A DNA stretch of 64,000 nucleotides, from the NCBI RefSeq assembly GCF_044324875.1, contig NZ_CP172185.1. One strand, written 5' to 3'. Both the position numbers and the translations under genes were made by a program. This document shows positions 1-64,000 of this stretch, one piece after another. The notes under the pieces were generated by a model. It was not told the DNA's origin, searched no databases, and worked only from the letters and a program-made list of their open reading frames with translations. The stretch comes from Escherichia coli (lineage in GTDB: Bacteria; Pseudomonadota; Gammaproteobacteria; Enterobacterales; Enterobacteriaceae). How positions within the stretch are numbered: the first letter of the stretch is position 1; each line of letters starts with the position of its first letter.

Positions 1-77
1 TCTACGGTCTGTGAAGGAGGCTGCGCGTGTACGGTAAAACTTGCCAGGGCTGCTAAAAACAGAAGTATTATTTTCAT
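1..77 (-). CDS. yqhG: 5' end (about 25 codons) of a secreted protein gene that runs off the window; probable yqhG
   Basis: Reverse complement of 1..77 reads ATG AAA ATA ATA CTT CTG ... = MKIILLFLAALASFTVHAQPPSQTV, a Sec-type signal peptide, with a GGAGAGG Shine-Dalgarno about 8 nt upstream; position downstream of dkgA matches K-12 order. Too short for the ORF track. Confidence 0.4.
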   Translation of the reverse strand, partial: MKIILLFLAALASFTVHAQPPSQTV

Positions 78-276
78 CTGTTTTTCACCTCTCCGTTGCG
101 TTTATCCCGGGTGTAGATGAGTTGTTCCTTTAAGAGCTTCCGGCTCTGCATGATGATGTCCTTATATTTGGCATTCCTGAACAAGGAAGAGTAACAATGG
201 GCAGGACGCGAGGGGAATAAATGATTTCTGAAAAGTCCGGTAGCGGAACAATACCGCCACCGGGAGAATTTGCACG

Positions 277-1104
277 TTAGCCGCCAAACTGGTCAGGATC
301 GGGACCGAGACGCTTGCCCTGATCGAGTTTTGCAATTTCGCCGAGTTCGTCTTTGTCGAGACGGAAATCCCAGACATCAAAGTTTTCGACAATGCGTGAA
401 GGTGTGACCGATTTCGGGATCACCACCAGGCCGCTATCCAGATGCCAGCGGATAACAATCTGCGCCGGGGTTTTGCCGTATTTATCTGCCAGATCGCGAA
501 TGACTTTCTGATCGAAAACGCCTTTCCCTCCTTGCGCTAATGGGCTCCAGGATTCGGTCTGGATTTTGTGTGTCGCGTTCCAGGCATGTAGCTGGCGTTG
601 TTGCATCAGCGGGTGAAGTTCGATCTGATTAATAACAGGCGTCACGCCAGTTTCATCAATCAGGCGTTGCAGGTGATGGATCTGGAAGTTGCACACGCCG
701 ATGCTTTTGATTAATCCCTCTTTTTGCAATTCGATCATGCCTTTCCATGCTTCGACATAATGGTCGATAGCGGGAACGGGCCAGTGCATTAAGTAGAGGT
801 CGATATAATCAAGCTGGAGTTTTTTCAGGCTGTCGAGCAGGGCTTCGCGGGGGCGCTTGTGGTCGTCGTTCCACAGTTTAGTGGTGATGAACAGTTCTTC
901 TCTGTTGACTGAGGCATTTTTCAGGGCTTTGCCGACACCTTCTTCGTTCTTATAGGCCGCGGCGGTATCAATCGAGCGATAACCCACGTCTAACGCTTTT
1001 TGAATGGCGGTGATTACTTCCTCATTACTTGCTTGCCAGACGCCCAGTCCCAGCTGGGGCATGACATTGCCATCCTGTAGCTTAATAACGGTTGGATTAG
1101 CCAT
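277..1104 (-). CDS. dkgA: 2,5-diketo-D-gluconate reductase A / methylglyoxal reductase (aldo-keto reductase)
   Basis: 275-aa ORF starting MANPTVIKLQDGNVMPQLGLGVW; matches E. coli DkgA in length and sequence as I recall it. Confidence 0.93.
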   Translation of the reverse strand: MANPTVIKLQDGNVMPQLGLGVWQASNEEVITAIQKALDVGYRSIDTAAAYKNEEGVGKALKNASVNREELFITTKLWNDDHKRPREALLDSLKKLQLDYIDLYLMHWPVPAIDHYVEAWKGMIELQKEGLIKSIGVCNFQIHHLQRLIDETGVTPVINQIELHPLMQQRQLHAWNATHKIQTESWSPLAQGGKGVFDQKVIRDLADKYGKTPAQIVIRWHLDSGLVVIPKSVTPSRIVENFDVWDFRLDKDELGEIAKLDQGKRLGPDPDQFGG

Positions 1105-1208
1105 ACGTTCCTCCTTTATATGAACTCACCGGAGCAGGCTCCGGTGAGGTGTTGTGAACTTAAGTCTGGACGAAATGCCCGAAAACGAAAGTTTGAGGCG
1201 TAAAAAGC

Positions 1209-2372
1209 TTAGCGGGCGGCTTCGTATATACGGCGGCTGACATCCAGCGTAATGTCATGATTTTCGCCCAGTTGGGTCATGCCGTGCTCTTCCAGTTTTT
1301 TCAGCAAAGCCGGGATGGAGCTGCCGTCCAGACCGTAGTCGGAGAGGTGGGTAGGCACGCCTAATTGCTCAAAGAAATTGCGGGTTGCGGCAATCGCGGC
1401 GTCAATACGCTCATCGTCGGAACCTTCAGTGATGTTCCAGACGCGTTCAGCATATTGCAGCAGCTTAGCGCGCTTGGTATCGCGTTTTTCATTCCACAGT
1501 GCAGGCAGGACGATAGCCAGTGTTTGCGCGTGATCCAGACCGTGCATCGCAGTCAGTTCGTGGCCCAGCATATGCGTTGCCCAGTCCTGCGGTACGCCAG
1601 CGCCAATCAAACCGTTCAGCGCCTGCGTCGCCGCCCACATAACGTTGGCGCGCACATCGTAGTTTTCTGGCTCTTTCAGGGCTTTCGGACCATCTTCGAT
1701 CAGCGTCAACAAAATGCCTTCTGCGAAACGGTCCTGAATTTTGGCATCAACCGGTTTGGTAACATACTGTTCCACGGTGTGTACAAAGGCGTCCACTACA
1801 CCGTTAGCCACCTGACGCGGCGGCAGGGTGTAGGTATAAACCGGATCGAGCACGGCAAATACGGGCTGAACATGGGCAGAATGGAACGCCTGCTTGTCGC
1901 CTGTGGTTTTACGGGAGATCACCGCACCTGCGTTGGATTCTGAACCGGTTGCTGGCAGCGTCAGCACACAGCCCATCGGGATGGCGCTTTTAATCTCTTT
2001 ACCGCCCGTTTGCAGAATGTGCCACGGATCGATATTTTCCGGATAGTTAGCCGCTGCGGCGATAAATTTGGTGCCGTCCAGTACAGAACCGCCGCCAACT
2101 GCCAGCAGGAAAGTCACTTTTTGTTCGCGAACCAGTTTCACGGCGTTCATCAGCGTTTCATAAGCCGGGTTTGGCTCAATACCGCCAAATTCCAGCACGT
2201 CCATGCCTTTCAGGGCATCCAGAACTTGATCGAGAACGCCGGTTTTTTTCACGCTGCCGCCACCGTAGGTAATCAATACGCGAGCATCGTGAGGAATTTG
2301 TTCGCGTAAACCAGCGATTGCGCCTTTACCAAACAGAATGCGGGTTGGGGTGTGCAGATTAAAGTTGTTCAT
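1209..2372 (-). CDS. yqhD: NADPH-dependent aldehyde reductase (iron-containing alcohol dehydrogenase family)
   Basis: ORF 1209..2396; known N-terminus [17 protein letters not shown] begins 8 codons into the track ORF, giving 387 aa; forms the yqhD-dkgA pair. Confidence 0.93.
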
Positions 2373-2508
2373 TACTTGCTCCCTTTGCTGGGCCAATATG
2401 AGGGCAGAGAACGATCTGCCTGATGTTTTTCATTGTGATCGCCAGCGCCCTGGCTCTCAATGCTCATTTCTGCCAATGTCTTGCCTATTTCTCCAGAGTG
2501 CTGGAGAA

Positions 2509-3465
2509 ATGCTACAAAATTGCGCACAATCAAATTGCCGCATTATTCCTAAGAAATTACGCGATATGAAACGTGAAGAGATTTGCCGCTTGCTGGCGGA
2601 TAAAGTTAATAAACTGAAAAATAAAGAAAATAGTTTGTCAGAACTGTTGCCCGATGTGCGTTTGTTGTATGGCGAGACGCCTTTCGCACGTACACCGGTG
2701 ATGTACGAGCCTGGCATCATAATTCTCTTTTCCGGACATAAAATCGGTTATATCAATGAACGCGTGTTTCGTTATGATGCCAATGAATACCTGCTGCTGA
2801 CGGTGCCGTTGCCGTTTGAGTGCGAAACCTATGCCACGTCAGAGGTGCCGCTGGCAGGGTTGCGTCTCAATGTCGATATTTTGCAGTTACAGGAACTGTT
2901 GATGGACATTGGCGAAGATGAGCATTTCCAGCCGTCGATGGCAGCCAGCGGGATTAACTCCGCCACGTTATCAGAAGAGATTTTATGCGCGGCGGAGCGG
3001 TTACTCGACGTGATGGAGCGACCACTGGATGCGCGTATTCTCGGCAAACAGATCATCCGCGAAATTCTGTACTACGTGCTGACCGGACCTTGCGGCGGCG
3101 CGTTACTGGCGCTGGTCAGTCGCCAGACTCACTTCAGCCTGATTAGCCGCGTGCTGAAACGGATTGAGAATAAATACACCGAAAACCTGAGCGTCGAGCA
3201 ACTGGCGGCAGAAGCCAACATGAGCGTATCGGCGTTCCACCATAATTTTAAGTCTGTCACCAGCACCTCGCCGTTGCAGTATTTGAAGAATTACCGTCTG
3301 CATAAGGCGCGGATGATGATCATCCACGACGGCATGAAAGCCAGTGCGGCAGCGATGCGCGTCGGTTACGAAAGCGCATCGCAATTTAGCCGTGAGTTTA
3401 AACGTTACTTTGGTGTGACGCCGGGGGAAGATGCGGCAAGAATGCGGGCGATGCAGGGGAATTAA
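2509..3465 (+). CDS. yqhC: AraC/XylS-family transcriptional activator of yqhD-dkgA
   Basis: ORF 2338..3465; protein from [24 protein letters not shown] (codon 58 of the track ORF) gives 318 aa; C-terminal AraC-type HTH region; divergent from yqhD. Confidence 0.88.
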
Positions 3466-3504
3466 ATACGTTCCCGGTACAGCAACCGGGAACGGGGAAA
3501 ATCG

Positions 3505-4164
3505 TCAGGCGTTACAGTATTTTTTTTTAATCACCACAAACAGCGTGCCTAACAAGCCAGCGGTTAACAAGGCAATTGGCAGGATCATCAGGATCGTCAT
3601 TACCTGATCTTCATGGCGTTTAACGAACGGAATCATACTTAATGCATAGCCGAAACTGGTTACCACGCTGACCCACAGCAATCCACTTAACCAGTTGAAA
3701 AACTGGAAGCGGCGGTTTGGCAGACCGGAAATTCCCGCCATGGTTGGCAGCAACGTACGGACAAATGCAAGAAAACGTCCAGCCAGCAGCGCCAGCAGAC
3801 CGTGGCGGTCAAACATGCAGGTGGCGCGCTGGTGATATTTAGCGGGAAGCTGTGCCAGCCAGCCTTTCACCGTTTTGGTATTCCCTAACCAGCGCCCCTG
3901 AATATAACTTAACCAGCAGCCCAGACTTGCTGCGGCGGTCAGAATCGCAATCGTAGGCAGAAAATCCATAACCCCCTGGGCAATCAATGCGCCAGCCAAT
4001 ATCAACAAGCTGTCGCCTGGCAAAAATGAGGCGGGCAGCAGGCCGTTTTCTAAAAACAGCGTGGCAAACATGACAAAGTAAACAACGCTAACAATATGAG
4101 GATCCGCCAGCGCGGCAAAGTCGTGTTGCCAGAGCGCAGCGATGATATCTTGAATAACAGCCAT
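3505..4164 (-). CDS. yghB: DedA-family inner membrane protein
   Basis: 219-aa [26 protein letters not shown]..., multi-pass hydrophobic; matches YghB. Confidence 0.9.
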
Positions 4165-4303
4165 GGACTTTCCTGTGGAACAGCGTTTAAGCCTTTATCT
4201 GCCTATTGTACTCCTGAATCGTCCGGGACGCCTTGATCCCGGACGCAACAATTTAAGACTTTTCACAATAAAATGTCTGCAAAATTGTCCAAAAGTGGCA
4301 ATG

Positions 4304-5491
4304 TTATACAATTCGCGCAAAACCGGCGTCCAGATCGGCAATCAGATCGTCGACATCTTCCAGACCAATATGCAGGCGAATCAAGGTCCCGCTAAAATCG
4401 ATCTCGCCTTGCGGGCGAATGGCGGCGATATGTTCTGGTTGATTTGCCAGGATCAACGATTCATAACCGCCCCACGAGTAGGCCATGCTGAATAAACTGA
4501 AGTTATCCAGATAGTTCGCCAGCTCTTCATCATTGAGTTTTTTCTTAAGCACAAAGGAAAATAGCCCGCTGCTACCTGTAAAGTCTCGTTTCCAGAATTC
4601 GTGGCCTTTACTGCCAGGCAGAGCAGGGTGGTTAACTCGCGCTACTTGCGGATGTTCTGCCAGCCATTCAGCCACTTTCAGACTGCTTTCATGATGTTGA
4701 CGCAGGCGAACACCCAAAGTGCGCAGGCCACGGCTGGTTATATAGGCGGTATCGGCATCGACCATCTGGCCCATCAGATAGGCATTCTCCCGCAGCTGCT
4801 CCCAGCAACGGGCATTGCACACGGCAGTGCCAATCATCGCATCTGAATGCCCCACCAGATATTTGGTAGCGGCCTGAATGGAAACATCGATGCCAAAATC
4901 CAGCGCCTTAAACAGCACACCGGCCGCCCAGGTGTTATCGATCATAATGATGGCATCTGGCACCACATTGCGCACGGCGGCAACAATCGCCGGAACGTCG
5001 TGGACTTCCATGGTGATGGAGCCTGGGGATTCCAGAAACACGATTTTAGTGTTTGGCTGCACATGTTTAACGATATCTGCGCCAATCAGCGGATCAAACC
5101 ACGATGTCGTTACGCCCAGTTTGCTGAGGATTTTGCTACAGAAATCCTGACTCGGTTCATAGGCAGTGTTGGTCATTAACACATGATCGCCCTGTTCGAC
5201 AAAAGCAAGAATAGAATTAGCAACCGCCGCTGCCCCGCAGGGGAACAGCACGCAGCCTGCGCCACCTTCCAGTTCACACATCGCTTGTTGTAAGGAAAAA
5301 TGGGTTAACGTTCCGCGCCGCCCATAGAACAACTCGCCATTGGCGCGATTGCGTGTCGCGTGCTTTTTGGCTTCCACACTGTCAAAGACCAGCGAAGAAG
5401 CGCGCTGAATCACGCTATTTACCGCGCCGAGAGTGTATTTTTTGCTGCGTCCTGCATTCACCAGTTGAGTATCAAGCTTTTTGTCCGCCAT
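4304..5491 (-). CDS. metC: cystathionine beta-lyase (PLP-dependent)
   Basis: ORF 4304..5626; known N-terminus [20 protein letters not shown] is codon 46 of the track ORF, giving 395 aa. Confidence 0.93.
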
Positions 5492-5509
5492 GTCGGGATT
5501 CCTGTTTTT

Positions 5510-5525
5510 ATACGTCTGGATGTCT
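5510..5525. promoter_or_regulatory. candidate MetJ operator (tandem met-box-like octamers ATACGTCT GGATGTCT) just upstream of metC
   Basis: Two adjacent 8-mers resembling the AGACGTCT met box, 19-34 bp upstream of the metC ATG; metC is a MetJ regulon member. Confidence 0.3.
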
Positions 5526-5742
5526 AAACTAGCATGAATATTCTCGGGCGCATCCTGAAGAATTGGCATAAAGCAGAAAATTTTCGCAAATGGCGTGCTG
5601 GTGACTTTTTTACTGCGTAAACGCAAGGAAAAGAAAGCAAAGGTACGGCAGTATGCAAATAGTAATGAGAACGACTATCAATTCGACGTCGTTTTGATAT
5701 TATTATGCGCAGATTTTGTGACTTGCGTCCTGGAGATACACA

Positions 5743-6477
5743 GTGGGTAATAATTTAATGCAGACGGACCTTTCCGTCTGGGGTATGTATCAGCACGCCG
5801 ATATTGTCGTTAAGTGCGTGATGATTGGGCTTATTTTGGCCTCCGTAGTCACCTGGGCAATCTTCTTCAGTAAGAGCGTAGAGTTCTTCACTCAGAAGCG
5901 TCGCCTTAAGCGCGAGCAGCAACTGCTGGCTGAAGCGCGTTCCTTAAACCAGGCCAACGATATCGCCGCTGATTTTGGTAGCAAAAGCTTAAGCCTGCAT
6001 TTGCTCAATGAAGCGCAGAATGAGCTGGAACTGTCAGAAGGCAGCGACGATAACGAAGGTATTAAAGAACGTACCAGCTTCCGTCTGGAGCGTCGGGTCG
6101 CCGCAGTAGGTCGTCAAATGGGCCGCGGTAACGGTTATCTGGCAACCATCGGCGCGATTTCGCCGTTCGTTGGTCTGTTTGGTACGGTCTGGGGCATCAT
6201 GAACAGCTTTATTGGTATCGCGCAAACGCAGACCACTAACCTGGCAGTCGTTGCGCCGGGTATTGCAGAAGCTCTGTTAGCAACGGCAATCGGCCTCGTG
6301 GCAGCGATTCCGGCGGTCGTTATCTATAACGTATTTGCACGTCAGATTGGCGGCTTTAAAGCGATGCTGGGTGATGTCGCAGCGCAGGTATTGTTGCTGC
6401 AAAGCCGTGACCTGGATCTGGAAGCCAGCGCCGCTGCGCATCCGGTTCGTGTCGCACAAAAATTACGCGCAGGATAA
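5743..6477 (+). CDS. exbB: TonB-system energising protein ExbB
   Basis: 244-aa ORF MGNNLMQTDLSVWGMYQHADIVVKCVM..., GTG start as printed; matches ExbB. Confidence 0.95.
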   Translation: MGNNLMQTDLSVWGMYQHADIVVKCVMIGLILASVVTWAIFFSKSVEFFTQKRRLKREQQLLAEARSLNQANDIAADFGSKSLSLHLLNEAQNELELSEGSDDNEGIKERTSFRLERRVAAVGRQMGRGNGYLATIGAISPFVGLFGTVWGIMNSFIGIAQTQTTNLAVVAPGIAEALLATAIGLVAAIPAVVIYNVFARQIGGFKAMLGDVAAQVLLLQSRDLDLEASAAAHPVRVAQKLRAG

Positions 6478-6483
6478 TGTCCG

Positions 6484-6909
6484 ATGGCAATGCATCTTAA
6501 CGAAAACCTCGACGATAACGGCGAAATGCATGATATCAACGTGACGCCGTTTATCGACGTGATGTTGGTTTTGCTGATTATCTTTATGGTGGCGGCACCG
6601 TTAGCGACGGTAGATGTGAAGGTGAATTTGCCTGCTTCTACCAGCACGCCGCAGCCGCGCCCGGAAAAACCGGTTTATCTGTCGGTGAAAGCAGACAACT
6701 CGATGTTTATTGGTAACGATCCGGTCACCGATGAAACAATGATTACGGCGTTGAATGCGTTAACCGAAGGCAAGAAAGACACCACCATCTTCTTCCGAGC
6801 GGACAAAACCGTCGATTACGAGACGTTGATGAAGGTAATGGATACGCTGCATCAGGCGGGTTACCTGAAAATAGGTCTGGTCGGCGAAGAAACTGCGAAA
6901 GCGAAATAA
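6484..6909 (+). CDS. exbD: TonB-system protein ExbD
   Basis: 141-aa ORF MAMHLNENLDDNGEMHDINVTPFIDVMLVLLIIFM...; 6 nt after exbB stop. Confidence 0.95.
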   Translation: MAMHLNENLDDNGEMHDINVTPFIDVMLVLLIIFMVAAPLATVDVKVNLPASTSTPQPRPEKPVYLSVKADNSMFIGNDPVTDETMITALNALTEGKKDTTIFFRADKTVDYETLMKVMDTLHQAGYLKIGLVGEETAKAK

Positions 6910-6914
6910 AAATG

Positions 6915-6949
6915 ATGCCCGGTTGCTTTTCACAACCGGGCATTTTTTT
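6915..6949. terminator. bidirectional rho-independent terminator between convergent exbD and yghA
   Basis: Inverted repeat ATGCCCGGTTG / CAACCGGGCAT with 8-nt loop, followed by TTTTTTT. Confidence 0.5.
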
Positions 6950-7832
6950 AACCTAAATGCTCGCCGCCGCAGACACCGTGCACTTCTGCGGTGACGTAGC
7001 TCGACTCCTGACTTGCCAGGTAAACATATACAGGGGCCAGTTCCGCCGGTTGCCCCGCACGCTTCATCGGCGTTTTCTGACCAAACTGCGGGATCTTATC
7101 CTGCGTCTGTCCGCCGGAAATTTGCAGTGCTGTCCAGATCGGGCCAGGTGCAACAATATTCACACGAATACCTTTCTCCGCGACCTGTTTTGCCAGGCCT
7201 CGGCTGTAGTTCAGAATCGCCGCCTTCGTAGCCGCATAGTCCAGTAAATGCGGGCTTGGCTGGTATGCCTGGATTGACGAAGTGGTGATGATACTAGCAC
7301 CTTTCGGTAGCAGGGGGAGCGCTTCCTGGGTTAGCCAGAACAGCGCGAAAACGTTAATGGTAAAGGTCTTTTGAAACTGTTCGCTGGTGAGGTCTGCAAT
7401 ATCAGGAATGGCAACCTGTTTCCCGGCGACCAGCGCCATAATATCCAGCCCGCCTAACGCCTTGTGCGCTTCGTGAACCAGCGAACGGGCGAATTTCTCA
7501 TCGCTTAAATCGCCTGGCAGCAGGACGGCTTTGCGTCCGCATTCTTCAATGATCTTTTTCACATCCTGAGCGTCTTGTTCTTCTACGGGAAGATAACTAA
7601 TCGCCACGTCAGCCCCTTCACGCGCGTAAGCAATGGCGGCAGCGCGACCGATTCCGGAATCGCCCCCTGTCACCAGTGCTTTACGATCTTTCAGGCGACC
7701 GCTACCAACATAGGTTTTCTCGCCGCAATCCGGTACCGGTGTCATCTTCGCCTGGATGCCTGGCGTCGGTTGTTTCTGTTTGGGATATTCACCAGTGTAA
7801 TACTGCGTGGTCGGGTCTTTTAAATGAGACAT
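6948..7832 (-). CDS. yghA: NAD(P)-dependent short-chain dehydrogenase/reductase
   Basis: 294-aa ORF; [10 protein letters not shown] glycine-rich cofactor loop; matches YghA. Confidence 0.9.
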
Positions 7833-7953
7833 CGTTTTTCTCCCTTCAGGTTCAACGTCCTTTAAGGGTAGACGCTCTCGATGCGTTGATAAGGGAACCA
7901 GGAAGATCCCTAAACCTCGGATTTATGCGACAAAGGTTTAACGGATATGTTGA

Positions 7954-8517
<564 letters not shown>

Positions 8518-8524
8518 TCTGATT

Positions 8525-8550
8525 CGGGCGCGGTTCTCGCGCCCGTTATT
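8525..8550. terminator. hairpin terminator between convergent yqhA and gpr
   Basis: CGGGCGCG gttct CGCGCCCG perfect 8-bp GC stem followed by TTATT. Confidence 0.4.
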
Positions 8551-8556
8551 AACAGG

Positions 8557-9597
8557 TCATTTATCGGAAGACGCCTGCCACAGATTCAGCTCGCCATCGG
8601 CGATATGCTGATCAATCTGCGCCAGCTCCTCGGCACTGAATGCCAGGTTGTTTAACGCCTGCACGTTCTCTTCCAGTTGTTCCGGACGGCTGGCACCAAT
8701 CAACACCGAGGTGACGCGTTCATCTTTCAGCAACCAGCTTAACGCCATTTGCGCCATTGATTGTCCACGCTGCTGTGCCATTTCATTCAATAACCGCAGG
8801 CTGTTGAGGTTGGCTTCGGTGAGCATTTTCGGCGTCAGACCACGAACTTTATTCCCTTCACGATGCATCCGTGAATCTTGCGGAATACCGTTGAGATATT
8901 TTCCGGTCAGCAATCCCTGAGCCAGAGGAGTAAAGGCAATGCAGCCCACGCCGTTATGTTGCAGGGTATCCAGCAGGCCGCTTTTATCCACCCAGCGGTT
9001 CAGTAAATTGTACGAAGGTTGATGAATTAACAGCGGAATTTTCCACTCGCGCAGCAACTCGACCATTTTTTGCGTCCGCTCTGGCGAGTAAGAGGAGATC
9101 CCGACATAAAGCGCCTTACCGCTTTGTACCGCATGAGCCAGCGCAGAGGCGGTTTCTTCCATCGGCGTATTTTCATCGACGCGATGAGAGTAAAAGATAT
9201 CGACATACTCAAGCCCCATACGCTTCAGGCTTTGGTCGAGGCTGGCGAGCAGGTATTTACGTGAACCGCCAGAGCCGTAAGGGCCGGGCCACATATCGTA
9301 GCCAGCCTTGGTAGAGATAATCAGTTCATCGCGATAAGCGGCAAAATCCTCCCGCAGCAGGCGACCAAAGTTCTCTTCTGCGCTTCCTGGAGGCGGCCCG
9401 TAATTGTTGGCTAAATCAAAGTGCGTAATGCCTAAATCAAACGCTTTACGCAGGATCGCACGCTGTGATTCCAGCGCGTTAACGTGACCGAAATTGTGCC
9501 ATAAACCGAGCGATAACGCGGGCAGGCGTAAACCGCTTTTTCCGCAATAACGGTACTGCATCTGCCCGTAACGCTCGGGATTCGCTAACCAGACCAT
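8557..9597 (-). CDS. gpr: L-glyceraldehyde 3-phosphate reductase (aldo-keto reductase)
   Basis: 346-aa ORF MVWLANPERYGQMQYRYCGKSGLRLPALSLGLW...; matches YghZ/Gpr. Confidence 0.9.
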   Translation of the reverse strand: MVWLANPERYGQMQYRYCGKSGLRLPALSLGLWHNFGHVNALESQRAILRKAFDLGITHFDLANNYGPPPGSAEENFGRLLREDFAAYRDELIISTKAGYDMWPGPYGSGGSRKYLLASLDQSLKRMGLEYVDIFYSHRVDENTPMEETASALAHAVQSGKALYVGISSYSPERTQKMVELLREWKIPLLIHQPSYNLLNRWVDKSGLLDTLQHNGVGCIAFTPLAQGLLTGKYLNGIPQDSRMHREGNKVRGLTPKMLTEANLNSLRLLNEMAQQRGQSMAQMALSWLLKDERVTSVLIGASRPEQLEENVQALNNLAFSAEELAQIDQHIADGELNLWQASSDK

Positions 9598-9753
9598 GAC
9601 CTCTCCTTTCCACCATTCAATTTCGAAACAATGTTTCTAGTTTAGCGATTCATCAGCGCGTATCCCGTAGTCTGGCTCACAGAGTGACGAAAAACTGGGC
9701 AAAAACACGCGCTTATGCTTTGCTTAAAAAAACACCAGTTGAGGAGTGCAACG

Positions 9754-10637
9754 ATGCCGCGTTTAACCGCCAAAGATTTCCCACAAGAGTTGCTGGATTA
9801 CTACGACTATTACGCTCACGGGAAAATCTCGAAACGTGAGTTCCTCAACCTTGCGGCGAAGTATGCGGTAGGCGGGATGACGGCATTAGCGTTGTTTGAT
9901 TTGCTCAAGCCAAATTATGCGCTGGCGACTCAGGTAGAGTTTACCGACCCGGAGATTGTTGCTGAGTACATCACGTATCCTTCACCAAATGGTCACGGCG
10001 AGGTACGGGGTTATCTGGTGAAGCCCGCAAAGATGAGCGGCAAAACGCCAGCCGTGGTGGTGGTGCATGAGAATCGTGGACTGAATCCGTATATCGAAGA
10101 TGTGGCACGGCGAGTGGCGAAGGCGGGGTATATCGCCCTGGCACCTGACGGCTTAAGTTCCGTTGGAGGTTATCCGGGTAATGATGATAAAGGTCGTGAG
10201 CTGCAACAGCAGGTTGATCCAACCAAACTGATGAATGATTTCTTTGCCGCAATTGAGTTTATGCAACGCTATCCGCTAGCGACAGGCAAAGTGGGTATTA
10301 CCGGATTTTGCTATGGCGGTGGCGTATCGAACGCGGCGGCTCGTATCCGGAACTGGCCTGCGCGGTGCCGTTTTATGGTCGACAGGCACCCACCGCCGAT
10401 GTGGCGAAGATTGAAGCGCCTTTACTACTCCACTACGCGGAACTGGACACCCGAATCAACGAGGGCTGGCCTGCTTACGAGGCGGCGTTGAAAGCCAATA
10501 ATAAGGTCTATGAGGCGTATATCTATCCGGGGGTTAATCACGGATTCCATAATGATTCCACGCCCCGTTATGACAAATCTGCCGCCGATCTTGCCTGGCA
10601 AAGGACGCTGAAATGGTTCGATAAATATCTCTCCTGA
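9754..10637 (+). pseudogene. yghX: dienelactone-hydrolase-family gene disrupted by a frameshift
   Basis: Track ORF 9715..10491 encodes the N-terminal hydrolase part up to [13 protein letters not shown] and then runs into nonsense; overlapping ORF 10308..10637 in another frame encodes the continuation [14 protein letters not shown]...KWFDKYLS. Frame switch near 10339-10346. Confidence 0.8.
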
Positions 10638-10755
10638 TAGGTTTATCTCTTACGGGATTACGTCTTAAACAAGCATGAAAAAATAGCGTGCGCAAAAGTC
10701 GTTCTTTGCCTAAAATATCGCTATATATGGCAATATATAGCGAATGAGGTGAACG

Positions 10756-11043
10756 ATGAATAACCATTTTGGTAAAGGCTTAATGGCGGGATTAAAAGCA
10801 ACGCATGCCGACAGTGCGGTTAATGTGACAAAATACTGTGCCGATTATAAACGCGGTTTTGTATTAGGCTACTCACACCGGATGTACGAAAAGACCGGAG
10901 ATCGCCAGCTTAGCGCCTGGGAAGCGGGTATTCTGACGCGCCGCTATGGACTGGATAAAGAGATGGTAATGGATTTCTTTCGTGAGAATAATTCCTGTTC
11001 TACGTTGCGCTTTTTTATGGCCGGTTATCGCCTCGAAAATTGA
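10756..11043 (+). CDS. yghW: small protein of unknown function (DUF2623-type)
   Basis: 95-aa [30 protein letters not shown]...; position upstream of hybO as in K-12. Confidence 0.75.
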
Positions 11044-11231
11044 TCAAACATACGTATTATCTTGCTTTAATTAATTACACTAATGCTTCTTCCCTTCGTT
11101 TTAGCGCCCCGCCGCAGTATCATGATATCGATAACCATAATAAATGTGTGGTAAATGGCGCATCGATCGCATTATTGATTTTGCGATTGAGGCAAAATAT
11201 ATGCCAGGTCTTCGCAACGGAATAACTATAA
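11044..11231 (+). promoter_or_regulatory. hyb operon promoter/control region
   Basis: 188-bp AT-rich non-coding interval immediately upstream of hybO; inference from position only. Confidence 0.4.
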
Positions 11232-12350
11232 ATGACTGGAGATAACACCCTCATCCATTCTCACGGCATTAACCGTCGTGATTTCATGAAGCTTTGTGCA
11301 GCATTAGCCGCCACCATGGGGTTAAGTAGCAAAGCCGCTGCAGAGATGGCCGAATCGGTTACTAACCCGCAGCGTCCGCCAGTTATCTGGATTGGCGCGC
11401 AGGAGTGCACCGGTTGTACGGAATCTCTGCTTCGTGCAACGCATCCAACGGTAGAAAACCTCGTGCTGGAGACTATCTCTCTGGAATATCACGAAGTGCT
11501 TTCCGCCGCCTTCGGTCATCAGGTCGAAGAGAACAAACATAACGCTCTCGAGAAGTACAAAGGGCAGTATGTGTTAGTGGTGGATGGTTCCATCCCATTA
11601 AAAGATAATGGTATTTATTGCATGGTTGCCGGTGAGCCGATTGTGGATCACATCCGCAAAGCGGCGGAAGGCGCAGCAGCCATTATCGCTATCGGTTCCT
11701 GCTCTGCGTGGGGCGGTGTTGCCGCGGCTGGGGTTAACCCAACTGGCGCGGTCAGTCTGCAAGAAGTTCTGCCAGGCAAAACTGTAATCAACATTCCTGG
11801 CTGCCCGCCGAACCCGCACAACTTCCTCGCGACCGTTGCGCACATCATCACTTACGGCAAACCACCGAAGCTGGATGATAAAAACCGTCCGACTTTCGCC
11901 TACGGTCGTCTGATTCACGAACACTGTGAACGTCGCCCGCACTTCGATGCTGGTCGCTTTGCGAAAGAGTTCGGCGACGAAGGCCACCGTGAAGGCTGGT
12001 GCCTGTACCACCTCGGCTGTAAAGGGCCAGAAACTTACGGCAACTGCTCAACGCTGCAATTCTGCGACGTTGGCGGCGTGTGGCCGGTGGCGATTGGTCA
12101 CCCGTGCTATGGCTGTAACGAAGAAGGTATCGGCTTCCATAAAGGCATCCATCAGCTTGCCAACGTCGAAAACCAGACTCCGCGTTCACAGAAACCGGAC
12201 GTTAACGCTAAAGAAGGCGGCAACGTCTCTGCAGGCGCTATTGGTTTGCTCGGCGGTGTGGTTGGGCTGGTTGCCGGTGTCAGCGTGATGGCGGTGCGTG
12301 AACTGGGTCGTCAGCAAAAGAAAGATAACGCTGACTCACGGGGAGAATAA
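11232..12350 (+). CDS. hybO: hydrogenase 2 small subunit (Tat-exported)
   Basis: 372-aa ORF; twin-arginine signal RRDFMK near N-terminus; Cys-rich FeS cluster motifs. Confidence 0.95.
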
Positions 12351-12352
12351 CC

Positions 12353-13339
12353 GTGAACAGACGTAATTTTATCAAAGCAGCCTCCTGCGGGGCATTGCTG
12401 ACGGGCGCGTTGCCGTCTGTCAGTCATGCGGCTGCTGAAAACCGCCCGCCAATTCCGGGATCGCTGGGGATGTTGTACGACTCGACCTTGTGCGTTGGCT
12501 GCCAGGCTTGCGTCACCAAGTGTCAGGATATCAATTTCCCTGAACGTAACCCGCAAGGGGAACAGACCTGGTCGAACAACGACAAACTGTCGCCGTATAC
12601 CAATAACATCATTCAGGTGTGGACCAGCGGCACAGGGGTCAACAAAGACCAGGAAGAGAACGGCTACGCGTACATTAAGAAACAGTGTATGCACTGCGTC
12701 GATCCGAACTGTGTCTCCGTGTGTCCGGTCTCTGCGCTGAAAAAAGATCCGAAAACCGGCATTGTCCATTACGACAAAGATGTGTGCACTGGCTGCCGTT
12801 ACTGCATGGTCGCCTGCCCATACAACGTGCCGAAGTACGACTACAACAACCCATTTGGTGCGCTGCATAAGTGTGAACTGTGCAACCAGAAAGGTGTGGA
12901 ACGTCTTGATAAAGGCGGTCTGCCTGGCTGCGTAGAAGTGTGCCCGGCGGGCGCGGTGATTTTTGGTACGCGTGAAGAGCTGATGGCTGAGGCGAAAAAA
13001 CGTCTGGCGCTGAAGCCAGGCAGCGAATACCACTATCCGCGTCAGACGCTGAAATCTGGCGACACTTACCTGCATACGGTGCCGAAATATTATCCGCATC
13101 TGTACGGCGAGAAAGAGGGCGGCGGTACTCAGGTTCTGGTACTGACGGGTGTGCCTTATGAAAATCTCGACCTGCCGAAACTGGACGATCTTTCTACCGG
13201 TGCGCGTTCCGAAAATATTCAACACACCCTGTATAAAGGCATGATGCTACCACTGGCTGTGCTGGCGGGCTTAACCGTGCTGGTTCGTCGCAACACCAAA
13301 AACGACCATCACGACGGAGGAGACGATCATGAGTCATGA
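12353..13339 (+). CDS. hybA: hydrogenase 2 ferredoxin-type 4Fe-4S subunit
   Basis: 328-aa ORF, GTG start, Tat motif RRNFIK, several CxxCxxCxxxCP motifs. Confidence 0.95.
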
Positions 13340-14507
13340 TCCACAACCGCTGGGCGGCAAAATCATCAGTAAACCGGTCATGATTTTTGGACCGTTAATC
13401 GTCATCTGTATGCTCCTGATTGTGAAGCGTCTGGTGTTCGGTCTGGGCTCTGTCTCTGACCTGAACGGCGGCTTCCCGTGGGGCGTGTGGATCGCGTTTG
13501 ACCTGCTGATTGGCACCGGCTTTGCCTGTGGCGGCTGGGCGCTGGCGTGGGCGGTATACGTCTTTAACCGTGGGCAATACCATCCGCTGGTGCGTCCGGC
13601 GCTGTTGGCGAGTCTGTTTGGTTACTCACTGGGTGGCTTGTCGATCACTATCGACGTGGGTCGCTACTGGAACCTGCCGTACTTCTACATTCCGGGTCAC
13701 TTCAACGTGAACTCGGTACTGTTCGAGACGGCGGTCTGTATGACCATCTATATCGGCGTGATGGCACTGGAGTTTGCTCCGGCACTGTTTGAACGTCTGG
13801 GCTGGAAGGTGTCGCTACAGCGTCTGAACAAGGTGATGTTCTTCATCATTGCACTTGGCGCGCTGCTGCCGACTATGCACCAGTCTTCAATGGGGTCGCT
13901 GATGATCTCGGCGGGCTACAAGGTGCATCCGTTGTGGCAGAGCTATGAAATGTTGCCGTTGTTCTCGCTGCTGACGGCGTTCATCATGGGCTTCTCGATT
14001 GTCATCTTTGAAGGTTCGCTGGTGCAGGCGGGTCTGCGTGGCAACGGTCCGGATGAAAAGAGTCTGTTCGTTAAGCTGACCAACACCATCAGTGTGTTGC
14101 TGGCGATTTTCATCGTGCTGCGCTTTGGCGAGCTTATCTATCGCGACAAGCTGTCGTTAGCGTTTGCCGGTGACTTCTATTCCGTGATGTTCTGGATTGA
14201 AGTCCTGCTGATGCTCTTCCCGCTGGTCGTTCTGCGTGTGGCGAAGCTGCGTAATGATTCCCGCATGCTGTTCCTGTCAGCACTGAGCGCGCTGTTAGGT
14301 TGTGCAACCTGGCGTCTGACCTATTCGCTGGTGGCATTCAACCCGGGCGGCGGTTACGCCTACTTCCCGACCTGGGAAGAACTGTTGATTTCTATTGGTT
14401 TTGTGGCTATTGAGATTTGCGCTTACATCGTACTCATTCGTCTACTGCCGATACTTCCTCCTTTAAAACAAAACGATCATAATCGTCATGAGGCGAGCAA
14501 AGCATGA
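13329..14507 (+). CDS. hybB: hydrogenase 2 integral membrane (cytochrome b-type) subunit
   Basis: 392-aa polytopic ORF overlapping hybA stop by 11 nt. Confidence 0.93.
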
Positions 14508-16207
14508 GCCAGAGAATTACTATTGATCCGGTAACCCGTATTGAGGGGCATTTACGCATCGATTGCGAAATCGAAAATGGCGTCGTTTCGAAAGCATGGG
14601 CTTCCGGTACCATGTGGCGCGGCATGGAAGAGATCGTGAAAAACCGCGATCCGCGCGATGCATGGATGATTGTGCAACGTATCTGTGGCGTATGTACTAC
14701 CACTCACGCGCTGTCTTCCGTTCGTGCGGCAGAAAGTGCGCTGAATATCGACGTTCCGGTTAACGCGCAATACATCCGTAACATCATTCTGGCTGCGCAC
14801 ACCACGCATGACCATATCGTTCATTTCTATCAACTTTCGGCGCTGGACTGGGTGGATATCACTTCTGCACTGCAAGCTGACCCAACCAAAGCCTCCGAAA
14901 TGCTGAAAGGCGTTTCGACCTGGCATCTGAACAGTCCGGAAGAGTTCACTAAAGTTCAGAACAAGATCAAAGATCTGGTTGCCAGCGGTCAGTTGGGAAT
15001 TTTCGCCAATGGCTACTGGGGTCACCCGGCGATGAAACTGCCGCCGGAAGTGAACCTGATTGCGGTAGCGCACTACCTGCAGGCGCTGGAGTGCCAGCGT
15101 GACGCTAACCGCGTCGTGGCGCTGCTGGGCGGTAAAACGCCGCACATTCAGAACCTGGCAGTAGGTGGGGTCGCTAACCCGATCAACCTCGACGGTCTGG
15201 GCGTGCTGAATCTTGAGCGTCTGATGTACATCAAGTCCTTCATCGACAAGCTGAGCGACTTTGTTGAGCAGGTTTATAAGGTTGATACCGCGGTTATCGC
15301 CGCGTTCTACCCGGAATGGCTGACGCGCGGTAAAGGTGCGGTGAACTACCTGAGCGTGCCGGAATTCCCGACCGACAGTAAAAACGGCAGCTTCCTGTTC
15401 CCGGGCGGCTACATTGAGAATGCGGATCTGTCCTCGTATCGTCCGATCACTTCTCATTCCGATGAATACCTGATCAAAGGCATTCAGGAAAGCGCGAAGC
15501 ACTCCTGGTATAAAGACGAAGCGCCGCAGGCACCGTGGGAAGGTACCACCATTCCGGCTTATGATGGTTGGTCTGACGACGGTAAATACTCCTGGGTGAA
15601 ATCACCGACTTTCTACGGCAAAACGGTAGAAGTGGGGCCGCTGGCTAACATGCTGGTGAAACTGGCGGCAGGTCGCGAATCTACCCAGAATAAACTGAAT
15701 GAAATCGTTGCGATTTATCAGAAACTGACTGGCAACACGCTGGAAGTGGCGCAGCTGCACTCCACGCTGGGCCGTATTATTGGTCGTACCGTTCACTGCT
15801 GCGAATTGCAGGATATCCTGCAAAATCAATACAGTGCACTGATCACCAATATCGGCAAAGGCGATCACACCACCTTCGTGAAACCGAACATTCCGGCAAC
15901 GGGTGAGTTCAAAGGTGTTGGCTTCCTCGAAGCGCCGCGCGGTATGCTCTCTCACTGGATGGTGATCAAAGACGGTATCATCAGCAACTACCAGGCAGTT
16001 GTTCCATCAACCTGGAACTCTGGCCCGCGTAACTTCAATGATGACGTCGGTCCTTACGAGCAGTCGTTGGTGGGTACACCGGTTGCTGATCCGAATAAAC
16101 CGCTGGAAGTGGTGCGTACCATTCACTCCTTCGATCCGTGCATGGCCTGTGCGGTACACGTAGTGGATGCCGACGGCAACGAAGTGGTTTCAGTGAAGGT
16201 TCTGTAA
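14504..16207 (+). CDS. hybC: hydrogenase 2 [NiFe] large subunit
   Basis: 567-aa ORF; N-terminal RICGVCTTTH and C-terminal DPCMACAVH Ni-binding motifs, with a C-terminal extension for HybD cleavage. Confidence 0.95.
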   Translation: MSQRITIDPVTRIEGHLRIDCEIENGVVSKAWASGTMWRGMEEIVKNRDPRDAWMIVQRICGVCTTTHALSSVRAAESALNIDVPVNAQYIRNIILAAHTTHDHIVHFYQLSALDWVDITSALQADPTKASEMLKGVSTWHLNSPEEFTKVQNKIKDLVASGQLGIFANGYWGHPAMKLPPEVNLIAVAHYLQALECQRDANRVVALLGGKTPHIQNLAVGGVANPINLDGLGVLNLERLMYIKSFIDKLSDFVEQVYKVDTAVIAAFYPEWLTRGKGAVNYLSVPEFPTDSKNGSFLFPGGYIENADLSSYRPITSHSDEYLIKGIQESAKHSWYKDEAPQAPWEGTTIPAYDGWSDDGKYSWVKSPTFYGKTVEVGPLANMLVKLAAGRESTQNKLNEIVAIYQKLTGNTLEVAQLHSTLGRIIGRTVHCCELQDILQNQYSALITNIGKGDHTTFVKPNIPATGEFKGVGFLEAPRGMLSHWMVIKDGIISNYQAVVPSTWNSGPRNFNDDVGPYEQSLVGTPVADPNKPLEVVRTIHSFDPCMACAVHVVDADGNEVVSVKVL

Positions 16208-16701
16208 TGCGTATTTTAGTCTTAGGGGTTGGCAATATTTTGCTGACCGATGAAGCCATCGGTGTGCGGATTGTCGAAGCGTTAGAGCAACGATATATTC
16301 TGCCGGATTATGTTGAGATCCTCGATGGCGGCACGGCGGGAATGGAGCTGCTTGGCGACATGGCAAATCGCGATCATCTGATCATTGCGGATGCCATTGT
16401 GTCGAAGAAGAGCGCGCCGGGAACGATGATGATCCTGCGGGATGAAGAAGTTCCGGCGTTGTTTACCAACAAAATCTCTCCGCATCAGCTTGGCCTGGCC
16501 GACGTATTGTCGGCCCTGCGCTTCACCGGTGAGTTTCCGAAAAAGCTGACCCTGGTCGGCGTGATCCCGGAATCGCTGGAGCCACACATCGGCTTAACGC
16601 CGACGGTTGAAGCAATGATTGAACCTGCGCTTGAGCAGGTTCTGGCTGCGCTGCGCGAATCAGGCGTGGAAGCCATCCCACGGGAGGCGACTCATGACTG
16701 A
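16207..16701 (+). CDS. hybD: hydrogenase 2 maturation endopeptidase
   Basis: Start MRILVLGVGNILLTDEAIGVR (codon 24 of track ORF 16138..16701), 164 aa; ATG overlaps hybC stop. Confidence 0.9.
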   Translation: MRILVLGVGNILLTDEAIGVRIVEALEQRYILPDYVEILDGGTAGMELLGDMANRDHLIIADAIVSKKSAPGTMMILRDEEVPALFTNKISPHQLGLADVLSALRFTGEFPKKLTLVGVIPESLEPHIGLTPTVEAMIEPALEQVLAALRESGVEAIPREATHD

Positions 16702-17182
16702 AGAGATAGCAGGTTTCCAGACCTCCCCGAAGGCGCAAGTACAGGCAGCTTTTGAAGAAATTGCCCGGCGTTCGATGCATGATCTCTCTTTTCTGCATCC
16801 TTCAATGCCGGTGTATGTTTCTGACTTTACGCTGTTCGAAGGTCAGTGGACGGGGTGTGTGATCACCCCGTGGATGCTGAGTGCAGTTATCTTCCCCGGC
16901 CCGGATCAACTCTGGCCGCTGCGCAAAGTGAGTGAAAAAATTGGTCTGCAACTGCCGTATGGCACCATGACCTTTACCGTTGGCGAACTGGACGGTGTTT
17001 CGCAATACCTCTCCTGCTCGCTGATGTCGCCGCTTTCGCACAGCATGTCGATTGAAGAGGGCCAACGCCTGACGGATGACTGCGCACGAATGATCCTTTC
17101 GCTGCCAGTCACGAATCCGGATGTACCACACGCAGGGCGTCGCGCCCTGCTGTTTGGCCGCAGGAGTGGCGAAAATGCATGA
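16694..17182 (+). CDS. hybE: hydrogenase 2-specific chaperone
   Basis: Start MTEEIAGFQTSPKAQ (codon 26 of track ORF 16619..17182), 162 aa. Confidence 0.88.
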   Translation: MTEEIAGFQTSPKAQVQAAFEEIARRSMHDLSFLHPSMPVYVSDFTLFEGQWTGCVITPWMLSAVIFPGPDQLWPLRKVSEKIGLQLPYGTMTFTVGELDGVSQYLSCSLMSPLSHSMSIEEGQRLTDDCARMILSLPVTNPDVPHAGRRALLFGRRSGENA

Positions 17183-17516
17183 GTTGTCGCTTTGCCAGAG
17201 CGCCGTTGAAATTATCCAACGGCAGGCGGAGCAGCACGATGTTAAGCGCGTCACCGCCGTGTGGCTGGAAATTGGCGCGCTCTCCTGCGTTGAGGAGAGC
17301 GCCGTCCGTTTTAGTTTTGAAATTGTCTGCCACGGAACGGTGGCGCAAGGGTGCGATTTACATATCGTCTATAAACCCGCCCAGGCCTGGTGCTGGGATT
17401 GCAGCCAGGTGGTGGAGATTCATCAGCACGATGCGCAGTGTCCGCTCTGTCATGGCGAGCGGTTGCGTGTCGATACCGGCGATTCGCTGATCGTCAAAAG
17501 TATTGAAGTTGAATAA
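17175..17516 (+). CDS. hybF: hydrogenase nickel-incorporation protein (HypA paralogue)
   Basis: Start MHELSLCQSAVEII (codon 19 of track ORF 17121..17516), 113 aa; CxxC...CxxC zinc motif. Confidence 0.9.
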   Translation: MHELSLCQSAVEIIQRQAEQHDVKRVTAVWLEIGALSCVEESAVRFSFEIVCHGTVAQGCDLHIVYKPAQAWCWDCSQVVEIHQHDAQCPLCHGERLRVDTGDSLIVKSIEVE

Positions 17517-17528
17517 CCGGAGTTAACA

Positions 17529-17777
17529 ATGTGTATTGGCGTTCCAGGCCAGGTGCTGGCTGTCGGTGAGGATATTCACCAGCTTGCGCAGGTTGAAGTA
17601 TGTGGTATCAAGCGCGACGTGAATATCGCCCTGATTTGTGAAGGTAACCCTGCCGATCTGCTGGGCCAGTGGGTGCTGGTACACGTCGGATTTGCCATGA
17701 GCATCATCGACGAAGATGAAGCCAAAGCCACATTAGACGCGCTGCGCCAAATGGATTACGACATTACCAGCGCGTGA
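17529..17777 (+). CDS. hybG: hydrogenase maturation factor (HypC paralogue)
   Basis: 82-aa ORF beginning MCIGVPGQV (the conserved MC(L/I)(G/A)(L/V)P HypC N-terminus). Confidence 0.9.
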
Positions 17778-17785
17778 TGATTAAA

Positions 17786-17815
17786 GCCGGATGCGGCGTA
17801 AATGCTTTATCCGGC
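17786..17815. repeat. REP (repetitive extragenic palindromic) element between convergent hybG and yghU
   Basis: GCCGGATGCGGCGTAAATGCTTTATCCGGC, the canonical REP pattern with imperfect dyad symmetry. Confidence 0.55.
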
Positions 17816-17846
17816 TACATAGCGATAAGCCTGCCAATGTTGCGAC

Positions 17847-18713
17847 TTACCCCTGACGCTTATCTTCCGTATTCGTCTCAAAATCACTGGCGTCATGGCG
17901 CTCATGCAACTGCTCGTTCAGCGGCCCGTTGGTGCGGTTAACAATACGCCCACGCTTCACCGCCGGACGTTCGCCCACTTCTTTCGCCCAGCGTTGTACG
18001 TGTTTATAACTTCCCGCATCCAGAAACTCTGCGGCATCATACACGCCGCCTAACACCACGTTGCCAAACCACGGCCAAATCGCCATATCCGCAATGGTGT
18101 ACTCATCGCCCGCAACAAACTTATGCTGCGCCAGTTGCTTATCCAGCACGTCGAGCAGGCGCTTGGCTTCCATGGTAAAGCGATTGATGGCGTACTCAAT
18201 TTTCACCGGCGCGTAATGGTAAAAGTGACCAAAACCACCGCCGAGAAACGGCGCAGCACCCTGTAACCAGAACAACCAGTTCATTGCTTCAGTACGCTTT
18301 GCCAGATCCTGCGGCAGGAAGTAGCCAAATTTCTCCGCCAGATAAAGCAGAATCGATCCAGACTCAAACACGCGGATCGGCGGATTATGCGTATGATCGC
18401 GCAGCGCCGGGATCTTCGAGTTTGGGTTTACTTCGACAAAACCGCTGGAGAATTGATCGCCATCGCCTATGCGTATCAGCCAGGCATCGTACTCTGCGCC
18501 AGTAACGCCCAGCTCCAGCAGCTCCTCAAGCATAATCGTTACTTTCTGACCGTTCGGCGTTCCCAGCGAATAGAGTTGCAGCGGATGTTTGCCCACCGGC
18601 AGCGTTTTTTCATGCGTCGGACCAGAAACCGGGCGATTGATATTGGCGAACGCGCCGCCAGCGGATTTATCCCACGTCCAGACTTTCGCGGGCTGATAAG
18701 TATTGTCTGTCAT
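17847..18713 (-). CDS. yghU: glutathione S-transferase-like protein (nu-class GST, disulfide-bond reductase)
   Basis: Start MTDNTYQPAKVWTWDKSAGGAF (codon 17 of track ORF), 288 aa. Confidence 0.9.
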   Translation of the reverse strand: MTDNTYQPAKVWTWDKSAGGAFANINRPVSGPTHEKTLPVGKHPLQLYSLGTPNGQKVTIMLEELLELGVTGAEYDAWLIRIGDGDQFSSGFVEVNPNSKIPALRDHTHNPPIRVFESGSILLYLAEKFGYFLPQDLAKRTEAMNWLFWLQGAAPFLGGGFGHFYHYAPVKIEYAINRFTMEAKRLLDVLDKQLAQHKFVAGDEYTIADMAIWPWFGNVVLGGVYDAAEFLDAGSYKHVQRWAKEVGERPAVKRGRIVNRTNGPLNEQLHERHDASDFETNTEDKRQG

Positions 18714-18917
18714 AGTGAGTTGCCTTCTCAGTGGTAGTGTTGAAGCAGTGTAGCAGGTCACTTGCTGTACAGAATGTGAATTTTTTAACCCTTTGCGCCA
18801 GCCGCTGCGATGAGGTGTATGATTAGTCTGACCTCTGTCCGGTTAATGTCGCTGAGCAGGTAATCAGAGCACAACAATTACGCCAACTGCTTAGGTTGTA
18901 TTGTTAAAGGTAAAGTG

Positions 18918-20777
18918 ATGAGCAAAGGAACGACCAGCCAGGATGCCCCGTTCGGGACATTATTGGGCTACGCCCCAGGTGGGGTAGCAATCTACTCTTC
19001 AGATTACAGTTCTCTCGATCCGCAGGAATACGAAGATGACGCCGTATTCCGTAGCTATATCGACGACGAATATATGGGCCACAAATGGCAATGCGTTGAA
19101 TTTGCTCGCCGTTTTCTCTTTCTGAATTACGGTGTGGTCTTTACTGACGTGGGTATGGCGTGGGAGATTTTCTCGCTGCGCTTCCTGCGTGAAGTGGTTA
19201 ATGACAACATCCTGCCATTGCAGGCATTTCCTAATGGCTCGCCGCGTGCACCGGTCGCGGGCGCGCTTCTTATCTGGGATAAAGGCGGTGAATTTAAAGA
19301 CACTGGCCATGTCGCCATCATTACCCAATTGCATGGCAACAAAGTCCGTATTGCGGAACAGAACGTGATTCATTCCCCGTTACCGCAAGGGCAACAGTGG
19401 ACACGCGAGCTGGAGATGGTGGTCGAAAACGGCTGCTATACCCTTAAAGACACGTTTGATGACACCACCATTCTGGGCTGGATGATCCAGACGGAAGATA
19501 CTGAATACAGCTTACCGCAGCCGGAAATTGCAGGCGAGCTGCTGAAAATCAGCGGAGCGCGCCTGGAAAACAAAGGTCAGTTTGACGGTAAATGGCTGGA
19601 TGAAAAAGATCCGCTACAAAACGCCTATGTGCAGGCCAACGGTCAGGTGATCAATCAGGATCCGTATCATTACTACACCATTACCGAGAGTGCCGAGCAG
19701 GAGCTGATTAAAGCCACCAACGAACTGCACCTGATGTATCTTCACGCCACCGACAAGGTGCTGAAAGATGACAACCTGCTGGCGCTGTTCGACATTCCGA
19801 AAATCCTTTGGCCACGTTTGCGTCTCTCCTGGCAGCGTCGCCGTCACCATATGATCACCGGTCGTATGGATTTCTGTATGGACGAACGTGGCCTGAAGGT
19901 CTACGAATACAACGCCGATTCCGCCTCCTGTCATACCGAAGCGGGCTTGATCCTCGAACGTTGGGCGGAGCAGGGCTATAAAGGCAACGGCTTCAATCCG
20001 GCGGAAGGGCTGATTAACGAACTGGCCGGTGCCTGGAAACACAGTCGTGCACGTCCGTTTGTCCATATCATGCAGGACAAAGATATCGAGGAAAACTATC
20101 ACGCGCAGTTTATGGAGCAGGCGCTGCACCAGGCGGGCTTTGAAACGCGTATCTTGCGCGGGCTGGATGAACTGGGCTGGGATGCTGCCGGGCAACTGAT
20201 TGATGGGGAAGGGCGACTGGTTAACTGCGTGTGGAAAACCTGGGCGTGGGAAACCGCGTTTGATCAGATTCGTGAAGTTAGCGACCGTGAGTTTGCTGCG
20301 GTGCCGATCCGTACCGGTCATCCGCAAAATGAAGTGCGTCTTATCGACGTATTGCTGCGCCCGGAAGTGCTGGTCTTTGAACCTCTGTGGACAGTGATCC
20401 CCGGCAACAAAGCGATTCTGCCGATCCTCTGGTCGCTGTTCCCGCACCATCGTTACCTGCTGGATACTGATTTCACTGTTAATGATGAACTGGTAAAAAC
20501 AGGTTACGCAGTGAAACCGATCGCCGGTCGCTGTGGCAGTAACATCGACCTCGTCAGCCATCATGAAGAGGTGCTGGACAAAACCAGCGGTAAATTTGCC
20601 GAGCAGAAAAACATCTATCAGCAACTGTGGTGTTTGCCGAAAGTGGACGGTAAATACATTCAGGTATGTACCTTCACCGTTGGCGGCAACTACGGTGGGA
20701 CGTGTTTGCGCGGTGATGAATCACTGGTCATTAAAAAAGAGAGTGATATTGAACCGTTAATTGTGGTGAAAGAGTAA
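18918..20777 (+). CDS. gss: bifunctional glutathionylspermidine synthetase/amidase
   Basis: 619 aa from MSKGTTSQDAPFGTLLGYAPGGVAIY; N-terminal CHAP-type amidase region (GHKWQCVEFARR) and C-terminal ATP-grasp synthetase region. Confidence 0.95.
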   Translation: MSKGTTSQDAPFGTLLGYAPGGVAIYSSDYSSLDPQEYEDDAVFRSYIDDEYMGHKWQCVEFARRFLFLNYGVVFTDVGMAWEIFSLRFLREVVNDNILPLQAFPNGSPRAPVAGALLIWDKGGEFKDTGHVAIITQLHGNKVRIAEQNVIHSPLPQGQQWTRELEMVVENGCYTLKDTFDDTTILGWMIQTEDTEYSLPQPEIAGELLKISGARLENKGQFDGKWLDEKDPLQNAYVQANGQVINQDPYHYYTITESAEQELIKATNELHLMYLHATDKVLKDDNLLALFDIPKILWPRLRLSWQRRRHHMITGRMDFCMDERGLKVYEYNADSASCHTEAGLILERWAEQGYKGNGFNPAEGLINELAGAWKHSRARPFVHIMQDKDIEENYHAQFMEQALHQAGFETRILRGLDELGWDAAGQLIDGEGRLVNCVWKTWAWETAFDQIREVSDREFAAVPIRTGHPQNEVRLIDVLLRPEVLVFEPLWTVIPGNKAILPILWSLFPHHRYLLDTDFTVNDELVKTGYAVKPIAGRCGSNIDLVSHHEEVLDKTSGKFAEQKNIYQQLWCLPKVDGKYIQVCTFTVGGNYGGTCLRGDESLVIKKESDIEPLIVVKE

Positions 20778-20792
20778 TACATGTTGTAGCAA

Positions 20793-20827
20793 CCCTGCAC
20801 TGATTATGAAGAATAATCAGTGCAGGG
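20793..20827. terminator. strong stem-loop downstream of gss (perfect 15-bp inverted repeat)
   Basis: CCCTGCACTGATTAT gaaga ATAATCAGTGCAGGG; no clear U-tract, so terminator function is uncertain. Confidence 0.35.
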
Positions 20828-21068
20828 ATTAATCAAAATATTCAATATTTATATATTCCAATATTTATTCATTTCATATGTGAATGTATTAACCAGTGGA
20901 ATACCTGTGTTTTGATTATTTCTAAAGGTTTTGAATGAATGCTTATTATCTGATACACAAGAAATAACACGCTTTTTATCGTTAAAAAATGATATTTCAC
21001 TTTGCCCACGCCGTTAAAGTCACTGATAATGCGTCCGTTCGTAAATTCAAAATGGCGTAATCTAATAT

Positions 21069-22568
21069 ATGCTAAATTTATTTGTTGGCCTTGATATATA
21101 CACGGGGCTTTTGTTATTACTTGCTCTGGCATTTGTGTTGTTCTACGAAGCAATCAATGGTTTTCATGATACGGCGAATGCGGTGGCAACCGTTATTTAT
21201 ACTCGTGCCATGCAACCACAACTTGCTGTGGTGATGGCGGCATTTTTTAACTTTTTTGGCGTATTGCTAGGCGGACTTAGCGTTGCCTATGCCATTGTCC
21301 ATATGTTGCCAACCGATTTGTTGCTGAATATGGGGTCAACTCACGGCCTGGCGATGGTCTTTTCCATGCTGCTGGCGGCGATTATCTGGAACCTGGGAAC
21401 GTGGTTCTTTGGTTTACCGGCCTCCAGTTCGCATACCTTGATTGGTGCGATTATCGGCATCGGTTTAACCAACGCGCTGTTAACCGGCTCATCGGTGATG
21501 GATGCGTTAAACCTGCGTGAAGTGACCAAAATTTTCTCCTCGCTGATTGTTTCCCCTATCGTCGGCCTGGTCATTGCGGGAGGTCTGATATTCCTGCTGC
21601 GCCGCTACTGGAGCGGGACGAAAAAGCGTGACCGTATTCACCGCATTCCGGAAGATCGCAAAAAGAAAAAAGGCAAACGTAAGCCACCATTCTGGACGCG
21701 TATTGCGCTGATTGTTTCCGCTGCGGGCGTGGCGTTTTCGCACGGCGCGAACGACGGGCAGAAAGGGATCGGCCTGGTGATGCTGGTACTGGTGGGGATT
21801 GCTCCTGCTGGTTTCGTCGTCAATATGAATGCGTCCGGCTATGAAATTACCCGTACCCGCGATGCCGTCACCAACTTTGAACACTATCTGCAACAGCATC
21901 CTGAACTGCCGCAGAAGTTAATTGCGATGGAACCTCCATTGCCTGCGGCATCGACTGATGGCACGCAAGTAACGGAGTTTCATTGTCATCCGGCAAATAC
22001 CTTTGATGCGATTGCGCGCGTTAAAACGATGTTGCCAGGTAATATGGAAAGCTACGAGCCGTTAAGCGTGAGTCAGCGCAGCCAGCTGCGCCGCATTATG
22101 CTGTGCATCTCTGATACCTCTGCGAAGCTGGCGAAACTGCCAGGCGTCAGTAAAGAAGATCAGAACCTGCTGAAAAAACTGCGCAGCGATATGTTAAGCA
22201 CCATTGAGTACGCTCCGGTGTGGATCATCATGGCGGTAGCACTGGCGCTCGGCATTGGTACCATGATTGGCTGGCGTCGTGTAGCGATGACCATCGGTGA
22301 GAAGATTGGTAAGCGCGGCATGACGTATGCGCAAGGGATGGCGGCGCAGATGACGGCGGCGGTATCTATCGGCCTTGCCAGTTATATTGGGATGCCTGTT
22401 TCCACAACACACGTCCTCTCGTCTGCGGTAGCAGGGACGATGGTGGTGGACGGCGGTGGGTTACAGCGTAAAACGGTAACCAGCATCCTGATGGCGTGGG
22501 TGTTTACTTTACCGGCGGCGATTTTTCTGTCTGGTGGGTTGTACTGGATAGCATTGCAGTTGATTTAA
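21069..22568 (+). CDS. pitB: low-affinity inorganic phosphate transporter (PiT family)
   Basis: 499-aa polytopic [51 protein letters not shown]... Confidence 0.9.
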
Positions 22569-22578
22569 CCTTCCTGAA

Positions 22579-22612
22579 AATGCCCGGTCCTGGCGATCGG
22601 GCATTTCCATTT
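22579..22612. terminator. hairpin between convergent pitB and yghT
   Basis: ATGCCCG ...13 nt... CGGGCAT followed by TTTCCATTTTT. Confidence 0.4.
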
Positions 22613-22616
22613 TTGG

Positions 22617-23309
22617 CTAGTGATAACCACGCGCGGTCATAAAATCCGTAATCGCTTTTTCTGCATCAACCAGCACCTTTTCCAGTGGCTGATTGGCATC
22701 GATATCAACCAGTTGTGCACCACCAAAGGTTAACTGTGGCGTTATTGCAATCTTCCTCGCCAGCGATTCCCGTTTATGGTCGGGTTTACGCGCGCAGGCA
22801 ACTTCAAGGTCAACATTGAGTTTGATGACCAGATCAGGTTTATGGCTCGCCATCCAGTGAAACGCTTTACGTTCCTGGCTTGCCAGCCATGAGACAAACC
22901 GGCCGCCTTCAACGTTAGGCGGGAACACTGTACCATCGTAAGCGCCAGGAATTTGGTCCTGAGGATAACGGTCGGTTAGAACAATTAACCCGCGACGACG
23001 ACAGGCAAGCATATGACGAAAGCGCAGTAAGCGACGGGCGACAAACGCTGTAATTACCAGCGCCGGAACAGGGCCAGGCAATTTTTTTGCTGTTTTCACC
23101 TGATTTCGTTCAATTGTTTTATGTAAGGATTTTCCCATCAACGGTAATTTTGTCACTGCACGACCGACATTTCCGGCCTGTTTTCCTAAATGAACTCTTT
23201 CGGCTGCACCATATTTTTCGACAACGGTAATGAGATGTTCACACACCGTTGACTTGCCTGAACCATCGCTACCAATAACGGCAATTAATGGAGGTGTTAT
23301 TGACTGCAT
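22617..23309 (-). CDS. yghT: P-loop NTPase/kinase-like protein of unknown substrate
   Basis: 230-aa ORF; Walker [10 protein letters not shown]; shares DRYPQ and ARKPDH motifs with the two proteins below. Confidence 0.85.
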
Positions 23310-23482
23310 GAATATATCCTTTAATTTAAATATCCATTAAAAATATTTATTTGGTTAATATGTTTTTATGAAAGCGTAATTCAGGTCAATGTCACAATTA
23401 ACCATTGTCACAATAAGGTTGAACGGATATTCTGAGCACGGACCACGTAATATTCAATACATTATTTGCTGCCGGGTTTTTC

Positions 23483-24196
23483 GTGAATCAACGTAATATG
23501 TCAATAATTAATTCCACGCCAGTGCGTGTTATTGCCATTGTAGGATGTGATGGTTCAGGTAAATCGACCCTCACGGCAAGCCTGGTAAATGAACTGGCAG
23601 CAAGAATGCCAACAGAACACATTTATCTCGGGCAATCGTCCGGGCGAATTGGCGAATGGATTTCACAGCTCCCTGTTATTGGCGCACCTTTTGGGCGTTA
23701 TCTGCGAAGTAAAGCGGCACATGTGCACGAAAAGCCCTCAACACCGCCTGGCAATATTACTGCGCTGGTTATCTATCTGCTTTCCTGCTGGCGGGCGTAT
23801 AAGTTTCGCAAAATGTTGTGTAAAAGCCAGCAAGGCTATCTGCTCATCACCGACCGCTACCCGCAGGTTGAAGTGCCGGGTTTTCGCTTTGATGGCCCGC
23901 AATTGGCAAAAACCACGGGCGGTAACGGTTGGATAAAAATGTTAAGGCAGCGCGAGCTGAAGCTGTACCAATGGATGGCGTCTTATTTGCCCGTATTGTT
24001 GATTCGTCTTGGCATTGATGAACAAACGGCGTTTGCGCGTAAACCTGACCACCAACTGGCGGCGTTACAGGAAAAAATCGCCGTTACGCCGCAACTGACA
24101 TTCAATGGCGCAAAGATCCTTGAACTGGATGGTCGGCAACCAGCCGATGAAATTATGCAAGCGTCACTACGCGCAATTCACGCCGCGCTTTCCTGA
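23483..24196 (+). CDS. yghS: P-loop NTPase/kinase-like protein (paralogue of YghT/YghR)
   Basis: 237-aa ORF (GTG start as printed; alternative ATG 15 nt downstream at MSIINSTP); Walker A GCDGSGKST. Confidence 0.85.
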   Translation: MNQRNMSIINSTPVRVIAIVGCDGSGKSTLTASLVNELAARMPTEHIYLGQSSGRIGEWISQLPVIGAPFGRYLRSKAAHVHEKPSTPPGNITALVIYLLSCWRAYKFRKMLCKSQQGYLLITDRYPQVEVPGFRFDGPQLAKTTGGNGWIKMLRQRELKLYQWMASYLPVLLIRLGIDEQTAFARKPDHQLAALQEKIAVTPQLTFNGAKILELDGRQPADEIMQASLRAIHAALS

Positions 24197-24227
24197 TCAC
24201 CAAAATGGATAGGGGATGATTTAACGA

Positions 24228-24986
24228 ATGGATGCACTACAAACACAAACTGTTAATAGTACAACCGCGCCGCAGCCCAACTACATTCCGGGGCTGATTG
24301 CGGTGGTCGGGTGTGATGGCACCGGTAAATCCACGCTGACCACCGACCTGGTGAAATCGCTGCAACAACACTGGCAAACCGAGCGCCGCTATCTGGGGCT
24401 GCTCTCCGGCGAAGACGGCGACAAAATCAAACGATTGCCGTTGGTTGGCGTCTGGCTGGAACGGCGACTGGCGGCCAAATCCTCGAAAACCCAAAGCATG
24501 AAAACCAAATCTCCAGCGCTATGGGCGGCGGTGATTATGTACTGCTTCTCGCTGCGAAGAATGGCGAATCTACGCAAGGTTCAGCGACTGGCGCAAAGTG
24601 GCGTTCTGGTGGTCAGCGATCGCTTCCCGCAGGCTGAAATTTCGGGCTTTTATTATGACGGACCGGGGATCGGCGTCGAACGTGCGACCGGGAAAATCAG
24701 CATGTTTCTGGCGCAGCGCGAACGGCGTTTATACCAAAAAATGGCGCAATACCGTCCTGAATTAATCATTCGTTTGGGGATTGATATTGATACTGCCATC
24801 TCCCGCAAGCCTGACCATGACTATGCCGAGCTGCAGGACAAAATCGGCGTCATGTCGACGATTGGCTATAACGGCACAAAAATTCTTGAGATTGATTCCA
24901 GAGCGCCCTACAGCGAAGTGCTGGAACAGGCACAGAAGGCGGTTTCTCTGGTTGCCATCGTTTCTGACCGCCGAAGTTTAACTTAA
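24228..24986 (+). CDS. yghR: P-loop NTPase/kinase-like protein (paralogue of YghS/YghT)
   Basis: 252-aa ORF; Walker A GCDGTGKST, DRFPQ, SRKPDH. Confidence 0.85.
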   Translation: MDALQTQTVNSTTAPQPNYIPGLIAVVGCDGTGKSTLTTDLVKSLQQHWQTERRYLGLLSGEDGDKIKRLPLVGVWLERRLAAKSSKTQSMKTKSPALWAAVIMYCFSLRRMANLRKVQRLAQSGVLVVSDRFPQAEISGFYYDGPGIGVERATGKISMFLAQRERRLYQKMAQYRPELIIRLGIDIDTAISRKPDHDYAELQDKIGVMSTIGYNGTKILEIDSRAPYSEVLEQAQKAVSLVAIVSDRRSLT

Positions 24987-25031
24987 GGCTGGCGGGATAC
25001 TTTTTACTATCAACGATAAGGTCAGGCTGAA

Positions 25032-26381
25032 TTGGCGGGTTTTAACATCAAACATTGGTTTGCAGATGGCGCGTTTCGCACCATTATTCGCAATAGCGCC
25101 TGGTTAGGCTCCAGTAATGTCGTGAGCGCCTTGCTGGGTCTGTTGGCGCTCTCGTGTGCCGGTAAAGGGATGACGCCCGCCATGTTTGGCGTACTGGTGA
25201 TTGTGCAATCGTACGCCAAGTCGATCAGCGATTTTATTAAGTTTCAGACATGGCAGTTGGTGGTGCAGTACGGAACACCAGCATTAACCAACAATAATCC
25301 ACAGCAATTCCGCAATGTCGTCTCATTTTCCTTCTCGCTGGATATCGTCAGCGGCGCGGTGGCGATTGTCGGCGGCATTGCCTTACTCCCTTTTCTTTCC
25401 CATTCATTAGGTCTGGATGACCAAAGCTTTTGGCTGGCAGCGCTGTATTGCACGCTCATTCCTTCAATGGCTTCCTCCACGCCGACCGGCATTCTGCGTG
25501 CGGTAGATCGCTTCGACTTAATTGCTGTACAGCAGGCGACGAAACCTTTTCTGCGCGCAGCGGGGAGCGTCGTTGCCTGGTATTTTGACTTTGGTTTTGC
25601 GGGTTTTGTTATTGCCTGGTACGCCTCGAATCTTGTTGGCGGCACCATGTACTGGTGGTTTGCCGCACGTGAATTACGCCGCAGAAATATCCATAACGCG
25701 TTCAAATTGAATCTGTTTGAGTCTGCCCGACACATCAAAGGCGCGTGGAGTTTTGTCTGGTCAACCAACATTGCCCATTCCATCTGGTCGGCGCGTAATT
25801 CGTGCAGCACAGTGTTGGTGGGGATCGTGTTAGGACCCGCTGCCGCCGGGTTATTTAAAATCGCCATGACATTCTTCGACGCCGCCGGAACGCCAGCGGG
25901 TTTACTGGGCAAAAGTTTTTACCCAGAGGTGATGCGTTTAGATCCGCGTACCACCAGACCGTGGTTGTTAGGCGTGAAGTCAGGTTTACTGGCGGGCGGA
26001 ATCGGTATTCTGGTGGCGCTCGCGGTGTTGATCGTCGGCAAGCCGCTCATTTCGCTGGTGTTTGGCGTTAAGTATCTCGAAGCGTATGACCTGATTCAGG
26101 TGATGCTGGGCGCAATTGTGATCTCGATGCTGGGCTTCCCTCAGGAGTCATTGCTATTGATGGCGGGAAAACAGCGCGCTTTTCTCGTGGCGCAAACCAT
26201 CGCCTCAATCGGCTACATCGTATTGCTGTTCATGTTCTGTCATCTGTTTGGCGTGCTGGGGGCTGCATTTGCTTACTTCGGTGGGCAATGTCTGGATGTG
26301 GTGTTCTCGCTAATTCCGACCTTAAAGGCATTTTTTCAGCGCCATTCCTTGCTTTATAACTCAGCCGGAGAGAAATCCTGA
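25032..26381 (+). CDS. yghQ: Wzx/MurJ-like (MOP superfamily) polytopic membrane protein, putative lipid-linked substrate flippase
   Basis: Track ORF is 449 aa with a TTG start; first in-frame ATG about 46 codons in (MTPAMFGVLV). Longer than the 355-aa K-12 YghQ I remember. Start uncertain. Confidence 0.75.
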   Translation: MAGFNIKHWFADGAFRTIIRNSAWLGSSNVVSALLGLLALSCAGKGMTPAMFGVLVIVQSYAKSISDFIKFQTWQLVVQYGTPALTNNNPQQFRNVVSFSFSLDIVSGAVAIVGGIALLPFLSHSLGLDDQSFWLAALYCTLIPSMASSTPTGILRAVDRFDLIAVQQATKPFLRAAGSVVAWYFDFGFAGFVIAWYASNLVGGTMYWWFAARELRRRNIHNAFKLNLFESARHIKGAWSFVWSTNIAHSIWSARNSCSTVLVGIVLGPAAAGLFKIAMTFFDAAGTPAGLLGKSFYPEVMRLDPRTTRPWLLGVKSGLLAGGIGILVALAVLIVGKPLISLVFGVKYLEAYDLIQVMLGAIVISMLGFPQESLLLMAGKQRAFLVAQTIASIGYIVLLFMFCHLFGVLGAAFAYFGGQCLDVVFSLIPTLKAFFQRHSLLYNSAGEKS

Positions 26382-27217
26382 TGATGAGAAAATATTTCCC
26401 GCTTGAGGCGAGCGAGCGTCTATTTGTTGCGATTGAAGAAGATGATGTTGTTGATGCACAGGTCAGTTTGCCGCCGACTATCGCACTAAGTTGTACCACC
26501 GAAATCATCCATGATAATTACGCGTTATGCCTGCAATTCTGGCTCAATGGCGTCAATCGCCAGGAGTTACTGCGTTTAATATGCAAACAGGCCAAAGGCG
26601 ATGAGCTGACTGCTGATGAGCGCAAACAATTTAAATACATGCGAGCGCGCTACAAGCACCTGCGTTTTGCGCAACGGCTGTATTTAAAAAAGCATCAGGC
26701 CGGATTTTTATTCGGCAAAACGACCGTTTTTTTGGGGCGTTTTCAGGACGGCTTTCGTAACGGTAAGAAAAATATTGTGTCGTATTACGGCAACCTGTTA
26801 CGGGTTTATTTAAGCTCTCCGGTCTGGTCGTTGGTGAACTATTCATTACGCCATAGCCAGTTAGAAAGCGTAAGCGGTTTTATTGCCTATCGGCAAAAGC
26901 AAATGCATACCCTGAAAGAGATAATTGCCAAACCGCGACTAACTGGCAGGGAATTTCATGATGTGCGAAAAATCATCAGCCAGCAGGTTTCTTATTACGA
27001 CACCTTAAGATCGCTTGATCCTGAAAATAAAGAGGCGTTACTGATTTCCCGTTTTCTCGCCGCCATTAATGGTCTGATGGGGGATAAGCACGACGACATG
27101 GTGGCGGATGATATGGAAAACCGCCAGTCGTATGATGCACCGGTGGCGCTGGATAGCGATATTCGCCAGCGTTTAGAACTGCTGATTTCGCGTTTCCCAC
27201 TCTATCCGGAGCAATAA
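26381..27217 (+). CDS. hypothetical soluble protein, 278 aa, basic and predicted helical
   Basis: ATG overlaps yghQ stop (ATGA) with GGAGAGAAA Shine-Dalgarno; no family recognised. Confidence 0.6.
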   Translation: MMRKYFPLEASERLFVAIEEDDVVDAQVSLPPTIALSCTTEIIHDNYALCLQFWLNGVNRQELLRLICKQAKGDELTADERKQFKYMRARYKHLRFAQRLYLKKHQAGFLFGKTTVFLGRFQDGFRNGKKNIVSYYGNLLRVYLSSPVWSLVNYSLRHSQLESVSGFIAYRQKQMHTLKEIIAKPRLTGREFHDVRKIISQQVSYYDTLRSLDPENKEALLISRFLAAINGLMGDKHDDMVADDMENRQSYDAPVALDSDIRQRLELLISRFPLYPEQ

Positions 27218-27777
27218 TGCCATCTCGTTGGATTTTCGCTCTGATCATCGCACTCTTAGCGCCAGGCGCGGTGGCACACAATTTCGTCACTGGCAAAACG
27301 GTTACCCCTGTTTATATCCAGGAAGGCGGTGAGTTGCTTCTGAAAAGCGACGACGAAATTCACTACCAAAAGTGGAACAGCACACAGCTGGCGGGAAAAG
27401 TTCGCATTATTCAGTATATCGCCGGGCGTAAGTCGGCGAAGAAAAAGAACTCACTGTTAATTAAAGCGGTTGAAGCGGCAAACTTTCCGCAGGATCGTTT
27501 TCAGCCCACCACCATTGTGAACACCGATGATGCCATTTTTGGTACTGGCTATTTTGTCGTTGGCAAAATCGAAAAAAATAAACGCCGCTATCCGTGGGCG
27601 CAATTCGTTATTGACGGCAATGGACAGGGACGCGTTGCCTGGCGGTTGCCGGAGCAGAGTTCAACCATTCTGGTGCTGAATAAAGACGGGCAAATTCAGT
27701 GGGCAAAGGACGGCAGCCTGACGCCGGAAGAGGTAGATCATGTCATTGCGCTGGCGCAGAAACTGATCAATGAATAA
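27217..27777 (+). CDS. secreted/periplasmic protein, YtfJ-like, 186 aa
   Basis: N-terminal signal peptide MPSRWIFALIIALLAPGAVA; start overlaps previous stop (TAATG); resemblance to YtfJ is from memory. Confidence 0.55.
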   Translation: MPSRWIFALIIALLAPGAVAHNFVTGKTVTPVYIQEGGELLLKSDDEIHYQKWNSTQLAGKVRIIQYIAGRKSAKKKNSLLIKAVEAANFPQDRFQPTTIVNTDDAIFGTGYFVVGKIEKNKRRYPWAQFVIDGNGQGRVAWRLPEQSSTILVLNKDGQIQWAKDGSLTPEEVDHVIALAQKLINE

Positions 27778-27807
27778 AAAATTCAAAGGATTGAGGGCGT
27801 TAGCGAG

Positions 27808-28878
27808 ATGAAGCTGGTTGAACACTACATCATGCGTGGTACGCGCCGTCTGGTGTTGATTATCGTCGGTTTTCTGATCTTTATTTTCGCCAGCTACTCC
27901 GCACAGCGTTATCTGACCGAAGCGGCAAATGGGACATTAGCTCTTGATGTTGTGCTGGATATCGTTTTCTACAAAGTGCTGATTGCACTGGAGATGTTGT
28001 TACCTGTTGGACTGTATGTGTCAGTTGGCGTGACGCTAGGGCAGATGTATACCGATTCGGAAATTACCGCTATCTCTGCGGCGGGGGGCAGTCCGGGACG
28101 CTTGTACAAAGCCGTTCTTTATCTGGCGATACCGCTAAGTATTTTTGTCACCCTTCTGTCGATGTATGGTCGTCCGTGGGCTTATGCGCAGATTTATCAA
28201 CTGGAGCAACAGTCACAGTCGGAGCTGGATGTTCGCCAGTTGCGGGCAAAGAAATTTAACACTAACGATAACGGACGAATGATCCTTTCCCAGACGGTTG
28301 ATCAGGATAATAATCGCCTGACTGACGCGCTGATTTATACTTCTACTGCCAATCGAACCCGCATTTTCCGCGCCCGTTCGGTTGATGTGGTTGACCCATC
28401 TCCCGAGAAACCGACCGTTATGTTGCACAACGGGACAGCCTATCTTCTCGATCATCAGGGGCGTGACGACAACGAACAGATCTACCGTCATCTGCAATTA
28501 CATCTGAATCCGCTGGATCAAAGCCCTAACGTCAAACGCAAAGCGAAATCGGTCACGGAGCTGGCGCGCTCCGTCTTTCCAGCCGATCATGCCGAACTGC
28601 AATGGCGACAAAGCCGTGGCCTGACAGCATTGTTGATGGCGCTGCTGGCCATTTCATTAAGTCGGGTAAAACCGCGGCAAGGGCGATTTTCAACATTATT
28701 GCCACTGACGTTGCTGTTTATTGCCATTTTTTATGGCGGCGACGTCTGCCGTACGCTGGTGGCTAACGGCGCGATTCCCCTCATTCCTGGTTTGTGGTTA
28801 GTACCCGGACTCATGCTAATGGGCCTGCTGATGCTGGTCGCACGCGACTTCTCTTTGCTGCAGAAATTTTCCCGATGA
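27808..28878 (+). CDS. YjgP/YjgQ-family permease (LptF-like paralogue)
   Basis: 356-aa ORF with N-terminal TM cluster, long periplasmic middle region and C-terminal TM helices, the LptF/LptG architecture. Confidence 0.7.
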   Translation: MKLVEHYIMRGTRRLVLIIVGFLIFIFASYSAQRYLTEAANGTLALDVVLDIVFYKVLIALEMLLPVGLYVSVGVTLGQMYTDSEITAISAAGGSPGRLYKAVLYLAIPLSIFVTLLSMYGRPWAYAQIYQLEQQSQSELDVRQLRAKKFNTNDNGRMILSQTVDQDNNRLTDALIYTSTANRTRIFRARSVDVVDPSPEKPTVMLHNGTAYLLDHQGRDDNEQIYRHLQLHLNPLDQSPNVKRKAKSVTELARSVFPADHAELQWRQSRGLTALLMALLAISLSRVKPRQGRFSTLLPLTLLFIAIFYGGDVCRTLVANGAIPLIPGLWLVPGLMLMGLLMLVARDFSLLQKFSR

Positions 28879-29954
28879 ATGTTTTCAGTCGCTATTTAAT
28901 CCGTCATCTCTTTCTCGGTTTTGCCGCCGCCGCAGGGCTATTGCTGCCGCTTTTTACCACCTTCAACCTGATTAACGAACTGGATGATGTCAGCCCGGGT
29001 GGTTATCGCTGGACTCAGGCGGTGCTGGTGGTGCTGATGACCTTACCGCGCACACTGGTCGAACTTTCGCCGTTTATCGCATTATTGGGAGGGATTGTTG
29101 GCCTGGGGCAGTTATCGAAAAACAGTGAGCTTACCGCCATTCGCAGCACGGGGTTTTCTATCTTCCGTATTGCACTAGTGGCGCTGGTTGCCGGGATATT
29201 TTGGACTGTTTCGTTAGGCGCGATAGATGAGTGGGTGGCGTCGCCATTGCAGCAACAGGCGCTGCAAATCAAATCGACTGCCACCGCGTTGGGGGAGGAC
29301 GATGACATTACCGGCAATATGCTTTGGGCCAGGCGCGGTAATGAATTTGTGACGGTGAAATCGCTGAACGAGCAGGGCCAGCCTGTGGGCGTGGAGATAT
29401 TTCATTATCGCGACGATCTCTCGCTCGAATCCTACATTTTTGCACGCAGTGCCTCCATTGAAGACGACAAAACGTGGATCCTGCATGGTGTGAATCATAA
29501 AAAATGGTTGAATGGCAAAGAAACGCTGGAAACATCAGATAATCTTGCCTGGCAATCGGCCTTCACCAGTATGAATCTTGAAGAGTTATCGATGCCGGGA
29601 AATACTTTTTCTGTCCGTCAACTTAATCATTACATCCATTATTTGCAGGAAACTGGGCAACCCAGCAGCGAATACCGCCTTGCACTGTGGGAAAAACTGG
29701 GACAACCCATCCTGACCCTGGCGATGATTTTGCTGGCTGTGCCGTTTACCTTTAGTGCCCCGCGTTCGCCTGGGATGGGTAGCCGTCTCGCTGTAGGCGT
29801 CATCGTGGGCTTACTTACCTGGATCAGCTATCAAATCATGGTCAATCTGGGATTGCTATTTGCGTTGAACGCACCTGTTACCGCGCTCGGTTTACCGGTA
29901 GCGTTTGTGCTGGTGGCGTTGAGCCTGGTGTATTGGTATGACAGACAACATTAA
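28875..29954 (+). CDS. YjgP/YjgQ-family permease (LptG-like paralogue)
   Basis: Track ORF 28794..29954 is over-extended; start MNVFSRYLIRHLFLGF overlaps the upstream stop (ATGA), giving 359 aa with LptG-like topology. Confidence 0.7.
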   Translation: MNVFSRYLIRHLFLGFAAAAGLLLPLFTTFNLINELDDVSPGGYRWTQAVLVVLMTLPRTLVELSPFIALLGGIVGLGQLSKNSELTAIRSTGFSIFRIALVALVAGIFWTVSLGAIDEWVASPLQQQALQIKSTATALGEDDDITGNMLWARRGNEFVTVKSLNEQGQPVGVEIFHYRDDLSLESYIFARSASIEDDKTWILHGVNHKKWLNGKETLETSDNLAWQSAFTSMNLEELSMPGNTFSVRQLNHYIHYLQETGQPSSEYRLALWEKLGQPILTLAMILLAVPFTFSAPRSPGMGSRLAVGVIVGLLTWISYQIMVNLGLLFALNAPVTALGLPVAFVLVALSLVYWYDRQH

Positions 29955-29988
29955 ACCCGCCGTGGCGCAACACCACAGCGGGCTCACA

Positions 29989-31161
29989 TTACTGCTTCAG
30001 AGTAGCGAACGCTTGAATGATGGCATCAATTTGCTCACGACTGTGGGCAGCGTTTACGCTACAGCGCAGCAGCGTGATGCCTGCAGGCGCGGCAGGTGGC
30101 AGGATAAGATTCACATAAACGCCCAGCGAAATAAGCTCGCGCCAGATGCGTAAACCTTCCTCTTTCGAACCGATTATTACTGGCACTACCGGGCTAATAT
30201 GTGAACTTAACTCATAACCCAGTTTTTGCAGACCGTCATACAGATGGTTGGCATTATCCATCAGCTTTTGCCGCAACTCTGGTTGTGTAGCAATGGTTCT
30301 TAACGACGAGCGCACGGTCGCAATGCAGGACGGAGAAGGAGAGGCGGTAAAAATATACGGGCGGCTGCCGTAGCGCAGCACTTCCATCGCTTCCGAACCG
30401 ACAGCAAAACCGCCAATCGAGGCCAGACTTTTACTGAAAGTACCAACGATAATATCCACATCATCTTCAACGCCAACGGCTTCAGCCAGTCCGCGCCCCG
30501 TTGCGCCTAACACGCCAAACGAATGCGCTTCATCGACAATCAAATAACCACCGAGACGACGTTTGATATCAACAATTTCCGCCAGCGGCGCAACGTCACC
30601 GAGCATACTGTAGATGCCTTCAACGATGATAATCGCCTCTTTTGCCCGTTCACCGAGGCGAACCATGCGCCGTTCCAGATCTTTAGCATCGTTATGGCGG
30701 AAACGAATAATTTCCGCGCCACCGAGAGAACAGGCGTCATAAATACTGGCGTGGCTGTCGGCATCCAGTAACACCACGGCGTTATGGTCGGCAAGTGCGC
30801 TGATGACGCCTAAATTAGCGGTATAACCGGTTGAAAAAACGATAGCGGTAGGGCGATTAAAAAACTCGGCGATCTCTTTCTCTAACGCCAGATGCGGCGC
30901 ATAACTGCCGTTTGCCATACGAGAACCGGTGGTGCCGGTGCCTTGGGCCGCTAACGCTGCCTGACCTTCGGCGATGGCATCATGATTGAAGGTTAATCCG
31001 AGATAATTATTGGTCCCGGCCAGAATCACTTTTTTATTGCCGATCCGGCCTTCGGTGGCGGAATACACTTCATCAATACAGGTACCAAACGGCGTTAACC
31101 CGTTGTCACTAAATTGCAGTCGCTCGCCAGCAAGACGCGCATATTTATCGTATAGCCCCAT
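29989..31161 (-). CDS. PLP-dependent alpha-oxoamine synthase, serine-palmitoyltransferase-like
   Basis: 390 aa; motifs DEAHSFG and VGTFSKSLASIGGF (PLP lysine about residue 244, codon near 30430..30432). Confidence 0.8.
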   Translation of the reverse strand: MGLYDKYARLAGERLQFSDNGLTPFGTCIDEVYSATEGRIGNKKVILAGTNNYLGLTFNHDAIAEGQAALAAQGTGTTGSRMANGSYAPHLALEKEIAEFFNRPTAIVFSTGYTANLGVISALADHNAVVLLDADSHASIYDACSLGGAEIIRFRHNDAKDLERRMVRLGERAKEAIIIVEGIYSMLGDVAPLAEIVDIKRRLGGYLIVDEAHSFGVLGATGRGLAEAVGVEDDVDIIVGTFSKSLASIGGFAVGSEAMEVLRYGSRPYIFTASPSPSCIATVRSSLRTIATQPELRQKLMDNANHLYDGLQKLGYELSSHISPVVPVIIGSKEEGLRIWRELISLGVYVNLILPPAAPAGITLLRCSVNAAHSREQIDAIIQAFATLKQ

Positions 31162-31409
31162 TATTTATTCTCCAGCCATGGAAGTAGTGTTTCCATTAAT
31201 TGCGCAGGGGTTTTGACATCCAGCAGAATATTAATAGGAATGGAAATATCGAATCTGTCTTCCAGCATCATTAAGAGATCCATCACTTTGATCGACTCCA
31301 GGCCAAGATCGTTGACGAGATCGCTGTCGGGCTTAATTTCCACACCGTTTTCGACCAAATCCTGTAAACAGGAAAGGATGTAATCCATTACTATTTCACG
31401 ATTTACCAT
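31161..31409 (-). CDS. acyl carrier protein (dedicated, 82 aa)
   Basis: Small acidic protein with DLGLESIKVMDL (candidate phosphopantetheine serine); stop overlaps the downstream synthase start. Confidence 0.7.
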   Translation of the reverse strand: MVNREIVMDYILSCLQDLVENGVEIKPDSDLVNDLGLESIKVMDLLMMLEDRFDISIPINILLDVKTPAQLMETLLPWLENK

Positions 31410-31440
31410 AGAAACGTTAACACACCTTTAAACAAGACAA

Positions 31441-32355
31441 TCAAAATAGCCCGTTGCGTAATGCGTGTTCCAGGCTAATCCCGGGAAACCAATTAATATC
31501 TTCAGAAATACGGTTATTACTTGCTGACCAGTCGGCGTGGGTTAATTCACGGATTTTCGAGCGGGTCAGCATAGGTTCTTTACCTGCCAGGCGACTCAAC
31601 GTGGTACTGATATCCGCAAGGCAGGTGAGTACCGACAGAGGAATACCAACCATTCGAACGGAACCACAACGGGCGTCGGCGGCAAGCTGTCTTACGCGTT
31701 GCCAGTCATAGCCGCCGGCGACGCCATCGCATAATTCATAGGTTTGCGTCTGTACAGTTTCGGCGCTTAACCACTGCCCCACGGCTTGCGCGAAATCGGT
31801 GACGTGCAGGAAAGAGAGCTGTGTATCTGGCGCACCAAGTCGTGGCAGTAGGCCGCGCAGCATCCAGTCAAACAGCGGTTTTAACTCTTTATCGCCGGGA
31901 CCATACACGGCTGTCGGGCGAAAAATGCCCAGCGTAATTTCGTCAGCCATTGCGGTCAGTCGTTGTTCGGCGACGTGTTTGGAATTTGCGTACCAGGAGA
32001 GTTCGGGATGGCGCGCCGCCAGCGAAGAGATAAACAGAAAACGTTGGCAAAAGCCGCTCTCTTTTGCCGCTTGCATCAGGCGCAGGCTGCCGTCAACGTT
32101 ACAGCGGGTAAAAATCTCTTCTTTGTGTCCGCGCACTTGTCCGGCGCAATGGACCACCGCGCTGGCTCCGGCAACCAGTTCGCTAAGCGAATGTGTATCT
32201 TCCAGCGAACCGCGCACCCAGATGAGATTATCATTGACGTGAGCGCGGGCAGTACGCGTCAATGCGCGAACGTGAAAGCCGCGGGCGAGCAGGTTATCGA
32301 TAATATATTTACCGATAAACCCGGTAGCGCCCGTCACCGCGACAGTTTGATTCAT
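31441..32355 (-). CDS. NAD(P)-dependent epimerase/dehydratase-family (extended SDR) oxidoreductase, putative keto-reductase
   Basis: 304 aa; Rossmann VTGATGFIGKYI, catalytic YANSK; start overlaps upstream ligase stop by 4 nt. Confidence 0.75.
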   Translation of the reverse strand: MNQTVAVTGATGFIGKYIIDNLLARGFHVRALTRTARAHVNDNLIWVRGSLEDTHSLSELVAGASAVVHCAGQVRGHKEEIFTRCNVDGSLRLMQAAKESGFCQRFLFISSLAARHPELSWYANSKHVAEQRLTAMADEITLGIFRPTAVYGPGDKELKPLFDWMLRGLLPRLGAPDTQLSFLHVTDFAQAVGQWLSAETVQTQTYELCDGVAGGYDWQRVRQLAADARCGSVRMVGIPLSVLTCLADISTTLSRLAGKEPMLTRSKIRELTHADWSASNNRISEDINWFPGISLEHALRNGLF

Positions 32356-34073
32356 GCCAGGGATTCCTGCACATGAAGGCTTGCAGCATAAGCCTTCTGA
32401 TAGCGTTTTTTCGCTTCCGCACGGGCAGGCTTGCCGGAGGACGTTCGGGGAATACTGTGGGGCGGCAACAGATCGATAGCCGCGGTCACGCCAAATTCGC
32501 TTTGGATCCGTGCTGCCAGCGCGTGGATAAGCTGCCCGCGACGTTCTTCATCGCTGATCCGACACTGGATCTGCAAAATGATTTTTTCCTGGGCGGTAAC
32601 AAAAGCAATCGCATCGCCAGAATGAATTTCCGGTTCCTGTTCCGCAATATATTCAATATCTTGCGGCCAGATATTGCGGCCACGAATAATAATCAGATCT
32701 TTAATGCGTCCGGTGACATACAGATAACCGTCCAGCAGATAACCGAGGTCGCCGGTGTCTAACCAGCCCGTCGCGGCAATCTCGTCTTGTGAAATCTGGT
32801 CGCCAAAGTAACCGCTCATCAGGCTAGGGCCGGAGATGCAAATATGGCCTACCACACGTTCCGCGACAGGTATACCTGCTTCATTGCGGATTTCAATGCC
32901 ATGTTCCGGCAACGCTTTACCGCAGTTGACGAAAGTCGATACGGCGCGTGTTTCAGCATCCGGCGCGACGGCTTTGCCCTGATATTCGAGGATGTCGCGA
33001 TCCACTTCGTTAACCACAACCCCGGAAGCTTCATCAGAGAAGCTGACAGCCAGCGCATTTTCTGCCAGTCCGTAGCACGGCATGAACGTTTTATCGTCAA
33101 AGTTAACCTGACGAAAACATTCAGCGAATTGATGGAGTTGTTCTGCGGAGATCGGTTCTGCGCCAATACCAGCGACGCGCCAGCAGGAAAGATCCAGTTC
33201 AGCGAGATCTTTTTCATTCACGCGGCGCTGGCACAATTCATAGCCAAACGGCGGCGCAACGGAAACGGTGCCGCGATTTTTACTGATCAATTTAAGCCAT
33301 TGCAGAGGACGCATGGCAAAATCCTGAGTGCGCAAATAATCTACTGAGAGCTGCGTGGCGACGGGGGTCAGGAGAAAGCCGACCAGTCCCATATCATGGT
33401 AGAAAGGCAGCCAGGAGACGCAGCGGTCGCCAGGGCGTAATTTAATGCCATCGTGGCTTATAGCACGTAGATTAGCCATCACTTCGCGATGGGTGATAAT
33501 GACGCCACGGGGAAAACGGGTGCTGCCGGAGGTGTACTGGAGGTAGGCGATATCGTTCGGAACTGGACGCTGGAGTGCAACATCGGCTTCCGGTAATGCC
33601 TTAAACCAGGCGTGGCTTAAAACATGTAATTCGGGTTTGTTATGCGTCGCGGCATTGACCAGCGGTAACCACTCATCACCAGTGATAATGGCTGCGGGCT
33701 GGCAACTTGCCAGTAAACCCTGCAGTTTGGCGCTCCAGGAATCCCGCTGACCGACGCCCATTGGAATCGCCAACGGGACGGCGACTAAGCCGGCATACTG
33801 GCAGGAAAAAAAAGCCTCTACGAACCCGCTACTGGTTTCGGCAATCAGCGCCACGCGATCGCCTTTTTTCAGGTTCAGCGATAACAACCGCTTCGCACCA
33901 GCTTCGGCACGCGCTTTTAACGTCTGATATTCCAGTTGATCTTCAAGTTGGCAACGTCTGTCATAAAAATTCATTCCGGCGCTACTCAGAGCGGCGTAGT
34001 CCAAAGCATCAACCAGCGTTGGAAAATCGGCATAGCGCATAGGTAGGGAATGCGTAAAGATTTTATTAGACAT
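32352..34073 (-). CDS. fatty acyl-AMP ligase / acyl-ACP synthetase-type adenylating enzyme
   Basis: Track ORF 32352..34100 (582 aa); AMP-binding motif YTSGSTRFPRGV. Start uncertain (candidates at 34100, 34073, 34040); 34073 ATG chosen. Confidence 0.75.
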   Translation of the reverse strand: MSNKIFTHSLPMRYADFPTLVDALDYAALSSAGMNFYDRRCQLEDQLEYQTLKARAEAGAKRLLSLNLKKGDRVALIAETSSGFVEAFFSCQYAGLVAVPLAIPMGVGQRDSWSAKLQGLLASCQPAAIITGDEWLPLVNAATHNKPELHVLSHAWFKALPEADVALQRPVPNDIAYLQYTSGSTRFPRGVIITHREVMANLRAISHDGIKLRPGDRCVSWLPFYHDMGLVGFLLTPVATQLSVDYLRTQDFAMRPLQWLKLISKNRGTVSVAPPFGYELCQRRVNEKDLAELDLSCWRVAGIGAEPISAEQLHQFAECFRQVNFDDKTFMPCYGLAENALAVSFSDEASGVVVNEVDRDILEYQGKAVAPDAETRAVSTFVNCGKALPEHGIEIRNEAGIPVAERVVGHICISGPSLMSGYFGDQISQDEIAATGWLDTGDLGYLLDGYLYVTGRIKDLIIIRGRNIWPQDIEYIAEQEPEIHSGDAIAFVTAQEKIILQIQCRISDEERRGQLIHALAARIQSEFGVTAAIDLLPPHSIPRTSSGKPARAEAKKRYQKAYAASLHVQESLA

Positions 34074-34444
34074 ATACACCACGAAAAAATTGGATATCAA
34101 AAATAAAATGACAATAATGCGGTGGATTATATAGGCATAAAAGATAAATGAGATAGTATTTTCATCAGTGTGAAAATGAACATTGATTTAAATAATGAGT
34201 TTGAGTTTTTTTGTTTTTATTGTGAATGATATTTAATTTATGAATGTATTAAGAAGAAGCCTTGTCCGGTCGCCTTAAATCGACAAAAGGCATTGTGGCG
34301 CTTCTGTGTAGTCTCTGACCTTATCGTAATCATTAATAAATACTATTTATTCGTCGTTTGTATTCATTGGGTTGATTATTAAGGTGCCGTTCGTTGCTGT
34401 TGCAACCTGTTTGTCACCGTTAATTATTTGTTACCCACAGAACT
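34074..34444. promoter_or_regulatory. AT-rich divergent control region between the ligase operon and yghO
   Basis: About 370 bp non-coding and strongly AT-rich, between divergently oriented starts. Confidence 0.45.
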
Positions 34445-35587
34445 ATGGAATGCGATCTGCTGATGATTAAAATTGAAAAAGTAATTAATAAAAATGACCT
34501 TAAGGCATTTATCGCTTTTCCGTCATCACTTTATCCCGACGATCCAAACTGGATACCCCCTTTATTCATTGAACGCAACGAGCATTTGTCTGCGAAAAAT
34601 CCGGGGACGGACCATATCATCTGGCAGGCGTGGGTGGCAAAAAAAGCAGGGCAGATAGTTGGGCGTATTACCGCGCAAATCGATACCTTGCACCGCGAGC
34701 GTTACGGCAAAGATACCGGTCATTTCGGCATGATTGACGCCATTGATGATCCGCAGGTTTTTGCCGCGTTGTTTGGCGCAGCGGAAGCGTGGTTGAAGTC
34801 ACAAGGTGCAAGTAAGATCAGCGGTCCTTTCAGCCTGAATATCAATCAGGAAAGCGGATTACTGATTGAAGGTTTCGATACACCACCCTGTGCGATGATG
34901 CCACACGGCAAACCGTGGTATGCCGCGCATATTGAACAATTGGGTTATCACAAAGGCATTGATTTACTGGCGTGGTGGATGCAGCGAACCGATCTCACTT
35001 TCTCTCCGGCCCTAAAAAAACTGATGGATCAGGTGCGCAAAAAAGTGACCATTCGCTGCATCAATCGCCAGCGGTTTGCCGAAGAGATGCAGATCCTGCG
35101 TGAGATTTTCAACTCTGGCTGGCAGCATAACTGGGGATTTGTGCCGTTTACCGAACATGAGTTCGCGACTATGGGCGATCAGCTTAAGTACCTGGTGCCG
35201 GACGATATGATCTACATCGCCGAGATTGATTCTGCACCCTGTGCGTTTATTGTCGGCTTACCGAACATCAACGAGGCGATTGCCGATCTGAACGGATCGC
35301 TCTTTCCCTTCGGCTGGGCAAAATTGCTGTGGCGTTTAAAAGTCAGCGGTGTGCGAACTGCGCGAGTACCGCTGATGGGCGTGCGGGACGAGTATCAGTT
35401 TAGCCGCATCGGCCCGGTGATTGCGCTGTTATTGATTGAAGCCTTACGCGATCCGTTTGCCCGCCGGAAGATCGATGCGCTGGAAATGTCATGGATCCTC
35501 GAAACCAATATAGGCATGAATAACATGCTGGAACGCATTGGGGCGGAGCCGTACAAGCGTTACCGATTGTATGAAAAGCAGATTTAA
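34445..35587 (+). CDS. yghO: YghO-family protein, predicted acyl-CoA N-acyltransferase-like fold (intact here)
   Basis: 380-aa ORF MECDLLMIKIEKVINKNDLKAFIAFPSS... adjacent to glcC as yghO is in K-12; fold assignment is from memory. Confidence 0.65.
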   Translation: MECDLLMIKIEKVINKNDLKAFIAFPSSLYPDDPNWIPPLFIERNEHLSAKNPGTDHIIWQAWVAKKAGQIVGRITAQIDTLHRERYGKDTGHFGMIDAIDDPQVFAALFGAAEAWLKSQGASKISGPFSLNINQESGLLIEGFDTPPCAMMPHGKPWYAAHIEQLGYHKGIDLLAWWMQRTDLTFSPALKKLMDQVRKKVTIRCINRQRFAEEMQILREIFNSGWQHNWGFVPFTEHEFATMGDQLKYLVPDDMIYIAEIDSAPCAFIVGLPNINEAIADLNGSLFPFGWAKLLWRLKVSGVRTARVPLMGVRDEYQFSRIGPVIALLLIEALRDPFARRKIDALEMSWILETNIGMNNMLERIGAEPYKRYRLYEKQI

Positions 35588-35607
35588 TACCAGATCCTGT
35601 TAAGCGC

Positions 35608-35656
35608 AGGGGCGATCCCTCGCCCCTCGGGGAAAGGGTTAGGGTGAGGGTGAAAA
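35608..35656. repeat. GC-rich palindromic intergenic element between convergent yghO and glcC
   Basis: AGGGGCGA tccc TCGCCCCT perfect dyad followed by GGGGAAAGGGTTAGGGTGAGGGTG. Confidence 0.4.
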
Positions 35657-35662
35657 CTCGGC

Positions 35663-36433
35663 TCACATTCCCACCTTGTTCATCTCCAGCGGCACCGCCG
35701 AGCGAATCAAATGGTGGCCTTCCAGCTCGATATCGTGGAGATTCTTTTTCACGGTCCGCACATGATCGCGTGCTGCGCGCTGGGCGACGTGCGGCAGCCG
35801 CTGCAACACCGCGTTGTAGATCCGCGCATGCTGGCGATCGATCTGCTTTTTTTGCTGTGGTCGATGGTAGAGATTATTTACGCTGGCAAACACTGAATTA
35901 AACATCAGATCGGTCAATGATTGCAGCGTAAACACCAACACCTGATTGTGAGAAGCCTGACAAATGGCGAGATGGAAAGCGTGATCCAACTGCGCATGTT
36001 CGATCAGCGAAATCTCTTTGTTGTTCTCACTGGCGGCGAGCATTTTTTCATAACAGCGGGTTATCACAACAAAATCAGCCTGGGTTCCCAGCGTTGCCGC
36101 AAGCCTTGCCGATTCACCCTCCAGCAATGCGCGAACGTCGAGCAGATCGTACAGCGTTCGCGGCTGCGTGCTGAACAGATGAATTAGCGGGCTGGTGTCC
36201 TGCACCCGATTAAGCCGTGCGACACGAGAATCGCGACCCTGCGCCGTTTCAATAATCCCGCGCCCGCGCAGCACGGTCAGCCCTTCACGCAGTGCGGAGC
36301 GTGAGAAGCCGAGCTTTTCACACAGTCGACGTTCCGAGGGAAGCGGCTGACCGACCTTCAGTACGCCGTCGATAATTAACCGTTCGATACTCTCTGCAAC
36401 CACTTCGCAAATAGGGCGACGTTCATCTTTCAT
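35663..36433 (-). CDS. glcC: GntR/FadR-family transcriptional activator of the glycolate operon
   Basis: Start MKDERRPICEVVAESIERLIIDGVLKVGQPLPSERRL (codon 21 of track ORF). Confidence 0.9.
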   Translation of the reverse strand: MKDERRPICEVVAESIERLIIDGVLKVGQPLPSERRLCEKLGFSRSALREGLTVLRGRGIIETAQGRDSRVARLNRVQDTSPLIHLFSTQPRTLYDLLDVRALLEGESARLAATLGTQADFVVITRCYEKMLAASENNKEISLIEHAQLDHAFHLAICQASHNQVLVFTLQSLTDLMFNSVFASVNNLYHRPQQKKQIDRQHARIYNAVLQRLPHVAQRAARDHVRTVKKNLHDIELEGHHLIRSAVPLEMNKVGM

Positions 36434-36683
36434 TCCCGGACCTCGTGCACAGGTAGGACCAATTTTTCTGTTCTTGACTCGCAAAACACGCACATCACGT
36501 AAGTGATTATGTTACATCAATTTAACATTAAGTTAACCAAGACAAGGTCACAGAGCTGGAAAAAAAATGGTCTGACCGGTAGCTAAAGAGATAGACGAAA
36601 ACGAAAAGCCCGCTTAATAACTGTTCACAGAAGCAGCGCGCAAAAATCAGCTGCCACACAACACAACAAAGCGAAGCCTACTC
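36434..36683. promoter_or_regulatory. glcC / glcDEFGBA divergent promoter region
   Basis: 250-bp non-coding interval between divergent glcC and glcD; inference from position. Confidence 0.45.
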
Positions 36684-38183
36684 ATGAGCATCTTGTACGA
36701 AGAGCGTCTTGATGGCGCTTTACCCGATGTCGACTGCACATCGGTACTGATGGCACTGCGTGAGCATGTCCCTGGACTTGAGATCCTGCATACCGATGAG
36801 GAGATCATTCCTTACGAGTGTGACGGGTTGAGCGCGTATCGCACGCGTCCATTACTGGTTGTTTTGCCAAAGCAGATGGAACAGGTGACGGCGATTCTGG
36901 CTGTCTGCCACCGCCTGCGTATACCGGTGGTGACCCGTGGTGCAGGCACCGGGCTTTCTGGTGGCGCGCTGCCGCTGGAAAAAGGTGTGTTGTTGGTGAT
37001 GGCGCGCTTTAAAGAGATCCTCGACATTAATCCCATTGGTCGCCGCGCGCGCGTGCAGCCGGGCGTGCGTAACCTGGCGATCTCCCAGGCCGTTGCGCCG
37101 CATAATCTCTATTACGCGCCGGATCCTTCCTCACAAATCGCCTGTTCAATTGGCGGCAATGTGGCGGAAAATGCCGGTGGCGTACACTGCCTGAAATATG
37201 GTCTGACCGTACATAACCTGCTGAAAATTGAAGTGCAAACGCTGGACGGCGAGGCGCTGACGCTGGGATCGGATGCGCTGGATTCGCCTGGTTTTGACCT
37301 GCTGGCGCTGTTCACCGGATCGGAAGGTATGCTCGGCGTGACCACCGAAGTAACGGTGAAGCTGTTGCCGAAGCCGCCCGTGGCGCGGGTTCTGTTAGCC
37401 AGCTTTGACTCGGTAGAAAAAGCCGGACTTGCAGTTGGTGACATCATCGCCAATGGCATTATCCCCGGCGGGCTGGAGATGATGGATAACCTGTCGATCC
37501 GCGCGGCGGAAGATTTTATTCATGCCGGTTATCCCGTCGACGCCGAAGCGATTTTGTTATGCGAGCTGGACGGCGTGGAGTCTGACGTACAGGAAGACTG
37601 CGAGCGGGTTAACGACATCTTGTTGAAAGCGGGCGCGACTGACGTCCGTCTGGCACAGGACGAAGCAGAGCGCGTACGTTTCTGGGCCGGTCGCAAAAAT
37701 GCGTTCCCTGCGGTAGGACGAATCTCCCCGGATTACTACTGCATGGATGGCACCATCCCGCGCCGTGCCCTGCCTGGCGTACTGGAAGGCATTGCCCGTT
37801 TATCGCAGCAATATGATTTACGTGTTGCTAACGTCTTTCATGCCGGAGACGGCAACATGCACCCGTTAATCCTTTTCGATGCCAACGAACCCGGTGAATT
37901 TGCCCGCGCGGAAGAGCTGGGCGGGAAGATCCTCGAACTCTGCGTTGAAGTTGGCGGCAGCATCAGTGGGGAACATGGCATCGGGCGAGAAAAAATCAAT
38001 CAAATGTGCGCCCAGTTCAACAGCGATGAAATCACGACCTTCCATGCGGTCAAGGCGGCGTTTGATCCCGATGGTTTGCTGAACCCAGGAAAAAACATTC
38101 CCACGCTACACCGCTGTGCTGAATTTGGTGCCATGCATGTGCATCACGGTCATTTACCTTTCCCTGAACTGGAGCGTTTCTGA
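36684..38183 (+). CDS. glcD: glycolate oxidase FAD-binding subunit
   Basis: 499-aa ORF MSILYEERLDGALPDVD... Confidence 0.95.
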   Translation: MSILYEERLDGALPDVDCTSVLMALREHVPGLEILHTDEEIIPYECDGLSAYRTRPLLVVLPKQMEQVTAILAVCHRLRIPVVTRGAGTGLSGGALPLEKGVLLVMARFKEILDINPIGRRARVQPGVRNLAISQAVAPHNLYYAPDPSSQIACSIGGNVAENAGGVHCLKYGLTVHNLLKIEVQTLDGEALTLGSDALDSPGFDLLALFTGSEGMLGVTTEVTVKLLPKPPVARVLLASFDSVEKAGLAVGDIIANGIIPGGLEMMDNLSIRAAEDFIHAGYPVDAEAILLCELDGVESDVQEDCERVNDILLKAGATDVRLAQDEAERVRFWAGRKNAFPAVGRISPDYYCMDGTIPRRALPGVLEGIARLSQQYDLRVANVFHAGDGNMHPLILFDANEPGEFARAEELGGKILELCVEVGGSISGEHGIGREKINQMCAQFNSDEITTFHAVKAAFDPDGLLNPGKNIPTLHRCAEFGAMHVHHGHLPFPELERF

Positions 38184-39235
38184 TGCTACGCGAGTGTGAT
38201 TACAGCCAGGCGCTGCTGGAGCAGGTGAATCAGGCGATTAGCGATAAAACGCCGCTGGTGATTCAGGGCAGCAATAGCAAAGCCTTTTTAGGTCGTCCTG
38301 TCACCGGGCAAACGCTGGATGTGCGTTGTCATCGCGGCATTGTTAATTACGACCCGACCGAGCTGGTGATAACCGCTCGTGCCGGAACGCCGCTGGTGGC
38401 GATTGAAGCGGCGCTGGAGAGCGCCGGGCAAATGCTCCCCTGCGAGCCGCCACATTATGGTGAAGAAGCCACCTGGGGCGGGATGGTCTCCTGCGGGCTG
38501 GCGGGGCCGCGTCGCCCGTGGAGCGGTTCGGTCCGCGATTTTGTCCTCGGCACGCGCATCATTACCGGCACTGGAAAACATCTGCGTTTTGGTGGCGAAG
38601 TGATGAAAAACGTTGCCGGATACGATCTCTCACGGTTAATGGCCGGAAGCTACGGTTGTCTGGGGGTGCTCACTGAAATCTCGATGAAAGTGTTACCGCG
38701 ACCACGCGCCACCCTGAGTCTGCGTCGGGAAATCAGCCTGCAAGAAGCCATGAATGAAATCGCCCAGTGGCAACTCCAGCCATTACCCATTAGTGGCTTA
38801 TGTTACTTCGACAATGCGTTGTGGATCCGCCTTGAGGGCGGCGAAGGATCGGTAAAAGCAGCGCGTGAACTGCTGGGGGGCGAAGAGGTTGCGGGTCAGT
38901 TCTGGCAGCAATTGCGTGAACAACAACTGCCGTTCTTCTCGTTACCAGGTACCTTATGGCGCATTTCCTTACCCAGCGATGCGCCGATGATAGATTTACC
39001 CGGCGAGCAACTGATCGACTGGGGCGGGGCGCTACGCTGGCTGAAATCGACAGCCGATGACAATCAAATCCATCGCATCGCCCGCAACGCTGGCGGTCAT
39101 GCGACCCGCTTTAGTGCCGGAGATGGTGGCTTTGCCCCGCTACCGGCTCCTTTATTCCGCTATCACCAGCAGCTTAAACAGCAGCTCGACCCTTGCGGCG
39201 TGTTTAACCCCGGTCGCATGTACGCGGAACTTTGA
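38183..39235 (+). CDS. glcE: glycolate oxidase FAD-binding subunit GlcE
   Basis: 350-aa ORF; start overlaps glcD stop. Confidence 0.93.
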   Translation: MLRECDYSQALLEQVNQAISDKTPLVIQGSNSKAFLGRPVTGQTLDVRCHRGIVNYDPTELVITARAGTPLVAIEAALESAGQMLPCEPPHYGEEATWGGMVSCGLAGPRRPWSGSVRDFVLGTRIITGTGKHLRFGGEVMKNVAGYDLSRLMAGSYGCLGVLTEISMKVLPRPRATLSLRREISLQEAMNEIAQWQLQPLPISGLCYFDNALWIRLEGGEGSVKAARELLGGEEVAGQFWQQLREQQLPFFSLPGTLWRISLPSDAPMIDLPGEQLIDWGGALRWLKSTADDNQIHRIARNAGGHATRFSAGDGGFAPLPAPLFRYHQQLKQQLDPCGVFNPGRMYAEL

Positions 39236-39245
39236 GGAGCAGGCT

Positions 39246-40469
39246 ATGCAAACCCGATTAACCGAAGAGATGCGGCAGAACGCGCGCGCGCTGGAAGCCG
39301 ACAGCATCCTGCGCGCCTGTGTTCACTGCGGATTTTGTACCGCAACCTGCCCAACCTATCAGCTTCTGGGCGATGAACTGGACGGGCCGCGCGGGCGCAT
39401 CTATCTGATTAAACAGGTGCTGGAAGGCAACGAAGTCACGCTTAAAACACAGGAGCATCTCGATCGCTGTCTCACTTGCCGCAATTGTGAAACCACCTGT
39501 CCTTCTGGTGTGCGCTATCACAATTTGCTCGATATCGGGCGTGATATTGTCGAGCAGAAAGTGAAACGCCCACTGCCGGAGCGAATGCTGCGCGATGGAT
39601 TGCGCCAGGTAGTGCCGCGTCCGGCGGTGTTTCGTGCGCTGACGCAGGTAGGGCTGGTGCTGCGACCGTTTTTACCGGAGCAGGTCAGAGCAAAATTGCC
39701 TGCCGAAACGGTGAAAGCTAAACCGCGTCCGCCGCTGCGCCATAAGCGTCGGGTTTTAATGCTGGAAGGCTGCGCCCAGCCTACGCTTTCGCCCAACACC
39801 AACGCGGCAACTGCGCGAGTGCTGGATCGTCTGGGGATCAGCGTCATGCCAGCTAACGAAGCAGGCTGTTGTGGCGCGGTGGACTATCATCTTAATGCGC
39901 AAGAGAAAGGGCTGGCGCGGGCGCGCAATAATATTGATGCCTGGTGGCCCGCGATTGAAGCAGGTGCCGAGGCAATTTTGCAAACCGCCAGCGGTTGTGG
40001 CGCGTTCGTCAAAGAGTATGGGCAGATGCTGAAAAACGATGCGTTGTATGCCGATAAAGCGCGTCAGGTCAGTGAGCTGGCGGTCGATTTAGTCGAACTT
40101 CTGCGCGAGGAACCGCTGGAAAAACTGGCAATTCGAGGCGATAAAAAACTGGCCTTCCACTGCCCGTGTACCCTACAACATGCGCAAAAGCTGAACGGCG
40201 AAGTGGAAAAAGTGTTACTTCGTCTTGGATTTACCTTAACGGACGTTCCCGACAGCCATCTGTGCTGCGGTTCAGCGGGAACATATGCGTTAACGCATCC
40301 CGATCTGGCACGCCAGCTGCGGGATAACAAAATGAATGCGCTGGAAAGCGGCAAACCGGAAATGATCGTCACCGCCAACATTGGTTGCCAGACGCATCTG
40401 GCGAGCGCCGGTCGTACCTCTGTGCGTCACTGGATTGAAATTGTAGAACAAGCCCTTGAAAAGGAATAA
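39246..40469 (+). CDS. glcF: glycolate oxidase iron-sulfur subunit
   Basis: Start MQTRLTEEMRQNARALEADSILRACVHCGFCTATCP (codon 64 of track ORF 39057..40469), 407 aa; two CxxCxxCxxxCP motifs. Confidence 0.93.
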   Translation: MQTRLTEEMRQNARALEADSILRACVHCGFCTATCPTYQLLGDELDGPRGRIYLIKQVLEGNEVTLKTQEHLDRCLTCRNCETTCPSGVRYHNLLDIGRDIVEQKVKRPLPERMLRDGLRQVVPRPAVFRALTQVGLVLRPFLPEQVRAKLPAETVKAKPRPPLRHKRRVLMLEGCAQPTLSPNTNAATARVLDRLGISVMPANEAGCCGAVDYHLNAQEKGLARARNNIDAWWPAIEAGAEAILQTASGCGAFVKEYGQMLKNDALYADKARQVSELAVDLVELLREEPLEKLAIRGDKKLAFHCPCTLQHAQKLNGEVEKVLLRLGFTLTDVPDSHLCCGSAGTYALTHPDLARQLRDNKMNALESGKPEMIVTANIGCQTHLASAGRTSVRHWIEIVEQALEKE

Positions 40470-40473
40470 CAAA

Positions 40474-40878
40474 ATGAAAACTAAAGTCATTCTTAGCCAG
40501 CAAATGGCGAGTGCAATTATTGCCGCAGGTCAGGAAGAGGCGCAGAAAAATAACTGGTCTGTTTCCATTGCTGTTGCCGATGACGGCGGTCATCTGCTGG
40601 CGTTAAGTCGCATGGACGATTGCGCGCCGATTGCGGCTTACATCGCCCAGGAGAAAGCGCGTACCGCCGCGCTGGGGCGTCGTGAAACTAAGGGCTATGA
40701 AGAGATGGTGAACAACGGACGTACCGCGTTCGTGACTGCGCCGTTACTGACGTCGCTGGAAGGTGGCGTACCGGTTGTTGTGGATGGGCAAATTATTGGT
40801 GCCGTGGGCGTTTCTGGTTTAACCGGAGCACAGGATGCGCAGGTCGCGAAAGCGGCAGCAGCGGTGTTGGCGAAATAA
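40474..40878 (+). CDS. glcG: GlcG (heme-binding DUF336-family protein)
   Basis: Start MKTKVILSQQMASAIIAAG (codon 7 of track ORF), 134 aa. Confidence 0.88.
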   Translation: MKTKVILSQQMASAIIAAGQEEAQKNNWSVSIAVADDGGHLLALSRMDDCAPIAAYIAQEKARTAALGRRETKGYEEMVNNGRTAFVTAPLLTSLEGGVPVVVDGQIIGAVGVSGLTGAQDAQVAKAAAAVLAK

Positions 40879-40899
40879 GCGAAAACGAGGAGATAAACA

Positions 40900-43071
40900 A
40901 TGAGTCAAACCATAACCCAGGGCCGTTTACGCATTAACGCCAATTTTAAACGTTTTGTGGATGAAGAAGTTTTACCGGGAACAGGGTTGGACACTGCGGC
41001 GTTCTGGCGCAATTTTGATGAGATCGTTCACGATCTGGCACCAGAAAATCGTCAGTTGCTGGCAGAACGCGATCGCATTCAGGCGGCGCTTGATGAGTGG
41101 CATCGCAGCAATCCGGGGCCGGTTAAAGATAAAGAGGCCTATAAATCTTTCCTGCGTGAACTGGGCTACCTGGTGCCACAACCGGAGCGCGTGACGGTGG
41201 AAACCACGGGCATTGACAGCGAAATCACCAGCCAGGCGGGGCCACAGCTGGTGGTTCCGGCAATGAACGCCCGCTACGCGCTGAACGCGGCGAACGCTCG
41301 CTGGGGCTCACTGTACGATGCGTTATACGGCAGCGACATCATCCCGCAGGAAGGGGCGATGGTCAGCGGCTACGATCCGCAGCGCGGTGAGCAGGTTATC
41401 GCCTGGGTTCGGCGTTTCCTCGATGAATCACTACCGCTGGAAAACGGCAGCTATCAGGATGTGGTGGCGTTTAAGGTGGTTGATAAACAATTACGCATCC
41501 AGTTGAAAAATGGTAAAGAAACCACGTTACGCACCCCGGCGCAGTTTGTCGGTTACCGTGGCAATGCCGCTGCGCCGTCCTGCATTTTGCTGAAAAATAA
41601 CGGCCTGCATATTGAGCTGCAAATTGATGCCAACGGACGGATTGGCAAAGACGATCCGGCGCACATCAACGATGTTATCGTCGAAGCTGCCATCAGTACC
41701 ATTCTCGACTGCGAAGATTCGGTCGCGGCGGTTGATGCGGAAGATAAAATCCTGCTGTACCGCAATCTGCTGGGTCTGATGCAGGGAACTCTGCAAGAGA
41801 AAATGGAAAAAAACGGTCGGCAAATCGTGCGTAAACTGAATGACGATCGTCATTACACCGCCGCCGATGGCTCTGAAATTTCTCTGCACGGACGCTCGCT
41901 GCTGTTTATCCGCAACGTGGGTCATTTGATGACCATTCCTGTGATTTGGGACAGCGAAGGCAATGAAATCCCGGAAGGCATTCTTGATGGCGTCATGACT
42001 GGCGCGATTGCCCTCTATGATTTAAAAGTGCAGAAAAACTCGCGCACTGGCAGCGTCTATATTGTGAAACCGAAAATGCACGGTCCGCAGGAAGTGGCGT
42101 TCGCCAACAAACTGTTTACCCGCATTGAGACAATGCTCGGTATGGCACCGAATACCCTGAAAATGGGCATTATGGATGAAGAACGTCGGACCTCGCTGAA
42201 CTTGCGTAGCTGTATCGCTCAGGCGCGCAACCGCGTGGCGTTCATCAATACCGGTTTCCTCGACCGTACCGGCGATGAAATGCATTCGGTGATGGAAGCT
42301 GGCCCGATGCTGCGTAAAAACCAGATGAAATCGACGCCGTGGATCAAAGCCTACGAGCGTAATAACGTGCTTTCCGGTCTGTTCTGTGGGCTGCGCGGTA
42401 AAGCGCAAATTGGTAAAGGCATGTGGGCAATGCCGGACCTGATGGCAGACATGTACAGCCAGAAGGGCGACCAACTGCGTGCCGGGGCAAACACAGCCTG
42501 GGTTCCGTCACCAACCGCTGCTACGCTCCATGCGCTGCACTACCACCAAACCAACGTACAGAGCGTGCAGGCCAACATTGCCCAGAGCGAGTTCAATGCT
42601 GAATTTGAACCGTTGCTGGACGATCTGCTGACTATTCCGGTGGCTGAAAACGCTAACTGGTCGGTGGAAGAGATCCAACAAGAGCTGGATAACAACGTGC
42701 AGGGGATTCTGGGGTACGTGGTGCGTTGGGTGGAGCAGGGGATTGGTTGTTCAAAAGTGCCGGATATTCACAACGTGGCGCTGATGGAAGACCGCGCAAC
42801 GCTGCGTATCTCCAGCCAGCATATCGCCAACTGGTTATGTCACGGTATTCTGACCAAAGAACAGGTGCAGGCGTCGCTGGAGAATATGGCGAAAGTGGTT
42901 GATCAGCAAAACGCTGGCGATCCGGCTTATCGTCCGATGGCGGGGAATTTCGCTAACTCGTGTGCTTTTAAAGCTGCCAGCGATTTAATCTTCCTCGGCG
43001 TGAAACAGCCAAACGGCTATACCGAACCGTTATTACACGCCTGGCGTTTACGCGAAAAAGAAAGTCATTAA
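40900..43071 (+). CDS. glcB: malate synthase G
   Basis: 723-aa [34 protein letters not shown]... Confidence 0.95.
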
Positions 43072-43084
43072 TAGCGTCAAAAAA

Positions 43085-43110
43085 GCCCCGGCAAGTTTTA
43101 TTGTCGGGGC
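43085..43110. terminator. hairpin immediately after glcB (possible attenuator/processing site)
   Basis: GCCCCGGCAA gtttta TTGTCGGGGC, 10-bp stem with one mismatch; no strong U-tract. Confidence 0.35.
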
Positions 43111-43425
43111 TATGATAGTAACTGCGGTAGTACATTTATCCCGGAAATAACCGGAGCGATTATCAGGGTTTAACAATATTAAATACCCGTAGCGCATTAC
43201 TAGCGGGCCTAAAACAACAATATGGACATCTTAACGATATTCTGCGCCTGCGTGTGCGGAACAGAAACACTTACCCGATATACTTGTTATGCCAGAGGTA
43301 GCAATTGCGTTAGCAGCGTACTGTTGCTGTAAAGTATAACGCCTATATTTTACAGTTCAGTCCTCTTTTGCTTATTACAACCTTAAGTATATCAAGCATA
43401 TAAAGATAATAAGAGACTGAACAAT

Positions 43426-45108
43426 ATGGTTACCTGGACCCAAATGTATATGCCGATGGGAGGACTGGGGCTATCCGCTCTGGTCGCCCTGATCCCGATA
43501 ATATTCTTCTTCGTTGCACTCGCGGTATTACGTCTGAAAGGACATGTCGCCGGAGCAATAACCCTTATATTATCTATCCTGATTGCAATATTCGCCTTTA
43601 AAATGCCGATTGATATGGCATTTGCTGCTGCGGGCTATGGCTTTATTTATGGATTATGGCCTATTGCGTGGATTATTGTTGCGGCGGTGTTCCTCTATAA
43701 ATTAACCGTTGCCAGCGGTCAGTTCGATATTATCCGCAGCTCGGTTATCTCCATCACTGACGATCAGCGTTTGCAGGTGTTACTGATTGGTTTCTCCTTT
43801 GGCGCGCTGCTGGAAGGGGCGGCTGGCTTTGGTGCGCCGGTGGCGATTACCGGTGCGCTGCTGGTGGGCCTGGGCTTCAAACCGTTATACGCGGCGGGGC
43901 TGTGTCTGATTGCCAATACTGCGCCGGTGGCGTTTGGTGCGTTGGGCGTGCCGATTCTGGTCGCCGGTCAGGTAACGGGAATCGATCCGTTCCACATTGG
44001 CGCAATGGCGGGACGTCAGTTACCGTTCCTGTCGGTTCTTGTGCCGTTCTGGCTGGTAGCAATGATGGACGGCTGGAAAGGGGTGAAAGAGACGTGGCCA
44101 GCGGCGCTGGTTGCTGGGGGAAGCTTCGCTGTCACGCAGTTCTTTACCTCTAACTATATTGGTCCGGAACTGCCGGATATTACTTCGGCGCTGGTGAGTA
44201 TCGTCTCACTCGCTTTATTCCTTAAAGTCTGGCGGCCGAAAAATACCGAAACGGCAATCAGCATGGGACAATCCGCAGGTGCGATGGTGGTGAATAAACC
44301 ATCTTCTGGCGGTCCCGTGCCTTCAGAATATAGTCTGGGGCAAATCATTCGTGCGTGGTCACCGTTTTTAATCTTAACGGTGCTGGTCACCATCTGGACG
44401 ATGAAGCCATTTAAAGCGTTATTTGCTCCGGGCGGCGCGTTTTATTCGCTGGTGATTAATTTCCAGATCCCTCATTTGCATCAACAAGTGTTGAAAGCGG
44501 CACCCATTGTCGCCCAGCCAACGCCAATGGATGCGGTATTTAAATTCGACCCTCTCTCTGCTGGCGGCACCGCTATTTTTATTGCAGCGATTATCTCTAT
44601 CTTCATCCTCGGCGTGGGGATCAAGAAAGGTATTGGCGTCTTTGCCGAAACGCTAATTAGCCTGAAGTGGCCGATACTGTCGATTGGCATGGTGCTGGCG
44701 TTCGCCTTCGTCACCAACTATTCCGGTATGTCCACCACGCTGGCGCTGGTACTGGCAGGTACAGGCGTGATGTTCCCGTTCTTTTCGCCATTCCTCGGCT
44801 GGCTGGGGGTATTCCTTACCGGCTCGGACACTTCCTCTAACGCCCTGTTTGGTTCACTGCAATCGACCACGGCGCAGCAAATCAACGTCTCCGACACCCT
44901 GCTGGTGGCAGCAAATACCAGCGGCGGCGTAACTGGCAAGATGATCTCCCCGCAATCTATCGCCGTGGCCTGCGCCGCGACGGGCATGGTGGGCCGAGAA
45001 TCTGAACTGTTCCGCTACACCGTGAAGCACAGTCTGATTTTTGCCAGCGTTATCGGCATTATCACGCTGTTGCAGGCGTATGTGTTTACCGGGATGTTAG
45101 TTTCGTAA
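43426..45108 (+). CDS. glcA: glycolate/lactate permease (LctP family)
   Basis: 560-aa polytopic [25 protein letters not shown]... Confidence 0.9.
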
Positions 45109-45117
45109 GTCAATAAT

Positions 45118-45144
45118 GCCGGATGATCGTTAATATCATCCGGC
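45118..45144. terminator. hairpin after glcA (end of glc operon)
   Basis: GCCGGATGAT cgttaat ATCATCCGGC, perfect 10-bp stem. Confidence 0.45.
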
Positions 45145-45593
45145 TACATTTACATTATTCTGTCTTATTAATTGAAAATTATTTCCCTCTTTATTATCCA
45201 TGCAGCAATAATGTTTTGCGTTCAGATAACCTGCTAAATAATTAAGAACGTGAGAATATCTATTTTTTTTATCACGCAAAACAAGTTTGTACTAATTATG
45301 TTCGCTTGATGAGCAAACACCGTGCTATCTGTTGCTTTTGCAATCGCAATCGTTAAAACTATCAACAACTTGGGATAGTTACATTGTGAATAATTGTTAC
45401 TTTTTTGTTTGTTGAATCTTTTTATAAATACCCCGTCTGACATCGAATAGGGGATATTCTTATAAATTTCACCTGTTTCGTTATCAATAATGCAGTTTTT
45501 TAAGAATGGAGGAAGTTATTAGAGAAGATAAAGCATAAAACTATTTCTCCCAGTTACGAATTTTTTAACATTGTTTTGTCACTTGCGTTATTA

Positions 45594-48500
45594 ATGAATA
45601 AGAAATTTAAATATAAGAAATCGCTTTTAGCGGCTATTTTGAGCGCAACCCTGTTAGCCGGTTGTGATGGCGGTGGTTCCGGATCTTCCTCCGATACGCC
45701 GCCTGTAGATTCTGGAACAGGGTCTTTGCCGGAAGTGAAACCTGATCCAACACCAAACCCGGAGCCGACGCCTGAGCCAACGCCGGACCCAGAACCTACG
45801 CCGGAACCGATACCTGATCCTGAGCCAACACCAGAACCGGAGCCAGAACCTGTTCCTACGAAAACGGGTTATCTGACCCTGGGCGGAAGCCAGCGGGTAA
45901 CTGGTGCTACCTGTAATGGTGAATCCAGCGATGGCTTTACATTTACACCTGGTGAGGACGTTACTTGCGTGGCGGGTAACACGACAATTGCCACCTTCAA
46001 CACTCAGTCAGAAGCTGCGCGTAGCCTGCGTGCGGTTGAAAAAGTGTCGTTTAGTCTTGAGGACGCGCAAGAACTGGCGGCTTCCGACAATAAGAAAAGC
46101 AATGCGGTTTCGCTGGTAACGTCCAGTAACAGCTGTCCGGCGGATACAGAACAGGTTTGCCTGACGTTCTCCTCTGTGATCGAGAGTAAACGTTTCGACT
46201 CGCTGTATAAGCAAATCGATCTGGCACCGGAAGAGTTCAAAAAGCTGGTCAATGAAGAGGTGGAAAACAATGCCGCGACCGATAAAGCGCCATCCACTCA
46301 TACTTCACCGGTCGTGCCTGTCACCACGCCGGGAACAAAACCGGATCTGAACGCCTCCTTCGTGTCGGCTAACGCGGAACAGTTTTATCAGTATCAACCT
46401 ACGGAAATCATTCTCTCCGAAGGCCGACTGGTAGATAGCCAGGGATATGGTGTTGCTGGCGTCAACTACTACACCAATTCAGGCCGTGGCGTGACAGGGG
46501 AAAATGGTGAATTTTCCTTTAGCTGGGGCGAAACCATCTCCTTTGGTATCGATACCTTTGAACTGGGTTCAGTGCGCGGCAATAAGTCGACCATTGCGCT
46601 GACTGAACTGGGTGATGAAGTTCGCGGGGCGAATATTGATCAGCTTATTCATCGCTATTCGACGACCGGGCAAAATAATACCCGTGTTGTTCCGGACGAT
46701 GTACGCAAGGTCTTTGCCGAATATCCCAACGTGATCAACGAGATTATCAATCTCTCGTTATCCAACGGTGCGACGCTGGATGAAGGTGAGCAAGTTGTTA
46801 ATCTGCCAAACGAATTTATTGAGCAGTTTAAGACGGGTCAAGCCAAAGAGATCGATACCGCGATTTGTGCGAAAACCGACGGTTGTAACGAGGCTCGCTG
46901 GTTCTCGCTGACGACGCGCAATGTTAATGACGGCCAGATTCAGGGCGTTATTAACAAGCTGTGGGGTGTGGATACAAGTTACAAATCTGTCAGCAAGTTC
47001 CATGTATTCCATGACTCTACCAACTTCTATGGCAGCACCGGTAATGCGCGCGGTCAGGCGGTGGTGAATATCTCCAACGCGGCATTCCCGATTCTGATGG
47101 CGCGTAATGATAAAAACTACTGGCTGGCCTTCGGCGAAAAACGCGCCTGGGATAAAAATGAGCTGGCGTACATTACGGAAGCGCCTTCCATTGTGCGCCC
47201 GGAAAACGTGACTCGCGAAACTGCCACCTTCAACCTGCCGTTTATCTCGCTGGGGCAAGTCGGCAAAGGTAAGCTGATGGTTATCGGTAACCCGCACTAC
47301 AACAGCATTCTGCGCTGTCCGAACGGTTACAGCTGGGAAGGCGGTGTTGATAAAAACGGTCAGTGTACGCGTAACAGTGATTCTAATGATATGAAGCACT
47401 TTATGCAGAACGTGTTGCGCTATCTGTCCAACGATAAATGGACGCCGGACGCGAAAGCCAGCATGACCGTAGGCACCAACCTGGATACTGTCTATTTCAA
47501 ACGTCATGGTCAGGTTACAGGAAACAGTGCTGAGTTCGGCTTCCATCCGGATTTTGCGGGTATCTCCGTTGAGCATTTAAGTAGCTATGGCGATCTCGAT
47601 CCGCAGAAAATGCCGCTGCTGATCCTTAACGGCTTTGAGTATGTGACTCAGGTGGGGGGCGATCCCTATGCAGTGCCTCTGCGTGCAGATACCAGCAAAC
47701 CGAAGCTGACCCAGCAGGATGTGACCGATTTGATCGCCTATATGAACAAAGGTGGCTCGGTGCTGATCATGGAAAACGTGATGAGCAATCTTAAGGAAGA
47801 GAGCGCGTCTGGCTTTGTGCGTCTGCTGGATGCCGCAGGCCTGTCAATGGCACTGAACAAGTCGGTGGTGAATAACGATCCGCAGGGTTATCCAGACCGC
47901 GTGCGCCAGCGTCGAGCGACTGGCATTTGGGTTTATGAACGTTATCCGGTTGTGGAGGGTGAGCTGCCGTACACCATTGATTCCAAAACAGGAAAAGTTA
48001 CCTGGAAATATCAGATTGATAACAAGCCTGATAAGAAACCGAAACTGGAAGTAGCCAGCTGGCAAGAAGAGGTTGATGGTAAACAGGTAACTCAATTCGC
48101 CTTTATCGATGAAGCCGACCACAAAACGACTGAATCTCTGGATGCTGCGAAGAAGAAAATTCTGGAAAAATTCAAGGGATTAGAGGAGTGTAAGTACTCG
48201 ACATATCACTACGAAATCAACTGCCTGGAATACCGTCCTGGCACGAACGTTCCGGTTACTGGTGGCATGTATGTTCCGCGCTATACGCAACTGAATCTCA
48301 GCGCCGACACTGCAAAAGCGATGGTGCAGGCGGCGGATTTAGGCACCAACATTCAGCGTCTGTATCAGCATGAGCTCTACTTCCGGACCAATGGTCGCAA
48401 AGGTGAGCGTCTGAGCAGCGTCGATCTGGAACGTCTGTACCAGAACATGTCGGTCTGGCTGTGGAATGAAATTGAATACAGCTATGACAGCAGCAAGGAA

Positions 48501-50156
48501 GACGAGCTGGGCTTTAAAACGTTCACCGAGTTCCTGAACTGCTACGCCAACGATGCCTATACTGGCGGCACGCAGTGTTCTGATGAGCTGAAAAAATCGC
48601 TGGTCGATAACAACATGATCTACGGCGAGAAGAGCGTTAATAAAGCGGGCATGATGAACCCCAGCTATCCGCTCAACTATATGGAAAAACCGCTGACGCG
48701 CCTGATGCTGGGTCGTTCCTGGTGGGATCTGAACATCAAAGTTGATGTCGAGAAGTATCCGGGAGCGGTATCGGCAGAAGGTGAGAAGGTTACTGAAACC
48801 ATCAGCCTGTACTCGAATCCGACCAAATGGTTTGCGGGTAACATGCAGTCTACTGGCCTATGGGCTCCGGCTCAGAAAGAGGTCACCATTGAGTCTTCTG
48901 CATCAGTTCCTGTGACTGTCACCGTGGCGCTGGCCGACGATCTGACCGGACGCGAGAAGCATGAAGTCGCGCTGAACCGTCCGCCAAAAGTGACGAAAAC
49001 CTATGATCTGAAAGCCAATGATAAGGTGACCTTCAAGGTGCCTTACGGTGGTCTGATTTATATCAAGGGCAACAGCCCAAAGAATGAGTCAGCCGAATTC
49101 ACCTTTACTGGTGTGGTAAAAGCGCCGTTCTATAAAGACGGCGAATGGAAAAACGCTCTGAACTCCCCTGCGCCGCTGGGCGAGCTGGAATCAGACGCTT
49201 TCGTTTATACCACGCCGAAGAAGAACCTTGAGGCCAGCAATTTCACTGGTGGTGTAGCAGAATTCGCTAAAGATCTGGATACCTTTGCCAGCTCGATGAA
49301 TGACTTCTACGGTCGTAATGATGAAGACGGTAAGCACCGGATGTTTACCTATAAAAACTTGACGGGGCACAAGCATCGTTTCACCAACGATGTGCAGATC
49401 TCCATCGGTGATGCGCACTCTGGTTATCCGGTAATGAACAGCAGCTTCTCGACGAACAGCACCACGCTGCCGACGACGCCGCTGAACGACTGGCTGATCT
49501 GGCACGAAGTTGGTCACAACGCCGCCGAAACGCCGCTGACTGTTCCTGGCGCAACTGAAGTAGCGAACAACGTGCTGGCGCTGTACATGCAGGATCGCTA
49601 TCTCGGCAAGATGAACCGTGTCGCTGACGACATTACCGTCGCGCCGGAATATCTGGAGGAGAGCAACGGTCAGGCATGGGCGCGCGGCGGTGCGGGTGAC
49701 CGTCTGCTGATGTACGCACAGCTGAAAGAGTGGGCAGAGAAAAACTTTGATATCAAGACGTGGTATCCAGATGGCAATCTGCCAGCGTTCTACAGCGAGC
49801 GTGAAGGGATGAAAGGCTGGAACCTGTTCCAGTTGATGCATCGTAAAGCACGCGGCGATGAGGTTGGCAAAACCAAGTTTGGCGAAAGAAATTACTGTGC
49901 CGAATCCAACGGTAACGCTGCCGACACGCTGATGCTGTGTGCATCCTGGGTCGCCCAGACGGATCTTTCGGAGTTCTTTAAGAAATGGAATCCAGGTGCG
50001 AATGCTTACCAGCTGCCGGGGGCGAGCGAGATGAGCTTCGAGGGCGGTGTGAGCCAGTCGGCGTACAACACGCTGGCGTCACTCAAGCTGCCGAAACCGG
50101 AACAGGGACCGGAAACCATTAACAAGGTTACCGAGCATAAGATGTCTGTCGAGTAA
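45594..50156 (+). CDS. sslE: SslE/YghJ secreted lipoprotein, M60-like zinc metalloprotease (mucinase), substrate of T2SS-beta
   Basis: About 1520 aa from MNKKFKYKKSLLAAILSATLLAGC (lipobox LLAGC); Pro/Glu/Thr-rich linker; HEVGH zinc-binding motif at about 49503..49517. Confidence 0.9.
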   Translation: MNKKFKYKKSLLAAILSATLLAGCDGGGSGSSSDTPPVDSGTGSLPEVKPDPTPNPEPTPEPTPDPEPTPEPIPDPEPTPEPEPEPVPTKTGYLTLGGSQRVTGATCNGESSDGFTFTPGEDVTCVAGNTTIATFNTQSEAARSLRAVEKVSFSLEDAQELAASDNKKSNAVSLVTSSNSCPADTEQVCLTFSSVIESKRFDSLYKQIDLAPEEFKKLVNEEVENNAATDKAPSTHTSPVVPVTTPGTKPDLNASFVSANAEQFYQYQPTEIILSEGRLVDSQGYGVAGVNYYTNSGRGVTGENGEFSFSWGETISFGIDTFELGSVRGNKSTIALTELGDEVRGANIDQLIHRYSTTGQNNTRVVPDDVRKVFAEYPNVINEIINLSLSNGATLDEGEQVVNLPNEFIEQFKTGQAKEIDTAICAKTDGCNEARWFSLTTRNVNDGQIQGVINKLWGVDTSYKSVSKFHVFHDSTNFYGSTGNARGQAVVNISNAAFPILMARNDKNYWLAFGEKRAWDKNELAYITEAPSIVRPENVTRETATFNLPFISLGQVGKGKLMVIGNPHYNSILRCPNGYSWEGGVDKNGQCTRNSDSNDMKHFMQNVLRYLSNDKWTPDAKASMTVGTNLDTVYFKRHGQVTGNSAEFGFHPDFAGISVEHLSSYGDLDPQKMPLLILNGFEYVTQVGGDPYAVPLRADTSKPKLTQQDVTDLIAYMNKGGSVLIMENVMSNLKEESASGFVRLLDAAGLSMALNKSVVNNDPQGYPDRVRQRRATGIWVYERYPVVEGELPYTIDSKTGKVTWKYQIDNKPDKKPKLEVASWQEEVDGKQVTQFAFIDEADHKTTESLDAAKKKILEKFKGLEECKYSTYHYEINCLEYRPGTNVPVTGGMYVPRYTQLNLSADTAKAMVQAADLGTNIQRLYQHELYFRTNGRKGERLSSVDLERLYQNMSVWLWNEIEYSYDSSKEDELGFKTFTEFLNCYANDAYTGGTQCSDELKKSLVDNNMIYGEKSVNKAGMMNPSYPLNYMEKPLTRLMLGRSWWDLNIKVDVEKYPGAVSAEGEKVTETISLYSNPTKWFAGNMQSTGLWAPAQKEVTIESSASVPVTVTVALADDLTGREKHEVALNRPPKVTKTYDLKANDKVTFKVPYGGLIYIKGNSPKNESAEFTFTGVVKAPFYKDGEWKNALNSPAPLGELESDAFVYTTPKKNLEASNFTGGVAEFAKDLDTFASSMNDFYGRNDEDGKHRMFTYKNLTGHKHRFTNDVQISIGDAHSGYPVMNSSFSTNSTTLPTTPLNDWLIWHEVGHNAAETPLTVPGATEVANNVLALYMQDRYLGKMNRVADDITVAPEYLEESNGQAWARGGAGDRLLMYAQLKEWAEKNFDIKTWYPDGNLPAFYSEREGMKGWNLFQLMHRKARGDEVGKTKFGERNYCAESNGNAADTLMLCASWVAQTDLSEFFKKWNPGANAYQLPGASEMSFEGGVSQSAYNTLASLKLPKPEQGPETINKVTEHKMSVE

Positions 50157-50164
50157 TCCTGTAT

Positions 50165-50194
50165 GCCGGATAAGGCGTTCACACCGCATCCGGC
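50165..50194. repeat. REP element (with a second degenerate copy at about 50250..50283) between sslE and pppA
   Basis: GCCGGATAAGGCGTTCACACCGCATCCGGC is the canonical REP sequence; downstream TGCAGGCCCGCATCCGGCAAG is a partial second unit. Confidence 0.6.
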
Positions 50195-50303
50195 ATGAAA
50201 TAAGGCGCACCGGGTTGCGCCAGCTTATCGGGCCTGGAGGAAAGCCGTATGGCATACACTTGCAGGCCCGCATCCGGCAAGTTACAACAAACAACCTTTA
50301 ACC

Positions 50304-51113
50304 ATGCTTTTTGATGTTTTTCAGCAATACCCCGCGGCGATGCCCGTCCTGGCTACCGTCGGAGGATTGATTATCGGCAGTTTTTTGAATGTGGTGATTT
50401 GGCGTTACCCCATCATGCTGCGCCAACAAATGGCGGAGTTTCACGGTGAAATGCCGAGTACGCAGTCAAAAATAAGCCTGGCGCTGCCACGCTCGCACTG
50501 TCCGCATTGCCAGCAGACTATCCGCGTTCGTGACAATATTCCGCTGCTCTCCTGGCTGATGCTCAAAGGGCGCTGCCGCGACTGTCAGGCGAAAATCAGC
50601 AAGCGTTATCCGCTGGTGGAGTTATTGACGGCACTCGCTTTTTTGCTGGCGAGTCTGGTGTGGCCAGAAAGTGGATGGGGGCTGGCGGTGATGATATTAT
50701 CCGCCTGGCTGATTGCCGCGAGCATCATTGACCTCGATAACCAATGGCTGCCCGATGTTTTTACTCAGGGCGTATTGTGGACCGGGCTGATTGCGGCATG
50801 GGCGCAGCAGAGTCCGTTAACGCTACAAGACGCAGTTACCGGCGTACTGGTGGGATTTATCACTTTTTACTCCCTGCGCTGGATAGCCGGAATAGTTCTG
50901 CGTAAAGAAGCATTAGGCATGGGCGATGTATTACTCTTCGCCGCTTTAGGTGGCTGGGTGGGGGCGTTATCACTGCCCAATGTTGCTTTAATCGCCTCAT
51001 GCTGCGGCCTGATATATGCCGTTATTACAAAAAGAGGATCAACCCCGCTGCCTTTTGGACCGTGTTTAAGTCTGGGCGGTATAGCAACACTTTATCTACA
51101 GGCATTGTTTTAA
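50304..51113 (+). CDS. pppA: prepilin peptidase (GspO-type) of the T2SS-beta
   Basis: 269-aa ORF; Cys-rich CPHC...CRDC zinc-binding motif typical of type IV prepilin peptidases. Confidence 0.9.
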
Positions 51114-51178
51114 TGATAACCACGTCATTATCGAAGTGACATTTTTACTCTTATTAATAACCTTAGAGATTATTTACC

Positions 51179-51589
51179 ATGTCGATAAAACAAATGCCAG
51201 GGAGGGTATTAATATCGCTATTGTTGAGCGTTACAGGATTATTAAGTGGCTGTGCCAGCCATAATGAAAATGCCAGTTTACTGGCGAAAAAACAGGCGCA
51301 AAATATCAGCCAAAACCTGCCGATTAAATCTGCGGGATATACCTTAGTGCTGGCGCAAAGTAGCGGCACGACGGTAAAAATGACCATTATCAGCGAAGCG
51401 GGTGCTCAGACCACGCAGACGCCTGATGCCTTTTTAACCAGCTATCAACGACAAATGTGCGCTGACCCGACGGTGAAATTAATGATTACCGAGGGAATTA
51501 ATTACAGCATAACGATTAATGATACACGTACAGGTAACCAGTATCAGCAGAAACTGGATCGTACCACCTGTGGAATAGTCAAAGCATAA
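51179..51589 (+). CDS. yghG: small outer-membrane lipoprotein, T2SS-beta pilotin-like
   Basis: 136-aa ORF with lipoprotein signal and lipobox LLSGC. Confidence 0.85.
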   Translation: MSIKQMPGRVLISLLLSVTGLLSGCASHNENASLLAKKQAQNISQNLPIKSAGYTLVLAQSSGTTVKMTIISEAGAQTTQTPDAFLTSYQRQMCADPTVKLMITEGINYSITINDTRTGNQYQQKLDRTTCGIVKA

Positions 51590-51606
51590 CGTCGGGTAGA
51601 TATAAA

Positions 51607-52566
51607 TTGGCGCGGGTTGTTTTTCGTGACGCACGAATTTATCTCATTCAATGGCTGACAAAAATTCGTCACACTCTTAACCAGAGACAATCTCTTAATA
51701 CAGACAAAGAGCATCTGCGAAAAATTGTACGCGCGATGTTCTGGCTGATGCTGCTTATTATTTCTGCAAAAGTGGCGCATTCACTCTGGCGCTATTTCTC
51801 CTTTTCTGCGGAATATACGGCGGTTTCCCCATCGGCGAATAAACCGCCCCGTGCAGATGCAAAAACGTTCGATAAAAATGACGTGCAATTAATCAGCCAG
51901 CAAAACTGGTTTGGCAAATATCAGCCTGTCGCCGTGCCGGTAAAACAACCTGAACCTGCGCCTGTGGCAGAAACACGTCTTAATGTGGTGCTGCGCGGGA
52001 TCGCCTTTGGTACCAGACCTGGCGCGGTTATTGAAGAAGGCGGCAAACAGCAGGTCTATTTGCAGGGGGAACGGCTTGGTTCTCACAACGCGGTGATTGA
52101 GGAAATCAACCGCGACCATGTGATGCTGCGCTATCAGGGAAAAATAGAGCGCCTGAGCCTGGCTGAAGAGGAGCGTTCCACCGTAGCCGTGACCAACAAA
52201 AAAGCTGTCAGTGACAAAGCAAAGCAAGCTGTTGCTGAGCCTGCTGCCAGTGCGCCAGTTGAGATCCCGACTGCTGTGCGTCAGGCACTGGCGAAAGATT
52301 CGCAGAAAATTTTTAACTATATCCAGCTTACGCCTGTGCGTAAGGAGGGGATTGTCGGTTATGCAGTGAAGCCGGGGGCAGATCGTTCTCTGTTCGATGC
52401 CAGCGGTTTCAAGGAAGGCGATATCGCCATTGCGCTAAATCAGCAGGATTTCACTGATCCACGAGCAATGATTGCTCTGATGCGGCAGTTACCTTCAATG
52501 GATTCCATTCAACTTACGGTTTTACGCAAGGGTGCGCGCCACGACATTTCCATCGCGCTGCGCTAA
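51607..52566 (+). CDS. gspC: GspC-like T2SS inner-membrane component (PDZ-containing), intact here
   Basis: 319-aa ORF (TTG as printed; start uncertain) with one N-terminal TM segment and Pro-rich periplasmic linker; corresponds to yghF. Confidence 0.75.
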   Translation: MARVVFRDARIYLIQWLTKIRHTLNQRQSLNTDKEHLRKIVRAMFWLMLLIISAKVAHSLWRYFSFSAEYTAVSPSANKPPRADAKTFDKNDVQLISQQNWFGKYQPVAVPVKQPEPAPVAETRLNVVLRGIAFGTRPGAVIEEGGKQQVYLQGERLGSHNAVIEEINRDHVMLRYQGKIERLSLAEEERSTVAVTNKKAVSDKAKQAVAEPAASAPVEIPTAVRQALAKDSQKIFNYIQLTPVRKEGIVGYAVKPGADRSLFDASGFKEGDIAIALNQQDFTDPRAMIALMRQLPSMDSIQLTVLRKGARHDISIALR

Positions 52567-52595
52567 CCGCATTTAATCCAGGAGAATCATTCATC

Positions 52596-64000: not shown

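Follow-up and report, generated by a model that had tools for sequence, protein, structure and literature searches.

In Escherichia coli, the DNA between the divergent genes yqhC and yqhD holds a perfect palindrome, one arm of which reaches into the ATG from which yqhC is annotated to start in K-12. This raises the question of what the palindrome is for, and whether translation of yqhC begins inside it at all. We addressed this in a stretch of 64,000 nucleotides of E. coli DNA (the window), the dkgA-yqhD / yqhC / yghB / metC region, in which the NC_000913.3 position equals 3,157,727 - w for window position w. The dyad reported in the initial annotation, CTCCAGAGTGCTGGAG, is present at 2491-2506 (16 bp), but that description understates it: the full repeat is 24 bp long, with two perfect arms of 10 bp each (ATTTCTCCAG on the left and CTGGAGAAAT on the right; Table 1). 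The right arm covers the A and the T of the K-12-annotated ATG. As had also been pointed out, the end of GGAG lies 2 nt from this ATG, whose frame encodes 318 aa and ends at 3465, and GGAG is too near to act as its Shine-Dalgarno (SD) sequence. Pairing with the anti-SD would leave a gap of 1-2 nt before the codon at 2509, which is too close by established SD spacing, and GGAG is therefore unfit as an SD for 2509. Two alternatives had been put forward, namely that the dyad is an operator or that the true start lies downstream, at MKREEIC. These are not mutually exclusive. We lean, with slightly more belief than doubt, towards a composite reading in which the palindrome joins the end of a YqhC half-site to the -35 element of yqhC, leaving the ATG at 2509 within the promoter spacer and putting the start of yqhC at 2566.

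Table 1. Features of the yqhD-yqhC control region, in window coordinates
Feature	Position	Strand	Basis
yqhD, aldehyde reductase gene activated by YqhC, divergent from yqhC	1209..2372	-	ORF list and annotations
Published yqhD promoter: -35 TTGAGA 2460..2455, -10 CACAAT 2437..2432, TSS C ~2425	2432..2460	-	literature, scan, conservation
Putative proximal YqhC-type half-site CTCAATGCtCATTtCTGCCaA (unit CTCAATGCaCATTcCTGCCgA), overlaps yqhD -35 TTGAGA	2456..2476	+	conservation, 21-bp repeat
Putative distal YqhC-type half-site TGTCTTGCCtATTTCTCCAGA (unit TGTCTTGCCcATTTCTCCAGA); 3' part is the palindrome left arm	2477..2497	+	conservation, 21-bp repeat
Perfect 24-bp palindrome; arms 2487-2496 and 2501-2510, spacer AGTG 2497-2500	2487..2510	.	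window scan and literature
Predicted yqhC -35 TGGAGA, inside invariant CTGGAGAA (2501-2508)	2502..2507	+	conservation, sigma70 matrix
K-12-annotated yqhC start ATG, 318 aa; not conserved, probably unused	2509..2511	+	NC_000913.3
Predicted yqhC -10 CACAAT, 17-bp spacer, predicted TSS near G2537	2525..2530	+	conservation; hexamer identical to published yqhD -10
SD position for 2566: GGAG 2553-2556 in most genera, UAAGAAA in Escherichia	2550..2556	+	orthologs
yqhC CDS from the conserved start, MKREEIC..., 299 aa plus stop	2566..3465	+	conservation, PGAP, homolog N-termini, domains

The palindrome is not explained by chance. A search for perfect inverted repeats (arms of 10 bp or more, loops of 3-8 nt) returned 10 in the window, against 0.4 expected per simulated window; the 10 include several overlapping registers of one repeat, and several are terminator-like by position. 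A dispersed repeat such as REP can be dismissed for the yqhC palindrome: no second copy of the 24-mer occurs in the window, even when 3 mismatches are tolerated, and the 328-bp locus around it is single-copy in nearly all E. coli genomes. A Rho-independent terminator was likewise ruled out, as there is no T-run on either strand and none was called in a scan of 2300-2700. Inspection by eye also excluded a small ORF led by GGAG after the right arm, since no conserved start codon follows GGAG.

To determine where yqhC starts, we compared 80 orthologous enterobacterial loci from Escherichia, Citrobacter, Salmonella, Klebsiella, Raoultella, Enterobacter, Kosakonia, Kluyvera, Lelliottia, Trabulsiella and other genera (81 sequences in the start-codon and pairing counts). 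The ATG at 2566, which encodes Met20 of the K-12 frame, is invariant (80/80 loci) and lies 190-198 bp from the yqhD ATG. The codon at 2509 is ATG in only 9 of the 81 sequences and something else in the other 72, with T2510 found in 19/80 loci and G2511 in 23/80. Furthermore, 61 of the 81 sequences have an in-frame stop codon between 2509 and Met20, and 41 of the 81 lack any upstream start codon in an open frame before Met20. Within Escherichia, the ATG and its open frame are retained in four of the five other lineages sampled, and the fifth (L004) carries ATA at 2509 together with an in-frame TGA. Substitutions in the 57-nt extension in this genus are spread over the three codon positions (4/3/3, as against 41/17/246 in the CDS; Fisher p = 9e-4), with a third-position rate of 4% compared with 21% in the CDS. 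Judged by this pattern, the evolution of the 57-nt stretch within Escherichia is not that of a coding sequence.

More distant relatives gave the same picture. The N-termini of 119 full-length homologs (35-57% identity) align to Met20, with a median offset of 0 and quartiles of -2 to +6, and database orthologs are mostly 299 aa long, the E. coli entries having 318, 355 or 375 aa. In both other E. coli genomes inspected, the PGAP (RefSeq) start is 2566, giving 299 aa, while NC_000913.3 has 318 aa. Ahead of 2566, the orthologs show a median anti-SD pairing energy of -6.1 kcal/mol with a gap of 5-10 nt; the value for E. coli is -1.3 kcal/mol, a poor SD. Genome-wide experiments add little at this gene. 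No initiation signal for yqhC appears in Ribo-RET and no YqhC entry in TRAINSPOTTER N-terminomics; among the INRI-seq calls listed there is no site at Met20, and there is a weak out-of-frame GTG 7 nt downstream of it (+64 from 2509; 8.5 CPM, 3 of 5 replicates). Taken together, the comparative data strongly support initiation of yqhC translation at ATG 2566 rather than 2509, in agreement with the downstream start suggested by the initial annotation, and they indicate that the annotated ATG, which is not conserved, is probably unused. In this, yqhC resembles other genes with misannotated N-terminal extensions: different annotations place it at 375, 355, 318 or 299 aa, former use of the 375-aa start is evident from a Keio primer, and the family-consistent PGAP start falls on the conserved ATG. 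It differs from the usual case in that the spurious start appears to lie inside the gene's own promoter, where it overlaps a published regulatory palindrome.

We next asked how the palindrome itself behaves across orthologs, scoring its 10 proposed pairs on a gap-free alignment of the 81 sequences (69 distinct). This revealed that 83% of the cells in the alignment are paired, and that the covariation score (0.023) is close to the shuffled mean (0.021), with 59 of 500 shuffles reaching the observed value. A single pair has changed on both sides, as happens in shuffles. Among the 69 distinct sequences, pair 2487:2510 is broken in 51, 2496:2501 in 30 and 2493:2504 in 18 (26-74%). All 80 loci carry the right-arm core CTGGAGAA unchanged, while the inner left arm is free to vary, so that variation in the arms is confined to the left arm and the outer edge. 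Full 10-bp symmetry is found only in Escherichia; outside this genus the outermost pair is in most cases lost, and inner pairs are frequently lost as well. A core symmetry of 5-7 bp is universal in the family sample, the core TTTCT(C)C/G(G)AGAAA being kept across Enterobacteriaceae. Because covariation equals that of shuffles and variation is one-sided, the alignment indicates that pairing as such is under no detectable selection and that each arm is conserved for its own reasons. The matched changes in both arms that characterize a symmetric dyad operator were not found.

These results bear directly on whether the palindrome acts as RNA. If a promoter overlapping the yqhD start gave yqhC a long leader, the palindrome could fold there into a hairpin that hides GGAG and the AUG at 2509, so that a 318-aa isoform would be made in Escherichia at a low level or conditionally. 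The E. coli 24-mer folds at -12.5 kcal/mol, its stem appears in both the minimum-free-energy and centroid folds, and it buries GGAG and two bases of the AUG, much as in translational operators and RNA thermometers that sequester an SD or a start codon. In addition, YqhC-dependent fluorescence has been reported for a PyqhC-GFP fusion that stops at 2508 and has the start codon of GFP where the annotated ATG would be (PMC8262776). This fusion lacks the -10 element proposed below, and its YqhC-dependent GFP implies that, on a plasmid at least, some transcripts begin upstream of the palindrome; a weak promoter-like site lies there, at 2338-2365, and retention of the ATG and its frame in most Escherichia lineages fits as well. 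We nevertheless consider a leader hairpin very improbable. The ATG is absent and the frame closed in most sequences, one Escherichia lineage included; the extension has no codon-position bias; the SD spacing is too tight; and there is no Ribo-RET signal. The pairing lacks compensatory substitutions, the stability of the hairpin is uneven among orthologs (-2.9 to -15.3 kcal/mol), and a scan of 2250-2750 gave no match to an Rfam family. Unlike in known sequestering hairpins, the buried AUG is not the conserved start, and the palindrome is probably upstream of the main yqhC transcription start. A narrower version, confined to Escherichia, in which a minority transcript from the upstream promoter yields a 318-aa proteoform with 19 extra N-terminal residues and the 10-bp stem, having become perfect in this genus, gates AUG 2509, has an equally slight chance of being correct; if true, yqhC would have two promoters and two starts, with a hairpin choosing between them.

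Turning to DNA-level explanations, the palindrome has been described before. Frazao et al. reported a 'SoxS-like sequence as well as a 24-bp palindrome' upstream of yqhD as the proposed YqhC target, and another paper gives the predicted YqhC site as a '24-bp palindrome consisting of two 10-bp repeating units'. The yqhD promoter is given by Frazao et al., citing Lee et al. 2010, with -35 TTGAGA, -10 CACAAT and C as the start base, which puts the palindrome at about -62 to -85 of yqhD. In gSELEX, YqhC gives a single peak, within the yqhC-yqhD spacer, and in EMSA it shifts a probe covering 2374-2523 and leaves a control at ~2265-2403 unshifted, from which an EMSA-positive interval of 2404-2523 can be deduced (primers from PMC8262776).

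The most conserved part of the spacer extends well beyond the palindrome on its left. Positions 2454-2494 are almost invariant across the 80 loci, TTGCC and ATTTCT being near-invariant in the distal unit, and a divergent E. coli strain with nine differences over 2373-2700 has 0 of them inside 2454-2642. Within this block two units 21 bp apart agree at 12 of 21 positions. The self-match of the E. coli sequence at an offset of 21 bp is 13/21, the highest value among offsets 8-30; the consensus matches at 14/21, and 30 of 2000 shuffles reach this, which is moderate support. Offset 21 also ranks top in two distant loci, L085 (12/21) and L086 (10/21), and a third, L084, has no peak there. The regulators of these three loci are 49-57% identical to YqhC; that of L084 lies beside an Fe-ADH gene and that of L085 is divergent from a Zn-ADH gene. 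Read in the reductase sense, all three share with E. coli the cores '..AGAAAT-nn-GGCAA..' and '..G-n-GCATTGA(-35)', and nothing in any of the three corresponds to the right arm.

We infer from this conservation that 2456-2476 and 2477-2497 are YqhC half-sites, the 3' part of the distal one being the left arm of the palindrome. There are two direct units of ~21 bp, and the proximal unit overlaps the yqhD -35, placing the pair at about -31 to -72 of yqhD. A half-site pair with the proximal unit at the -35 is the classical AraC/XylS layout. Lee et al. 2010 reportedly mapped a binding-site mutation. The protein is of the matching kind: Pfam identifies AraC_N at residues 47-197 and HTH_18 and HTH_AraC at 219-307, an AraC-type double helix-turn-helix domain, and a sequence search of the PDB matches YqhC to the DNA-binding domains of MarA, SoxS, GadX, Rns and AraC. 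That AraC-family proteins bind direct repeats is stated in a published abstract on the family. YqhC resembles AraC at araBAD (I1-I2), RhaS, XylS and MelR, which are AraC/XylS-family proteins with an N-terminal sensing domain; at AraC-type promoters, too, two ~21-bp direct-repeat units are found with the proximal one over the target -35, and the regulator gene is divergent from the adjacent promoter. There are differences from AraC at araBAD, in that no distal looping site is known for YqhC, its effector is a set of aldehydes acting directly or indirectly, its half-sites are deduced from conservation instead of footprinting, and its autoregulation appears to be positive where that of AraC is negative.

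A comparison with the marbox of MarA, SoxS and Rob is less apt. The YqhC DNA-binding domain is homologous to those of MarA and SoxS, part of the site has been called 'SoxS-like', and GCAC-N7-AAA occurs on the yqhD strand of the E. coli palindrome. The marbox consensus is AYnGCACnnWnnRYYAAAY, an asymmetric 20-bp box bound by a monomer. The E. coli match has several mismatches and falls in the variable loop (2497-2500, commonest base 36-66%), and the palindrome was accordingly rejected as a marbox. Moreover, YqhC differs in carrying a large AraC_N domain, and its conserved signal is a two-unit repeat rather than a single box.

The literature's suggestion, in which all 24 bp of the palindrome serve as the YqhC operator, or as a third and inverted YqhC site, must be weighed against the direct repeats. 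A dimer would bind its arms symmetrically, centred around -73 of yqhD and also over the front of yqhC, and would thereby activate yqhD and autoregulate yqhC. The palindrome falls within both the EMSA probe and the gSELEX peak, the symmetric core and the high proportion of paired cells are kept across the family, the E. coli loop supplies the GCAC-N7-AAA motif, and some AraC-family proteins can use inverted repeats (PMC9723621). Against this, the arms are unequally conserved and show no compensatory changes, the GCAC-bearing loop is variable, distant relatives keep the direct-repeat blocks without the right arm, and the near-invariant 2456-2485 would be left unexplained. A full third half-site in the right arm was ruled out because GGCAA, the most conserved part of the half-site, is missing after CTGGAGAA, which is the only matching portion. 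We therefore regard this alternative as unlikely. Of the operator idea in the initial annotation, what survives is the left arm, as part of a conserved YqhC-type half-site; the dyad itself is not preserved, and the right arm is better explained as the -35 of yqhC itself.

This last element came from the right arm. TGGAGA lies inside the invariant CTGGAGAA, and CACAAT follows it at a spacing of 17 bp in all 80 loci. All 80 loci have C2525, A2526 and T2530, 91% have G2537, which lies 7 nt beyond the hexamer, and the distance from CTGGAGAA to Met20 is 65 nt in 79 of 81 sequences. TGGAGA is probably the -35 of yqhC's own promoter, since TGGAGA-N17-CACAAT mirrors the TTGAGA-N17-CACAAT of yqhD. When scored with a simple sigma70 matrix, it was the best plus-strand site in 58 of the 80 loci and ranked third or better in all of them; with the same matrix, the mapped yqhD promoter, used as a control, was the best minus-strand site in 80/80. 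In E. coli the candidate reaches 6.4 bits, compared with 3.9 for the next-best site in 2250-2566, the weak candidate inside yqhD mentioned above. Its spacing falls within 16-18 bp and its -10 has A2 and T6. It matches the consensus at 8 of 12 positions, below the scan tool's threshold of 9/12, and so would fit a weak or activator-assisted promoter. The supplements of Cappable-seq, ROSE and Kim et al. 2012 contain no usable yqhC start site, the ROSE entry for yqhC being an intragenic 5' end only. A published account calls the yqhC promoter unknown and suggests positive autoregulation, and constitutive yqhC mutants have raised yqhC mRNA.

Two further readings were considered. In one, a symmetric dimeric regulator other than YqhC would use the dyad as its operator, repressing yqhC, modulating yqhD or both, without YqhC taking part. 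The perfect symmetry and fixed position in E. coli, a right arm invariant over 8-9 nt, which exceeds the need of a -35 hexamer alone, and reports of CRP and other inputs on yqhC/yqhD would fit such a factor. We identified no candidate protein or matching known consensus, however, the symmetry is lost across genera, and a YqhC-type half-site already accounts for the left arm, making this reading improbable. It is also conceivable, with a chance we rate as small, that the perfect 10-bp symmetry is a coincidence of adjacent elements that has no function as a unit, and that ATG 2509 is a lineage-specific accident. The confinement of full symmetry to Escherichia is consistent with this, as is the fact that the T and the G that make the ATG are minority states. 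This reading is nonetheless largely contained in our composite explanation, from which it differs only in claiming that nothing depends on the symmetry, and the universal 5-7 bp core symmetry may or may not be selected.

In the composite explanation, which in our judgement accounts best for these data, the palindrome is neither an RNA hairpin nor a true dyad operator. Its left arm (ATTTCTCC...) would be the end of the promoter-distal YqhC half-site, one of two direct repeats 21 bp apart, and a YqhC dimer on 2456-2497 would span yqhD positions from about -31 to -72, in the manner of AraC at PBAD, and activate yqhD-dkgA. Its right arm, CTGGAGAA, would carry the -35 of a weak sigma70 promoter for yqhC with a start near 2537, and on that assumption the K-12 ATG at 2509 lies in a promoter spacer and is not a start codon. 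Bound YqhC would end 4 bp from the yqhC -35, which could explain the reported positive autoregulation.

Neither the palindrome nor the corrected start is new, the first having been published in papers and the second being in use in PGAP, and in that sense the finding is mostly ordinary. Its main use lies in the case it makes for correcting the K-12 reference start, and in offering a map of the shared yqhD-yqhC control DNA that can be put to the test. In NC_000913.3, YqhC is still given as 318 aa, with 19 leading codons that probably belong to the promoter, and at least some protein-expression and deletion constructs rest on longer yqhC starts; the Keio yqhC deletion, designed on the 375-aa ORF, removes the yqhD promoter. 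Knowledge of the conserved control region (2454-2530) and of the start at 2566 should help in the design of YqhC/PyqhD aldehyde sensors and clean knockouts. In biological terms, the layout suggested here is one AraC-type dimer between mirror-image promoters (TTGAGA/TGGAGA-N17-CACAAT), an arrangement that is tidy and unsurprising.

At least four different starts of yqhC, giving proteins of 375, 355, 318 and 299 amino acids, are found across annotations, and in one listing the length of K. pneumoniae KPN_03430 is 765 nt. Since the Keio primer follows the 375-amino-acid version, the Keio deletion of yqhC also takes out the yqhD promoter and the first yqhD codons. [quoted passage not shown] Within the yqhC coding region, a 5' end is recorded at 2785 (NC_000913.3 3,154,942) in the ROSE in vitro run-off dataset.

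Coordinates of yqhC starts, operator cores and inverted repeats
Feature	Positions	Source or remark
yqhC start positions	2338-2340, 2509-2511, 2566-2568	alternative annotations
yqhC, 375 aa		Keio JW5849 primer; also used in some GenBank entries
yqhC, 318 aa		NC_000913.3
yqhC, 299 aa		PGAP
Distant operator-core regions	L084 876-937, L085 2365-2426, L086 566-627	
Inverted repeats, arms ≥10 bp	1125-1148, 3469-3494, 6916-6942, 10718-10743, 17277-17302, 20797-20823, 45118-45144	

The yqhD leader carries a stem-loop at its 5' end (2403-2420, stem GGCAGA/TCTGCC), spanning roughly +6 to +23 relative to the mapped start; the position of the stem is kept in orthologs, with differing sequences. Read on the plus strand, it was flagged as terminator-like by a scan tool because of a T-run (2426-2430) that is specific to E. 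coli. Together, stem-loop and T-run could block transcription out of the yqhD interior toward yqhC.

The yqhD -10 is itself overlapped by TGTGA (2434-2438), which resembles a CRP half-site. Among the 80 sequences of the alignment, just 2 have A at position 2438, and 74 have G. According to a review, CRP represses both yqhC and yqhD.

Besides the palindrome between yqhD and yqhC, seven other sites in the 64,000-nt window hold perfect inverted repeats whose arms are 10 bp or longer, one of them in the yqhD-dkgA and one in the yqhC-yghB intergenic region. From where they lie, several of these repeats resemble terminators or hairpins between cistrons.

At three distant loci (L084, L085 and L086), the regulators carry an AraC_N domain and share only 49-57% identity with YqhC. 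These YqhC-like proteins adjoin different reductase genes, encoding an Fe-ADH in the same direction or a divergent Zn-ADH. 'GGCAA ... GCATTGA' operator cores are still recognisable at all three, and at L084 the CACAAT -10 is also kept, about 17 bp downstream of a TTGAAG -35.

Follow-up and report, generated by a model that had tools for sequence, protein, structure and literature searches.

How two genes of unrelated regulons are controlled from one short shared intergenic region is the question raised by the metC-exbB locus of Escherichia coli. In the window, which is the whole 64-kb stretch of DNA analysed here, metC (cystathionine beta-lyase) occupies 4304-5491 on the minus strand and exbB, with a GTG start, occupies 5743-6477 on the plus strand. 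Both are taken from the list of open reading frames; the former is 99% identical at the protein level to K-12 b3008, the latter corresponds to b3006 in the K-12 annotation, and exbD (6484-6909; b3005 in that annotation) lies downstream of exbB. The gap between the two divergent genes spans 251 bp (5492-5742), and is bounded by the start codon of metC (CAT at 5489-5491 on the minus strand) and by the GTG of exbB at 5743. An initial annotation of the sequence had delimited this divergent region at 5492-5742, and the open reading frames and the comparison with K-12 show the limits to be exact. The gap very probably contains two independent repressor operators, one for each divergent promoter, and both promoters are apparently of the extended -10 type.

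Of 5,426 complete genomes of E. coli, 5,422 are matched at an identity of at least 95% by a 451-base query around the site, with metC and exbB annotated. Between positions 5440 and 5800, the window differs from K-12 MG1655 at a single base, 5544, which is T here and G in K-12; the sequence is therefore essentially that of K-12, and published work on that strain is directly applicable. The species representative of E. coli carries an A at this base, which falls outside both operators, in the spacer of the predicted metC promoter (about -25), and the T is shared with one of the 5,422 complete genomes, the sediment isolate NZ_LR778147.1. The product name given to exbB (5743-6477) in the 10 RefSeq genomes listed, 'tol-pal system-associated acyl-CoA thioesterase', misfits ExbB and looks like an annotation naming error; the K-12 record names the product 'Ton complex subunit ExbB'.

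The octamers at 5510-5525 are the already published MetJ operator of metC. The box closer to the start codon of metC, ATACGTCT (5510-5517, minus strand), reads AGACGTAT on the metC strand and agrees with the consensus AGACGTCT at seven of eight positions, while the box nearest the promoter, GGATGTCT (5518-5525, minus strand), reads AGACATCC and agrees at six of eight. The two abut directly, with zero gap, and are separated by 18 nt from the downstream ATG of metC, at the predicted promoter of a methionine gene. Scoring was based on the half-site matrix printed by Augustus and Spicer in 2011 (PMC3228920, Table 3), with the thresholds of the same study, namely at least 3.145 bits for a box (a quarter of the consensus score of 12.58 bits) and at least 12.58 bits for an array. 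The boxes score 9.96 and 8.96 bits, respectively, and their total of 18.92 bits ranks first among 63,985 positions of the window, in which no other tandem pair exceeds the published thresholds. The same value is listed for K-12 metC in Table S1 of that study, which records two boxes, 18.92 bits, a distance of 18 nt from the start codon and the sequence agacatccagacgtat. The resemblance to tandem MetJ boxes proposed for about 5510-5525 is thus borne out to the base, and position weight matrix scoring, suggested as a check, places the pair above the published limits. When the 16-mer consensus is used with up to three mismatches, the window contains one match against 0.10 expected. MetJ binds a fragment with the metC operator in gel shift experiments, and lacZ reporter assays on the known E. 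coli genes gave ratios below 0.25 for most repressed genes (PMC3228920). In E. coli, metC is also derepressed by a metJ mutation, a finding of Kang 2011 that is cited in PMC12188003. A bioRxiv paper on MetJ sequestration was considered and is without bearing on the metC operator.

On the other side of the gap, the AT-rich dyad is the already published Fur site of exbB. The site cluster spans 5652-5682 (no strand assigned), and its strongest 19-bp site, AATGAGAACGACTATCAAT, lies at 5664-5682 with its centre at 5673, or -70 from the exbB GTG; the classical 19-mer register corresponds to 5661-5679. The string quoted in the initial annotation as Fur-like, AATAGTAATGAGAACGACTATC, is found at 5658-5679, within the range of about 5657-5684 given for it, and is displaced upstream by 3-6 nt from the single-dimer register with the best score, at 5664-5682. 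For scoring, a symmetrised 19-bp matrix was constructed from 16 other K-12 sites, with exbB left out and the site centres taken from Table 4 of PMC2189734. The matrix gives 18.96 bits at 5673, which ranks first among 63,982 positions and exceeds the next match in the window by 5 bits, and the leave-one-out matrix assigns 2.88 bits to a weaker site centred at 5661. For the exbB promoter, Chen et al. in 2007 reported a Fur site of 19.1 bits, placed at -70 relative to the start codon and positive in gel shift, as part of a three-site cluster of 31 bp (PMC2189734). After conversion between K-12 coordinate versions, the published -70 corresponds to window position 5673, and the two scores are in close agreement. 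Only the size of the cluster and the coordinate of its strongest site are given in that study, so its placement at 5652-5682 is our own. A Fur site proposed earlier for exbD showed no binding in the same work.

Genome-wide data place the same gap under Fur control. A ChIP-exo peak of Fur is present in the metC-exbB gap of both MG1655 and W3110 (PMC10164565 supplement), the core Fur regulon of nine strains includes exbB and exbD (PMC10164565), and exbBD is a direct member of the Fur regulon in CFT073 as well as K-12 (PMC7157518). In MG1655, the ChIP-exo interval falls at about 5636-5658, with its centre about 26 bp upstream of 5673, and shares with the cluster no more than its 5' edge; the offset may be a limit of peak-calling resolution. 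With a first rank by matrix, a positive gel shift and a ChIP-exo peak, the loose likeness to the Fur consensus noticed upstream of exbB proves to be a published operator.

Consensus matching by itself is less telling. The classical 19-bp Fur consensus GATAATGATAATCATTATC is matched at 13 of 19 positions at 5661-5679, and the 7-1-7 consensus TGATAATnATTATCA at 11 of 14 positions at 5666-5680 (TGAGAACgACTATCA). When the 7-1-7 consensus TGATAATNATTATCA is searched with up to three mismatches, the window yields five matches against 2.13 expected, which alone is not significant. The reservation that the matches are imperfect was therefore justified for the Fur consensus, but it does not hold otherwise in view of the matrix scores, the conservation and the published binding. 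A rival reading would make both resemblances products of chance, without any part in regulation, in a gap that is AT-rich; the five matches to the 7-1-7 consensus against 2.13 expected and a blank promoter scan speak for it. Its probability is negligible, and it is already refuted: by matrix score, each site has rank 1 in the window, and in 300 dinucleotide-preserving shuffles of the whole window the MetJ score was attained once and the Fur score seven times. Gel shift, ChIP-exo and reporter data have been published besides (PMC3228920, PMC2189734, PMC10164565), and both sites recur across species despite freely diverging flanks.

This recurrence was examined in a scan of representative genomes with ExbB, which provided 80 loci from Escherichia to Pseudomonas, 67 of them in Enterobacterales, and in an alignment (A2) that covers 32 species, Escherichia through Erwinia. 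The divergent neighbour of exbB is metC in 55 of the 80 loci. The Fur 19-mer is present in all 67 Enterobacterales loci, scores at least 19 bits in 65 and reaches 23.3 bits in Yersinia and Providencia. In alignment A2 the site appears as a near-invariant footprint, AATAnTAATGAkAACnACTATCAATTC (5658-5684, no strand assigned), in which 24 of 27 columns are invariant while the flanking sequence diverges freely. MetJ arrays of at least 12.58 bits are found in 30 of the 55 loci with adjacent metC, comprising 27 of the aligned Enterobacteriaceae type and three of Serratia; among loci with adjacent metC, no passing array is found in Erwinia, Pantoea, Pectobacterium, Dickeya, Yersinia or the Providencia group. 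These proportions agree with the published survey, in which metC boxes are reported for 81 of 119 Enterobacterales and are also stated to occur in only about half (PMC3228920). To judge from this distribution, the MetJ boxes of metC are a narrower acquisition, mostly of one family, and the Fur box of exbB is a feature of the whole order.

The promoters on which these operators would act were predicted from conserved extended -10 motifs, because a simple scan for sigma-70 promoters and terminators across 5400-5850 returned no -35/-10 pair and no terminator. A blank scan is compatible with extended -10 promoters and is not positive support for them. The putative extended -10 element of metC, TGcTAGTTT on the minus strand (5526-5534), is conserved in the alignment as TGnTAGTyT, in which the positions of TG, TA and T vary little or not at all among the 32 aligned species. 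The candidate element of exbB, TGaTATTAT on the plus strand (5695-5703), is conserved as TGnTATnAT and follows the Fur 19-mer by 12 nt in nearly all of the 67 loci of Enterobacterales; the few exceptions differ at one base or have a gap of 13-15 nt. No measured transcription start of metC or exbB was found in the literature that could be searched. An Rfam scan of both strands from 5000 to 6200, with E values up to 1, returned no RNA family, and an explanation by a riboswitch or small RNA was dropped on this ground.

A mechanism can be proposed for each side, built on operators whose identity, scores, conservation, binding by MetJ and Fur and regulon membership are documented here or in the cited papers. 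The MetJ boxes begin right after the -10 hexamer of metC and, directly following TGnTAGTyT (5534-5526), would span the predicted metC start at about 5517-5521 on the minus strand. With ample S-adenosylmethionine, the boxes would be occupied cooperatively by two MetJ dimers that block RNA polymerase, so that metC would be repressed when methionine is plentiful. From TGaTATTAT at 5695-5703, the exbB start is predicted at about 5710-5711, and relative to it the Fur site would extend from about -47 to -29. The site ends 12 nt before TGnTATnAT and would thus cover the -35 and spacer region, given this promoter assignment. The strongest Fur dimer site (5664-5682), together with weaker overlapping sites upstream, would lie over the exbB promoter, and when iron is plentiful, Fe2+-Fur on the -35 and spacer region would repress exbBD. 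Since the exact -10 elements and transcription starts are predictions, occlusion of the promoters as the mode of repression is a prediction as well. The regulation known from textbooks is confirmed at this locus, in which methionine biosynthesis through metC is turned off by MetJ with S-adenosylmethionine, and energy transduction for iron uptake by ExbBD is turned off by Fur with iron.

The operator of metC resembles the other operators of the met regulon in most respects. As in the operators of metA, metB/metJ, metF, metE/metR, metK, metNIQ and mmuP, it consists of abutting 8-bp repeats of AGACGTCT that are detected by the same matrix, and its boxes overlap the promoter of a methionine gene. 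The use of S-adenosylmethionine as the corepressor in operator binding by MetJ is established (PMC3228920). It differs in size, as its two boxes are the minimum for repression while other operators have three to four (PMC3228920, Table S1), in its average of 9.46 bits per box, which is above that of most met operators, and in its restriction to Enterobacteriaceae and some Serratia.

The Fur site of exbB likewise shares its architecture with the Fur boxes of fepA-fes, fhuA, cirA, fecI, tonB, entC and other iron-uptake promoters of E. coli, which are 19-bp inverted repeats of 9-1-9 form. Weaker overlapping sites at offsets of 6 or 12 bp, a position over the promoter of an iron-uptake operon and repression by Fe2+-Fur are further features in common with such boxes (PMC2189734). 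Its score is unusual, in that 18.96 bits lies below all 16 training sites (20.3-29.2 bits), and so are its three departures from the 7-1-7 consensus, which are themselves conserved, and its conservation, which is deeper than that of its flanks and extends across the whole order.

These conserved departures bear on what maintains the footprint. Some invariant bases that depart from the Fur consensus, for example the C in ACTATC, are accounted for neither by Fur affinity nor by a -35 match, and might reflect a second constraint. On another reading, the 27-bp block would be kept mainly as an element of the exbB promoter, through contacts at -35 or farther upstream, or because a second protein binds there, with Fur in a secondary role. 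Bases off the Fur consensus are indeed invariant across the 67 loci (ACTATC rather than ATTATC), the block overlaps the position expected for a -35 element, 17 bp upstream of the conserved -10, and the invariance reaches a few bases past the 19-mer on both sides. The hexamer at the expected -35 position, however, is CTATCA, which agrees with TTGACA at only three of six positions, and the base of the Fur consensus would improve this match, so the invariant C is not explained by -35 function. The extra upstream bases fit the overlapping Fur sites of PMC2189734, and both Fur binding and Fur-dependent expression have been demonstrated experimentally (PMC2189734, PMC10164565, PMC7157518). A primary role other than Fur binding is accordingly judged quite unlikely, and the footprint is best read as the Fur operator of exbB.

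A shared gap also invites the proposal that the circuits cross, with MetJ controlling exbB in addition, or Fur metC. Besides the single 251-bp gap that metC and exbB have in common, a fragment with the upstream region of exbB is shifted by MetJ, but in vivo MetJ does not repress a reporter on exbB (both PMC3228920). Conversely, metC is absent from all supplementary tables of the Fur pan-regulon (PMC10164565), and each of the two sites lies on its own promoter. At one locus, that of Escherichia sp. ESNIH1 (L010), the Fur box is kept with exbB even though metC is not adjacent. Regulation of either gene by the repressor of the other is for these reasons very improbable; the MetJ and Fur operators are about 140 bp apart, and there is no cross-regulation. 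Within positions 1-1300 of L010, a same-strand open reading frame other than metC lies upstream of exbB, and the breakpoint is bordered by the metC promoter on one side and on the other by a conserved block that corresponds to 5605-5631 in the window.

Two unrelated circuits are thus accommodated within one 251-bp gap. Like fepA-fes and metE-metR, metC and exbB are back-to-back genes with their operators in one short gap. Unlike those pairs, in which a single shared site serves both genes, metC and exbB belong to unrelated regulons with one operator per gene. Beyond the published picture, the analysis adds a reproduction of the published scores by an independent matrix and an exbB Fur box conserved across the order at a near-constant distance from the extended -10 element.

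A further conserved segment in the gap, TTTTTTACTGCGTAAACGCAAGGAAA (5605-5631), is maintained in Enterobacteriaceae, where its spacing to the Fur box is constant in the 32-species alignment. Pentamers with a 10-bp period (GTAAA at 5617, GGAAA at 5627 and GCAAA at 5637-5641, with N5 spacers) occur in this part of the gap. The block is kept with exbB in L010, is deleted in Pluralibacter gergoviae (L028) and is absent in other families. It is tentatively considered, at rather low probability, as a third control element for exbB, possibly a site for a response regulator of the OmpR/CpxR type; a site of this kind would link envelope stress to expression of the TonB system. A CpxR matrix screen of 2022 contains GGAAAagaaaGCAAA (5627-5641) as a weak candidate with a score of 9.98. 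CpxR itself is not supported as the regulator acting on the block: in the 2022 CpxR study metC was also down upon nlpE overexpression in a cpxR deletion strain, which leaves dependence on CpxR unsupported.

Nearer metC, most Enterobacteriaceae have a conserved A/T-rich block, AGAAAATTTT (5573-5585), which from its position some 55-65 nt upstream of the putative start of metC could be an upstream promoter element.

The distance between the Fur box and exbB varies in the wider set of loci. The Fur box and extended -10 element precede the segment of ExbB alignable to the E. coli protein by 280-590 nt in Pectobacterium, Dickeya, Rahnella, Serratia, Yersinia, Providencia, Xenorhabdus and Photorhabdus (loci L034-L036, L038, L042, L047, L050-L054, L056, L057 and L059-L068). 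The distance fits a long N-terminal extension of the ExbB proteins of these genera, and such an extension is described for ExbB of Serratia (PMC9008036). In Pseudomonas (L069-L081), a related and weaker Fur-like 19-mer, AACAAGAATTACTTGCAAT, and variants of it score 10.8-16.7 bits and are conserved at 350-530 nt upstream of the exbB match.

Elsewhere in the window, secondary matches to the Fur matrix of 12-14 bits are centred at 11136, 11610, 34228, 40482 and 45392. An MG1655 ChIP-exo peak of Fur assigned to hybO (PMC10164565) maps to about 11229-11241, near two of these matches.

What the first reader, a model, noticed from the sequence alone, without database searches (positions are those of the whole stretch)
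10335..10346. yghX frameshift site
The dienelactone-hydrolase reading frame switches by +1/-2 between the codons for ...SNAAA and YPELACAV..., splitting the gene between ORFs 9715..10491 and 10308..10637. The same gene is a pseudogene in K-12 as I recall; seeing it here suggests an old, shared inactivation or a sequencing error.
Basis: seen in the sequence. Interest (0 to 1): 0.3.

Follow-up and report, generated by a model that had tools for sequence, protein, structure and literature searches.

The report
Private 4-bp deletion inactivating yghX
A real 4-base deletion has broken the yghX hydrolase gene in this E. coli lineage; it is an ordinary, recent pseudogene, it arose separately from the K-12 yghX pseudogene, and it is not a sequencing error.

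Summary
yghX (window 9754-10637, + strand) is split at 10341/10342 into the two reported ORFs.

- **Cause.** The window lacks 4 bp (GTCG, gene nt 589-592) that intact alleles have. Putting them back gives one 295-aa ORF identical to a common intact YghX protein.
- **Effect.** Reading continues out of frame after Ala196 and stops at TGA 10489-10491. The predicted nucleophile Cys186 is kept, but Asp233 and His264 of the predicted dienelactone-hydrolase triad are lost. I infer loss of function.
- **K-12.** Its lesions are different: ΔTA at nt 109-110 (1,248 of 5,426 complete genomes) and ΔC at nt 470 (1,198 of 5,426). K-12 is intact at the window's site, so the inactivation is not shared.
- **Not an error.** No complete RefSeq E. 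coli genome has ΔGTCG (0 of 5,417). The exact 245-aa truncated product is on record on 123 public contigs, and three independent assemblies carry the identical junction. yghX is also the only one of 43 neighbouring genes with a frame-disrupting change.
- **Age.** About 4.5 kb around the site is otherwise 100% identical to an intact relative, so the deletion is recent.

Other lineages carry further independent lesions (E201*, R211*).

This is ordinary and of low interest.

The parts
9754..10637 (+). yghX pseudogene (884 nt; intact alleles are 888 nt / 295 aa)
   Evidence: Alignment A1 with the intact NY1601 and IAI1 alleles. Re-inserting GTCG gives a 295-aa ORF identical to P0001. The repaired protein scores 586.7 bits against NCBIfam NF041440, cut-off 460.
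9754..9927 (+). Codons 1-58: N-terminal extension with a Pfam YqhI-like match, an SKREFLN motif, a hydrophobic stretch and ALA|TQ; putative export signal (inferred)
   Evidence: Pfam PF23678 matches residues 1-36. Solved structure 4zv9 covers only residues 59-294. The motif reading is my own and was not tested.
9754..10341 (+). In-frame N-terminal part, codons 1-196, ending ...GVSNAAA
   Evidence: Matches NF041440 profile positions 1-194 of 292 only.
10309..10311 (+). TGC, Cys186: predicted catalytic nucleophile (GFCYGG), retained upstream of the lesion
   Evidence: Aligns with residue 123 of ClcD dienelactone hydrolase (4u2c, same numbering as 1din). Codon read from the sequence.
10341..10342 (+). 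Deletion junction: 4 bp (GTCG, gene nt 589-592) missing between these two bases; placement is unique
   Evidence: Alignment A1 and the lesion script. The junction is identical in L005, L006 and L007.
10342..10491 (+). Out-of-frame tail: 49 aberrant codons (RIRNWPARC...TRRR) and premature stop TGA at 10489-10491
   Evidence: The product equals P0002 (245 aa), which is present in public collections.
10344..10637 (+). C-terminal part of yghX (codons 199-295 plus TGA), now in the -1/+2 frame and not joined to the N-terminal part
   Evidence: Pfam DLH profile positions 119-217 and alignment A1. No Shine-Dalgarno-like sequence lies before the candidate restart codons at 10308, 10365 or 10401.
10446..10448 (+). 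GAC, Asp233: predicted triad aspartate, downstream of the frameshift
   Evidence: Aligns with ClcD Asp171. Codon read from the sequence.
10539..10541 (+). CAC, His264: predicted triad histidine, downstream of the frameshift
   Evidence: Aligns with ClcD His202. Codon read from the sequence.

Best explanation
yghX in this genome is a recent, lineage-private pseudogene made by a genuine 4-bp deletion (GTCG, gene nt 589-592, between window 10341 and 10342). Shown: translation from ATG 9754 reads 196 native residues, then 49 out-of-frame residues, and stops at TGA 10489-10491. Inferred: the 245-aa product keeps the putative export signal and the predicted nucleophile Cys186 but lacks the C-terminal third of the alpha/beta-hydrolase fold, including the predicted triad residues Asp233 and His264, so it should be inactive. 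The 3' part (10344-10637) has no evident ribosome-binding site and is probably not translated. The lesion arose on a haplotype otherwise identical to an intact allele (strain NY1601). It is carried by a clone that has no complete RefSeq genome but appears in many draft and Logan assemblies. It is unrelated to the K-12 yghX lesions.
For: Alignment A1: the window differs from the intact NY1601 allele only by the 4-bp gap, and K-12 and STEC409 have other lesions. Repair gives a 295-aa ORF identical to P0001, which is seen on 943 contigs. The junction 64-mer is found in 0 of 5,417 complete genomes; every hit is at most 94.1% identical, which is the gap alone. The exact truncated protein P0002 is on 123 contigs. 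L005 is 100% identical to the window over 6,738 nt, L007 is 100% identical and L006 has 1 mismatch over 4,468 nt, and all three carry the junction. yghX is the only one of 43 genes with a frame-disrupting change, and exbD through yghW is 100% identical to NY1601 apart from the deletion. The triad is mapped by alignment to ClcD. The truncated product falls below the NCBIfam cut-off, 383.6 against 460 bits. Intact alleles look constrained, with pN/pS of 0.03-0.10.
Against: No expression or enzyme data exist, so loss of function is inferred from sequence. YghX has no known substrate, and its triad is assigned by alignment only. How many independent isolates lie behind the 123 contigs is unknown, and some may be repeat sequencing of one strain. 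The carrier lineage could not be named.
Confidence: 0.93

Rival explanations
1. Sequencing or assembly error: the genome really has an intact yghX and the 4-bp gap is an artefact.
For: No complete RefSeq E. coli genome has the deletion. Some public assemblies do show artefactual yghX lesions: N-run scaffold gaps in L010 and L015, and homopolymer indels in assemblies whose neighbouring genes are also split.
Against: The identical junction occurs in three other assemblies from different projects and pipelines, two NCBI and one Logan. The exact product is on 123 contigs. The site is not a homopolymer or repeat. The window shows no other frame-disrupting change in the other 42 genes compared.
Confidence: 0.02
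2. Old inactivation shared with K-12: one ancestral pseudogenisation inherited by both lineages.
For: yghX is a pseudogene in K-12 and in at least 23% of complete genomes.
Against: K-12 carries ΔTA at nt 109-110 and ΔC at nt 470 and has GTCG intact. The window is intact at both K-12 sites. ΔGTCG is absent from all 1,248 ΔTA genomes and from every other complete genome. There are zero substitutions relative to an intact allele, which means no post-inactivation decay.
Confidence: 0.01
3. Functional split or recoded gene: a programmed -1 ribosomal frameshift, or separate translation of the two halves that then reassemble, still gives active enzyme.
For: The two ORFs overlap by 184 nt (10308-10491), so a -1 slip there could in principle join them. 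Both halves keep their DLH-family sequence signal.
Against: There is no X XXY YYZ slippery heptamer in the overlap, and no Shine-Dalgarno-like motif before any candidate restart codon. All other alleles examined at this site encode one continuous frame, so the frameshift is not conserved. The lesion removes or alters Val197 and Ala198, 11-12 residues after the predicted nucleophile Cys186.
Confidence: 0.02
4. Adaptive gene loss: yghX inactivation is favoured in certain niches, which would explain the recurrent independent lesions.
For: At least four independent lesions were found: ΔTA at 109, ΔGTCG at 589, E201* and R211*. The underlying alleles nevertheless show strong constraint, pN/pS 0.03-0.10. 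ΔTA has reached 23% of complete genomes.
Against: The same pattern is expected from neutral loss of a conditionally dispensable gene combined with clonal expansion and sampling bias, since K-12-like laboratory strains are heavily over-represented. There is no phenotype and no association test. This rival concerns why the lesion persists, not what it is.
Confidence: 0.1

Closest known systems
E. coli K-12 yghX pseudogene (RefSeq 'YghX family hydrolase, frameshifted'; used as a neutral integration locus in W3110 engineering, PMC7677707)
   Same: Same gene, same locus (gpr - yghX - yghW - hybO), and same outcome: a frameshifted, presumably non-functional hydrolase gene.
   Different: Different mutations at different positions. 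K-12 has ΔTA at nt 109-110 (stop at codon 48) plus ΔC at nt 470; the window has ΔGTCG at nt 589-592 (stop after codon 245). The K-12 type is in 1,248 and 1,198 of 5,426 complete genomes; the window type is in none.
Intact YghX family hydrolase (NCBIfam NF041440; e.g. WP_001305985.1 of strain NY1601; structure PDB 4zv9, deposited as 'uncharacterized protein')
   Same: The nucleotide sequence is identical to the NY1601 allele apart from the 4 bp. The repaired protein is identical to P0001 and very close to 4zv9 over residues 59-294 (E 6.5e-160).
   Different: As encoded here the protein ends after 196 native residues and scores below the family cut-off, 383.6 against 460 bits.
Dienelactone hydrolase ClcD of Pseudomonas (PDB 1din and 4u2c; Cys123-Asp171-His202 triad, from established knowledge of the family)
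   Same: Same Pfam family (PF01738). The residues that align with the triad are Cys186, Asp233 and His264.
   Different: A distant relative (E about 1e-14). YghX has an extra 58-residue N-terminal region and no known substrate. In the window the triad is split by the frameshift.
Other lineage-private yghX null alleles (E201* GAA>TAA; R211* CGA>TGA)
   Same: Independent, rare inactivations of the same gene within 15 codons of the window's lesion.
   Different: They are point nonsense mutations on other haplotypes. E201* is in 2 of 5,426 complete genomes and R211* in none.

Membership tests
YghX family hydrolase (NCBIfam NF041440) | Whole-protein score at or above the curated cut-off of 460 bits | tested here: met
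   The repaired 295-aa protein scores 586.7 bits over profile positions 1-292, so the locus is yghX.
YghX family hydrolase (NCBIfam NF041440) | The product as actually encoded reaches the cut-off, i.e. is a full-length member | tested here: not met
   The 245-aa product scores 383.6 bits, below 460, and matches profile positions 1-194 only.
Dienelactone hydrolase family (Pfam PF01738) | Match to the DLH profile above the gathering score | tested here: met
   The N-terminal half scores 75.9 bits (profile 1-114) and the C-terminal half 75.5 bits (profile 119-217), against a cut-off of 21.
Dienelactone hydrolase family (Pfam PF01738) | Cys/Ser-Asp-His catalytic triad on one polypeptide | tested here: not met
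   Cys186 lies upstream of the frameshift, and Asp233 and His264 lie downstream in another frame.
Frameshifted pseudogene | Orthologues elsewhere encode a single uninterrupted ORF | tested here: met
   NY1601 and IAI1 have 888-nt CDSs annotated as intact. P0001 is seen on 943 contigs.
Frameshifted pseudogene | An indel whose length is not a multiple of 3, leading to a premature stop | tested here: met
   A 4-bp deletion at nt 589-592 with the first stop at codon 246.
Frameshifted pseudogene | The lesion is real, i.e. reproduced in independent sequence data | tested here: met
   Identical junction in L005, L006 and L007; product on 123 contigs.
Frameshifted pseudogene | Loss of protein function | not testable with these tools
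   Inferred from the loss of Asp233 and His264 and of about one third of the fold.
K-12-type yghX pseudogene allele | ΔTA at gene nt 109-110 | tested here: not met
   The window has TA at this site.
K-12-type yghX pseudogene allele | ΔC at gene nt 470 | tested here: not met
   The window has AACCAAA, which is intact.
Programmed -1 ribosomal frameshift | Slippery heptamer X XXY YYZ in the ORF overlap | tested here: not met
   None found between 10308 and 10491 in the upstream frame.
Programmed -1 ribosomal frameshift | The frameshift is conserved among homologues | tested here: not met
   None of 5,417 complete genomes has it, and the intact comparison alleles (NY1601, IAI1) encode a single frame.

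The most novel reading that the evidence does not exclude
yghX is repeatedly and independently knocked out in E. coli lineages (ΔTA, ΔGTCG, E201*, R211*) even though its intact alleles are under strong purifying selection (pN/pS 0.03-0.10). That would fit niche-specific adaptive loss of a probably exported dienelactone-hydrolase-like enzyme of unknown substrate, with ΔGTCG marking one such clone.
Probability: 0.1. Interest if true: 0.3.

Novelty: already known. Interest (0 to 1): 0.08.

Why it matters
It matters little biologically: this is one more lineage-private pseudogene in a gene of unknown function that is already known to be dispensable in K-12. There are three practical uses.

- Annotators should mark 9754-10637 as one frameshifted pseudogene and not as two hypothetical ORFs.
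- The junction GGCGGCT|CGTATCC is a clean clonal marker for a lineage that has no complete RefSeq genome.
- The case shows that being a pseudogene in K-12 as well does not imply shared ancestry. yghX has been lost at least four separate times.

Tried and rejected
- **Shared K-12 lesion.** Rejected by direct alignment.
- **Sequencing error.** Rejected by independent assemblies and a clean neighbourhood.
- **Programmed frameshift or split gene.** No slippery heptamer, no Shine-Dalgarno-like motif, and the frameshift is not conserved.
- **Phase-variable repeat.** The deleted GTCG is not part of a tandem repeat or homopolymer, and its placement is unique.
- **Apparent 28- and 40-bp insertions in L015 and L010.** These are runs of N, i.e. 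scaffold gaps, and were discarded.
- **1-bp indels in L009, L016, L017 and L020.** Left unresolved. L009 and L020 also have split neighbouring genes, which suggests assembly noise.
- **Naming the carrier lineage.** This failed. No complete genome is closer than 99.4% over 5 kb or 98.9% over 25 kb, and a literature search for the assembly and run accessions found nothing.
- **Shigella-like genome decay.** I considered this because most carrier contigs are 20-50 kb. The window has no IS1 and only one broken gene among the 43 compared across about 45 kb. The only named source calls the protein E. coli.
- **Scans not run.** I did not scan genome contigs or metagenome contigs; the expected yield did not justify the cost.

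Full report
**1. The observation**

The + strand carries ORF 9715..10491 (258 aa) and ORF 10308..10637 (109 aa). The first matches positions 1-114 of the 217-position Pfam DLH profile (PF01738). The second matches positions 119-217. They are therefore two halves of one dienelactone-hydrolase-family gene.

The neighbours are gpr/yghZ (8557-9597, - strand), yghW (10756-11043) and hybO (11232-12350). That is the yghX locus as RefSeq annotates it in other strains. The frame changes between Ala196 (GCT, 10339-10341) and Tyr199 (TAT, 10344-10346), inside the reported 10335-10346.

Two small corrections apply:
- The real start is most likely ATG 9754. RefSeq CDSs of intact alleles and the NCBIfam YghX profile both begin there.
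- The downstream frame is -1/+2 relative to the upstream frame, not +1/-2. Upstream codons start at positions 1 mod 3 and downstream codons at 0 mod 3.

**2. What the lesion is**

I aligned the gene with two intact alleles (NY1601, IAI1) and two frameshifted ones (the K-12 derivative MFDpir, and STEC409) (alignment A1).
- The window lacks exactly 4 bp, GTCG (gene nt 589-592), between window 10341 and 10342. The placement is unique, and the context GGCGGCT[GTCG]CGTATCC is neither a homopolymer nor a tandem repeat.
- Apart from this gap the window's gene is identical to the NY1601 allele (0 substitutions).
- Re-inserting GTCG gives a single 888-nt ORF. Its 295-aa product is identical to P0001, a YghX protein seen on 943 public contigs. 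It scores 586.7 bits against NCBIfam NF041440, "YghX family hydrolase", whose cut-off is 460.

**3. Consequence**

As encoded, translation from 9754 gives 196 native residues, then 49 aberrant residues (RIRNWPARC...TRRR), then TGA at 10489-10491. The product is 245 aa.

I mapped the catalytic triad by alignment to Pseudomonas ClcD (4u2c, same numbering as 1din). That its triad is Cys123-Asp171-His202 is established knowledge of the family. The YghX equivalents are:

| Residue | Codon | Window position |
|---|---|---|
| Cys186 | TGC | 10309-10311 |
| Asp233 | GAC | 10446-10448 |
| His264 | CAC | 10539-10541 |

(codons read). The frameshift falls 10 codons after the nucleophile and removes Asp233 and His264 from the frame. 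The truncated product matches only profile positions 1-194 of 292 and falls below the family cut-off, 383.6 bits. Loss of function is inferred and not shown.

No X XXY YYZ slippery heptamer lies in the 184-nt ORF overlap. No Shine-Dalgarno-like sequence precedes the candidate restart codons at 10308, 10365 or 10401. I therefore consider recoding, or reassembly of a split enzyme, unlikely.

**4. Not shared with K-12**

RefSeq flags yghX as "frameshifted" in the K-12 derivative MFDpir, and MG1655 records carry the same junction. [quoted passage not shown]

The K-12 lesions are different, however. They are ΔTA at nt 109-110, which gives a stop at codon 48, and ΔC at nt 470. K-12 has GTCG intact, and the window is intact at both K-12 sites.

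I counted carriers with 36-nt junction queries, which cannot seed on alleles that lack the lesion:

| Lesion | Complete RefSeq E. coli genomes |
|---|---|
| ΔTA at nt 109-110 | 1,248 of 5,426 |
| ΔC at nt 470 | 1,198 of 5,426 |
| ΔGTCG at nt 589-592 (window) | 0 of 5,417 |

For ΔGTCG I used a 64-nt junction query. Every hit was at most 94.1% identical, which is 64 of 68 aligned columns, i.e. the gap alone.

**5. Not a sequencing error**

- The exact 245-aa product, including the out-of-frame tail that only this lesion can produce, is in the public collection as P0002 (SRA98949.1, "hydrolase [Escherichia coli]") and is on record on 123 contigs.
- Three carriers were fetched: L005 (GCA_958308375.1), L006 (GCA_900482385.1) and L007 (Logan assembly of SRR31141048). 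All have the identical junction.
- L005 is 100% identical to the window over 6,738 nt. L007 is 100% identical and L006 has 1 mismatch over 4,468 nt.
- The L005 contig is 63,296 nt, shorter than the 64,000-nt window, so the window comes from a further assembly.
- I compared 43 annotated NY1601 genes with window 277-45108. yghX is the only one with a frame-disrupting change; one other gene has an in-frame 3-bp indel. The window's assembly is therefore clean.

**6. Age and lineage**

From exbD to yghW (window 6484-11043) every gene is 100% identical to NY1601 except for the 4 bp in yghX. With 0-1 differences among carriers as well, this points to a very recent mutation in one clone.

That clone has no complete RefSeq genome. 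The best identity to any of 5,426 genomes is 99.4% over 5 kb and 98.4-98.9% over 25 kb. I could not name it, and a literature search for the accessions found nothing.

**7. Wider picture of yghX**

The loci fetched through the C-terminal fragments P0003 and P0004 revealed more lesions.
- E201* (GAA>TAA) is in L008, L011-L014 and L018, and in 2 of 5,426 complete genomes.
- R211* (CGA>TGA) is in L019 and in none of 5,426.
- Several 1-bp indels were seen; two of those assemblies (L009, L020) also have split neighbouring genes, so they may be noise. Two "insertions" are runs of N and are artefacts.

yghX has thus been inactivated at least four separate times. Pairwise pN/pS among five allele backgrounds, including the repaired K-12 allele, is 0.03-0.10. 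The gene is therefore constrained when intact, and the knockouts are young.

This pattern fits recurrent neutral loss of a conditionally dispensable gene. Adaptive loss is not excluded, and I put it at about 0.1.

**8. Verdict**

This is an ordinary, real, recent, lineage-private frameshift pseudogene in a gene of unknown function. Novelty: already known. Interest: low.

Noticed in passing
L006:4468-5240 and the end of L007; equivalent to window 11221/11222: In other carriers of ΔGTCG an IS1 element (left end GGTGATGCTGCCAACTTACTGAT) sits 10 bp upstream of the hybO start codon (window 11232). In L006 the sequence beyond IS1 is unrelated to the window (a peptidase M20 gene), so the hyb hydrogenase-2 operon is displaced or deleted there. 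L007's contig, and six similar ones, end at this point. The window has no IS1 here.
   Followed up: partly
L002:1655-2539 (K-12 derivative MFDpir yghX): K-12's two deletions (2 bp at nt 109-110 and 1 bp at nt 470) sum to 3, so the frame is restored after nt 470. The stretch between them contains many stops. ΔTA is in 1,248 genomes and ΔC in 1,198, and STEC409 has ΔTA only. This suggests ΔTA came first and ΔC arose later within that clade.
   Followed up: partly
window 9754-9927: The first 58 residues of YghX look like an export signal preceded by an extension: a Pfam YqhI-like match (residues 1-36), SKREFLN (resembling a KR-variant twin-arginine motif), a hydrophobic stretch and ALA|TQ. The solved structure 4zv9 starts at about residue 59. 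Localisation was not tested.
   Followed up: no
window 277-45108 against L021 (NY1601): Identity to the nearest complete genome is strongly mosaic. It is 100% for exbD through yghW, hybD through hybG, and spt plus the acyl carrier protein gene. It falls to 95.1% for yghT, 96.5% for metC and 96.9% for a hypothetical gene. This looks like a recombination patchwork.
   Followed up: no
window 25032-34100: A cluster annotated in NY1601 as an LPS biosynthesis protein, LptF and LptG, serine palmitoyltransferase, acyl carrier protein, an epimerase and a fatty acyl-AMP ligase. Only 4,042 of 5,426 genomes cover at least 80% of the 20000-44999 query that contains it, so the region is variable. The fatty acyl-AMP ligase has an in-frame 3-bp indel relative to NY1601.
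   Followed up: no
L021:45169-46517; window about 45109-45575: NY1601 has an IS3-family IS1397 between glcA and sslE that the window lacks. By my coordinate arithmetic the L005 contig ends in this same intergenic region.
   Followed up: no
L009, L012-L014, L020: Several public assemblies, some with megabase-scale contigs, show hybO (and in L008 gpr) split into fragments next to yghX. This suggests uncorrected long-read indel errors, so yghX lesions seen only in such assemblies should not be trusted.
   Followed up: partly

Follow-up and report, generated by a model that had tools for sequence, protein, structure and literature searches.

REPs of Escherichia coli are hairpin-forming repeats of about 35 bases that occur in many copies per genome. 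They are short and non-autonomous, and are dispersed and rearranged on single-stranded DNA by the transposase RAYT/TnpA-REP. Two spacers of the 64-kb stretch of E. coli DNA analysed here (hereafter the window), one following hybG (site 1) and the other following sslE (site 2), raise the question of whether the palindromes that they contain belong to this family and whether they act on the genes that flank them. Both are very probably y-type REPs, with a local action that would most likely be exerted as RNA. Such REPs are well known and are ordinary genome furniture, a statement of the first-pass annotation of this DNA that holds for 17786-17815 and 50165-50194.

Identity of the palindromes past hybG and sslE

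The following features delimit site 1.

17529..17777, plus strand: hybG, last gene of the hyb hydrogenase-2 operon (open reading frame and RefSeq annotation of identical DNA)
17775-17777, plus strand: TGA stop codon of hybG
17786..17818, minus strand, the plus strand carrying the inverted form (iREP): solitary y-type REP (sequence, pattern and consensus match)
17847..18713, minus strand: yghU (open reading frame 17847-18761, start placed from the annotated length of 867 nt; stop codon 17847-17849)

The convergent genes hybG (plus strand) and yghU (minus strand) are separated by a spacer of 69 nt (17778-17846) that holds the REP, whose stem begins 8 nt past the TGA of hybG and lies 31 nt from the stop codon of yghU. 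The gene names are those annotated, as hypA(hybF)-hybG / yghU, in several complete genomes that are 100% identical to the window over a 1-kb stretch around site 1. On the plus strand, 17786-17815 reads GCCGGATGCGGCGTAAATGCTTTATCCGGC and is followed by TACA. On the minus strand, the element reads GTAG-CCGGAT-AA-AGCA-TTTA-CGCC-GC-ATCCGGC, in which a GTAG tag, a lower stem, an AA/GC bulge, a weakened upper stem and a loop can be recognized; an imperfect palindrome, the AA/GC bulge and GTAG are the defining features of E. coli REPs (PMC3333891, PMC8266576). The element differs from the canonical form by two transitions in the upper stem and by one base absent between the tag and the foot of the stem. 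The usual CCGGC-CTAC is here short of one C, so that the tag (17815-17818, minus strand) shares one base with the end of the stem; at this point, the alleles of strains N12 and GN02050 read CCGGCCTAC, relative to which the window has lost a C.

A degenerate y-REP pattern matches 17786-17815 without mismatch, and its sole other match in the 64 kb, with one mismatch, is at 50165-50194 (minus strand); it finds nothing in 100 dinucleotide shuffles. Similarly, blastn-short searches with the y, z1 and z2 consensuses yield only two full-length matches in the 64 kb, which are sites 1 and 2. Site 1 is identical to the y consensus at 28 of 30 positions (E 8e-8) and site 2 at 29 of 31 (E 2e-8). In both copies, AA can be read opposite GC, both fold as stem-loops and both are extragenic, lying between annotated genes. 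Furthermore, a 38-nt query derived from site 1 finds at least 32 places per genome (median at least 40, the search being capped at 40 places) in 5425 of the 5426 complete E. coli genomes, the exact 38-mer of the site-1 allele being present in about 800 records. The description of 17786-17815 as a canonical REP at convergent gene ends is therefore upheld by the perfect pattern match, the agreement with the consensus, the bulge, the location outside genes and the many copies per genome, as well as by the orientation of hybG and yghU.

The mobilizing function is not encoded nearby, at least as far as a tblastn search of the 64-kb window can detect a RayT homologue (best E 0.34). With the K-12 gene as megablast query, rayT is found in 3574 of the 5426 complete genomes (66%); about one-third of E. 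coli strains keep REPs in the absence of a recognizable rayT.

Site 2 is organized differently, with co-directional genes and several REP-derived sequences.

45576..50156, plus strand: sslE (yghJ) (open reading frame and annotation; TAA stop codon 50154-50156)
50161..50195, plus strand: intact y-type REP in REP orientation (sequence, pattern over 50165-50194 with one mismatch, y-consensus match)
50204..50221, no strand assigned: short hairpin GGCGCA-CCGGGT-TGCGCC (allele alignment and fold)
50216..50236, plus strand: relic of a z1-like inverted REP, TGCGCCAGCTTATCGGGCCTG (alignment, z1 fragment match and half-site CTTATCGGGC)
50262..50279, plus strand: relic of a third REP, of y type, GCAGG joined to CCCGCATCCGGCA (alignment and exact half-site)
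50304..51113, plus strand: pppA, prepilin peptidase (open reading frame and annotation)

The intact REP (50161-50195) reads GTAT-GCCGGAT-AA-GGCG-TTCA-CACC-GC-ATCCGGC-A, with a single upper-stem mismatch (CACC for CGCC), and its stem begins 8 nt past the TAA of sslE. Its 5' tetranucleotide is GTAT, to which GTAG corresponds in K-12 and STEFF_1, and which is absent from two other alleles of the allele alignment. The first-pass annotation had extended a canonical REP over about 50165..50283 and placed it, too, at convergent gene ends. The first claim holds for 50165-50194 only. Indeed, half-site scans and a consensus search of 50195-50283 detect no further full REP, only relics and REP-derived hairpins, and alignment with other strains shows that this segment is made of the internally deleted remnants of two more REPs. 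As for the second claim, it does not fit site 2, where sslE and pppA are on the same strand and are reported to belong to one polycistronic mRNA (PMC5012682).

The remnants can be read by comparison with other alleles. The hairpin at 50204-50221 was left by a 16-nt deletion of TTAACACATTTGCCCGA, a loss that includes the left arm of the z1-like REP; this arm, lost from the window, is present in K-12, STEFF_1 and Z142-7. Relative to the full K-12 form (TGCCCGATGCGCCTGCTTATCGGGCCTAC), the z1-like relic has thus lost its left arm and has CTGG in place of CTAC, and what remains of it includes a 13-nt match to a z1 fragment at 50223-50235 (blastn-short). In the relic of the third REP, 18 nt of the K-12 sequence GTAGGACGGATAAGGCGTTTTACGCCGCATCCAGCA are missing internally and GTAG has become GCAG, so that the right arm alone remains, with an exact 12-nt half-site at 50268-50279 (E 0.078). 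Read on the minus strand, the hairpin at 50204-50221 presents GGCGCAACCCGGTGCGCC followed by TTATTTCATG, a terminator-like arrangement antisense to the sslE operon; a single match of this kind is close to the chance level (mean of 0.6 in shuffled controls).

Both elements resemble the y-type REP or palindromic unit (PU) (Bachellier et al.; Ton-Hoang et al. 2012, PMC3333891) in their length of about 35 nt, their extragenic location and their multiple copies. They share its palindrome, GCCGGAT-AA-GGCG...CGCC-GC-ATCCGGC, together with, at site 1, a GTAG tag that overlaps the stem by one base. They depart from it by the missing base at the stem foot and the two transitions of site 1, and by the GTAT and CACC of site 2. 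The RefSeq feature table of K-12 MG1655 has no REP feature in the hybG-yghU region, the RepRanger supplements do not mention the genes beside sites 1 and 2, and Rfam, which has no REP family, gives nothing at either site at gathering thresholds.

Alleles of the two spacers and their insertion sequences

The hybG-yghU spacer exists in several forms. In K-12 and O157, it has 122 nt and carries a z2 REP, an 11-nt linker and a y iREP, whereas the window and SCU-172 have the y element alone; most other E. coli strains have the z2+y pair, a BIME (bacterial interspersed mosaic element), at this site. The form found in the window could result from a deletion between two GCCGGATGC direct repeats, an origin suggested by strain N12, which carries AAAGCCGGATG ahead of the z2 REP (alignment A2).

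Variation is also extensive at site 2, for which seven alleles of the spacer were aligned. K-12 (DH1) has a y REP (GTAGGCCGGATAAGGCGCTCGCGCCGCATCCGGCA), the z1-like iREP and a second y REP, from which the window differs by the lack of 16 nt with the left arm of the second REP and of 18 nt inside the third. The spacer (50157-50303) shows at least five length variants, the region corresponding to a 901-nt query ranging from 883 to 951 nt. The first y REP is kept in all seven sampled alleles, its flanks being variable. K-12 has three intact REPs and most alleles have one; in two of the sampled alleles, the REP abuts the stop codon of sslE, with no gap.

These comparisons define the relationship of both sites with BIMEs, in which REP and iREP are paired with a linker. 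The orthologous K-12 spacers are of this kind, that of sslE-pppA being an atypical BIME. In contrast, neither site of the window has two or more alternating REPs with a linker, since site 1 is without its z2 partner and, of the three REPs of site 2, only the first is intact and two are internally deleted.

Within E. coli, REP-specific insertion sequences have also landed repeatedly in the hybG-yghU spacer. The match to this spacer is split in 777 of 5417 genomes. Strain DFL.5 has an allele identical to that of site 1, with an IS3-family element with IS1397-like ends inserted in the REP loop (gcgtAAA-IS-AAAtgc). Two K-12-type alleles are split as well: that of SK1402 by an annotated IS1397 in the loop of the y REP, and that of MFDS1006657 by an IS621 (IS110 family) directly following the GTAG of the z2 REP, with AG on both sides. 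As IS1397 and IS621 are, in E. coli, the two insertion sequences published as REP-specific (PMC1525189), their targeting of this spacer provides independent, biological evidence for the REP identity of the palindromes. Any assembly or alignment of the hybG-yghU region should take this recurrent landing of IS1397 and IS621 into account.

Probable local action and competing explanations

As RNA, the site-1 palindrome has a predicted folding energy of -19.2 kcal/mol in the hybG sense (z -3.35 versus shuffled sequences) and of -14.8 kcal/mol in the yghU sense (z -2.4), the hairpin being weakened in the latter by the two stem substitutions. Both substitutions are C-to-T on the plus strand, and G.U pairs are kept only in the hybG-sense RNA. 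Selection on the hybG-sense strand was considered and dropped, since, for two transitions, a shared direction is expected by chance in about half of the cases. The site-2 REP folds at -18.6 kcal/mol (z -3.5), and the whole 144-nt sslE-pppA spacer at -55.6 kcal/mol, better than its shuffled controls.

By analogy with other REPs, sites 1 and 2 would most likely act locally through RNA stabilization and interference with ribosomes. The REPs would be transcribed within the upstream message, i.e. at the 3' ends of hybG and yghU (site 1) or in the sslE-pppA intercistronic region (site 2), and would form hairpins (-15 to -19 kcal/mol) devoid of a U tract. Such a hairpin may stall 3'-to-5' exonucleases and thereby stabilize the upstream mRNA segment, which, at site 2, would be to the advantage of sslE relative to the secretion genes that follow it. 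The intercistronic REPs of malE-malF, studied by Newbury and Higgins in 1987, are said to cause differential mRNA stability within their operon. Site 2 resembles them by its position between co-transcribed cistrons, directly after sslE, and plausibly by the need for the secreted substrate SslE in greater amount than the downstream machinery; it differs from them in having one intact REP plus relic hairpins. Indeed, sslE is reported to be carried by one mRNA with pppA and the gsp (T2SS) genes, according to PMC5012682, which cites Yang et al. 2007. REP hairpins are documented as obstacles to exonucleases that degrade mRNA from its 3' end (PMC12306157) and, as summarized in the same source, deletion of a REP shortens mRNA half-life for other E. 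coli transcripts. The first-pass annotation, which had named both REPs as potential mRNA stabilizers, agrees with this and with the predicted hairpin stabilities.

The second component of this proposal depends on distance. As only 8 nt separate the stop codon from the stem at both sites, the terminating ribosome could be impeded, lowering the yield of HybG or SslE. REPs located less than 16 nt past a stop codon are reported to depress translation (Liang, Rudd & Deutscher 2015, as relayed by PMC12306157), and both stems, 8 nt past TGA and TAA, fall within this class as far as position goes. At the DNA level, REPs would in addition be hot spots of recombination and insertion, which would account for the many alleles of both spacers. 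The site-2 copy itself is probably no longer mobilizable by TnpA-REP because GTAT replaces GTAG, any substitution of which abolished binding and cleavage by TnpA-REP (PMC8266576).

The main rival explanation, possible but somewhat improbable, is that these true REPs are inert selfish or relic DNA without measurable effect on the neighbouring genes, persisting because they are harmless and the spacers tolerant. It is consistent with the great variation of both spacers in length and content among strains, with the insertion sequences that split site-1 REPs in natural strains, with the ongoing decay by deletion that the site-2 remnants show, and with the GTAT tag and stem mismatches, which suggest old, inactive copies. 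The high polymorphism of both spacers (solitary, z2+y or IS-disrupted forms at site 1, at least five lengths at site 2) indeed makes it less likely that a given structure is tightly constrained. However, an intact REP hairpin, at least one, is retained near the upstream stop codon in all the alleles sampled for the two spacers, and the reduced half-lives that PMC12306157 summarizes for REP deletions elsewhere in E. coli also weigh against inertness.

A main role at the DNA level, in which the REPs would be bound by DNA gyrase, IHF or DNA polymerase I and would organize supercoiling or the nucleoid, appears quite improbable. Binding of gyrase and IHF is assigned to the paired BIME architecture. 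REPs and BIMEs are published as binding sites for the three proteins (PMC1525189; PMC3333891) and the K-12 allele of site 1 has, with z2+y, the composition of a BIME-2. In the window, however, this paired architecture is absent because the partners have been lost at both sites: site 1 has one y REP but no z2, and site 2 is deprived of its z1-like partner and of 16 nt of linker.

That the hairpins are Rho-independent terminators ending the hyb, yghU and sslE transcripts is hard to credit. In its favour, they are G+C-rich and lie immediately past stop codons, and the 69-nt spacer of site 1 contains no other candidate for ending the two converging transcripts. Against it, neither REP hairpin has a U tract after it, a terminator scan finds nothing at site 1 on either strand and nothing in the sense direction at site 2 (its sole match there being the antisense relic hairpin 50204-50221), the sslE mRNA is reported to continue into pppA and the gsp genes (PMC5012682), and the sequences belong to a dispersed repeat family rather than to one locus. 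An equally slight chance attaches to a REP-derived small RNA such as naRNA4 (REP325, RF02564), whose weak matches to both REPs in a permissive Rfam search (28.1 and 29.6 bits, E about 1e-3) are explained by the shared REP hairpin: the scores reach about half of the 59.5 bits set as gathering threshold and amount to one hairpin's worth of a 77-nt two-hairpin model, each site has a single hairpin and no tandem y+z2 array, and neither spacer contains a promoter-like site.

The reading of both elements as RNA-level REPs would have a more specific, and unlikely, extension, in which the sslE-pppA cluster is a strain-variable valve that sets the ratio of SslE to the type II secretion machinery. The intact REP and the relic hairpins would then protect sslE from 3' decay, attenuate read-through, or both. 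If so, the length alleles (one to three intact REPs) would contribute to the differences in SslE level reported for ExPEC, and tuning of SslE output by the cluster would, speculatively, bear on a vaccine-candidate antigen.

More simply, these REPs allow the 3' ends of hybG and sslE to be located reliably and matter little beyond annotation. Work that engineers or interprets the expression of yghU or of the hyb and sslE-T2SS operons should nevertheless take them into account, and the two hypervariable spacers could be useful for strain typing.

Other features of the window

The gene order of the window, deduced from its correspondence with strain MEI003 and from its own open reading frames, is as follows: the hyb operon (plus strand), yghU (minus strand), gss, pitB, yghT/S/R, a strain-variable lipid/LPS-like cluster, yghO, the glc operon, glcA, sslE, pppA, gspS2, gspC-M (plus strand) and kpsM.

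In the variable cluster (about 25000-34100, from yghR to yghO), the sizes of the open reading frames match those of MEI003 genes for an LPS biosynthesis protein, a YtfJ-family protein, LptF/LptG paralogues, a serine palmitoyltransferase, an acyl carrier protein, an epimerase and a fatty acyl-AMP ligase. From this correspondence in size, a sphingolipid-like or LPS-related accessory cluster is possible.

Two small RNAs have matches in Rfam. C0719 is matched over its full length at 43126-43347 (minus strand, 294.5 bits), in the glcA-sslE intergenic region, and ES173 at 1143-1206 (minus strand, 99 bits, gathering threshold 90). At the other end of the window, a JUMPstart element (63152-63190, plus strand, 53.6 bits) is located at the 5' end of an open reading frame (63117-63995, plus strand) whose product, judged from its translation, resembles the capsule exporter KpsM. 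The T2SS-beta genes thus seem to be directly followed by part of a group 2 capsule (kps) locus.

Follow-up and report, generated by a model that had tools for sequence, protein, structure and literature searches.

The perfect inverted repeat downstream of gss in Escherichia coli is very probably the RNA 3'-end hairpin of the gss transcript

Introduction

The spacer between gss and pitB in Escherichia coli contains a perfect 15-bp inverted repeat that lacks a U-tract, and this raises the question of what such a structure does at the end of a gene. A reading of the locus made from the DNA sequence alone, hereafter the sequence-only reading, had offered a Rho-dependent pause site, a protein-binding dyad and an RNA stability element side by side. 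Here, the locus was analyzed with respect to published RNA 3' ends, variation of the repeat within and between species, and the organization of gss ends in other genera.

The window, by which the whole 64,000-nucleotide stretch of DNA that was analyzed is meant, is a segment of the E. coli chromosome with the gene order hybG, yghU, gss, pitB, yghT and yghS. The names gss and pitB agree with the RefSeq annotation of matching E. coli genomes. When a 601-bp query covering the gss-pitB region (window positions 20600-21200) was used, the swine strain CFSAN018748 was the best match (99.5% identity), and K-12 was found to have the same gene arrangement on the opposite strand.

Results

The dyad is single-copy and far beyond chance

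The two arms of the repeat enclose the loop gaaga and pair perfectly over 15 bp (Table 1), and both position and sequence were exactly as the sequence-only reading had given them. A spacer of 15 nt separates the stop codon of gss (TAA) from the stem, which ends 241 nt before pitB, of which the ATG is located at 21069. The short stop-to-stem spacer is identical among the E. coli strains sampled and shows 67-94% identity to that of other Escherichia species.

The dyad downstream of gss far exceeds what chance would give. Among perfect inverted repeats with a loop of 3-10 nt it has the longest arms in the window, the runners-up having arms of 11 bp, and in 30 dinucleotide-preserving shuffles of the window arms stayed at or below 11 bp. 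Folded as RNA, the 35-mer yielded -25.3 kcal/mol vs -4.8 ± 2.2 kcal/mol in shuffles (z = -9.4). The earlier judgement that the repeat is unusually long and perfect for a simple terminator is overstated, as its stability of -25 kcal/mol lies within the range of -14.6 to -39.2 kcal/mol obtained for gss hairpins of other genera.

Table 1. Features at the gss end, in coordinates of the window
Feature	Position	Strand	Basis
gss coding sequence, bifunctional glutathionylspermidine amidase/synthase	18918..20777	+	ORF list; RefSeq annotation of CFSAN018748 and K-12
15-nt stop-to-stem spacer TACATGTTGTAGCAA, without A-tract	20778..20792	+	sequence
Stem 5' arm CCCTGCACTGATTAT	20793..20807	+	positions 4, 6 and 7 covary with the 3' arm
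Loop GAAGA, 5 nt	20808..20812	+	sequence
Stem 3' arm ATAATCAGTGCAGGG	20813..20827	+	sequence, fold
7-nt tail AUUAAUC, ending where the mapped K-12 gss 3' terminus falls	20828..20834	+	coordinate transfer from K-12
52-nt G-free A/U-rich tract, candidate weak Rho-loading/termination zone	20828..20879	+	sequence, composition

A dispersed repeat or mobile element was ruled out, with no second copy in the window, one locus per genome and none in phage records. The "second place" reported in genome searches was the palindrome matching its own reverse strand, and four "plasmid" matches were the same locus in multi-megabase mislabelled chromosomes or a large chromosome-derived record. Like REP/BIME elements, the gss dyad is an extragenic palindrome of about 35 nt that is situated in a 3' UTR and may stop 3' exonucleases; unlike these, it is single-copy per genome and its sequence is unrelated to the REP consensus. 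An Rfam scan of positions 20000-22000 with a permissive E-value gave sub-threshold hits throughout (E > 0.2), the best being rli38 with 28.7 bits vs a threshold of 49.

Two further structures were noted in the window. At 6908-6950, between an IS200C tnpA and the convergent yghA, lies a bidirectional intrinsic terminator of textbook type (AAAAATG-ATGCCCGGTTG-cttttca-CAACCGGGCAT-TTTTTTT), a useful counterpart to the U-less gss hairpin. Between yghX and yghW, at 10718-10743, two arms of 11 bp form a perfect inverted repeat around 4 nt (TCGCTATATATGGCAATATATAGCGA); this repeat lies about 14 bp upstream of the likely start codon of yghW and resembles an operator or a hairpin of the 5' leader.

A published K-12 RNA 3' end falls directly after the stem

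In the TRS supplementary tables (PMC10687069), a 3' terminus of K-12 gss is listed on the minus strand of NC_000913.3 with its dominant position at 3136606 (3136605 in one data set) and peak boundaries at 3136604-3136613. This terminus is classified as 'Primary' and is present in the LB RNAtag-seq set as well as in two further reanalyzed data sets (PMC10687069). The listed upstream sequence is UUGUAGCAACCCCGUACUGAUUAUGAAGAAUAAUCAGUACGGGGAUUAAUCA, for which the authors' fold gives the same 15-bp stem with -25.9 kcal/mol (PMC10687069).

The hairpin runs from 3136647 to 3136613 of NC_000913.3 on the gss strand, which places the dominant end 7 nt beyond the stem, at the equivalent of window position 20834; the peak boundaries transfer to 20827-20836. 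The end was mapped in K-12 and we infer it for the strain of the window, the tail sequence being identical in both. A 3' UTR of 58 nt is implied for gss, and the published K-12 terminus lies within the 7-9 nt after the stem at which the RNA of a canonical intrinsic terminator ends. According to the legend of Supplementary Data 3 (PMC10687069), the fold sequence extends from 40 nt upstream to 10 nt downstream of a terminus and the 'U-tract seq' from 20 nt upstream to 10 nt downstream, whereas the thrL and gss rows of that table hold about 50 nt upstream and 1 nt downstream for the fold and 10 nt upstream and 20 nt downstream for the U-tract. Because of this mismatch between legend and rows, termini were placed by coordinates.

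The sequence-only reading was to be abandoned if no 3' ends mapped here and the dyad was not conserved. A primary gss terminus was found at the dyad in the published K-12 data, and orthologous intergenic regions across Escherichia have kept the dyad with compensatory changes (see below), so that neither of these two observations was made. Both results support an interpretation of the dyad as a transcript-end and RNA stability element.

The tail is poor in U and the downstream tract is G-free

The sequence following the stem is ATTAATCAAAAT, and its first 7 nt hold three U. The d'Aubenton-Carafa-type T score of the gss tail is 1.21; U-richer tails found at this position in Citrobacter reach 2.6-3.1, and canonical tails (Citrobacter sp. 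FP75, thrL) 5.2-5.5. A U-rich tract of 7-8 nt directly 3' of the stem, as is characteristic of canonical intrinsic terminators, is missing, and the gss hairpin was given no call in a simple terminator pattern scan. The lack of a U-tract noticed in the sequence-only reading is thereby confirmed, and so is the AT-rich character of the sequence up to pitB, as the gss-pitB intergenic region has a G+C content of about 30%.

The G-free tract that follows the stem (Table 1) contains six C (12% C), which form five UC and one CC dinucleotides. Over 78 nt, the C/G ratio is about 1.0-1.1 and thus near the median of 0.91 across the window. Judged by this composition, the tract would be weak at best as a rut-like signal.

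In other members of the genus the tail differs. It reads AAUAAUC in Escherichia sp. MOD1-EC7003, and AGCAUGU and AAAAUCG in E. albertii and E. whittamii, respectively, where almost no U is left and the T score is about 0.2. A 12-nt indel was observed directly after the stem (20828 onward), E. albertii and E. whittamii being 12 nt longer than E. coli, and the sequence just 3' of the hairpin is therefore non-homologous across the genus. Since the stem is kept while the tail is free to be U-less, the conserved role of the hairpin would be independent of a U-tract.

Pairing of the arms is maintained across Escherichia

Of 5,426 complete E. coli genomes, 5,402 carry the dyad, each at a single locus. 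The arms of K-12, CCCCGTACTGATTAT and ATAATCAGTACGGGG, are shared by 4,036 genomes in all and show two differences per arm relative to the window, both of which are compensated. Sampling of the identity classes showed that the two types can be joined by single steps (Table 2). The perfectly paired form in the middle of this series was first predicted and then searched for, and it was recovered in exactly 116 genomes. The mismatched intermediates appear to be rarer, with about 43 genomes for one and a single strain seen for the other.

Table 2. Stepwise series of outer arm sequences between the K-12 type and the window form
Form	Outer arms (5' / 3')	Pairing	Occurrence
K-12 type	CCCCGTA / TACGGGG	perfect	4,036 genomes
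Strain C4	CCCCGCA / TACGGGG	one C.A mismatch	1 strain seen
Predicted intermediate	CCCCGCA / TGCGGGG	perfect	116 genomes
Strains 1190 and O166:H15	CCCCGCA / TGCAGGG	one C.A mismatch	about 43 genomes, by subtraction
Window form	CCCTGCA / TGCAGGG	perfect	24 genomes, including ATCC 8739 and porcine ETEC

Further single changes lead to G.U pairs on the sense RNA, namely in BL21 (ATAATTAG), in O157:H7 (TCCCG and ATAGTCAG) and in O2:K2:H1 (CTCCG). E. whittamii and Escherichia sp. E1V33 carry CCGTGCTGATTAT and ATAATCAGCACGG and thus a third compensated pair (A-U to G-C). The stem of E. albertii has 13 bp including one U.G pair and is closed by a 6-nt loop, other loop variants being GATGA and CAAAA, while Escherichia sp. 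MOD1-EC7003 has a U.G pair at the stem terminus. Every one of the Escherichia variants forms a hairpin of 13-15 bp with -20 to -25 kcal/mol.

In an alignment of 11 sequences, standard pairs occupied 95.2% of the pair cells, vs 27-47% when the 3' partners were slid by 1-3 columns, and three stem pairs were altered on both sides, where the related rows of the alignment mean that covariation counts do not equal independent events. The arms show 85-93% identity between species, compared with 60% for the loop and 59-63% for the next 115 aligned columns. By these identities the stem is a conserved island in a drifting spacer across the genus Escherichia, and the substitution patterns show that it is pairing, not sequence, that is maintained.

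About six of the single-step changes give G.U on the sense RNA vs two that give C.A, and on the antisense RNA the two C.A steps of the compensatory series would become U.G pairs. As the 6:2 split is non-significant, covariation alone leaves the strand undecided, and it is the mapped end, together with the gene context, that assigns the hairpin to the sense strand.

Three strains were noted for changes at this locus. In E. coli 360D-1 (locus record about 330-635), the 3' arm of the hairpin is interrupted after ATAATCAG by an inserted IS1 end (GGTAATGACTCC...). In E. coli E6 (locus record 3117-3885), an IS1A at the truncated 3' end of gss joins this gene to a partial sslE/acfD, and both hairpin and pitB are deleted. 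In E. coli O2:K2:H1 C 237-04 (locus record 1676-1971), pitB is annotated as a frameshifted pseudogene and the middle of the gss-pitB spacer shows 74% identity to K-12 with flanks of 96-100%; this mid-spacer is a locally hypervariable or recombined patch.

gss ends in other genera and the region upstream of pitB

A strong hairpin after the gss stop codon was found in all 79 further Enterobacterales genomes with a gss orthologue that were examined (-14.6 to -39.2 kcal/mol), and in 67 of them no more than 30 nt separate the two. Hairpins of different genera are unrelated in sequence. TTTT abuts the hairpin in at least 22 of the 79 genomes, a lower bound obtained with this simple test, and among these are classic terminators with A-tract, stem and U-tract in Citrobacter, Enterobacter and Lelliottia. 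The automated T score across the 79 loci was set aside, as pairing between A-tract and U-tract lengthens the predicted stems. In Klebsiella, Raoultella and Salmonella arizonae the gss hairpins are U-less. In three Citrobacter species, this position is taken by a CCCCG...CGGGG hairpin, which is followed by UUUUAAC, UUGUAUG or UUAUUUG.

The gene pitB is located next to gss in Escherichia only; among the loci tested from Citrobacter, Salmonella, Klebsiella and Enterobacter, none was found to have it in the 3 kb that follow gss. The approximately 126 bp before the pitB start codon (window 20940-21068) show 90-96% identity across Escherichia vs about 60% in the middle of the spacer, and this block contains, especially at 21002-21030, a promoter-like TTGCCC-17-GATAAT. 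The pitB-proximal block is probably the promoter and leader of pitB, independent of the hairpin.

Discussion

Taken together, the mapped K-12 end and the maintained pairing argue that the repeat is, with high probability, the sense-strand 3'-end hairpin of the gss mRNA. How this end arises is the next question, and a described class of transcripts offers a comparison. Dar & Sorek (2018; PMC6061677) reported Rho-dependent E. coli transcripts with precise steady-state ends just after stable stem-loops, which have no U-rich tail, no upstream A-tract and a mild bias of C over G downstream. In their model, termination occurs further downstream and is followed by trimming by PNPase and RNase II back to a protective hairpin, and 'transition states' between terminator types are discussed as well (PMC6061677). 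The gss locus resembles this class in that a stable stem-loop lies right upstream of a precise 3' end, in the reduced U content after the stem and the missing A-tract before it (likewise in E. albertii and E. whittamii), and in a hairpin energy similar to that of intrinsic terminator hairpins. C exceeds G in the 52 nt after the stem, yet over 78 nt the C/G ratio is close to the median of the window. The locus differs in that the downstream tract, although G-free, is poor in C, and with three U in seven A/U-rich positions the gss tail may represent a 'transition' case.

By analogy to this class, we lean towards a hairpin that serves as an exonuclease stop and mRNA-stabilizing end for transcripts that are terminated downstream, probably by Rho. 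Release of RNA polymerase by the hairpin alone would probably be inefficient because the tail lacks a U-tract, and most transcription would run on into the G-free, AT-rich spacer, where Rho is the most likely factor to halt it. Trimming by PNPase and RNase II would subsequently shorten the RNA as far as the hairpin, at which both enzymes would be blocked, leaving a fixed 3' end and a gss mRNA protected from decay. A minority of transcripts may be released directly by the hairpin over the all-A/U hybrid. Either route would provide a defined gss transcript end and insulate pitB, which has its own conserved upstream region.

The link to Rho proposed in the sequence-only reading is plausible. The table of Rho-dependent 3' ends by Adams et al. 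(2021) has no entry at 3136300-3136799 and hence none in the gss-pitB spacer, possibly owing to weak expression of gss. Neither the TERMITe supplement nor that of a stem-loop preprint lists gss, and full-text literature searches for gss with pitB, pitB with bicyclomycin and ProQ with gss found nothing. The table of Adams et al. also lists a minus-strand Rho-dependent end at K-12 NC_000913.3 position 3139530, antisense to yghU and upstream of gss on the gss strand.

An end located exactly 7 nt after the stem would also result from direct intrinsic termination, and this is the strongest alternative to Rho-dependent termination with trimming. The repeat would then be a weak Rho-independent terminator, in which a stable hairpin and an RNA:DNA hybrid of 7 nt composed of A/U (AUUAAUC) free RNA polymerase at +7, perhaps with the help of NusA or NusG, and the mapped end would be the true point of termination. 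As in a canonical intrinsic terminator, a strong sense-strand hairpin follows soon after the stop codon and the RNA ends at the canonical distance. The U-richer Citrobacter tails at the same hairpin position suggest descent from a U-tract terminator, and the TTTT-flanked hairpins of other genomes together with the 'transition states' of Dar & Sorek point in the same direction. Against this stand the three U of the tail with their low T score, the missing pattern-scan call and the absence of an upstream A-tract. Moreover, the stem is longer and its upper half more A/U-rich than in a typical intrinsic terminator, and E. albertii and E. whittamii keep the stem with an essentially U-free tail after the 12-nt indel. 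We regard intrinsic termination as possible but rather unlikely to be the main route.

The repeat could also be a neutral quasi-palindrome that is kept perfect by template switching during replication, with the RNA end accumulating there simply because exonucleases halt at every stable hairpin. It is established that quasi-palindromes are corrected by template switching, a mutational process that can yield 'compensatory' changes without selection, and it would fit this explanation that the two mismatched intermediates each have C.A on the sense RNA. Template switching leaves unexplained, however, why the arms are 85-93% identical between species and the spacer about 60%. The stem has survived the adjoining 12-nt indel, and hairpins of unrelated sequence at this position in 79 of 79 other Enterobacterales genomes indicate a retained role. 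A neutral origin is thus very unlikely.

Still a little less likely is a factor-dependent read-through valve in place of a passive end, its efficiency being set by Rho, by NusG or by a protein that binds 3' hairpins, such as ProQ. If this held, gss transcription would conditionally enter the Escherichia-specific pitB and couple phosphate uptake to the glutathionylspermidine/redox state.

The least probable of the explanations is a DNA dyad bound by a dimeric regulator, such as an operator that influences pitB or gss: the palindrome is perfect, its core CTGATTAT-N5-ATAATCAG is nearly invariant in E. coli and the K-12 form has LexA-like half-sites (TACTG...CAGTA), but the outer half of the arms changes with complementarity kept, which indicates a constraint on pairing and not base-specific contacts, the O157 and BL21 lineages show tolerance, at high frequency, of asymmetric changes that lead to G.U, the loop varies, about 210 bp lie between the dyad and the conserved block with the promoter-like site further downstream near pitB, and an RNA 3' end maps directly after the dyad. 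The protein-binding dyad of the sequence-only reading finds no support in these data. The LexA (SOS) box has the consensus TACTG-N10-CAGTA. A LexA box was rejected, since K-12 has TACTG-N15-CAGTA, not N10, and in the window (CACTG...CAGTG) the half-sites are lost.

The gss 3'-end hairpin is an ordinary feature of an already described class, and its terminus and fold are already contained in a published table of 3' termini. For gss, a transcript end and a 58-nt 3' UTR are gained, with little import beyond annotation, and it is explained why this end escapes a terminator predictor in which a U-tract is required. Within E. coli, the repeat offers a clean case of stepwise compensatory evolution in a 3'-end hairpin, in which the perfect intermediate is still segregating. 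Across the Enterobacterales, the end of gss is a single gene end that switches between U-tract and U-less hairpins, and it illustrates the easy switching of terminator types proposed by Dar & Sorek.

Follow-up and report, generated by a model that had tools for sequence, protein, structure and literature searches.

According to our analysis, the window (the whole 64,000-nucleotide stretch of Escherichia coli DNA that was analysed) carries a 13-kb interval flanked by pitB and glcC. An earlier note, made from the sequence alone, had described a layout of 13 ORFs between these two genes; all 13 were found by our ORF check at the positions, on the strands and in the order described, and the profile searches agreed with the family assignments of its parts list. 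The features of the interval are the following:

22617..23309, minus strand: yghT, P-loop kinase paralogue 1 (thymidylate-kinase-like fold), divergent from yghS-yghR
23390..23414, plus strand: direct repeat TGTCACAAT-N7-TGTCACAAT in the yghT/yghS divergent promoter region
23483..24196, plus strand: yghS, P-loop kinase paralogue 2, with which the plus-strand operon begins
24228..24986, plus strand: yghR, P-loop kinase paralogue 3 (AF2 model, pLDDT 89)
25032..26381, plus strand: yghQ, candidate MOP/Wzx-type flippase (Pfam Polysacc_synt, E 2.7e-8)
26381..27217, plus strand: orf278 (Ybl138), gene for a soluble, all-helical protein of the CHAD (polyphosphate-binding) fold
27217..27777, plus strand: gene for a predicted YtfJ-family periplasmic protein (TIGR01626, 213 bits, cut-off 151)
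27808..28878, plus strand: lptF2, LptF paralogue, candidate subunit of a sphingolipid extractor (TIGR04407, 318 bits, cut-off 230)
28875..29954, plus strand: lptG2, LptG paralogue (TIGR04408, 304 bits, cut-off 240)
29952..29986, no strand: hairpin with a 16-bp stem between the convergent ends of lptG2 and spt
29989..31161, minus strand: spt, serine palmitoyltransferase (NF047599, 600 bits, cut-off 500)
31161..31409, minus strand: acpR, dedicated acyl carrier protein (ACP models match, all under their cut-offs)
31441..32355, minus strand: cerR, predicted NAD(P)-dependent 3-oxo reductase of the SDR/epimerase family (generic matches and homology)
32352..34073, minus strand: aasR, fatty acyl-AMP ligase loading AcpR (NF006624, 873 bits, cut-off 600)
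34445..35587, plus strand: yghO, bCerS/Aca homologue and candidate N-acyltransferase (published homology)

Within both operons the genes are separated by at most 45 nt or overlap by 1–4 nt. The lptG2 start overlaps the stop of the adjacent lptF2, and acpR, directly upstream of spt in one operon, shares a single base (31161) between its stop and the spt start; the longest ORF of aasR extends to 34100. RefSeq annotation shows the identical gene order in E. coli genomes, and 4051 of the 5426 complete E. coli genomes contain at least 80% of the interval with 95–99% identity. In the comparison with Escherichia sp. E1V33, dN/dS values of 0.02–0.14 were obtained for 12 genes; the E1V33 locus does not cover yghO, for which the value against Serratia was 0.046, and the neighbouring pitB had a value of 0.015. 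Purifying selection acts on all 13 genes and, because of the gene order in RefSeq, the frequent presence and the low dN/dS, they are real and maintained genes. The hairpin is likely a bidirectional terminator. The direct repeat, for which 0.05 occurrences are expected by chance and whose exact copy is confined to Escherichia loci, is possibly an operator.

The synthase exceeded the cut-off of only one family model, NF047599; all others, including those for bioF (334 bits) and Kbl (298 bits) in NCBIfam, remained under their own cut-offs, and the best model for E. coli Spt was the betaproteobacterial SPT (600 versus 430 bits). Its best solved relatives were the SPTs of Sphingomonas, with that of S. 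paucimobilis at 377 bits, whereas Kbl reached about 204 and BioF about 180 bits. The motifs GTFSKS (with the lysine), DADSHASIYD, VDEAHS and LLRCS are identical in the alignment with the S. paucimobilis SPT, and the aligned residues include what we take, from 2JG2, to be the PLP lysine and the active-site His and Asp. By NF047599 and by the solved structures, the synthase is thus a serine palmitoyltransferase and not BioF or Kbl, the affiliation that the earlier note had named as speaking against its own proposal. One could still suppose that the enzyme uses another amino acid (glycine, alanine or cysteate) and yields a non-sphingoid aminolipid or a signalling ketone, given that the alpha-oxoamine synthases Kbl, BioF, CAI-1 synthase and cysteate acyltransferase all match significantly. 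However, this is scarcely credible, since the SPT model alone was above its cut-off, the Sphingomonas SPTs lead the best non-SPT solved structure by about 170 bits, and E. coli SPT together with AcpR and AasR produces 3-oxo-sphinganine in vivo (Padilla-Gómez et al., 2022; PMC9386255).

The ligase, ACP, SDR and YghO correspond, by published homology, to AasR, AcpR, CerR and bCerS of Caulobacter, in agreement with the roles that had been read from the sequence. Padilla-Gómez et al. (2022) characterised Spt, AcpR and AasR of E. coli BL21(DE3) experimentally, with biochemistry on ECD_02851, ECD_02853 and ECD_02854 and homologue tables for ECD_02850 and ECD_02852; the same paper took yghO to be the homologue of ceramide synthase and the SDR to be the reductase. 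ECD_02850–02854 of BL21(DE3) and the operons of UTI89 represent the same locus in other strains. According to these authors, the BL21 AcpR carries a 4'-phosphopantetheine group, AasR-Ec specifically acylates AcpR-Ec and is 42% identical to Caulobacter AasR, and overexpression of E. coli Spt, AcpR and AasR in BL21 results in ceramide-like spots (PMC9386255). The cerR product has generic NAD-epimerase/dehydratase matches and no specific model; its published identity to Caulobacter CC_1164 is 34% (E 7e-38; PMC9386255). YghO had no match in the Pfam, NCBIfam or PDB searches; its relatives are named GNAT N-acetyltransferase, some of them with PF00583, and it is 44% identical to Caulobacter CC_1154 over 98% of the length (E 1e-107; PMC9386255). 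The functions of CerR and YghO are accordingly given here as predictions from homology.

Based on these data, the 13-kb interval is very probably the E. coli locus for synthesis and export of a sphingolipid (ceramide-type) product. The sphingolipid-pathway reading of the earlier note is supported by the model score of Spt, the published BL21(DE3) biochemistry and the Caulobacter Lpt genetics considered below. Its remark that no product had been assigned to the locus does not hold: the pathway assignment was already published (PMC9386255), and RefSeq names the synthase spt.

We found no published report of a native E. coli sphingolipid, and in BL21(DE3) with empty vectors the ceramide-like spots were absent on TLC (PMC9386255); therefore, under laboratory conditions the locus may stay silent. 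The same observation would fit a silent evolutionary remnant from which no lipid is made in nature. In K-12-type strains, orf278 through aasR have been removed by an IS5-associated deletion, which is why the laboratory K-12 lineage lacks the locus, and this loss brought no obvious harm. About a quarter of the complete genomes do not contain at least 80% of the interval, and both divergent promoter regions are AT-rich (41–45% GC in the overlying 1-kb windows), which can likewise be read as signs of silence. Nevertheless, we consider a remnant unlikely: all 13 ORFs are intact here, the thousands of genomes retaining the interval and the dN/dS values, comparable to that of pitB, speak against decay, and both sequence and linkage are conserved over many genera of Enterobacterales.

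The export genes comprise yghQ, lptF2 and lptG2. YghQ has several hydrophobic, membrane-spanning stretches and a weak match to the NCBIfam MOP flippase, and it has in common with Caulobacter CC_1166 a Polysacc_synt-type signature (IPR002797). The LptF2/LptG2 pair resembles that of LptB2FG in exceeding the curated cut-offs and in being encoded by adjacent genes with a 4-nt overlap, but LptF2 is a distant paralogue of the housekeeping E. coli LptF (96 bits, E 3e-26), no paralogue of the ATPase (LptB), LptC, LptA or LptDE was detected among the 13 genes of the locus, and the proposed cargo is a sphingolipid. In Caulobacter, LptF2/G2 pair with the housekeeping LptB, and the Lpt paralogues can be deleted only when spt is absent (Uchendu, Isom and Klein, 2026, preprint). 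The same preprint draws the "sphingolipid operons" of E. coli UTI89 with lptF2/G2 included. The proposal that the LptFG-like pair extracts a sphingolipid is therefore supported by Caulobacter genetics and pull-downs, alongside which the UTI89 locus was drawn. The YtfJ-like protein has a hydrophobic, signal-like N-terminus and is a predicted periplasmic accessory. Its gene was detected in 40 of 44 Enterobacterales-like loci and in none of the 35 others among the fetched loci; the three distant loci inspected (L058, L060 and L063) encode a related protein of about 170 aa in the same neighbourhood, and that of L058 was confirmed as DUF2147.

YghT is 34–36% identical to YghS and YghR and shares with them GxDGxGKS, DRYPQ and RKPDH. 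The P-loop, DR[YF]PQ and RKPDH are kept in all three paralogue groups: the motifs are retained in 77–82 of 82 YghT orthologues, and DR[YF/W]PQ is present in all 62 YghR, all 58 YghS and 77 of the 82 YghT orthologues. All three proteins have a net positive charge and no membrane segment, and yghS-yghR tandem fusions occur elsewhere (P0121 and P0122). On the dTMP kinase models TIGR00041 and NF005923, whose cut-offs are 83 and 193 bits, they scored only 25–31 bits (YghT, 25 bits), and Pfam Thymidylate_kin gave nothing significant on them (E 0.01 or worse). The best solved folds for the YghR model were thymidylate kinases, with S. tokodaii ST1543, a homologue of cPPK3, in third place. Scores under the cut-offs combined with a TMPK-like fold therefore indicate superfamily membership only. 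Judging from the structural model, YghT, YghS and YghR are a distinct family with the thymidylate-kinase fold and every catalytic motif retained.

Besides the predicted CHAD fold, Orf278 has conserved His and basic residues; the Pfam CHAD family (PF05235) has no match in the E. coli protein and does match one of its relatives (P0356). In AFDB, Orf278 has relatives in Sphingomonas, Zymomonas, Acetobacter and Gluconobacter, and the Spt-bearing genera in PMC9386255 include Sphingomonas, Zymomonas and Gluconobacter. We found no paper tying yghQ, yghR, yghS or yghT to sphingolipids, and the available parts of PMC9386255 and of the preprint by Uchendu, Isom and Klein (2026) give no role to YghT/S/R, Orf278 or the YtfJ-like protein.

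The search of the kinase alignment against one representative genome per species (about 100,000 species in GTDB) led to 79 loci, 44 of them Enterobacterales-like and 35 others, mostly from beta- and gammaproteobacteria. Neighbours were counted within the stored flanks of up to 10 kb on either side. Within these limits, spt was found at 41 of the 44 Enterobacterales-like loci and at only nine of the 35 others, of which 28 carry at least one of spt, cerR, yghQ, lptF2, lptG2 and the CHAD gene. The divergent arrangement of yghT and yghS-yghR is preserved in 60 of 65 loci with the trio, and the kinase-kinase-YghQ-CHAD operon was seen again in a distant metagenome contig. Across genera, the kinase and Lpt genes and spt stay linked though the blocks are shuffled, and throughout beta- and gammaproteobacteria the kinase trio and orf278 accompany the genes for the flippase and LptF2/G2 as well as spt. 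The neighbours at distant loci are modifiers of phosphate lipids, among them PAP2 phosphatases (some LpxE-like), an LmtA-like lipid A 1-phosphate methyltransferase, an OlsC/LpxO-like acyl hydroxylase, a GT4 glycosyltransferase and proteins resembling LptA and ArnT. At one distant locus a DAGK_cat (CpgB-type) kinase adjoins the kinase pair; therefore, the first phosphorylation of the ceramide is not necessarily the work of the YghT/S/R family.

This linkage also bears on a literal reading of the RefSeq product names, by which the interval would contain two dTMP kinases, an LPS biosynthesis protein and a second LPS-exporting LptFG, all unrelated to the spt operon. Apart from the names themselves, such a reading can draw on LptF2 and LptG2 exceeding the LptF and LptG equivalog cut-offs. 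It is very improbable in view of the insufficient dTMP kinase scores and insignificant Pfam result for YghT/S/R, the remoteness of LptF2 from the housekeeping protein, the linkage to spt kept across genera despite the shuffling, and the dependence of Lpt paralogue deletion on the absence of spt in Caulobacter.

Another system with kinases of this kind is the PPK3 operon of Sulfolobus acidocaldarius, in which the kinases saci_2019/2020 are encoded with the CHAD protein saci_2021; two dTMP-kinase-like paralogues make up the PPK3 heteromer (PMC12995831). Adjacent paralogues of dTMP-kinase fold, their annotation as thymidylate kinases, a CHAD protein and a separate true Tmk are common to this operon and the E. 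coli locus. This may suggest that YghS/YghR/YghT and Orf278 form a PPK3-like system making or consuming inorganic polyphosphate, which would be a mere neighbour of the lipid genes or an indirect supplier of phosphoryl groups and would have no action on the sphingolipid itself; the dTMP-kinase fold of YghR, with the cPPK3 homologue in third place, the adjacency of yghS and yghR, fused in some organisms, and the CHAD fold of Orf278 are consistent with it. However, E. coli has three paralogues, every one of which has kept the DRx arginine lost by the PPK3 regulatory subunit. In the PDB search, canonical TMPKs matched the kinase-family profile far better (E 6e-11) than ST1543 did (E 1e-4); the family shows no particular closeness in sequence to this homologue of cPPK3. 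PPX, SixA and Pst genes are absent from the locus, and the conserved partners are the flippase, LptF2/G2 and spt, that is, genes for lipid synthesis and Lpt-type export rather than for phosphate metabolism. Furthermore, E. coli already possesses PPK1 and PPX. Taken as a polyphosphate system, the kinases and Orf278 thus make a rather doubtful case.

We therefore return to the sphingolipid locus and to its counterpart in Caulobacter crescentus (CC_1152–CC_1168), with which it has in common five ceramide genes, the acpR-spt operon, a Polysacc_synt-type flippase candidate, a pair of LptF/LptG paralogues and the absence of an LptB of its own. Caulobacter alone has CpgB (an LCB5-type ceramide kinase), the Tam41-like CpgC, the CDP-alcohol transferase CpgA, a HIT protein, a phosphoesterase, nucleotidyltransferases and LptC2, whereas E. 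coli has in their place the three thymidylate-kinase-fold paralogues, the CHAD-fold protein and the YtfJ-family periplasmic protein. In the locus, YghT/S/R and Orf278 occupy the place of the head-group enzymes CpgA/B/C.

In the pathway that we propose, a free fatty acid would be adenylated by AasR and loaded onto the dedicated carrier AcpR, and Spt would condense the acyl-AcpR with L-serine to 3-oxo-sphinganine; both reactions were shown with the BL21(DE3) proteins (PMC9386255). By analogy with the homologous Caulobacter enzymes, the base would then be N-acylated by YghO and its 3-oxo group reduced by CerR, giving dihydroceramide. YghQ is the candidate flippase of the inner membrane. LptF2/LptG2 with the borrowed housekeeping LptB may extract the lipid towards the outer membrane, as was shown in Caulobacter and is presumed for E. 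coli. The soluble and basic YghT/S/R, together with Orf278, would add one or several phosphates to the ceramide and handle them, and the product would be an anionic, lipid-A-like lipid of the outer membrane. We infer that such a phosphate head-group role is the most likely one for these four proteins.

A more specific and much more speculative version may also be formulated, to which we attach a low probability. YghS/R/T and Orf278 could be a hitherto unrecognised ceramide head-group machine, an evolutionary parallel to PPK3, with pyrophosphate or a short oligophosphate as the product and a phosphate chain held by the CHAD protein. If so, the outer membrane of E. coli and of many beta- and gammaproteobacteria would contain a highly anionic "phospho-ceramide" that YghQ flips and LptB2F2G2 extracts, with LpxE-like phosphatases and LmtA-like methyltransferases trimming or capping it in other taxa.

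Teaching usually presents E. coli as an organism without sphingolipids; according to our analysis, about three quarters of the complete E. coli genomes carry an intact and selectively maintained locus for making and exporting them. The pathway assignment was already published, and therefore this finding itself adds little. The kinases YghT/S/R and the CHAD protein Orf278 are the likeliest candidates for determining the lipid head group. If it is true that the product is an anionic sphingolipid of the outer membrane, this would bear on the susceptibility to polymyxin and antiseptics, on host recognition and on the choice of cargo by Lpt-type systems.

The open reading frames of the interval between pitB and glcC (yghT to yghO, 22617-35587) coincide exactly with the gene map that the earlier note had claimed, and they are arranged as follows.

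22617-24196: yghT (minus strand) and yghS (plus strand), encoding kinase-like paralogues
Plus-strand run, in order: yghS, yghR, yghQ (25032-26381), orf278 (26381-27217), a YtfJ-family gene, an LptF-like gene (lptF2), an LptG-like gene (lptG2)
Minus-strand run, convergent with the plus-strand run: acyl-AMP ligase (aasR), SDR (cerR), ACP (acpR), alpha-oxoamine synthase (spt)
yghO: divergent from the ligase-to-synthase run

The genes of the plus-strand run are separated by gaps of at most 45 nt or overlap by 1-4 nt. The GC content of the interval is typical for the region, except that both divergent promoter regions (23310-23482 and 34074-34444) are AT-rich. No RNA family was returned when 20000-38000 was scanned with Rfam, and counts of promoter and terminator consensus sequences did not exceed the shuffled expectation; only the strong hairpins at the two convergent junctions (22578-22606 and 29952-29986) were noteworthy. 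The divergent promoter region of yghT and yghS carries an exact direct repeat, TGTCACAAT-N7-TGTCACAAT (23390-23414; 0.05 matches expected by chance), which may be an operator and whose exact copies are confined to the Escherichia loci L001, L002, L004, L005 and L081. A Pho box was sought in this intergenic region because pitB is adjacent, but the spacing of the repeat is 16 bp, not 11, and it was therefore not called a Pho box.

The gene families were scored by curated NCBIfam models, each with its own cut-off.

Scores of the interval proteins against NCBIfam models (protein; model; score; cut-off)
Synthase; serine palmitoyltransferase (SPT), betaproteobacterial type; 600 bits; 500
Ligase; fatty acyl-AMP ligase; 873 bits; 600
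LptF-like; LptF; 318 bits; 230
LptG-like; LptG; 304 bits; 240
YtfJ-like; YtfJ family; 213 bits; 151

The synthase scored below the cut-offs of the alphaproteobacterial SPT, BioF, Kbl and ALAS models. Among solved structures it was closest to the Sphingomonas SPTs (377 bits, versus about 204 for Kbl and 180 for BioF), with which its PLP-lysine and active-site motifs align; it is thus an SPT and does not fall in the BioF/Kbl cluster, the placement that the earlier note had named as counting against its sphingolipid-like synthesis and export reading. That reading is correct and already in the literature, as follows from the RefSeq name spt given to the synthase in E. coli genomes, from published biochemistry and from the work on export; the sphingolipid locus of E. 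coli is therefore already known. According to Padilla-Gómez et al. (2022; PMC9386255), who studied the E. coli BL21(DE3) versions of these genes, AcpR-Ec carries 4'-phosphopantetheine and is acylated by AasR-Ec, and acyl-AcpR is the preferred substrate of SPT-Ec. Co-expression yielded 3-oxo-sphinganine together with sphinganine- and ceramide-like spots, and BL21 with empty vectors is reported there to give no sphingolipid on TLC. To ECD_02852 the same authors assigned the role of reductase, and to yghO (ECD_02850), for which no Pfam or NCBIfam match was obtained here, that of N-acyltransferase (34 and 44% identity to the Caulobacter proteins, respectively).

For export, a 2026 preprint by Uchendu, Isom and Klein, whose Figure 2B includes a drawing of the sphingolipid operons of E. 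coli UTI89, reports that Caulobacter LptF2 and LptG2 assemble with each other and bind the housekeeping LptB, and that their deletion is possible only in the absence of spt. As a paralogue, the E. coli LptF2 is related only distantly to the housekeeping LptF. YghQ matches the Polysacc_synt (MOP/Wzx) signature weakly and has several membrane segments, and the Caulobacter sphingolipid locus likewise contains a Polysacc_synt-type flippase candidate along with LptF2/G2/C2. The core of the pathway begins with AasR, AcpR and Spt, continues with YghO and CerR, and ends with YghQ and LptB2F2G2; the first three steps are based on published biochemistry, the next two on homology, and export on the Caulobacter work.

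Of 5426 complete E. coli genomes, 4051 contained at least 80% of the interval and 4821 at least a part of it. The upstream hyb-gss-pitB region was found in 5395 of these genomes and the downstream glc-sslE-gsp region (type II secretion; 36000-60000) at the 80% level or more in only 3159, which places the sphingolipid interval at the margin of a larger variable region. K-12-type genomes (for example L081, NZ_CP122317.1, where 5416-8781 corresponds to 25032-35587 of the window) retain yghT, yghS, yghR, a 3'-truncated yghQ, an IS5 transposase and yghO; orf278 through aasR are absent, and the pathway is therefore missing from the standard laboratory strain. In chlorhexidine-adapted K-12 isolates, recurrent variant clusters have been described in the yghQ remnant, and deletion of yghQ raised the MIC two-fold (PMC8170033); as the variants adjoin IS5, they are possibly mapping artefacts. 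The interval genes are under purifying selection (dN/dS 0.02-0.14 for 12 genes against Escherichia sp. E1V33; 0.046 for YghO against Serratia; 0.015 for pitB), which argues against a decaying remnant.

YghT, YghS and YghR are soluble, basic paralogues with 34-40% identity that share the motifs GxDGxGKS, DR[YF]PQ and RKPDH. They matched no Pfam family significantly and scored far below the dTMP kinase model cut-offs; as yghT and yghS reach 25 bits where the model's cut-off is 83, their RefSeq name "dTMP kinase" looks like over-annotation. The YghR model (pLDDT 89) was nearest, at TM 0.5-0.7, to thymidylate kinases, including S. tokodaii ST1543. The nucleotide-kinase fold and motifs (DRY, LID), which are not those of an ABC protein, led us to reject these proteins as the ATPase of LptF2/G2. 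When 1.84 billion representative proteins were searched with a profile, 2175 family members were obtained, among them proteins with S and R fused in tandem and others joined to a MOP flippase or a glycosyltransferase; the cluster names of kinase representatives were only "thymidylate kinase" or "hypothetical". Many members, such as P0164, P0169, P0172 and P0180 (about 500 aa), are fused to an N-terminal domain of about 260 aa with the motif GETDxDLLV, for which there was no Pfam match; the neighbourhood of P0164 was uninformative. Other large fusions are P0216 (978 aa) and P0256 (669 aa), with a MOP flippase (NCBIfam match) or a glycosyltransferase (read from the sequence) as partners.

Orf278 matched nothing in Pfam, NCBIfam or PDB by sequence, nor in PDB as a profile, and was identified by fold comparison only. 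Its all-helical model (pLDDT 95) resembles AFDB proteins named CHAD (26-41% identity, TM at least 0.9) from Sphingomonas, Zymomonas, Acetobacter, Gluconobacter and Komagataeibacter; the Spt-bearing genera listed in PMC9386255 include Sphingomonas, Zymomonas and Gluconobacter. CHAD domains have been described as polyphosphate-binding modules (bioRxiv 10.1101/567040), and the Orf278 alignment contains invariant His, Arg and Lys positions. Correspondence of Orf278 to the N-terminal domain of the kinase fusions P0164 and P0169 was rejected, as BLAST revealed no similarity. Some metagenome proteins (P0271-P0276, 561-564 aa), twice as long and with about twice the single-domain bits against the Orf278 profile, appear to contain the CHAD-like domain duplicated in tandem.

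Scanning the kinase alignment against one representative genome for each of about 100,000 GTDB species gave 79 loci in Enterobacterales, Xanthomonadales, Halioglobus, Nitrotoga, Methylotenera, Rhodocyclaceae and others. Co-occurrence was counted from tblastn intervals in the stored flanks (up to 10 kb on each side), because greedy ORF calling was unreliable in high-GC loci. Within these flanks, spt was present in 41 of 44 Enterobacterales-like loci, and at least one of spt, cerR, yghQ, lptF2, lptG2 and the CHAD gene in 28 of the 35 others. Three blocks (kinases with flippase and CHAD gene; lptF2G2; spt operon) vary in order among genera and remain linked. The layout of yghT divergent from yghS-yghR was kept in 60 of 65 trio loci, and catalytic motifs are retained in all three paralogue groups. 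In the distant loci, the adjacent genes are of kinds that typically modify phosphate-bearing envelope lipids, namely LpxE-like and other PAP2 phosphatases, an LmtA-like lipid A 1-phosphate methyltransferase, an OlsC/LpxO-like acyl hydroxylase, GT4 glycosyltransferases, an LptA-like protein and a DUF2147 periplasmic protein. On the metagenome contig L084 (7516-14998), genes for DUF2141, two kinases, a homologue of YghQ (49% identity) and a CHAD-like protein (35%) run in one direction, the kinase-kinase-YghQ-CHAD part being an operon. Next come an ArnT-like PMT_2 protein and a lipid kinase of the DAGK_cat (CpgB) type, so both types of kinase can occur together.

In several beta- and gammaproteobacterial loci (L058:11382-20372, L060:13254-20648, L062:12128-19717, L046:14194-20670), a yghT-like gene and a small PAP2 phosphatase precede a conserved set, absent from E. 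coli, of an outer-membrane factor-like gene and two proteins of about 1040 aa (with a further protein of about 405 aa in L058), which by size and reading of the sequences looks like an MdtABC-type RND exporter. The proteins of L028 (Martelella alba record) and L024 (Pseudomonas sp. MAG) are Enterobacterales-like, with 54-79% identity to those of E. coli, which suggests contamination, mis-binning or recent transfer.

Literature searches combining yghQ, yghR, yghS or yghT, or CHAD, with sphingolipids retrieved no relevant paper, and no paper assigning a role to the kinase/CHAD module was found. We infer that YghT, YghS and YghR, together with Orf278, phosphorylate the ceramide head group, because they include the only kinases in a locus that, unlike that of Caulobacter, lacks the CpgA/B/C enzymes, because they are soluble and basic, and because their genes accompany those of the flippase and the Lpt paralogues. 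In mechanism, the closest precedent is PPK3 (PMC12995831), in which two dTMP-kinase-like paralogues form a heteromer and are encoded alongside a CHAD protein, and this resemblance suggests that the phosphate could be transferred onto another phosphate; by this analogy, a pyrophosphate or oligophosphate head group on ceramide is conceivable, if improbable. Membership of the three kinases in PPK3 is not supported: all of them keep the DRx arginine, their sequence affinity is to canonical TMPKs and not to the cPPK3 homologue, and the surroundings contain no gene for PPX, SixA or Pst.

The remaining interest of the locus lies in the native E. coli lipid, of which we found no report in the literature, and in the kinase/CHAD module, for which head-group phosphorylation provides a concrete, testable hypothesis.

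What the first reader, a model, noticed from the sequence alone, without database searches (positions are those of the whole stretch)
22617..24986. Three paralogous P-loop kinase-like genes (yghT, yghS, yghR) flanking the flippase
All three share Walker A G(S/C)DG(S/T)GKST, a D-R-(Y/F)-P-Q motif and an (A/S)RKPDH motif at equivalent positions (visible in the translations). One is divergent, two are co-directional with yghQ. Triplicated small kinases next to lipid synthesis and transport genes could phosphorylate a lipid head group, a sugar or a nucleotide precursor; their substrates are unknown to me.
Basis: partly seen in the sequence, partly recalled or inferred. Interest (0 to 1): 0.5.

Follow-up and report, generated by a model that had tools for sequence, protein, structure and literature searches.

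The report
Three kinase paralogs in sphingolipid island
The three look-alike genes yghT, yghS and yghR are real, ancient copies of a thymidylate-kinase-like enzyme that travel with the genes for making and exporting a bacterial sphingolipid, and together with a neighbouring polyphosphate-binder-like protein they probably put phosphate groups on that lipid's head group, a reaction nobody has yet tested.

Summary
yghT (22617-23309, -), yghS (23483-24196, +) and yghR (24228-24986, +) are paralogs (34-44% identity, BLASTP E 1e-46 to 1e-62) sharing the Walker A, DR(Y/F)PQ and (A/S)RKPDH motifs. All three lie on one side of the flippase; they do not flank it.

The neighbouring "lipid genes" are the E. 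coli sphingolipid island: spt, acpR, cerR-like, aasR, yghO, plus a MOP flippase and LptF/LptG paralogs.

Across 80 genomes, T, S and R are three separate ancient orthogroups, usually one of each per locus and usually next to sphingolipid genes. All keep the catalytic residues. S and R are fused in some genomes.

The unnamed 278-aa neighbour has a CHAD-like (polyphosphate-binding) fold. This resembles the archaeal PPK3 operon of dTMPK-like paralogs plus a CHAD gene.

Best inference, untested: they are ATP-dependent phosphotransferases building a phosphate or oligophosphate head group on the ceramide before flipping and export. The RefSeq name "dTMP kinase" is probably wrong.

The parts
22617..23309 (-). 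yghT: T-type member of the triad, 230 aa. Walker A at 23247-23273, LPLMG loop at 23133-23147, DRYPQ at 22959-22973, ARKPDH at 22776-22793.
23310..23482 (.). Divergent yghT/yghS intergenic region, 173 bp, 30% GC. Presumed promoter region. It holds one sigma-70-like match for yghS at 23405-23433, which is no more than chance would give.
   Evidence: a FlhDC SELEX peak is reported here in PMC9962212
23483..24196 (+). yghS: S-type member of the triad, 237 aa, GTG start. Walker A at 23543-23569, LPVIG loop at 23669-23683, DRYPQ at 23852-23866, ARKPDH at 24035-24052. This is the protein that was modelled.
24228..24986 (+). yghR: R-type member of the triad, 252 aa. Walker A at 24309-24335, LPLVG loop at 24435-24449, DRFPQ at 24618-24632, SRKPDH at 24801-24818.
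25032..26381 (+). yghQ: MOP/Wzx-type flippase, 449 aa. It is the most frequent neighbour of the triad (59 of 78 loci).
26381..27217 (+). Unnamed 278-aa protein with a predicted CHAD-like all-helical fold and invariant His/Arg/Lys residues. It is the second most frequent neighbour of the triad (53 of 78 loci). Its start overlaps the yghQ stop.
27217..27777 (+). YtfJ-family protein, 186 aa. The N-terminus looks like a signal peptide by eye, so it is presumably periplasmic; this was not tested.
27808..29954 (+). LptF and LptG paralogs (27808-28878 and 28875-29954): sphingolipid-locus copies of the LPS ABC-transporter permeases.
   Evidence: 10.64898/2026.04.12.717747
29989..34073 (-). Ceramide-backbone operon: spt (29989-31161), acpR (31161-31409), cerR-like SDR reductase (31441-32355), aasR fatty acyl-AMP ligase (32352-34073).
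   Evidence: PMC9386255
34445..35587 (+). yghO: homologue of the bacterial ceramide synthase (N-acyltransferase).
   Evidence: PMC9386255

Best explanation
yghT, yghS and yghR encode three anciently diverged, catalytically intact members of an unnamed branch of the thymidylate-kinase (dTMPK) superfamily. They are the kinase component of the sphingolipid island.

Shown here:
- The dTMPK-like fold.
- An intact ATP site and phosphoryl-transfer residues in all three.
- Three separate orthogroups kept together.
- Tight synteny with spt/acpR/cerR/aasR/yghO, a MOP flippase, LptF/G paralogs and a CHAD-like protein.
- Natural S-R fusions.

Inferred:
- On the cytoplasmic face of the inner membrane, each paralog uses ATP to phosphorylate a different, phosphate-bearing intermediate of the sphingolipid head group. 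An example route is ceramide-1-phosphate to ceramide di- or oligophosphate. This is the same phosphoanhydride-forming chemistry as dTMP to dTDP.
- S and R work as a physical pair.
- The first phosphate could come from a DgkA-type or CpgB-type lipid kinase.
- The CHAD-like protein binds the oligophosphate group.
- YghQ flips the product and LptF2/LptG2 extract it towards the outer membrane.
For: Fold:
- AlphaFold model of YghS: pLDDT 91.4, pTM 0.87.
- The family profile hits dTMP kinases in the PDB at E 6e-11 to 1e-6.

Catalytic residues:
- G21, D23, G24, G26 and K27 are 100% conserved in each of the T, S and R groups (73-83 sequences each). So are R125, P127, D137, E158, P170, R186, K187, D189, H190 and K198.
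- D124, Q128 and P188 are 91-100% conserved.
- R104 is 94-100% conserved. It aligns with the dTMPK Arg that holds the acceptor phosphate.
- R125 is the DRx clamp Arg (PMC12995831).

Non-redundancy:
- Each locus has one T, one S and one R.
- The order T(-)S(+)R(+) holds in gamma- and betaproteobacteria, and S-R-T in alphaproteobacteria.
- Group-specific residues sit in the acceptor-side loop: position 48 is H/Y/Y and position 51 is K/Q/L in T/S/R.

Pairing:
- S-R fusions occur in Nitrotoga (L054, L057) and in P0121.

Context:
- Spt lies within 10 kb in 50 of 78 loci, the flippase in 59, the CHAD-like protein in 53, and LptF/G paralogs in 36-37.
- Serratia and Carnimonas show the same layout.
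- yghS-yghR-yghQ-CHAD-like-ytfJ-like-lptF2-lptG2 are co-directional, with gaps of 0-45 bp or overlaps.

Phosphate theme:
- CHAD domains bind polyphosphate (PMC6537752).
- Triad loci also carry DgkA paralogs, PAP2 phosphatases and LpxO-like hydroxylases. They also carry membrane methyltransferases of the PEMT/ICMT type.

Membrane proximity:
- All three proteins are basic (pI 9.5-9.9).
- None has a transmembrane helix.
- They share a hydrophobic LPxxG loop that is absent from the polysaccharide-type relatives.

Precedent:
- PPK3 is built from dTMPK-like paralogs that act on a phosphate chain and are encoded beside a CHAD gene (PMC12995831).
Against: - No biochemical or lipidomic data exist for these proteins or for the E. 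coli island product.
- No ceramide oligophosphate was found in the literature searched here, and I know of none. The known anionic bacterial sphingolipids use other enzymes: CpgA-D in Caulobacter.
- dTMPK-fold enzymes are normally soluble and act on soluble substrates. The proteins have no membrane anchor.
- The CHAD assignment rests on predicted fold only. Neither Pfam CHAD nor any PDB sequence matched.
- The CHAD-like gene is missing within 10 kb in about a third of the triad loci.
- Distant relatives sit in Wzx/Wzy polysaccharide clusters and in other contexts. The wider family is therefore not sphingolipid-specific.
- Sphingomonads have the triad in addition to CpgB/CpgC homologues. The triad is therefore not a simple replacement for the known pathway.
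Confidence: 0.4

Rival explanations
1. PPK3-like enzyme: T, S and R form a hetero-oligomer that makes or consumes free inorganic polyphosphate (ATP + polyP(n) <-> ADP + polyP(n+1)). The CHAD-like protein binds the polymer. The link to the lipid island would be indirect, for example phosphate or energy supply.
For: - Several dTMPK-like paralogs plus a CHAD(-like) gene in one locus is the architecture of the archaeal PPK3 operon.
- S-R fusions suggest a complex.
- The proteins are basic.
- The acceptor-phosphate Arg residues are conserved.
Against: - All three paralogs keep the DRx Arg, so there is no degenerate regulatory subunit of the kind that defines PPK3 operons.
- No PPX, SixA or Pst genes are among the recurrent neighbours. 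The recurrent neighbours are flippase, Lpt permeases and ceramide genes.
- By sequence, ST1543 matches more weakly (E 1e-4) than canonical dTMPKs (E 6e-11).
- PPK3 homologues are reported mainly in Crenarchaeota and a few bacteria such as Acidobacteriota.
- E. coli already has PPK1 (named as the E. coli polyP kinase in PMC12995831).
Confidence: 0.2
2. Hydroxyl kinases: the three enzymes each phosphorylate a different hydroxyl of the sphingoid base or ceramide (C1-OH, C3-OH, acyl 2-OH). The product would be a mono-, bis- or tris-phosphorylated ceramide rather than a phosphate chain.
For: - The E. coli island contains no CpgB-type or other lipid kinase and no glycosyltransferase.
- Invariant acidic residues D137 and E158 could serve as a general base.
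- LpxO-like hydroxylases in 18 loci could create extra hydroxyl groups.
Against: - The closest structures and sequences are dTMP kinases, which act on a phosphate acceptor.
- Both Arg residues that hold the acceptor phosphate in dTMPK are conserved.
- Sixteen loci carry their own DgkA paralog. Sphingomonads also have CpgB homologues. This argues that the first phosphate is added by another enzyme.
Confidence: 0.2
3. Kinases for a soluble head-group precursor (a sugar, glycerate-type acid or similar) that is later transferred to ceramide.
For: - The fold family mostly acts on soluble small molecules.
- Relatives are fused to a nucleotidyltransferase-like domain (PF14907) and to a GT4 glycosyltransferase. 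Together these would suit precursor activation.
- In Caulobacter the head group is built from soluble phosphoglycerate via CDP-glycerate.
Against: - The E. coli-type island has no transferase (CDP-alcohol phosphatidyltransferase, glycosyltransferase or nucleotidyltransferase) that could attach such a precursor.
- Three kinases for one precursor would be unusual.
Confidence: 0.1
4. Non-catalytic ATP-binding regulators or assembly factors for the flippase or the Lpt-like exporter.
For: - The flippase is the most constant neighbour (59 of 78 loci).
- One relative is fused to a flippase (P0216).
Against: - The full set of phosphoryl-transfer residues, including acceptor-side Arg residues and the lid, is under strict conservation in all three groups.
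- MOP flippases are not ATP-driven (established knowledge).
- In Caulobacter the LptF2/G2 pair uses the LPS ATPase LptB.
Confidence: 0.07
5. Genuine thymidylate or nucleotide kinases, as RefSeq names yghS and yghT.
For: - RefSeq product names.
- dTMPK-like fold and motifs.
Against: - TIGR00041 scores are 25-31 bits against a cut-off of 83.25. Pfam Thymidylate_kin is not significant.
- The segment after DRY that recognises thymine in dTMPKs is replaced by a family-specific PQ...DG loop.
- There are three copies in a lipid island.
- E. coli has its own essential tmk elsewhere (established knowledge).
- In Sulfolobus, proteins with the same annotation turned out not to be dTMP kinases.
Confidence: 0.03

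Closest known systems
Thymidylate kinase (dTMPK; Pfam PF02223, TIGR00041)
   Same: - P-loop of the form GxDGxGK(S/T), with the acidic residue.
- hhhhDR(Y/F) motif with the clamp Arg.
- The Arg in the preceding helix that binds the acceptor phosphate.
- A basic lid (RK) after strand 4, of the bacterial 'type II' kind with no Arg in the P-loop.
   Different: - Scores are far below family thresholds.
- The loop after DRY is replaced by PQx(E)xxG(F)xxDG.
- Extra LPxxG helix-loop-helix.
- Invariant lid His (RKPDH).
- About 40 residues longer.
- Three co-located paralogs in a lipid locus.
PPK3, the archaeal family-3 polyphosphate kinase (Saci_2019/Saci_2020; PMC12995831)
   Same: - dTMPK-fold paralogs encoded side by side with a CHAD(-like) gene.
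- Previously annotated as thymidylate kinases.
- The acceptor is a phosphate group rather than a nucleotide.
- Hetero-oligomer: shown for PPK3, suggested here by S-R fusions.
   Different: - Three paralogs rather than two, all with an intact DRx Arg, so there is no inactive regulatory subunit.
- Neighbours are ceramide synthesis, flippase and Lpt genes, not PPX/SixA/Pst.
- Proteobacterial rather than crenarchaeal.
- Not closer to ST1543 than to ordinary dTMPKs by sequence.
- Activity unknown.
CpgB, the bacterial ceramide kinase of Caulobacter (PMC10331486), with the CpgA/C/D head-group pathway
   Same: Encoded in a sphingolipid locus next to spt, a flippase and LptF/G paralogs. Supplies an anionic phosphate-containing head group.
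   Different: - CpgB is a DAGK/LCB5-type kinase with a GGDG motif, which is an unrelated fold.
- The E. coli-type island has no CpgA-D homologues.
- Sphingomonads carry both systems.
LpxK (lipid A 4'-kinase)
   Same: A P-loop kinase that phosphorylates a membrane lipid on the cytoplasmic face before flipping and Lpt-dependent export. This is a functional analogy drawn from established knowledge.
CHAD domain proteins (Pfam PF05235; PMC6537752), for the 278-aa neighbour
   Same: - Predicted two-bundle all-helical fold.
- Invariant His/Arg/Lys residues.
- UniRef names one family member a CHAD domain-containing protein.
   Different: - No Pfam CHAD match and no PDB sequence match.
- A small family (610 proteins) apparently confined to these lipid loci.
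- Ligand unknown.

Membership tests
dTMP kinase (TIGR00041 / PF02223), as an equivalog | Score above the curated family threshold | tested here: not met
   TIGR00041 gives 25.4, 25.0 and 31.1 bits against a cut-off of 83.25. Pfam Thymidylate_kin i-E-values are 0.012 to 0.43.
dTMP kinase (TIGR00041 / PF02223), as an equivalog | Thymine/deoxyribose recognition elements after the DRY motif and in the REPGGT region | tested here: not met
   In HMMER alignments to dTMPKs, the segment after DRY is replaced by PQxExPGFxxDGP and the REPGGT region by YLGxxSG. The base-stacking Phe position is F, L or F/L in the T, S and R groups.
dTMPK superfamily (fold level) | NMP-kinase fold with P-loop, DRx motif and lid | tested here: met
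   [not shown]
PPK3 polyphosphate kinase | dTMPK-fold paralogs encoded together with polyP-related genes (CHAD, PPX, SixA) | tested here: inconclusive
   A CHAD-like neighbour is present in 53 of 78 loci. No PPX, SixA or Pst genes are among the recurrent neighbours.
PPK3 polyphosphate kinase | A catalytic subunit plus a regulatory subunit that has lost the DRx Arg | tested here: not met
   R125 is 100% conserved in all of T, S and R. The PPK3 criterion comes from PMC12995831.
PPK3 polyphosphate kinase | Placement inside the PPK3 clade of the dTMPK tree | not tested
The only indirect result is that ST1543 (2plr) matches at E 1e-4, more weakly than canonical dTMPKs.
PPK3 polyphosphate kinase | Reversible ATP:polyP phosphotransfer | not testable with these tools
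   Needs an enzyme assay.
PPK2 (PF03976) | Match to the PPK2 profile or fold | tested here: not met
   [not shown]
Bacterial ceramide kinase CpgB (DAGK/LCB5 type) | DAGK catalytic domain with a GGDG motif | tested here: not met
   YghT, YghS and YghR are P-loop proteins with no DAGK_cat hit. The CpgB features come from PMC10331486.
Proteobacterial sphingolipid locus (for the island as a whole) | spt above threshold, preceded by acpR, with aasR, a cerR-like reductase and a bCerS-like yghO nearby | tested here: met
   spt scores 600 bits against a cut-off of 500 for NF047599. The gene order matches the E. coli BL21 locus ECD_02850-02854 described in PMC9386255.
Proteobacterial sphingolipid locus (for the island as a whole) | Second copies of LptF and LptG, and a flippase | tested here: met
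   TIGR04407 gives 318 bits (cut-off 230) and TIGR04408 gives 304.5 bits (cut-off 240). There is a weak MOP flippase match. A parallel locus is described in Caulobacter and E. coli UTI89.
CHAD domain (for the 278-aa neighbour) | Two four-helix bundles with conserved His and basic residues | tested here: met
   [not shown]
CHAD domain (for the 278-aa neighbour) | Match to Pfam CHAD or to solved CHAD sequences | tested here: not met
   No CHAD hit in Pfam. No PDB sequence hit at E <= 10.
CHAD domain (for the 278-aa neighbour) | Binding of polyphosphate | not testable with these tools
   Needs a binding assay.
Anti-phage defence systems (PADLOC) | Match to a defence-protein model | tested here: not met
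   Only P-loop-level matches, E >= 2e-4 and <= 19 bits.

The most novel reading that the evidence does not exclude
The YghT/S/R triad, with the CHAD-like protein, builds a short phosphate chain (di-, tri- or oligophosphate) on ceramide. This would give a ceramide-anchored oligophosphate: a class of strongly anionic outer-membrane lipid not described so far. It would then be flipped by YghQ and exported by the LptF2/G2 paralogs. It would be a lipid-anchored counterpart of the PPK3/CHAD polyphosphate system and a functional mimic of phosphorylated lipid A, present in most E. coli and many Enterobacterales, sphingomonads and acetic acid bacteria.
Probability: 0.25. Interest if true: 0.9.

Novelty: new variant of a known kind. 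Interest (0 to 1): 0.62.

Why it matters
- About 88% of complete E. coli genomes carry the three genes, and about 78% carry at least part of the adjoining island segment (CHAD-like gene to aasR). The lipid it makes is nevertheless unknown. K-12, where most y-gene work was done, has lost the core of the island to an IS5 event. That loss may explain why yghR, yghS and yghT have no reported phenotype.
- The E. coli-type island lacks every known sphingolipid head-group enzyme. The only candidates are these three kinases and the CHAD-like protein.
- Defining their reaction would therefore define the head group of the enterobacterial sphingolipid. It would also identify the substrate of a second Lpt-type export route.
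- It would test whether the dTMPK fold has been recruited to phosphate-chain chemistry a second time, independently of archaeal PPK3.
- It also corrects a widespread database name ('dTMP kinase').

Tried and rejected
- **Homology to the Caulobacter ceramide kinase CpgB.** Rejected: CpgB is a DAGK/LCB5-type kinase with a GGDG motif.
- **Pfam, NCBIfam and PADLOC.** No family assignment and no defence link.
- **Literature on yghQ/R/S/T.** Only gene lists, one FlhDC SELEX peak and a silkworm-virulence screen with no effect. No functional study exists. Papers on the E. coli sphingolipid locus deal with spt/acpR/aasR and LptF/G only.
- **A recent E. coli-specific triplication.** Rejected: T, S and R are separate orthogroups across three proteobacterial classes.
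- **One paralog as a pseudo-enzyme, as with rPPK3.** Rejected: all catalytic residues are kept in all three.
- **Membrane anchoring by a transmembrane helix.** None found; the maximum Kyte-Doolittle 19-residue mean is <= 1.35.
- **Promoter and terminator scans.** Counts are no higher than in shuffles. Only a plausible pitB/yghT terminator hairpin (22578-22606) and one weak yghS promoter match were found.
- **The wider family (nucleotidyltransferase-kinase fusions) as a clue to the substrate.** Contexts are heterogeneous: a Wzx/Wzy polysaccharide cluster in one case, phosphoesterase and Ser/Thr kinase neighbours in another. No firm conclusion follows.
- **Sequence search of the CHAD-like protein against the PDB.** Found nothing. 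Only the fold comparison was informative.
- **Placing the triad in the PPK3 clade.** Could not be done: no PPK3 sequences or supplements were available.
Full report
**1. The observation**

The window is an E. coli chromosome segment: hyb operon, yghU, gss, pitB, then the genes in question.
- yghT: 22617-23309 on the minus strand, 230 aa.
- yghS: 23483-24196 on the plus strand, GTG start, 237 aa.
- yghR: 24228-24986 on the plus strand, 252 aa.

They are unmistakable paralogs. BLASTP gives S/R 44% identity (E 6e-62), T/S 36% (E 3e-53) and T/R 34% (E 2e-46). The three-way alignment has 55 invariant columns.

The quoted motifs are all present:
- Walker A: [27 protein letters not shown].
- DRYPQ, DRYPQ, DRFPQ.
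- ARKPDH, ARKPDH, SRKPDH.

One detail is wrong. The three genes do not flank the flippase yghQ (25032-26381). All lie upstream of it, with yghT divergent across a 173-bp, 30% GC spacer.

**2. What the neighbourhood is**

RefSeq annotation of a near-identical strain and NCBIfam scans show a complete bacterial sphingolipid island downstream. In order it contains:
- yghQ, a MOP-type flippase.
- An unnamed 278-aa protein.
- A YtfJ-family protein.
- Second copies of LptF and LptG (318 and 304.5 bits, above cut-offs).
- On the other strand: spt (serine palmitoyltransferase, 600 bits against a cut-off of 500), an acyl carrier protein, an SDR reductase and a fatty acyl-AMP ligase.
- yghO.

This is the locus described for E. 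coli BL21 as aasR-epi-acpR-spt plus yghO (PMC9386255). It is also drawn for UTI89 in a 2026 preprint on LptF2/G2. None of these papers says anything about yghR, yghS or yghT. A direct literature search found no functional study.

The kinase genes are in 4784 of 5426 complete E. coli genomes, and the adjoining island segment (window 26400-34000, CHAD-like gene to aasR) matches in 4209. In K-12 MG1655 an IS5 element replaces everything from the 3' end of yghQ to aasR. There the three genes are leftovers of a decayed island.

**3. What the proteins are**

No Pfam family reaches significance. The only NCBIfam matches beyond the P-loop are dTMP kinase models, at 25-31 bits against a cut-off of 83.

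A profile built from 47 diverse family members does hit solved thymidylate kinases significantly, at E 6e-11 to 1e-6. The alignments cover three features:
- The P-loop.
- The helix carrying the Arg that binds the acceptor phosphate in dTMPKs, followed by the hhhhDRY motif.
- The basic lid.

The proteins therefore belong to the dTMPK superfamily at fold level, but not to the dTMP kinase family proper:
- The thymine-recognition segment after DRY is replaced by a family-specific PQx(E)xxG(F)xxDG loop.
- There is an additional LPxxG helix-loop-helix.
- The lid carries an invariant His.

The RefSeq product name 'dTMP kinase' for yghS and yghT is thus very probably an over-annotation. They are also unrelated to the one characterised bacterial ceramide kinase, CpgB, which is a DAGK/LCB5-type enzyme.

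**4. Evolution and context**

A search of 1.84 billion representative proteins found 2175 clusters at E <= 1e-3 and 142 at E <= 1e-30. A scan of one genome per species returned 80 loci. These came from:
- Enterobacterales, Carnimonas and Rhodanobacter/Luteibacter.
- Many beta- and gammaproteobacterial MAGs, and Nitrotoga.
- Sphingomonads and acetic acid bacteria.
- A few Myxococcota and Planctomycetota.

Nearly every locus contains two to four copies. Assigning each copy to its nearest E. coli paralog shows three clean orthogroups, with one T, one S and one R per locus. The order is T(-)S(+)R(+) in gamma- and betaproteobacteria and S-R-T in alphaproteobacteria. The triplication is therefore ancient and the three copies are not redundant.

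In Nitrotoga (L054, L057) and in P0121, S and R are fused in that order into one polypeptide. This is a Rosetta-stone hint that they work together physically.

Clustering all ORFs of the loci gives the recurrent neighbours out of 78 loci:

| Neighbour | Loci |
|---|---|
| Flippase | 59 |
| 278-aa protein | 53 |
| Spt | 50 |
| CerR-like reductase | 49 |
| AasR | 44 |
| LptG2 / LptF2 | 37 / 36 |
| YtfJ-like protein | 35 |
| YghO | 29 |
| LpxO-like hydroxylase | 18 |
| DgkA paralog | 16 |
| PAP2 phosphatases (two families) | 13 + 8 |
| PEMT/ICMT-type methyltransferase | 10 |

Serratia and Carnimonas show the same layout in independently called genes. Sphingomonads and Acetobacter keep the triad with a flippase 54-57% identical to YghQ. 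The sphingomonads (L075, L086) also keep the 278-aa protein next to it; Acetobacter (L080) does not within 10 kb. Their spt genes are known to be dispersed.

More distant relatives carry an N-terminal nucleotidyltransferase-like domain (PF14907). Some are fused to a flippase or to a GT4 glycosyltransferase. They are an outgroup to T, S and R and occur in heterogeneous contexts, including a Wzx/Wzy polysaccharide cluster.

**5. Are they active enzymes?**

The opposite is found in each of the three groups, with 73-83 sequences each.
- G21, D23, G24, G26 and K27 are 100% conserved.
- So are R125, P127, D137, E158, P170, R186, K187, D189, H190 and K198.
- D124, Q128 and P188 are 91-100% conserved.
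- R104, the equivalent of the dTMPK acceptor-phosphate Arg, is 94-100% conserved.

Differences between the groups concentrate in the loop that in dTMPKs lies over the acceptor. Position 48 is His in T and Tyr in S and R. Position 51 is Lys in T, Gln in S and Leu in R. This is the pattern expected for three enzymes with the same chemistry and different, related acceptors.

All three proteins are basic (pI 9.5-9.9) and none has a transmembrane helix. They share a short hydrophobic LPxxG loop flanked by basic residues, which is absent from the polysaccharide-type relatives. This is compatible with peripheral membrane binding.

**6. The neighbour that changes the picture**

The 278-aa protein (26381-27217) has no Pfam, NCBIfam or PDB sequence match. 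It has invariant His, Arg and Lys residues. Its model is very confident (pLDDT 95.4).

CHAD domains are specific polyphosphate-binding modules (PMC6537752).

The resemblance is one of design, not membership:
- PPK3 operons pair a catalytic subunit with a regulatory one that has lost the DRx Arg, whereas T, S and R all keep it.
- The neighbours here are lipid genes rather than PPX/SixA/Pst.
- By sequence, ST1543 is a weaker match than ordinary dTMPKs.
- Reported PPK3 homologues are crenarchaeal, with a few bacterial ones.

**7. Most likely mechanism**

*Shown:* a conserved module of three intact dTMPK-fold phosphotransferases, a CHAD-like protein and a MOP flippase. In E. coli it is co-directional with the Lpt-type exporter genes, with gaps of 0-45 bp, and it is genetically tied to ceramide synthesis.

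*Inferred:*
- The E. coli-type island has no other head-group enzyme: no CpgA-D, no glycosyltransferase and no CDP-alcohol transferase.
- The three kinases therefore most likely make the head group by ATP-dependent phosphorylation on the cytoplasmic face.
- Both acceptor-phosphate Arg residues of dTMPK are conserved, and the partner protein has a polyphosphate-binder fold. The favoured reading is therefore phosphoanhydride formation on an already phosphorylated lipid (ceramide-P to ceramide-PP and beyond), one step per paralog.
- The first phosphate would come from a DgkA- or CpgB-type lipid kinase.

Several observations fit this. Sixteen loci carry their own DgkA paralog, and the Serratia copy is only 41% identical to E. 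coli DgkA. Sphingomonads have CpgB homologues as well as the triad. That E. coli DgkA phosphorylates ceramide in vitro is textbook knowledge and was not tested here.

The product would then be flipped by YghQ and extracted by LptF2/G2.

I give this reading 0.4 overall. About 0.7 applies to 'active kinases dedicated to the sphingolipid pathway', and about 0.25 to the specific oligophosphate lipid.

**8. Rivals**

- A PPK3-like enzyme acting on free polyphosphate: 0.2.
- Hydroxyl kinases giving mono-, bis- or tris-phosphorylated ceramide: 0.2.
- Kinases for a soluble head-group precursor: 0.1.
- Non-catalytic ATP-binding regulators of the flippase or exporter: 0.07.
- True dTMP kinases: 0.03.

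The evidence for and against each, and what would refute it, is given in the rival section. A defence-system role is excluded as far as PADLOC can tell.

**9. Novelty and verdict**

The genes themselves are long-known y-genes, and the island is known from recent sphingolipid papers. What appears to be new:
- Recognition of T, S and R as an ancient, conserved, catalytically intact triad of a distinct dTMPK-superfamily branch.
- Its coupling to a CHAD-like protein and a flippase in sphingolipid loci.
- The parallel with PPK3.

This is a new variant of a known kind (dTMPK-fold enzymes recruited to a non-nucleotide phosphate acceptor), with an untested but concrete and easily testable mechanism. 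Interest: 0.62.

Noticed in passing
window 26381-27217 (+): The unnamed 278-aa protein between yghQ and the YtfJ-like gene is predicted with high confidence to have a CHAD-like (polyphosphate-binding module) fold. It has no Pfam or PDB sequence match. The family is small (610 proteins) and appears confined to sphingolipid loci.
   Followed up: yes
L088 (E. coli K-12 MG1655 3125000-3140000), 5147-6341: In K-12 an IS5 element replaces the island from the 3' end of yghQ through aasR. This leaves yghO, a truncated yghQ and the three kinase genes as remnants. About 575 more complete E. coli genomes match the kinase-gene query than match the spt-segment query (4784 against 4209).
   Followed up: partly
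L005 2279-2644 (-); also L007 12404-12730 and 14 other loci: Sixteen triad loci carry a DgkA-family (DAGK_prokar) gene. The Serratia copy is only 41% identical to E. coli DgkA, so it looks like a dedicated paralog. It is a candidate for the kinase that puts the first phosphate on ceramide.
   Followed up: partly
loci L019-L087 (families 10, 12, 13, 15 and 16): Several accessory gene families recur next to the triad: LpxO-like Asp/Arg hydroxylases (18 loci), two PAP2 phosphatase families (13 and 8 loci), a PEMT/ICMT-type membrane methyltransferase (10 loci) and DUF2147 (8 loci). The set is reminiscent of lipid A modification enzymes.
   Followed up: partly
window 22617-24196; RefSeq records: RefSeq names yghS and yghT 'dTMP kinase', although they score 25-31 bits against the TIGR00041 cut-off of 83 and sit in a lipid island. 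This is probably a propagated over-annotation.
   Followed up: yes
L002 8733-9482, L089 9491-10186, L091 1554-2165: The distant nucleotidyltransferase-kinase fusion proteins are each followed by a second, small P-loop protein. In the L002 and L089 copies the DRY motif appears replaced by DQG (no clamp Arg); in L091 the corresponding tripeptide reads DQG as well. This is read by eye from the sequences, not from an alignment. It recalls the catalytic/regulatory pairing of PPK3.
   Followed up: partly
L054 9812-11356, L057 9749-11356; P0121: yghS-like and yghR-like genes are fused into one roughly 500-aa two-domain protein in Nitrotoga and in a metagenomic cluster.
   Followed up: yes
window 24035-24052 and equivalents (lid RKPDH): The His of the lid motif RKPDH is invariant in all three orthogroups. 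It has no counterpart in the dTMP kinases aligned. Its role is unexplained.
   Followed up: no
window 23310-23482: The divergent yghT/yghS spacer is 30% GC in a roughly 52% GC region. A published genomic SELEX study lists a FlhDC binding peak between yghS and yghT (PMC9962212). Regulation of the island is unknown.
   Followed up: no
window 34445-35587 (+): yghO, the presumed ceramide synthase (N-acyltransferase), gave no Pfam match at all in the batch scan. K-12 still annotates it as a putative DNA-binding regulator.
   Followed up: no
window 27217-27777 (+): A YtfJ-family protein with what looks like a signal peptide is part of the operon in 35 of 78 loci. The E. coli-type island has no LptC paralog, unlike Caulobacter, so this protein might fill a periplasmic role in export.
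   Followed up: no
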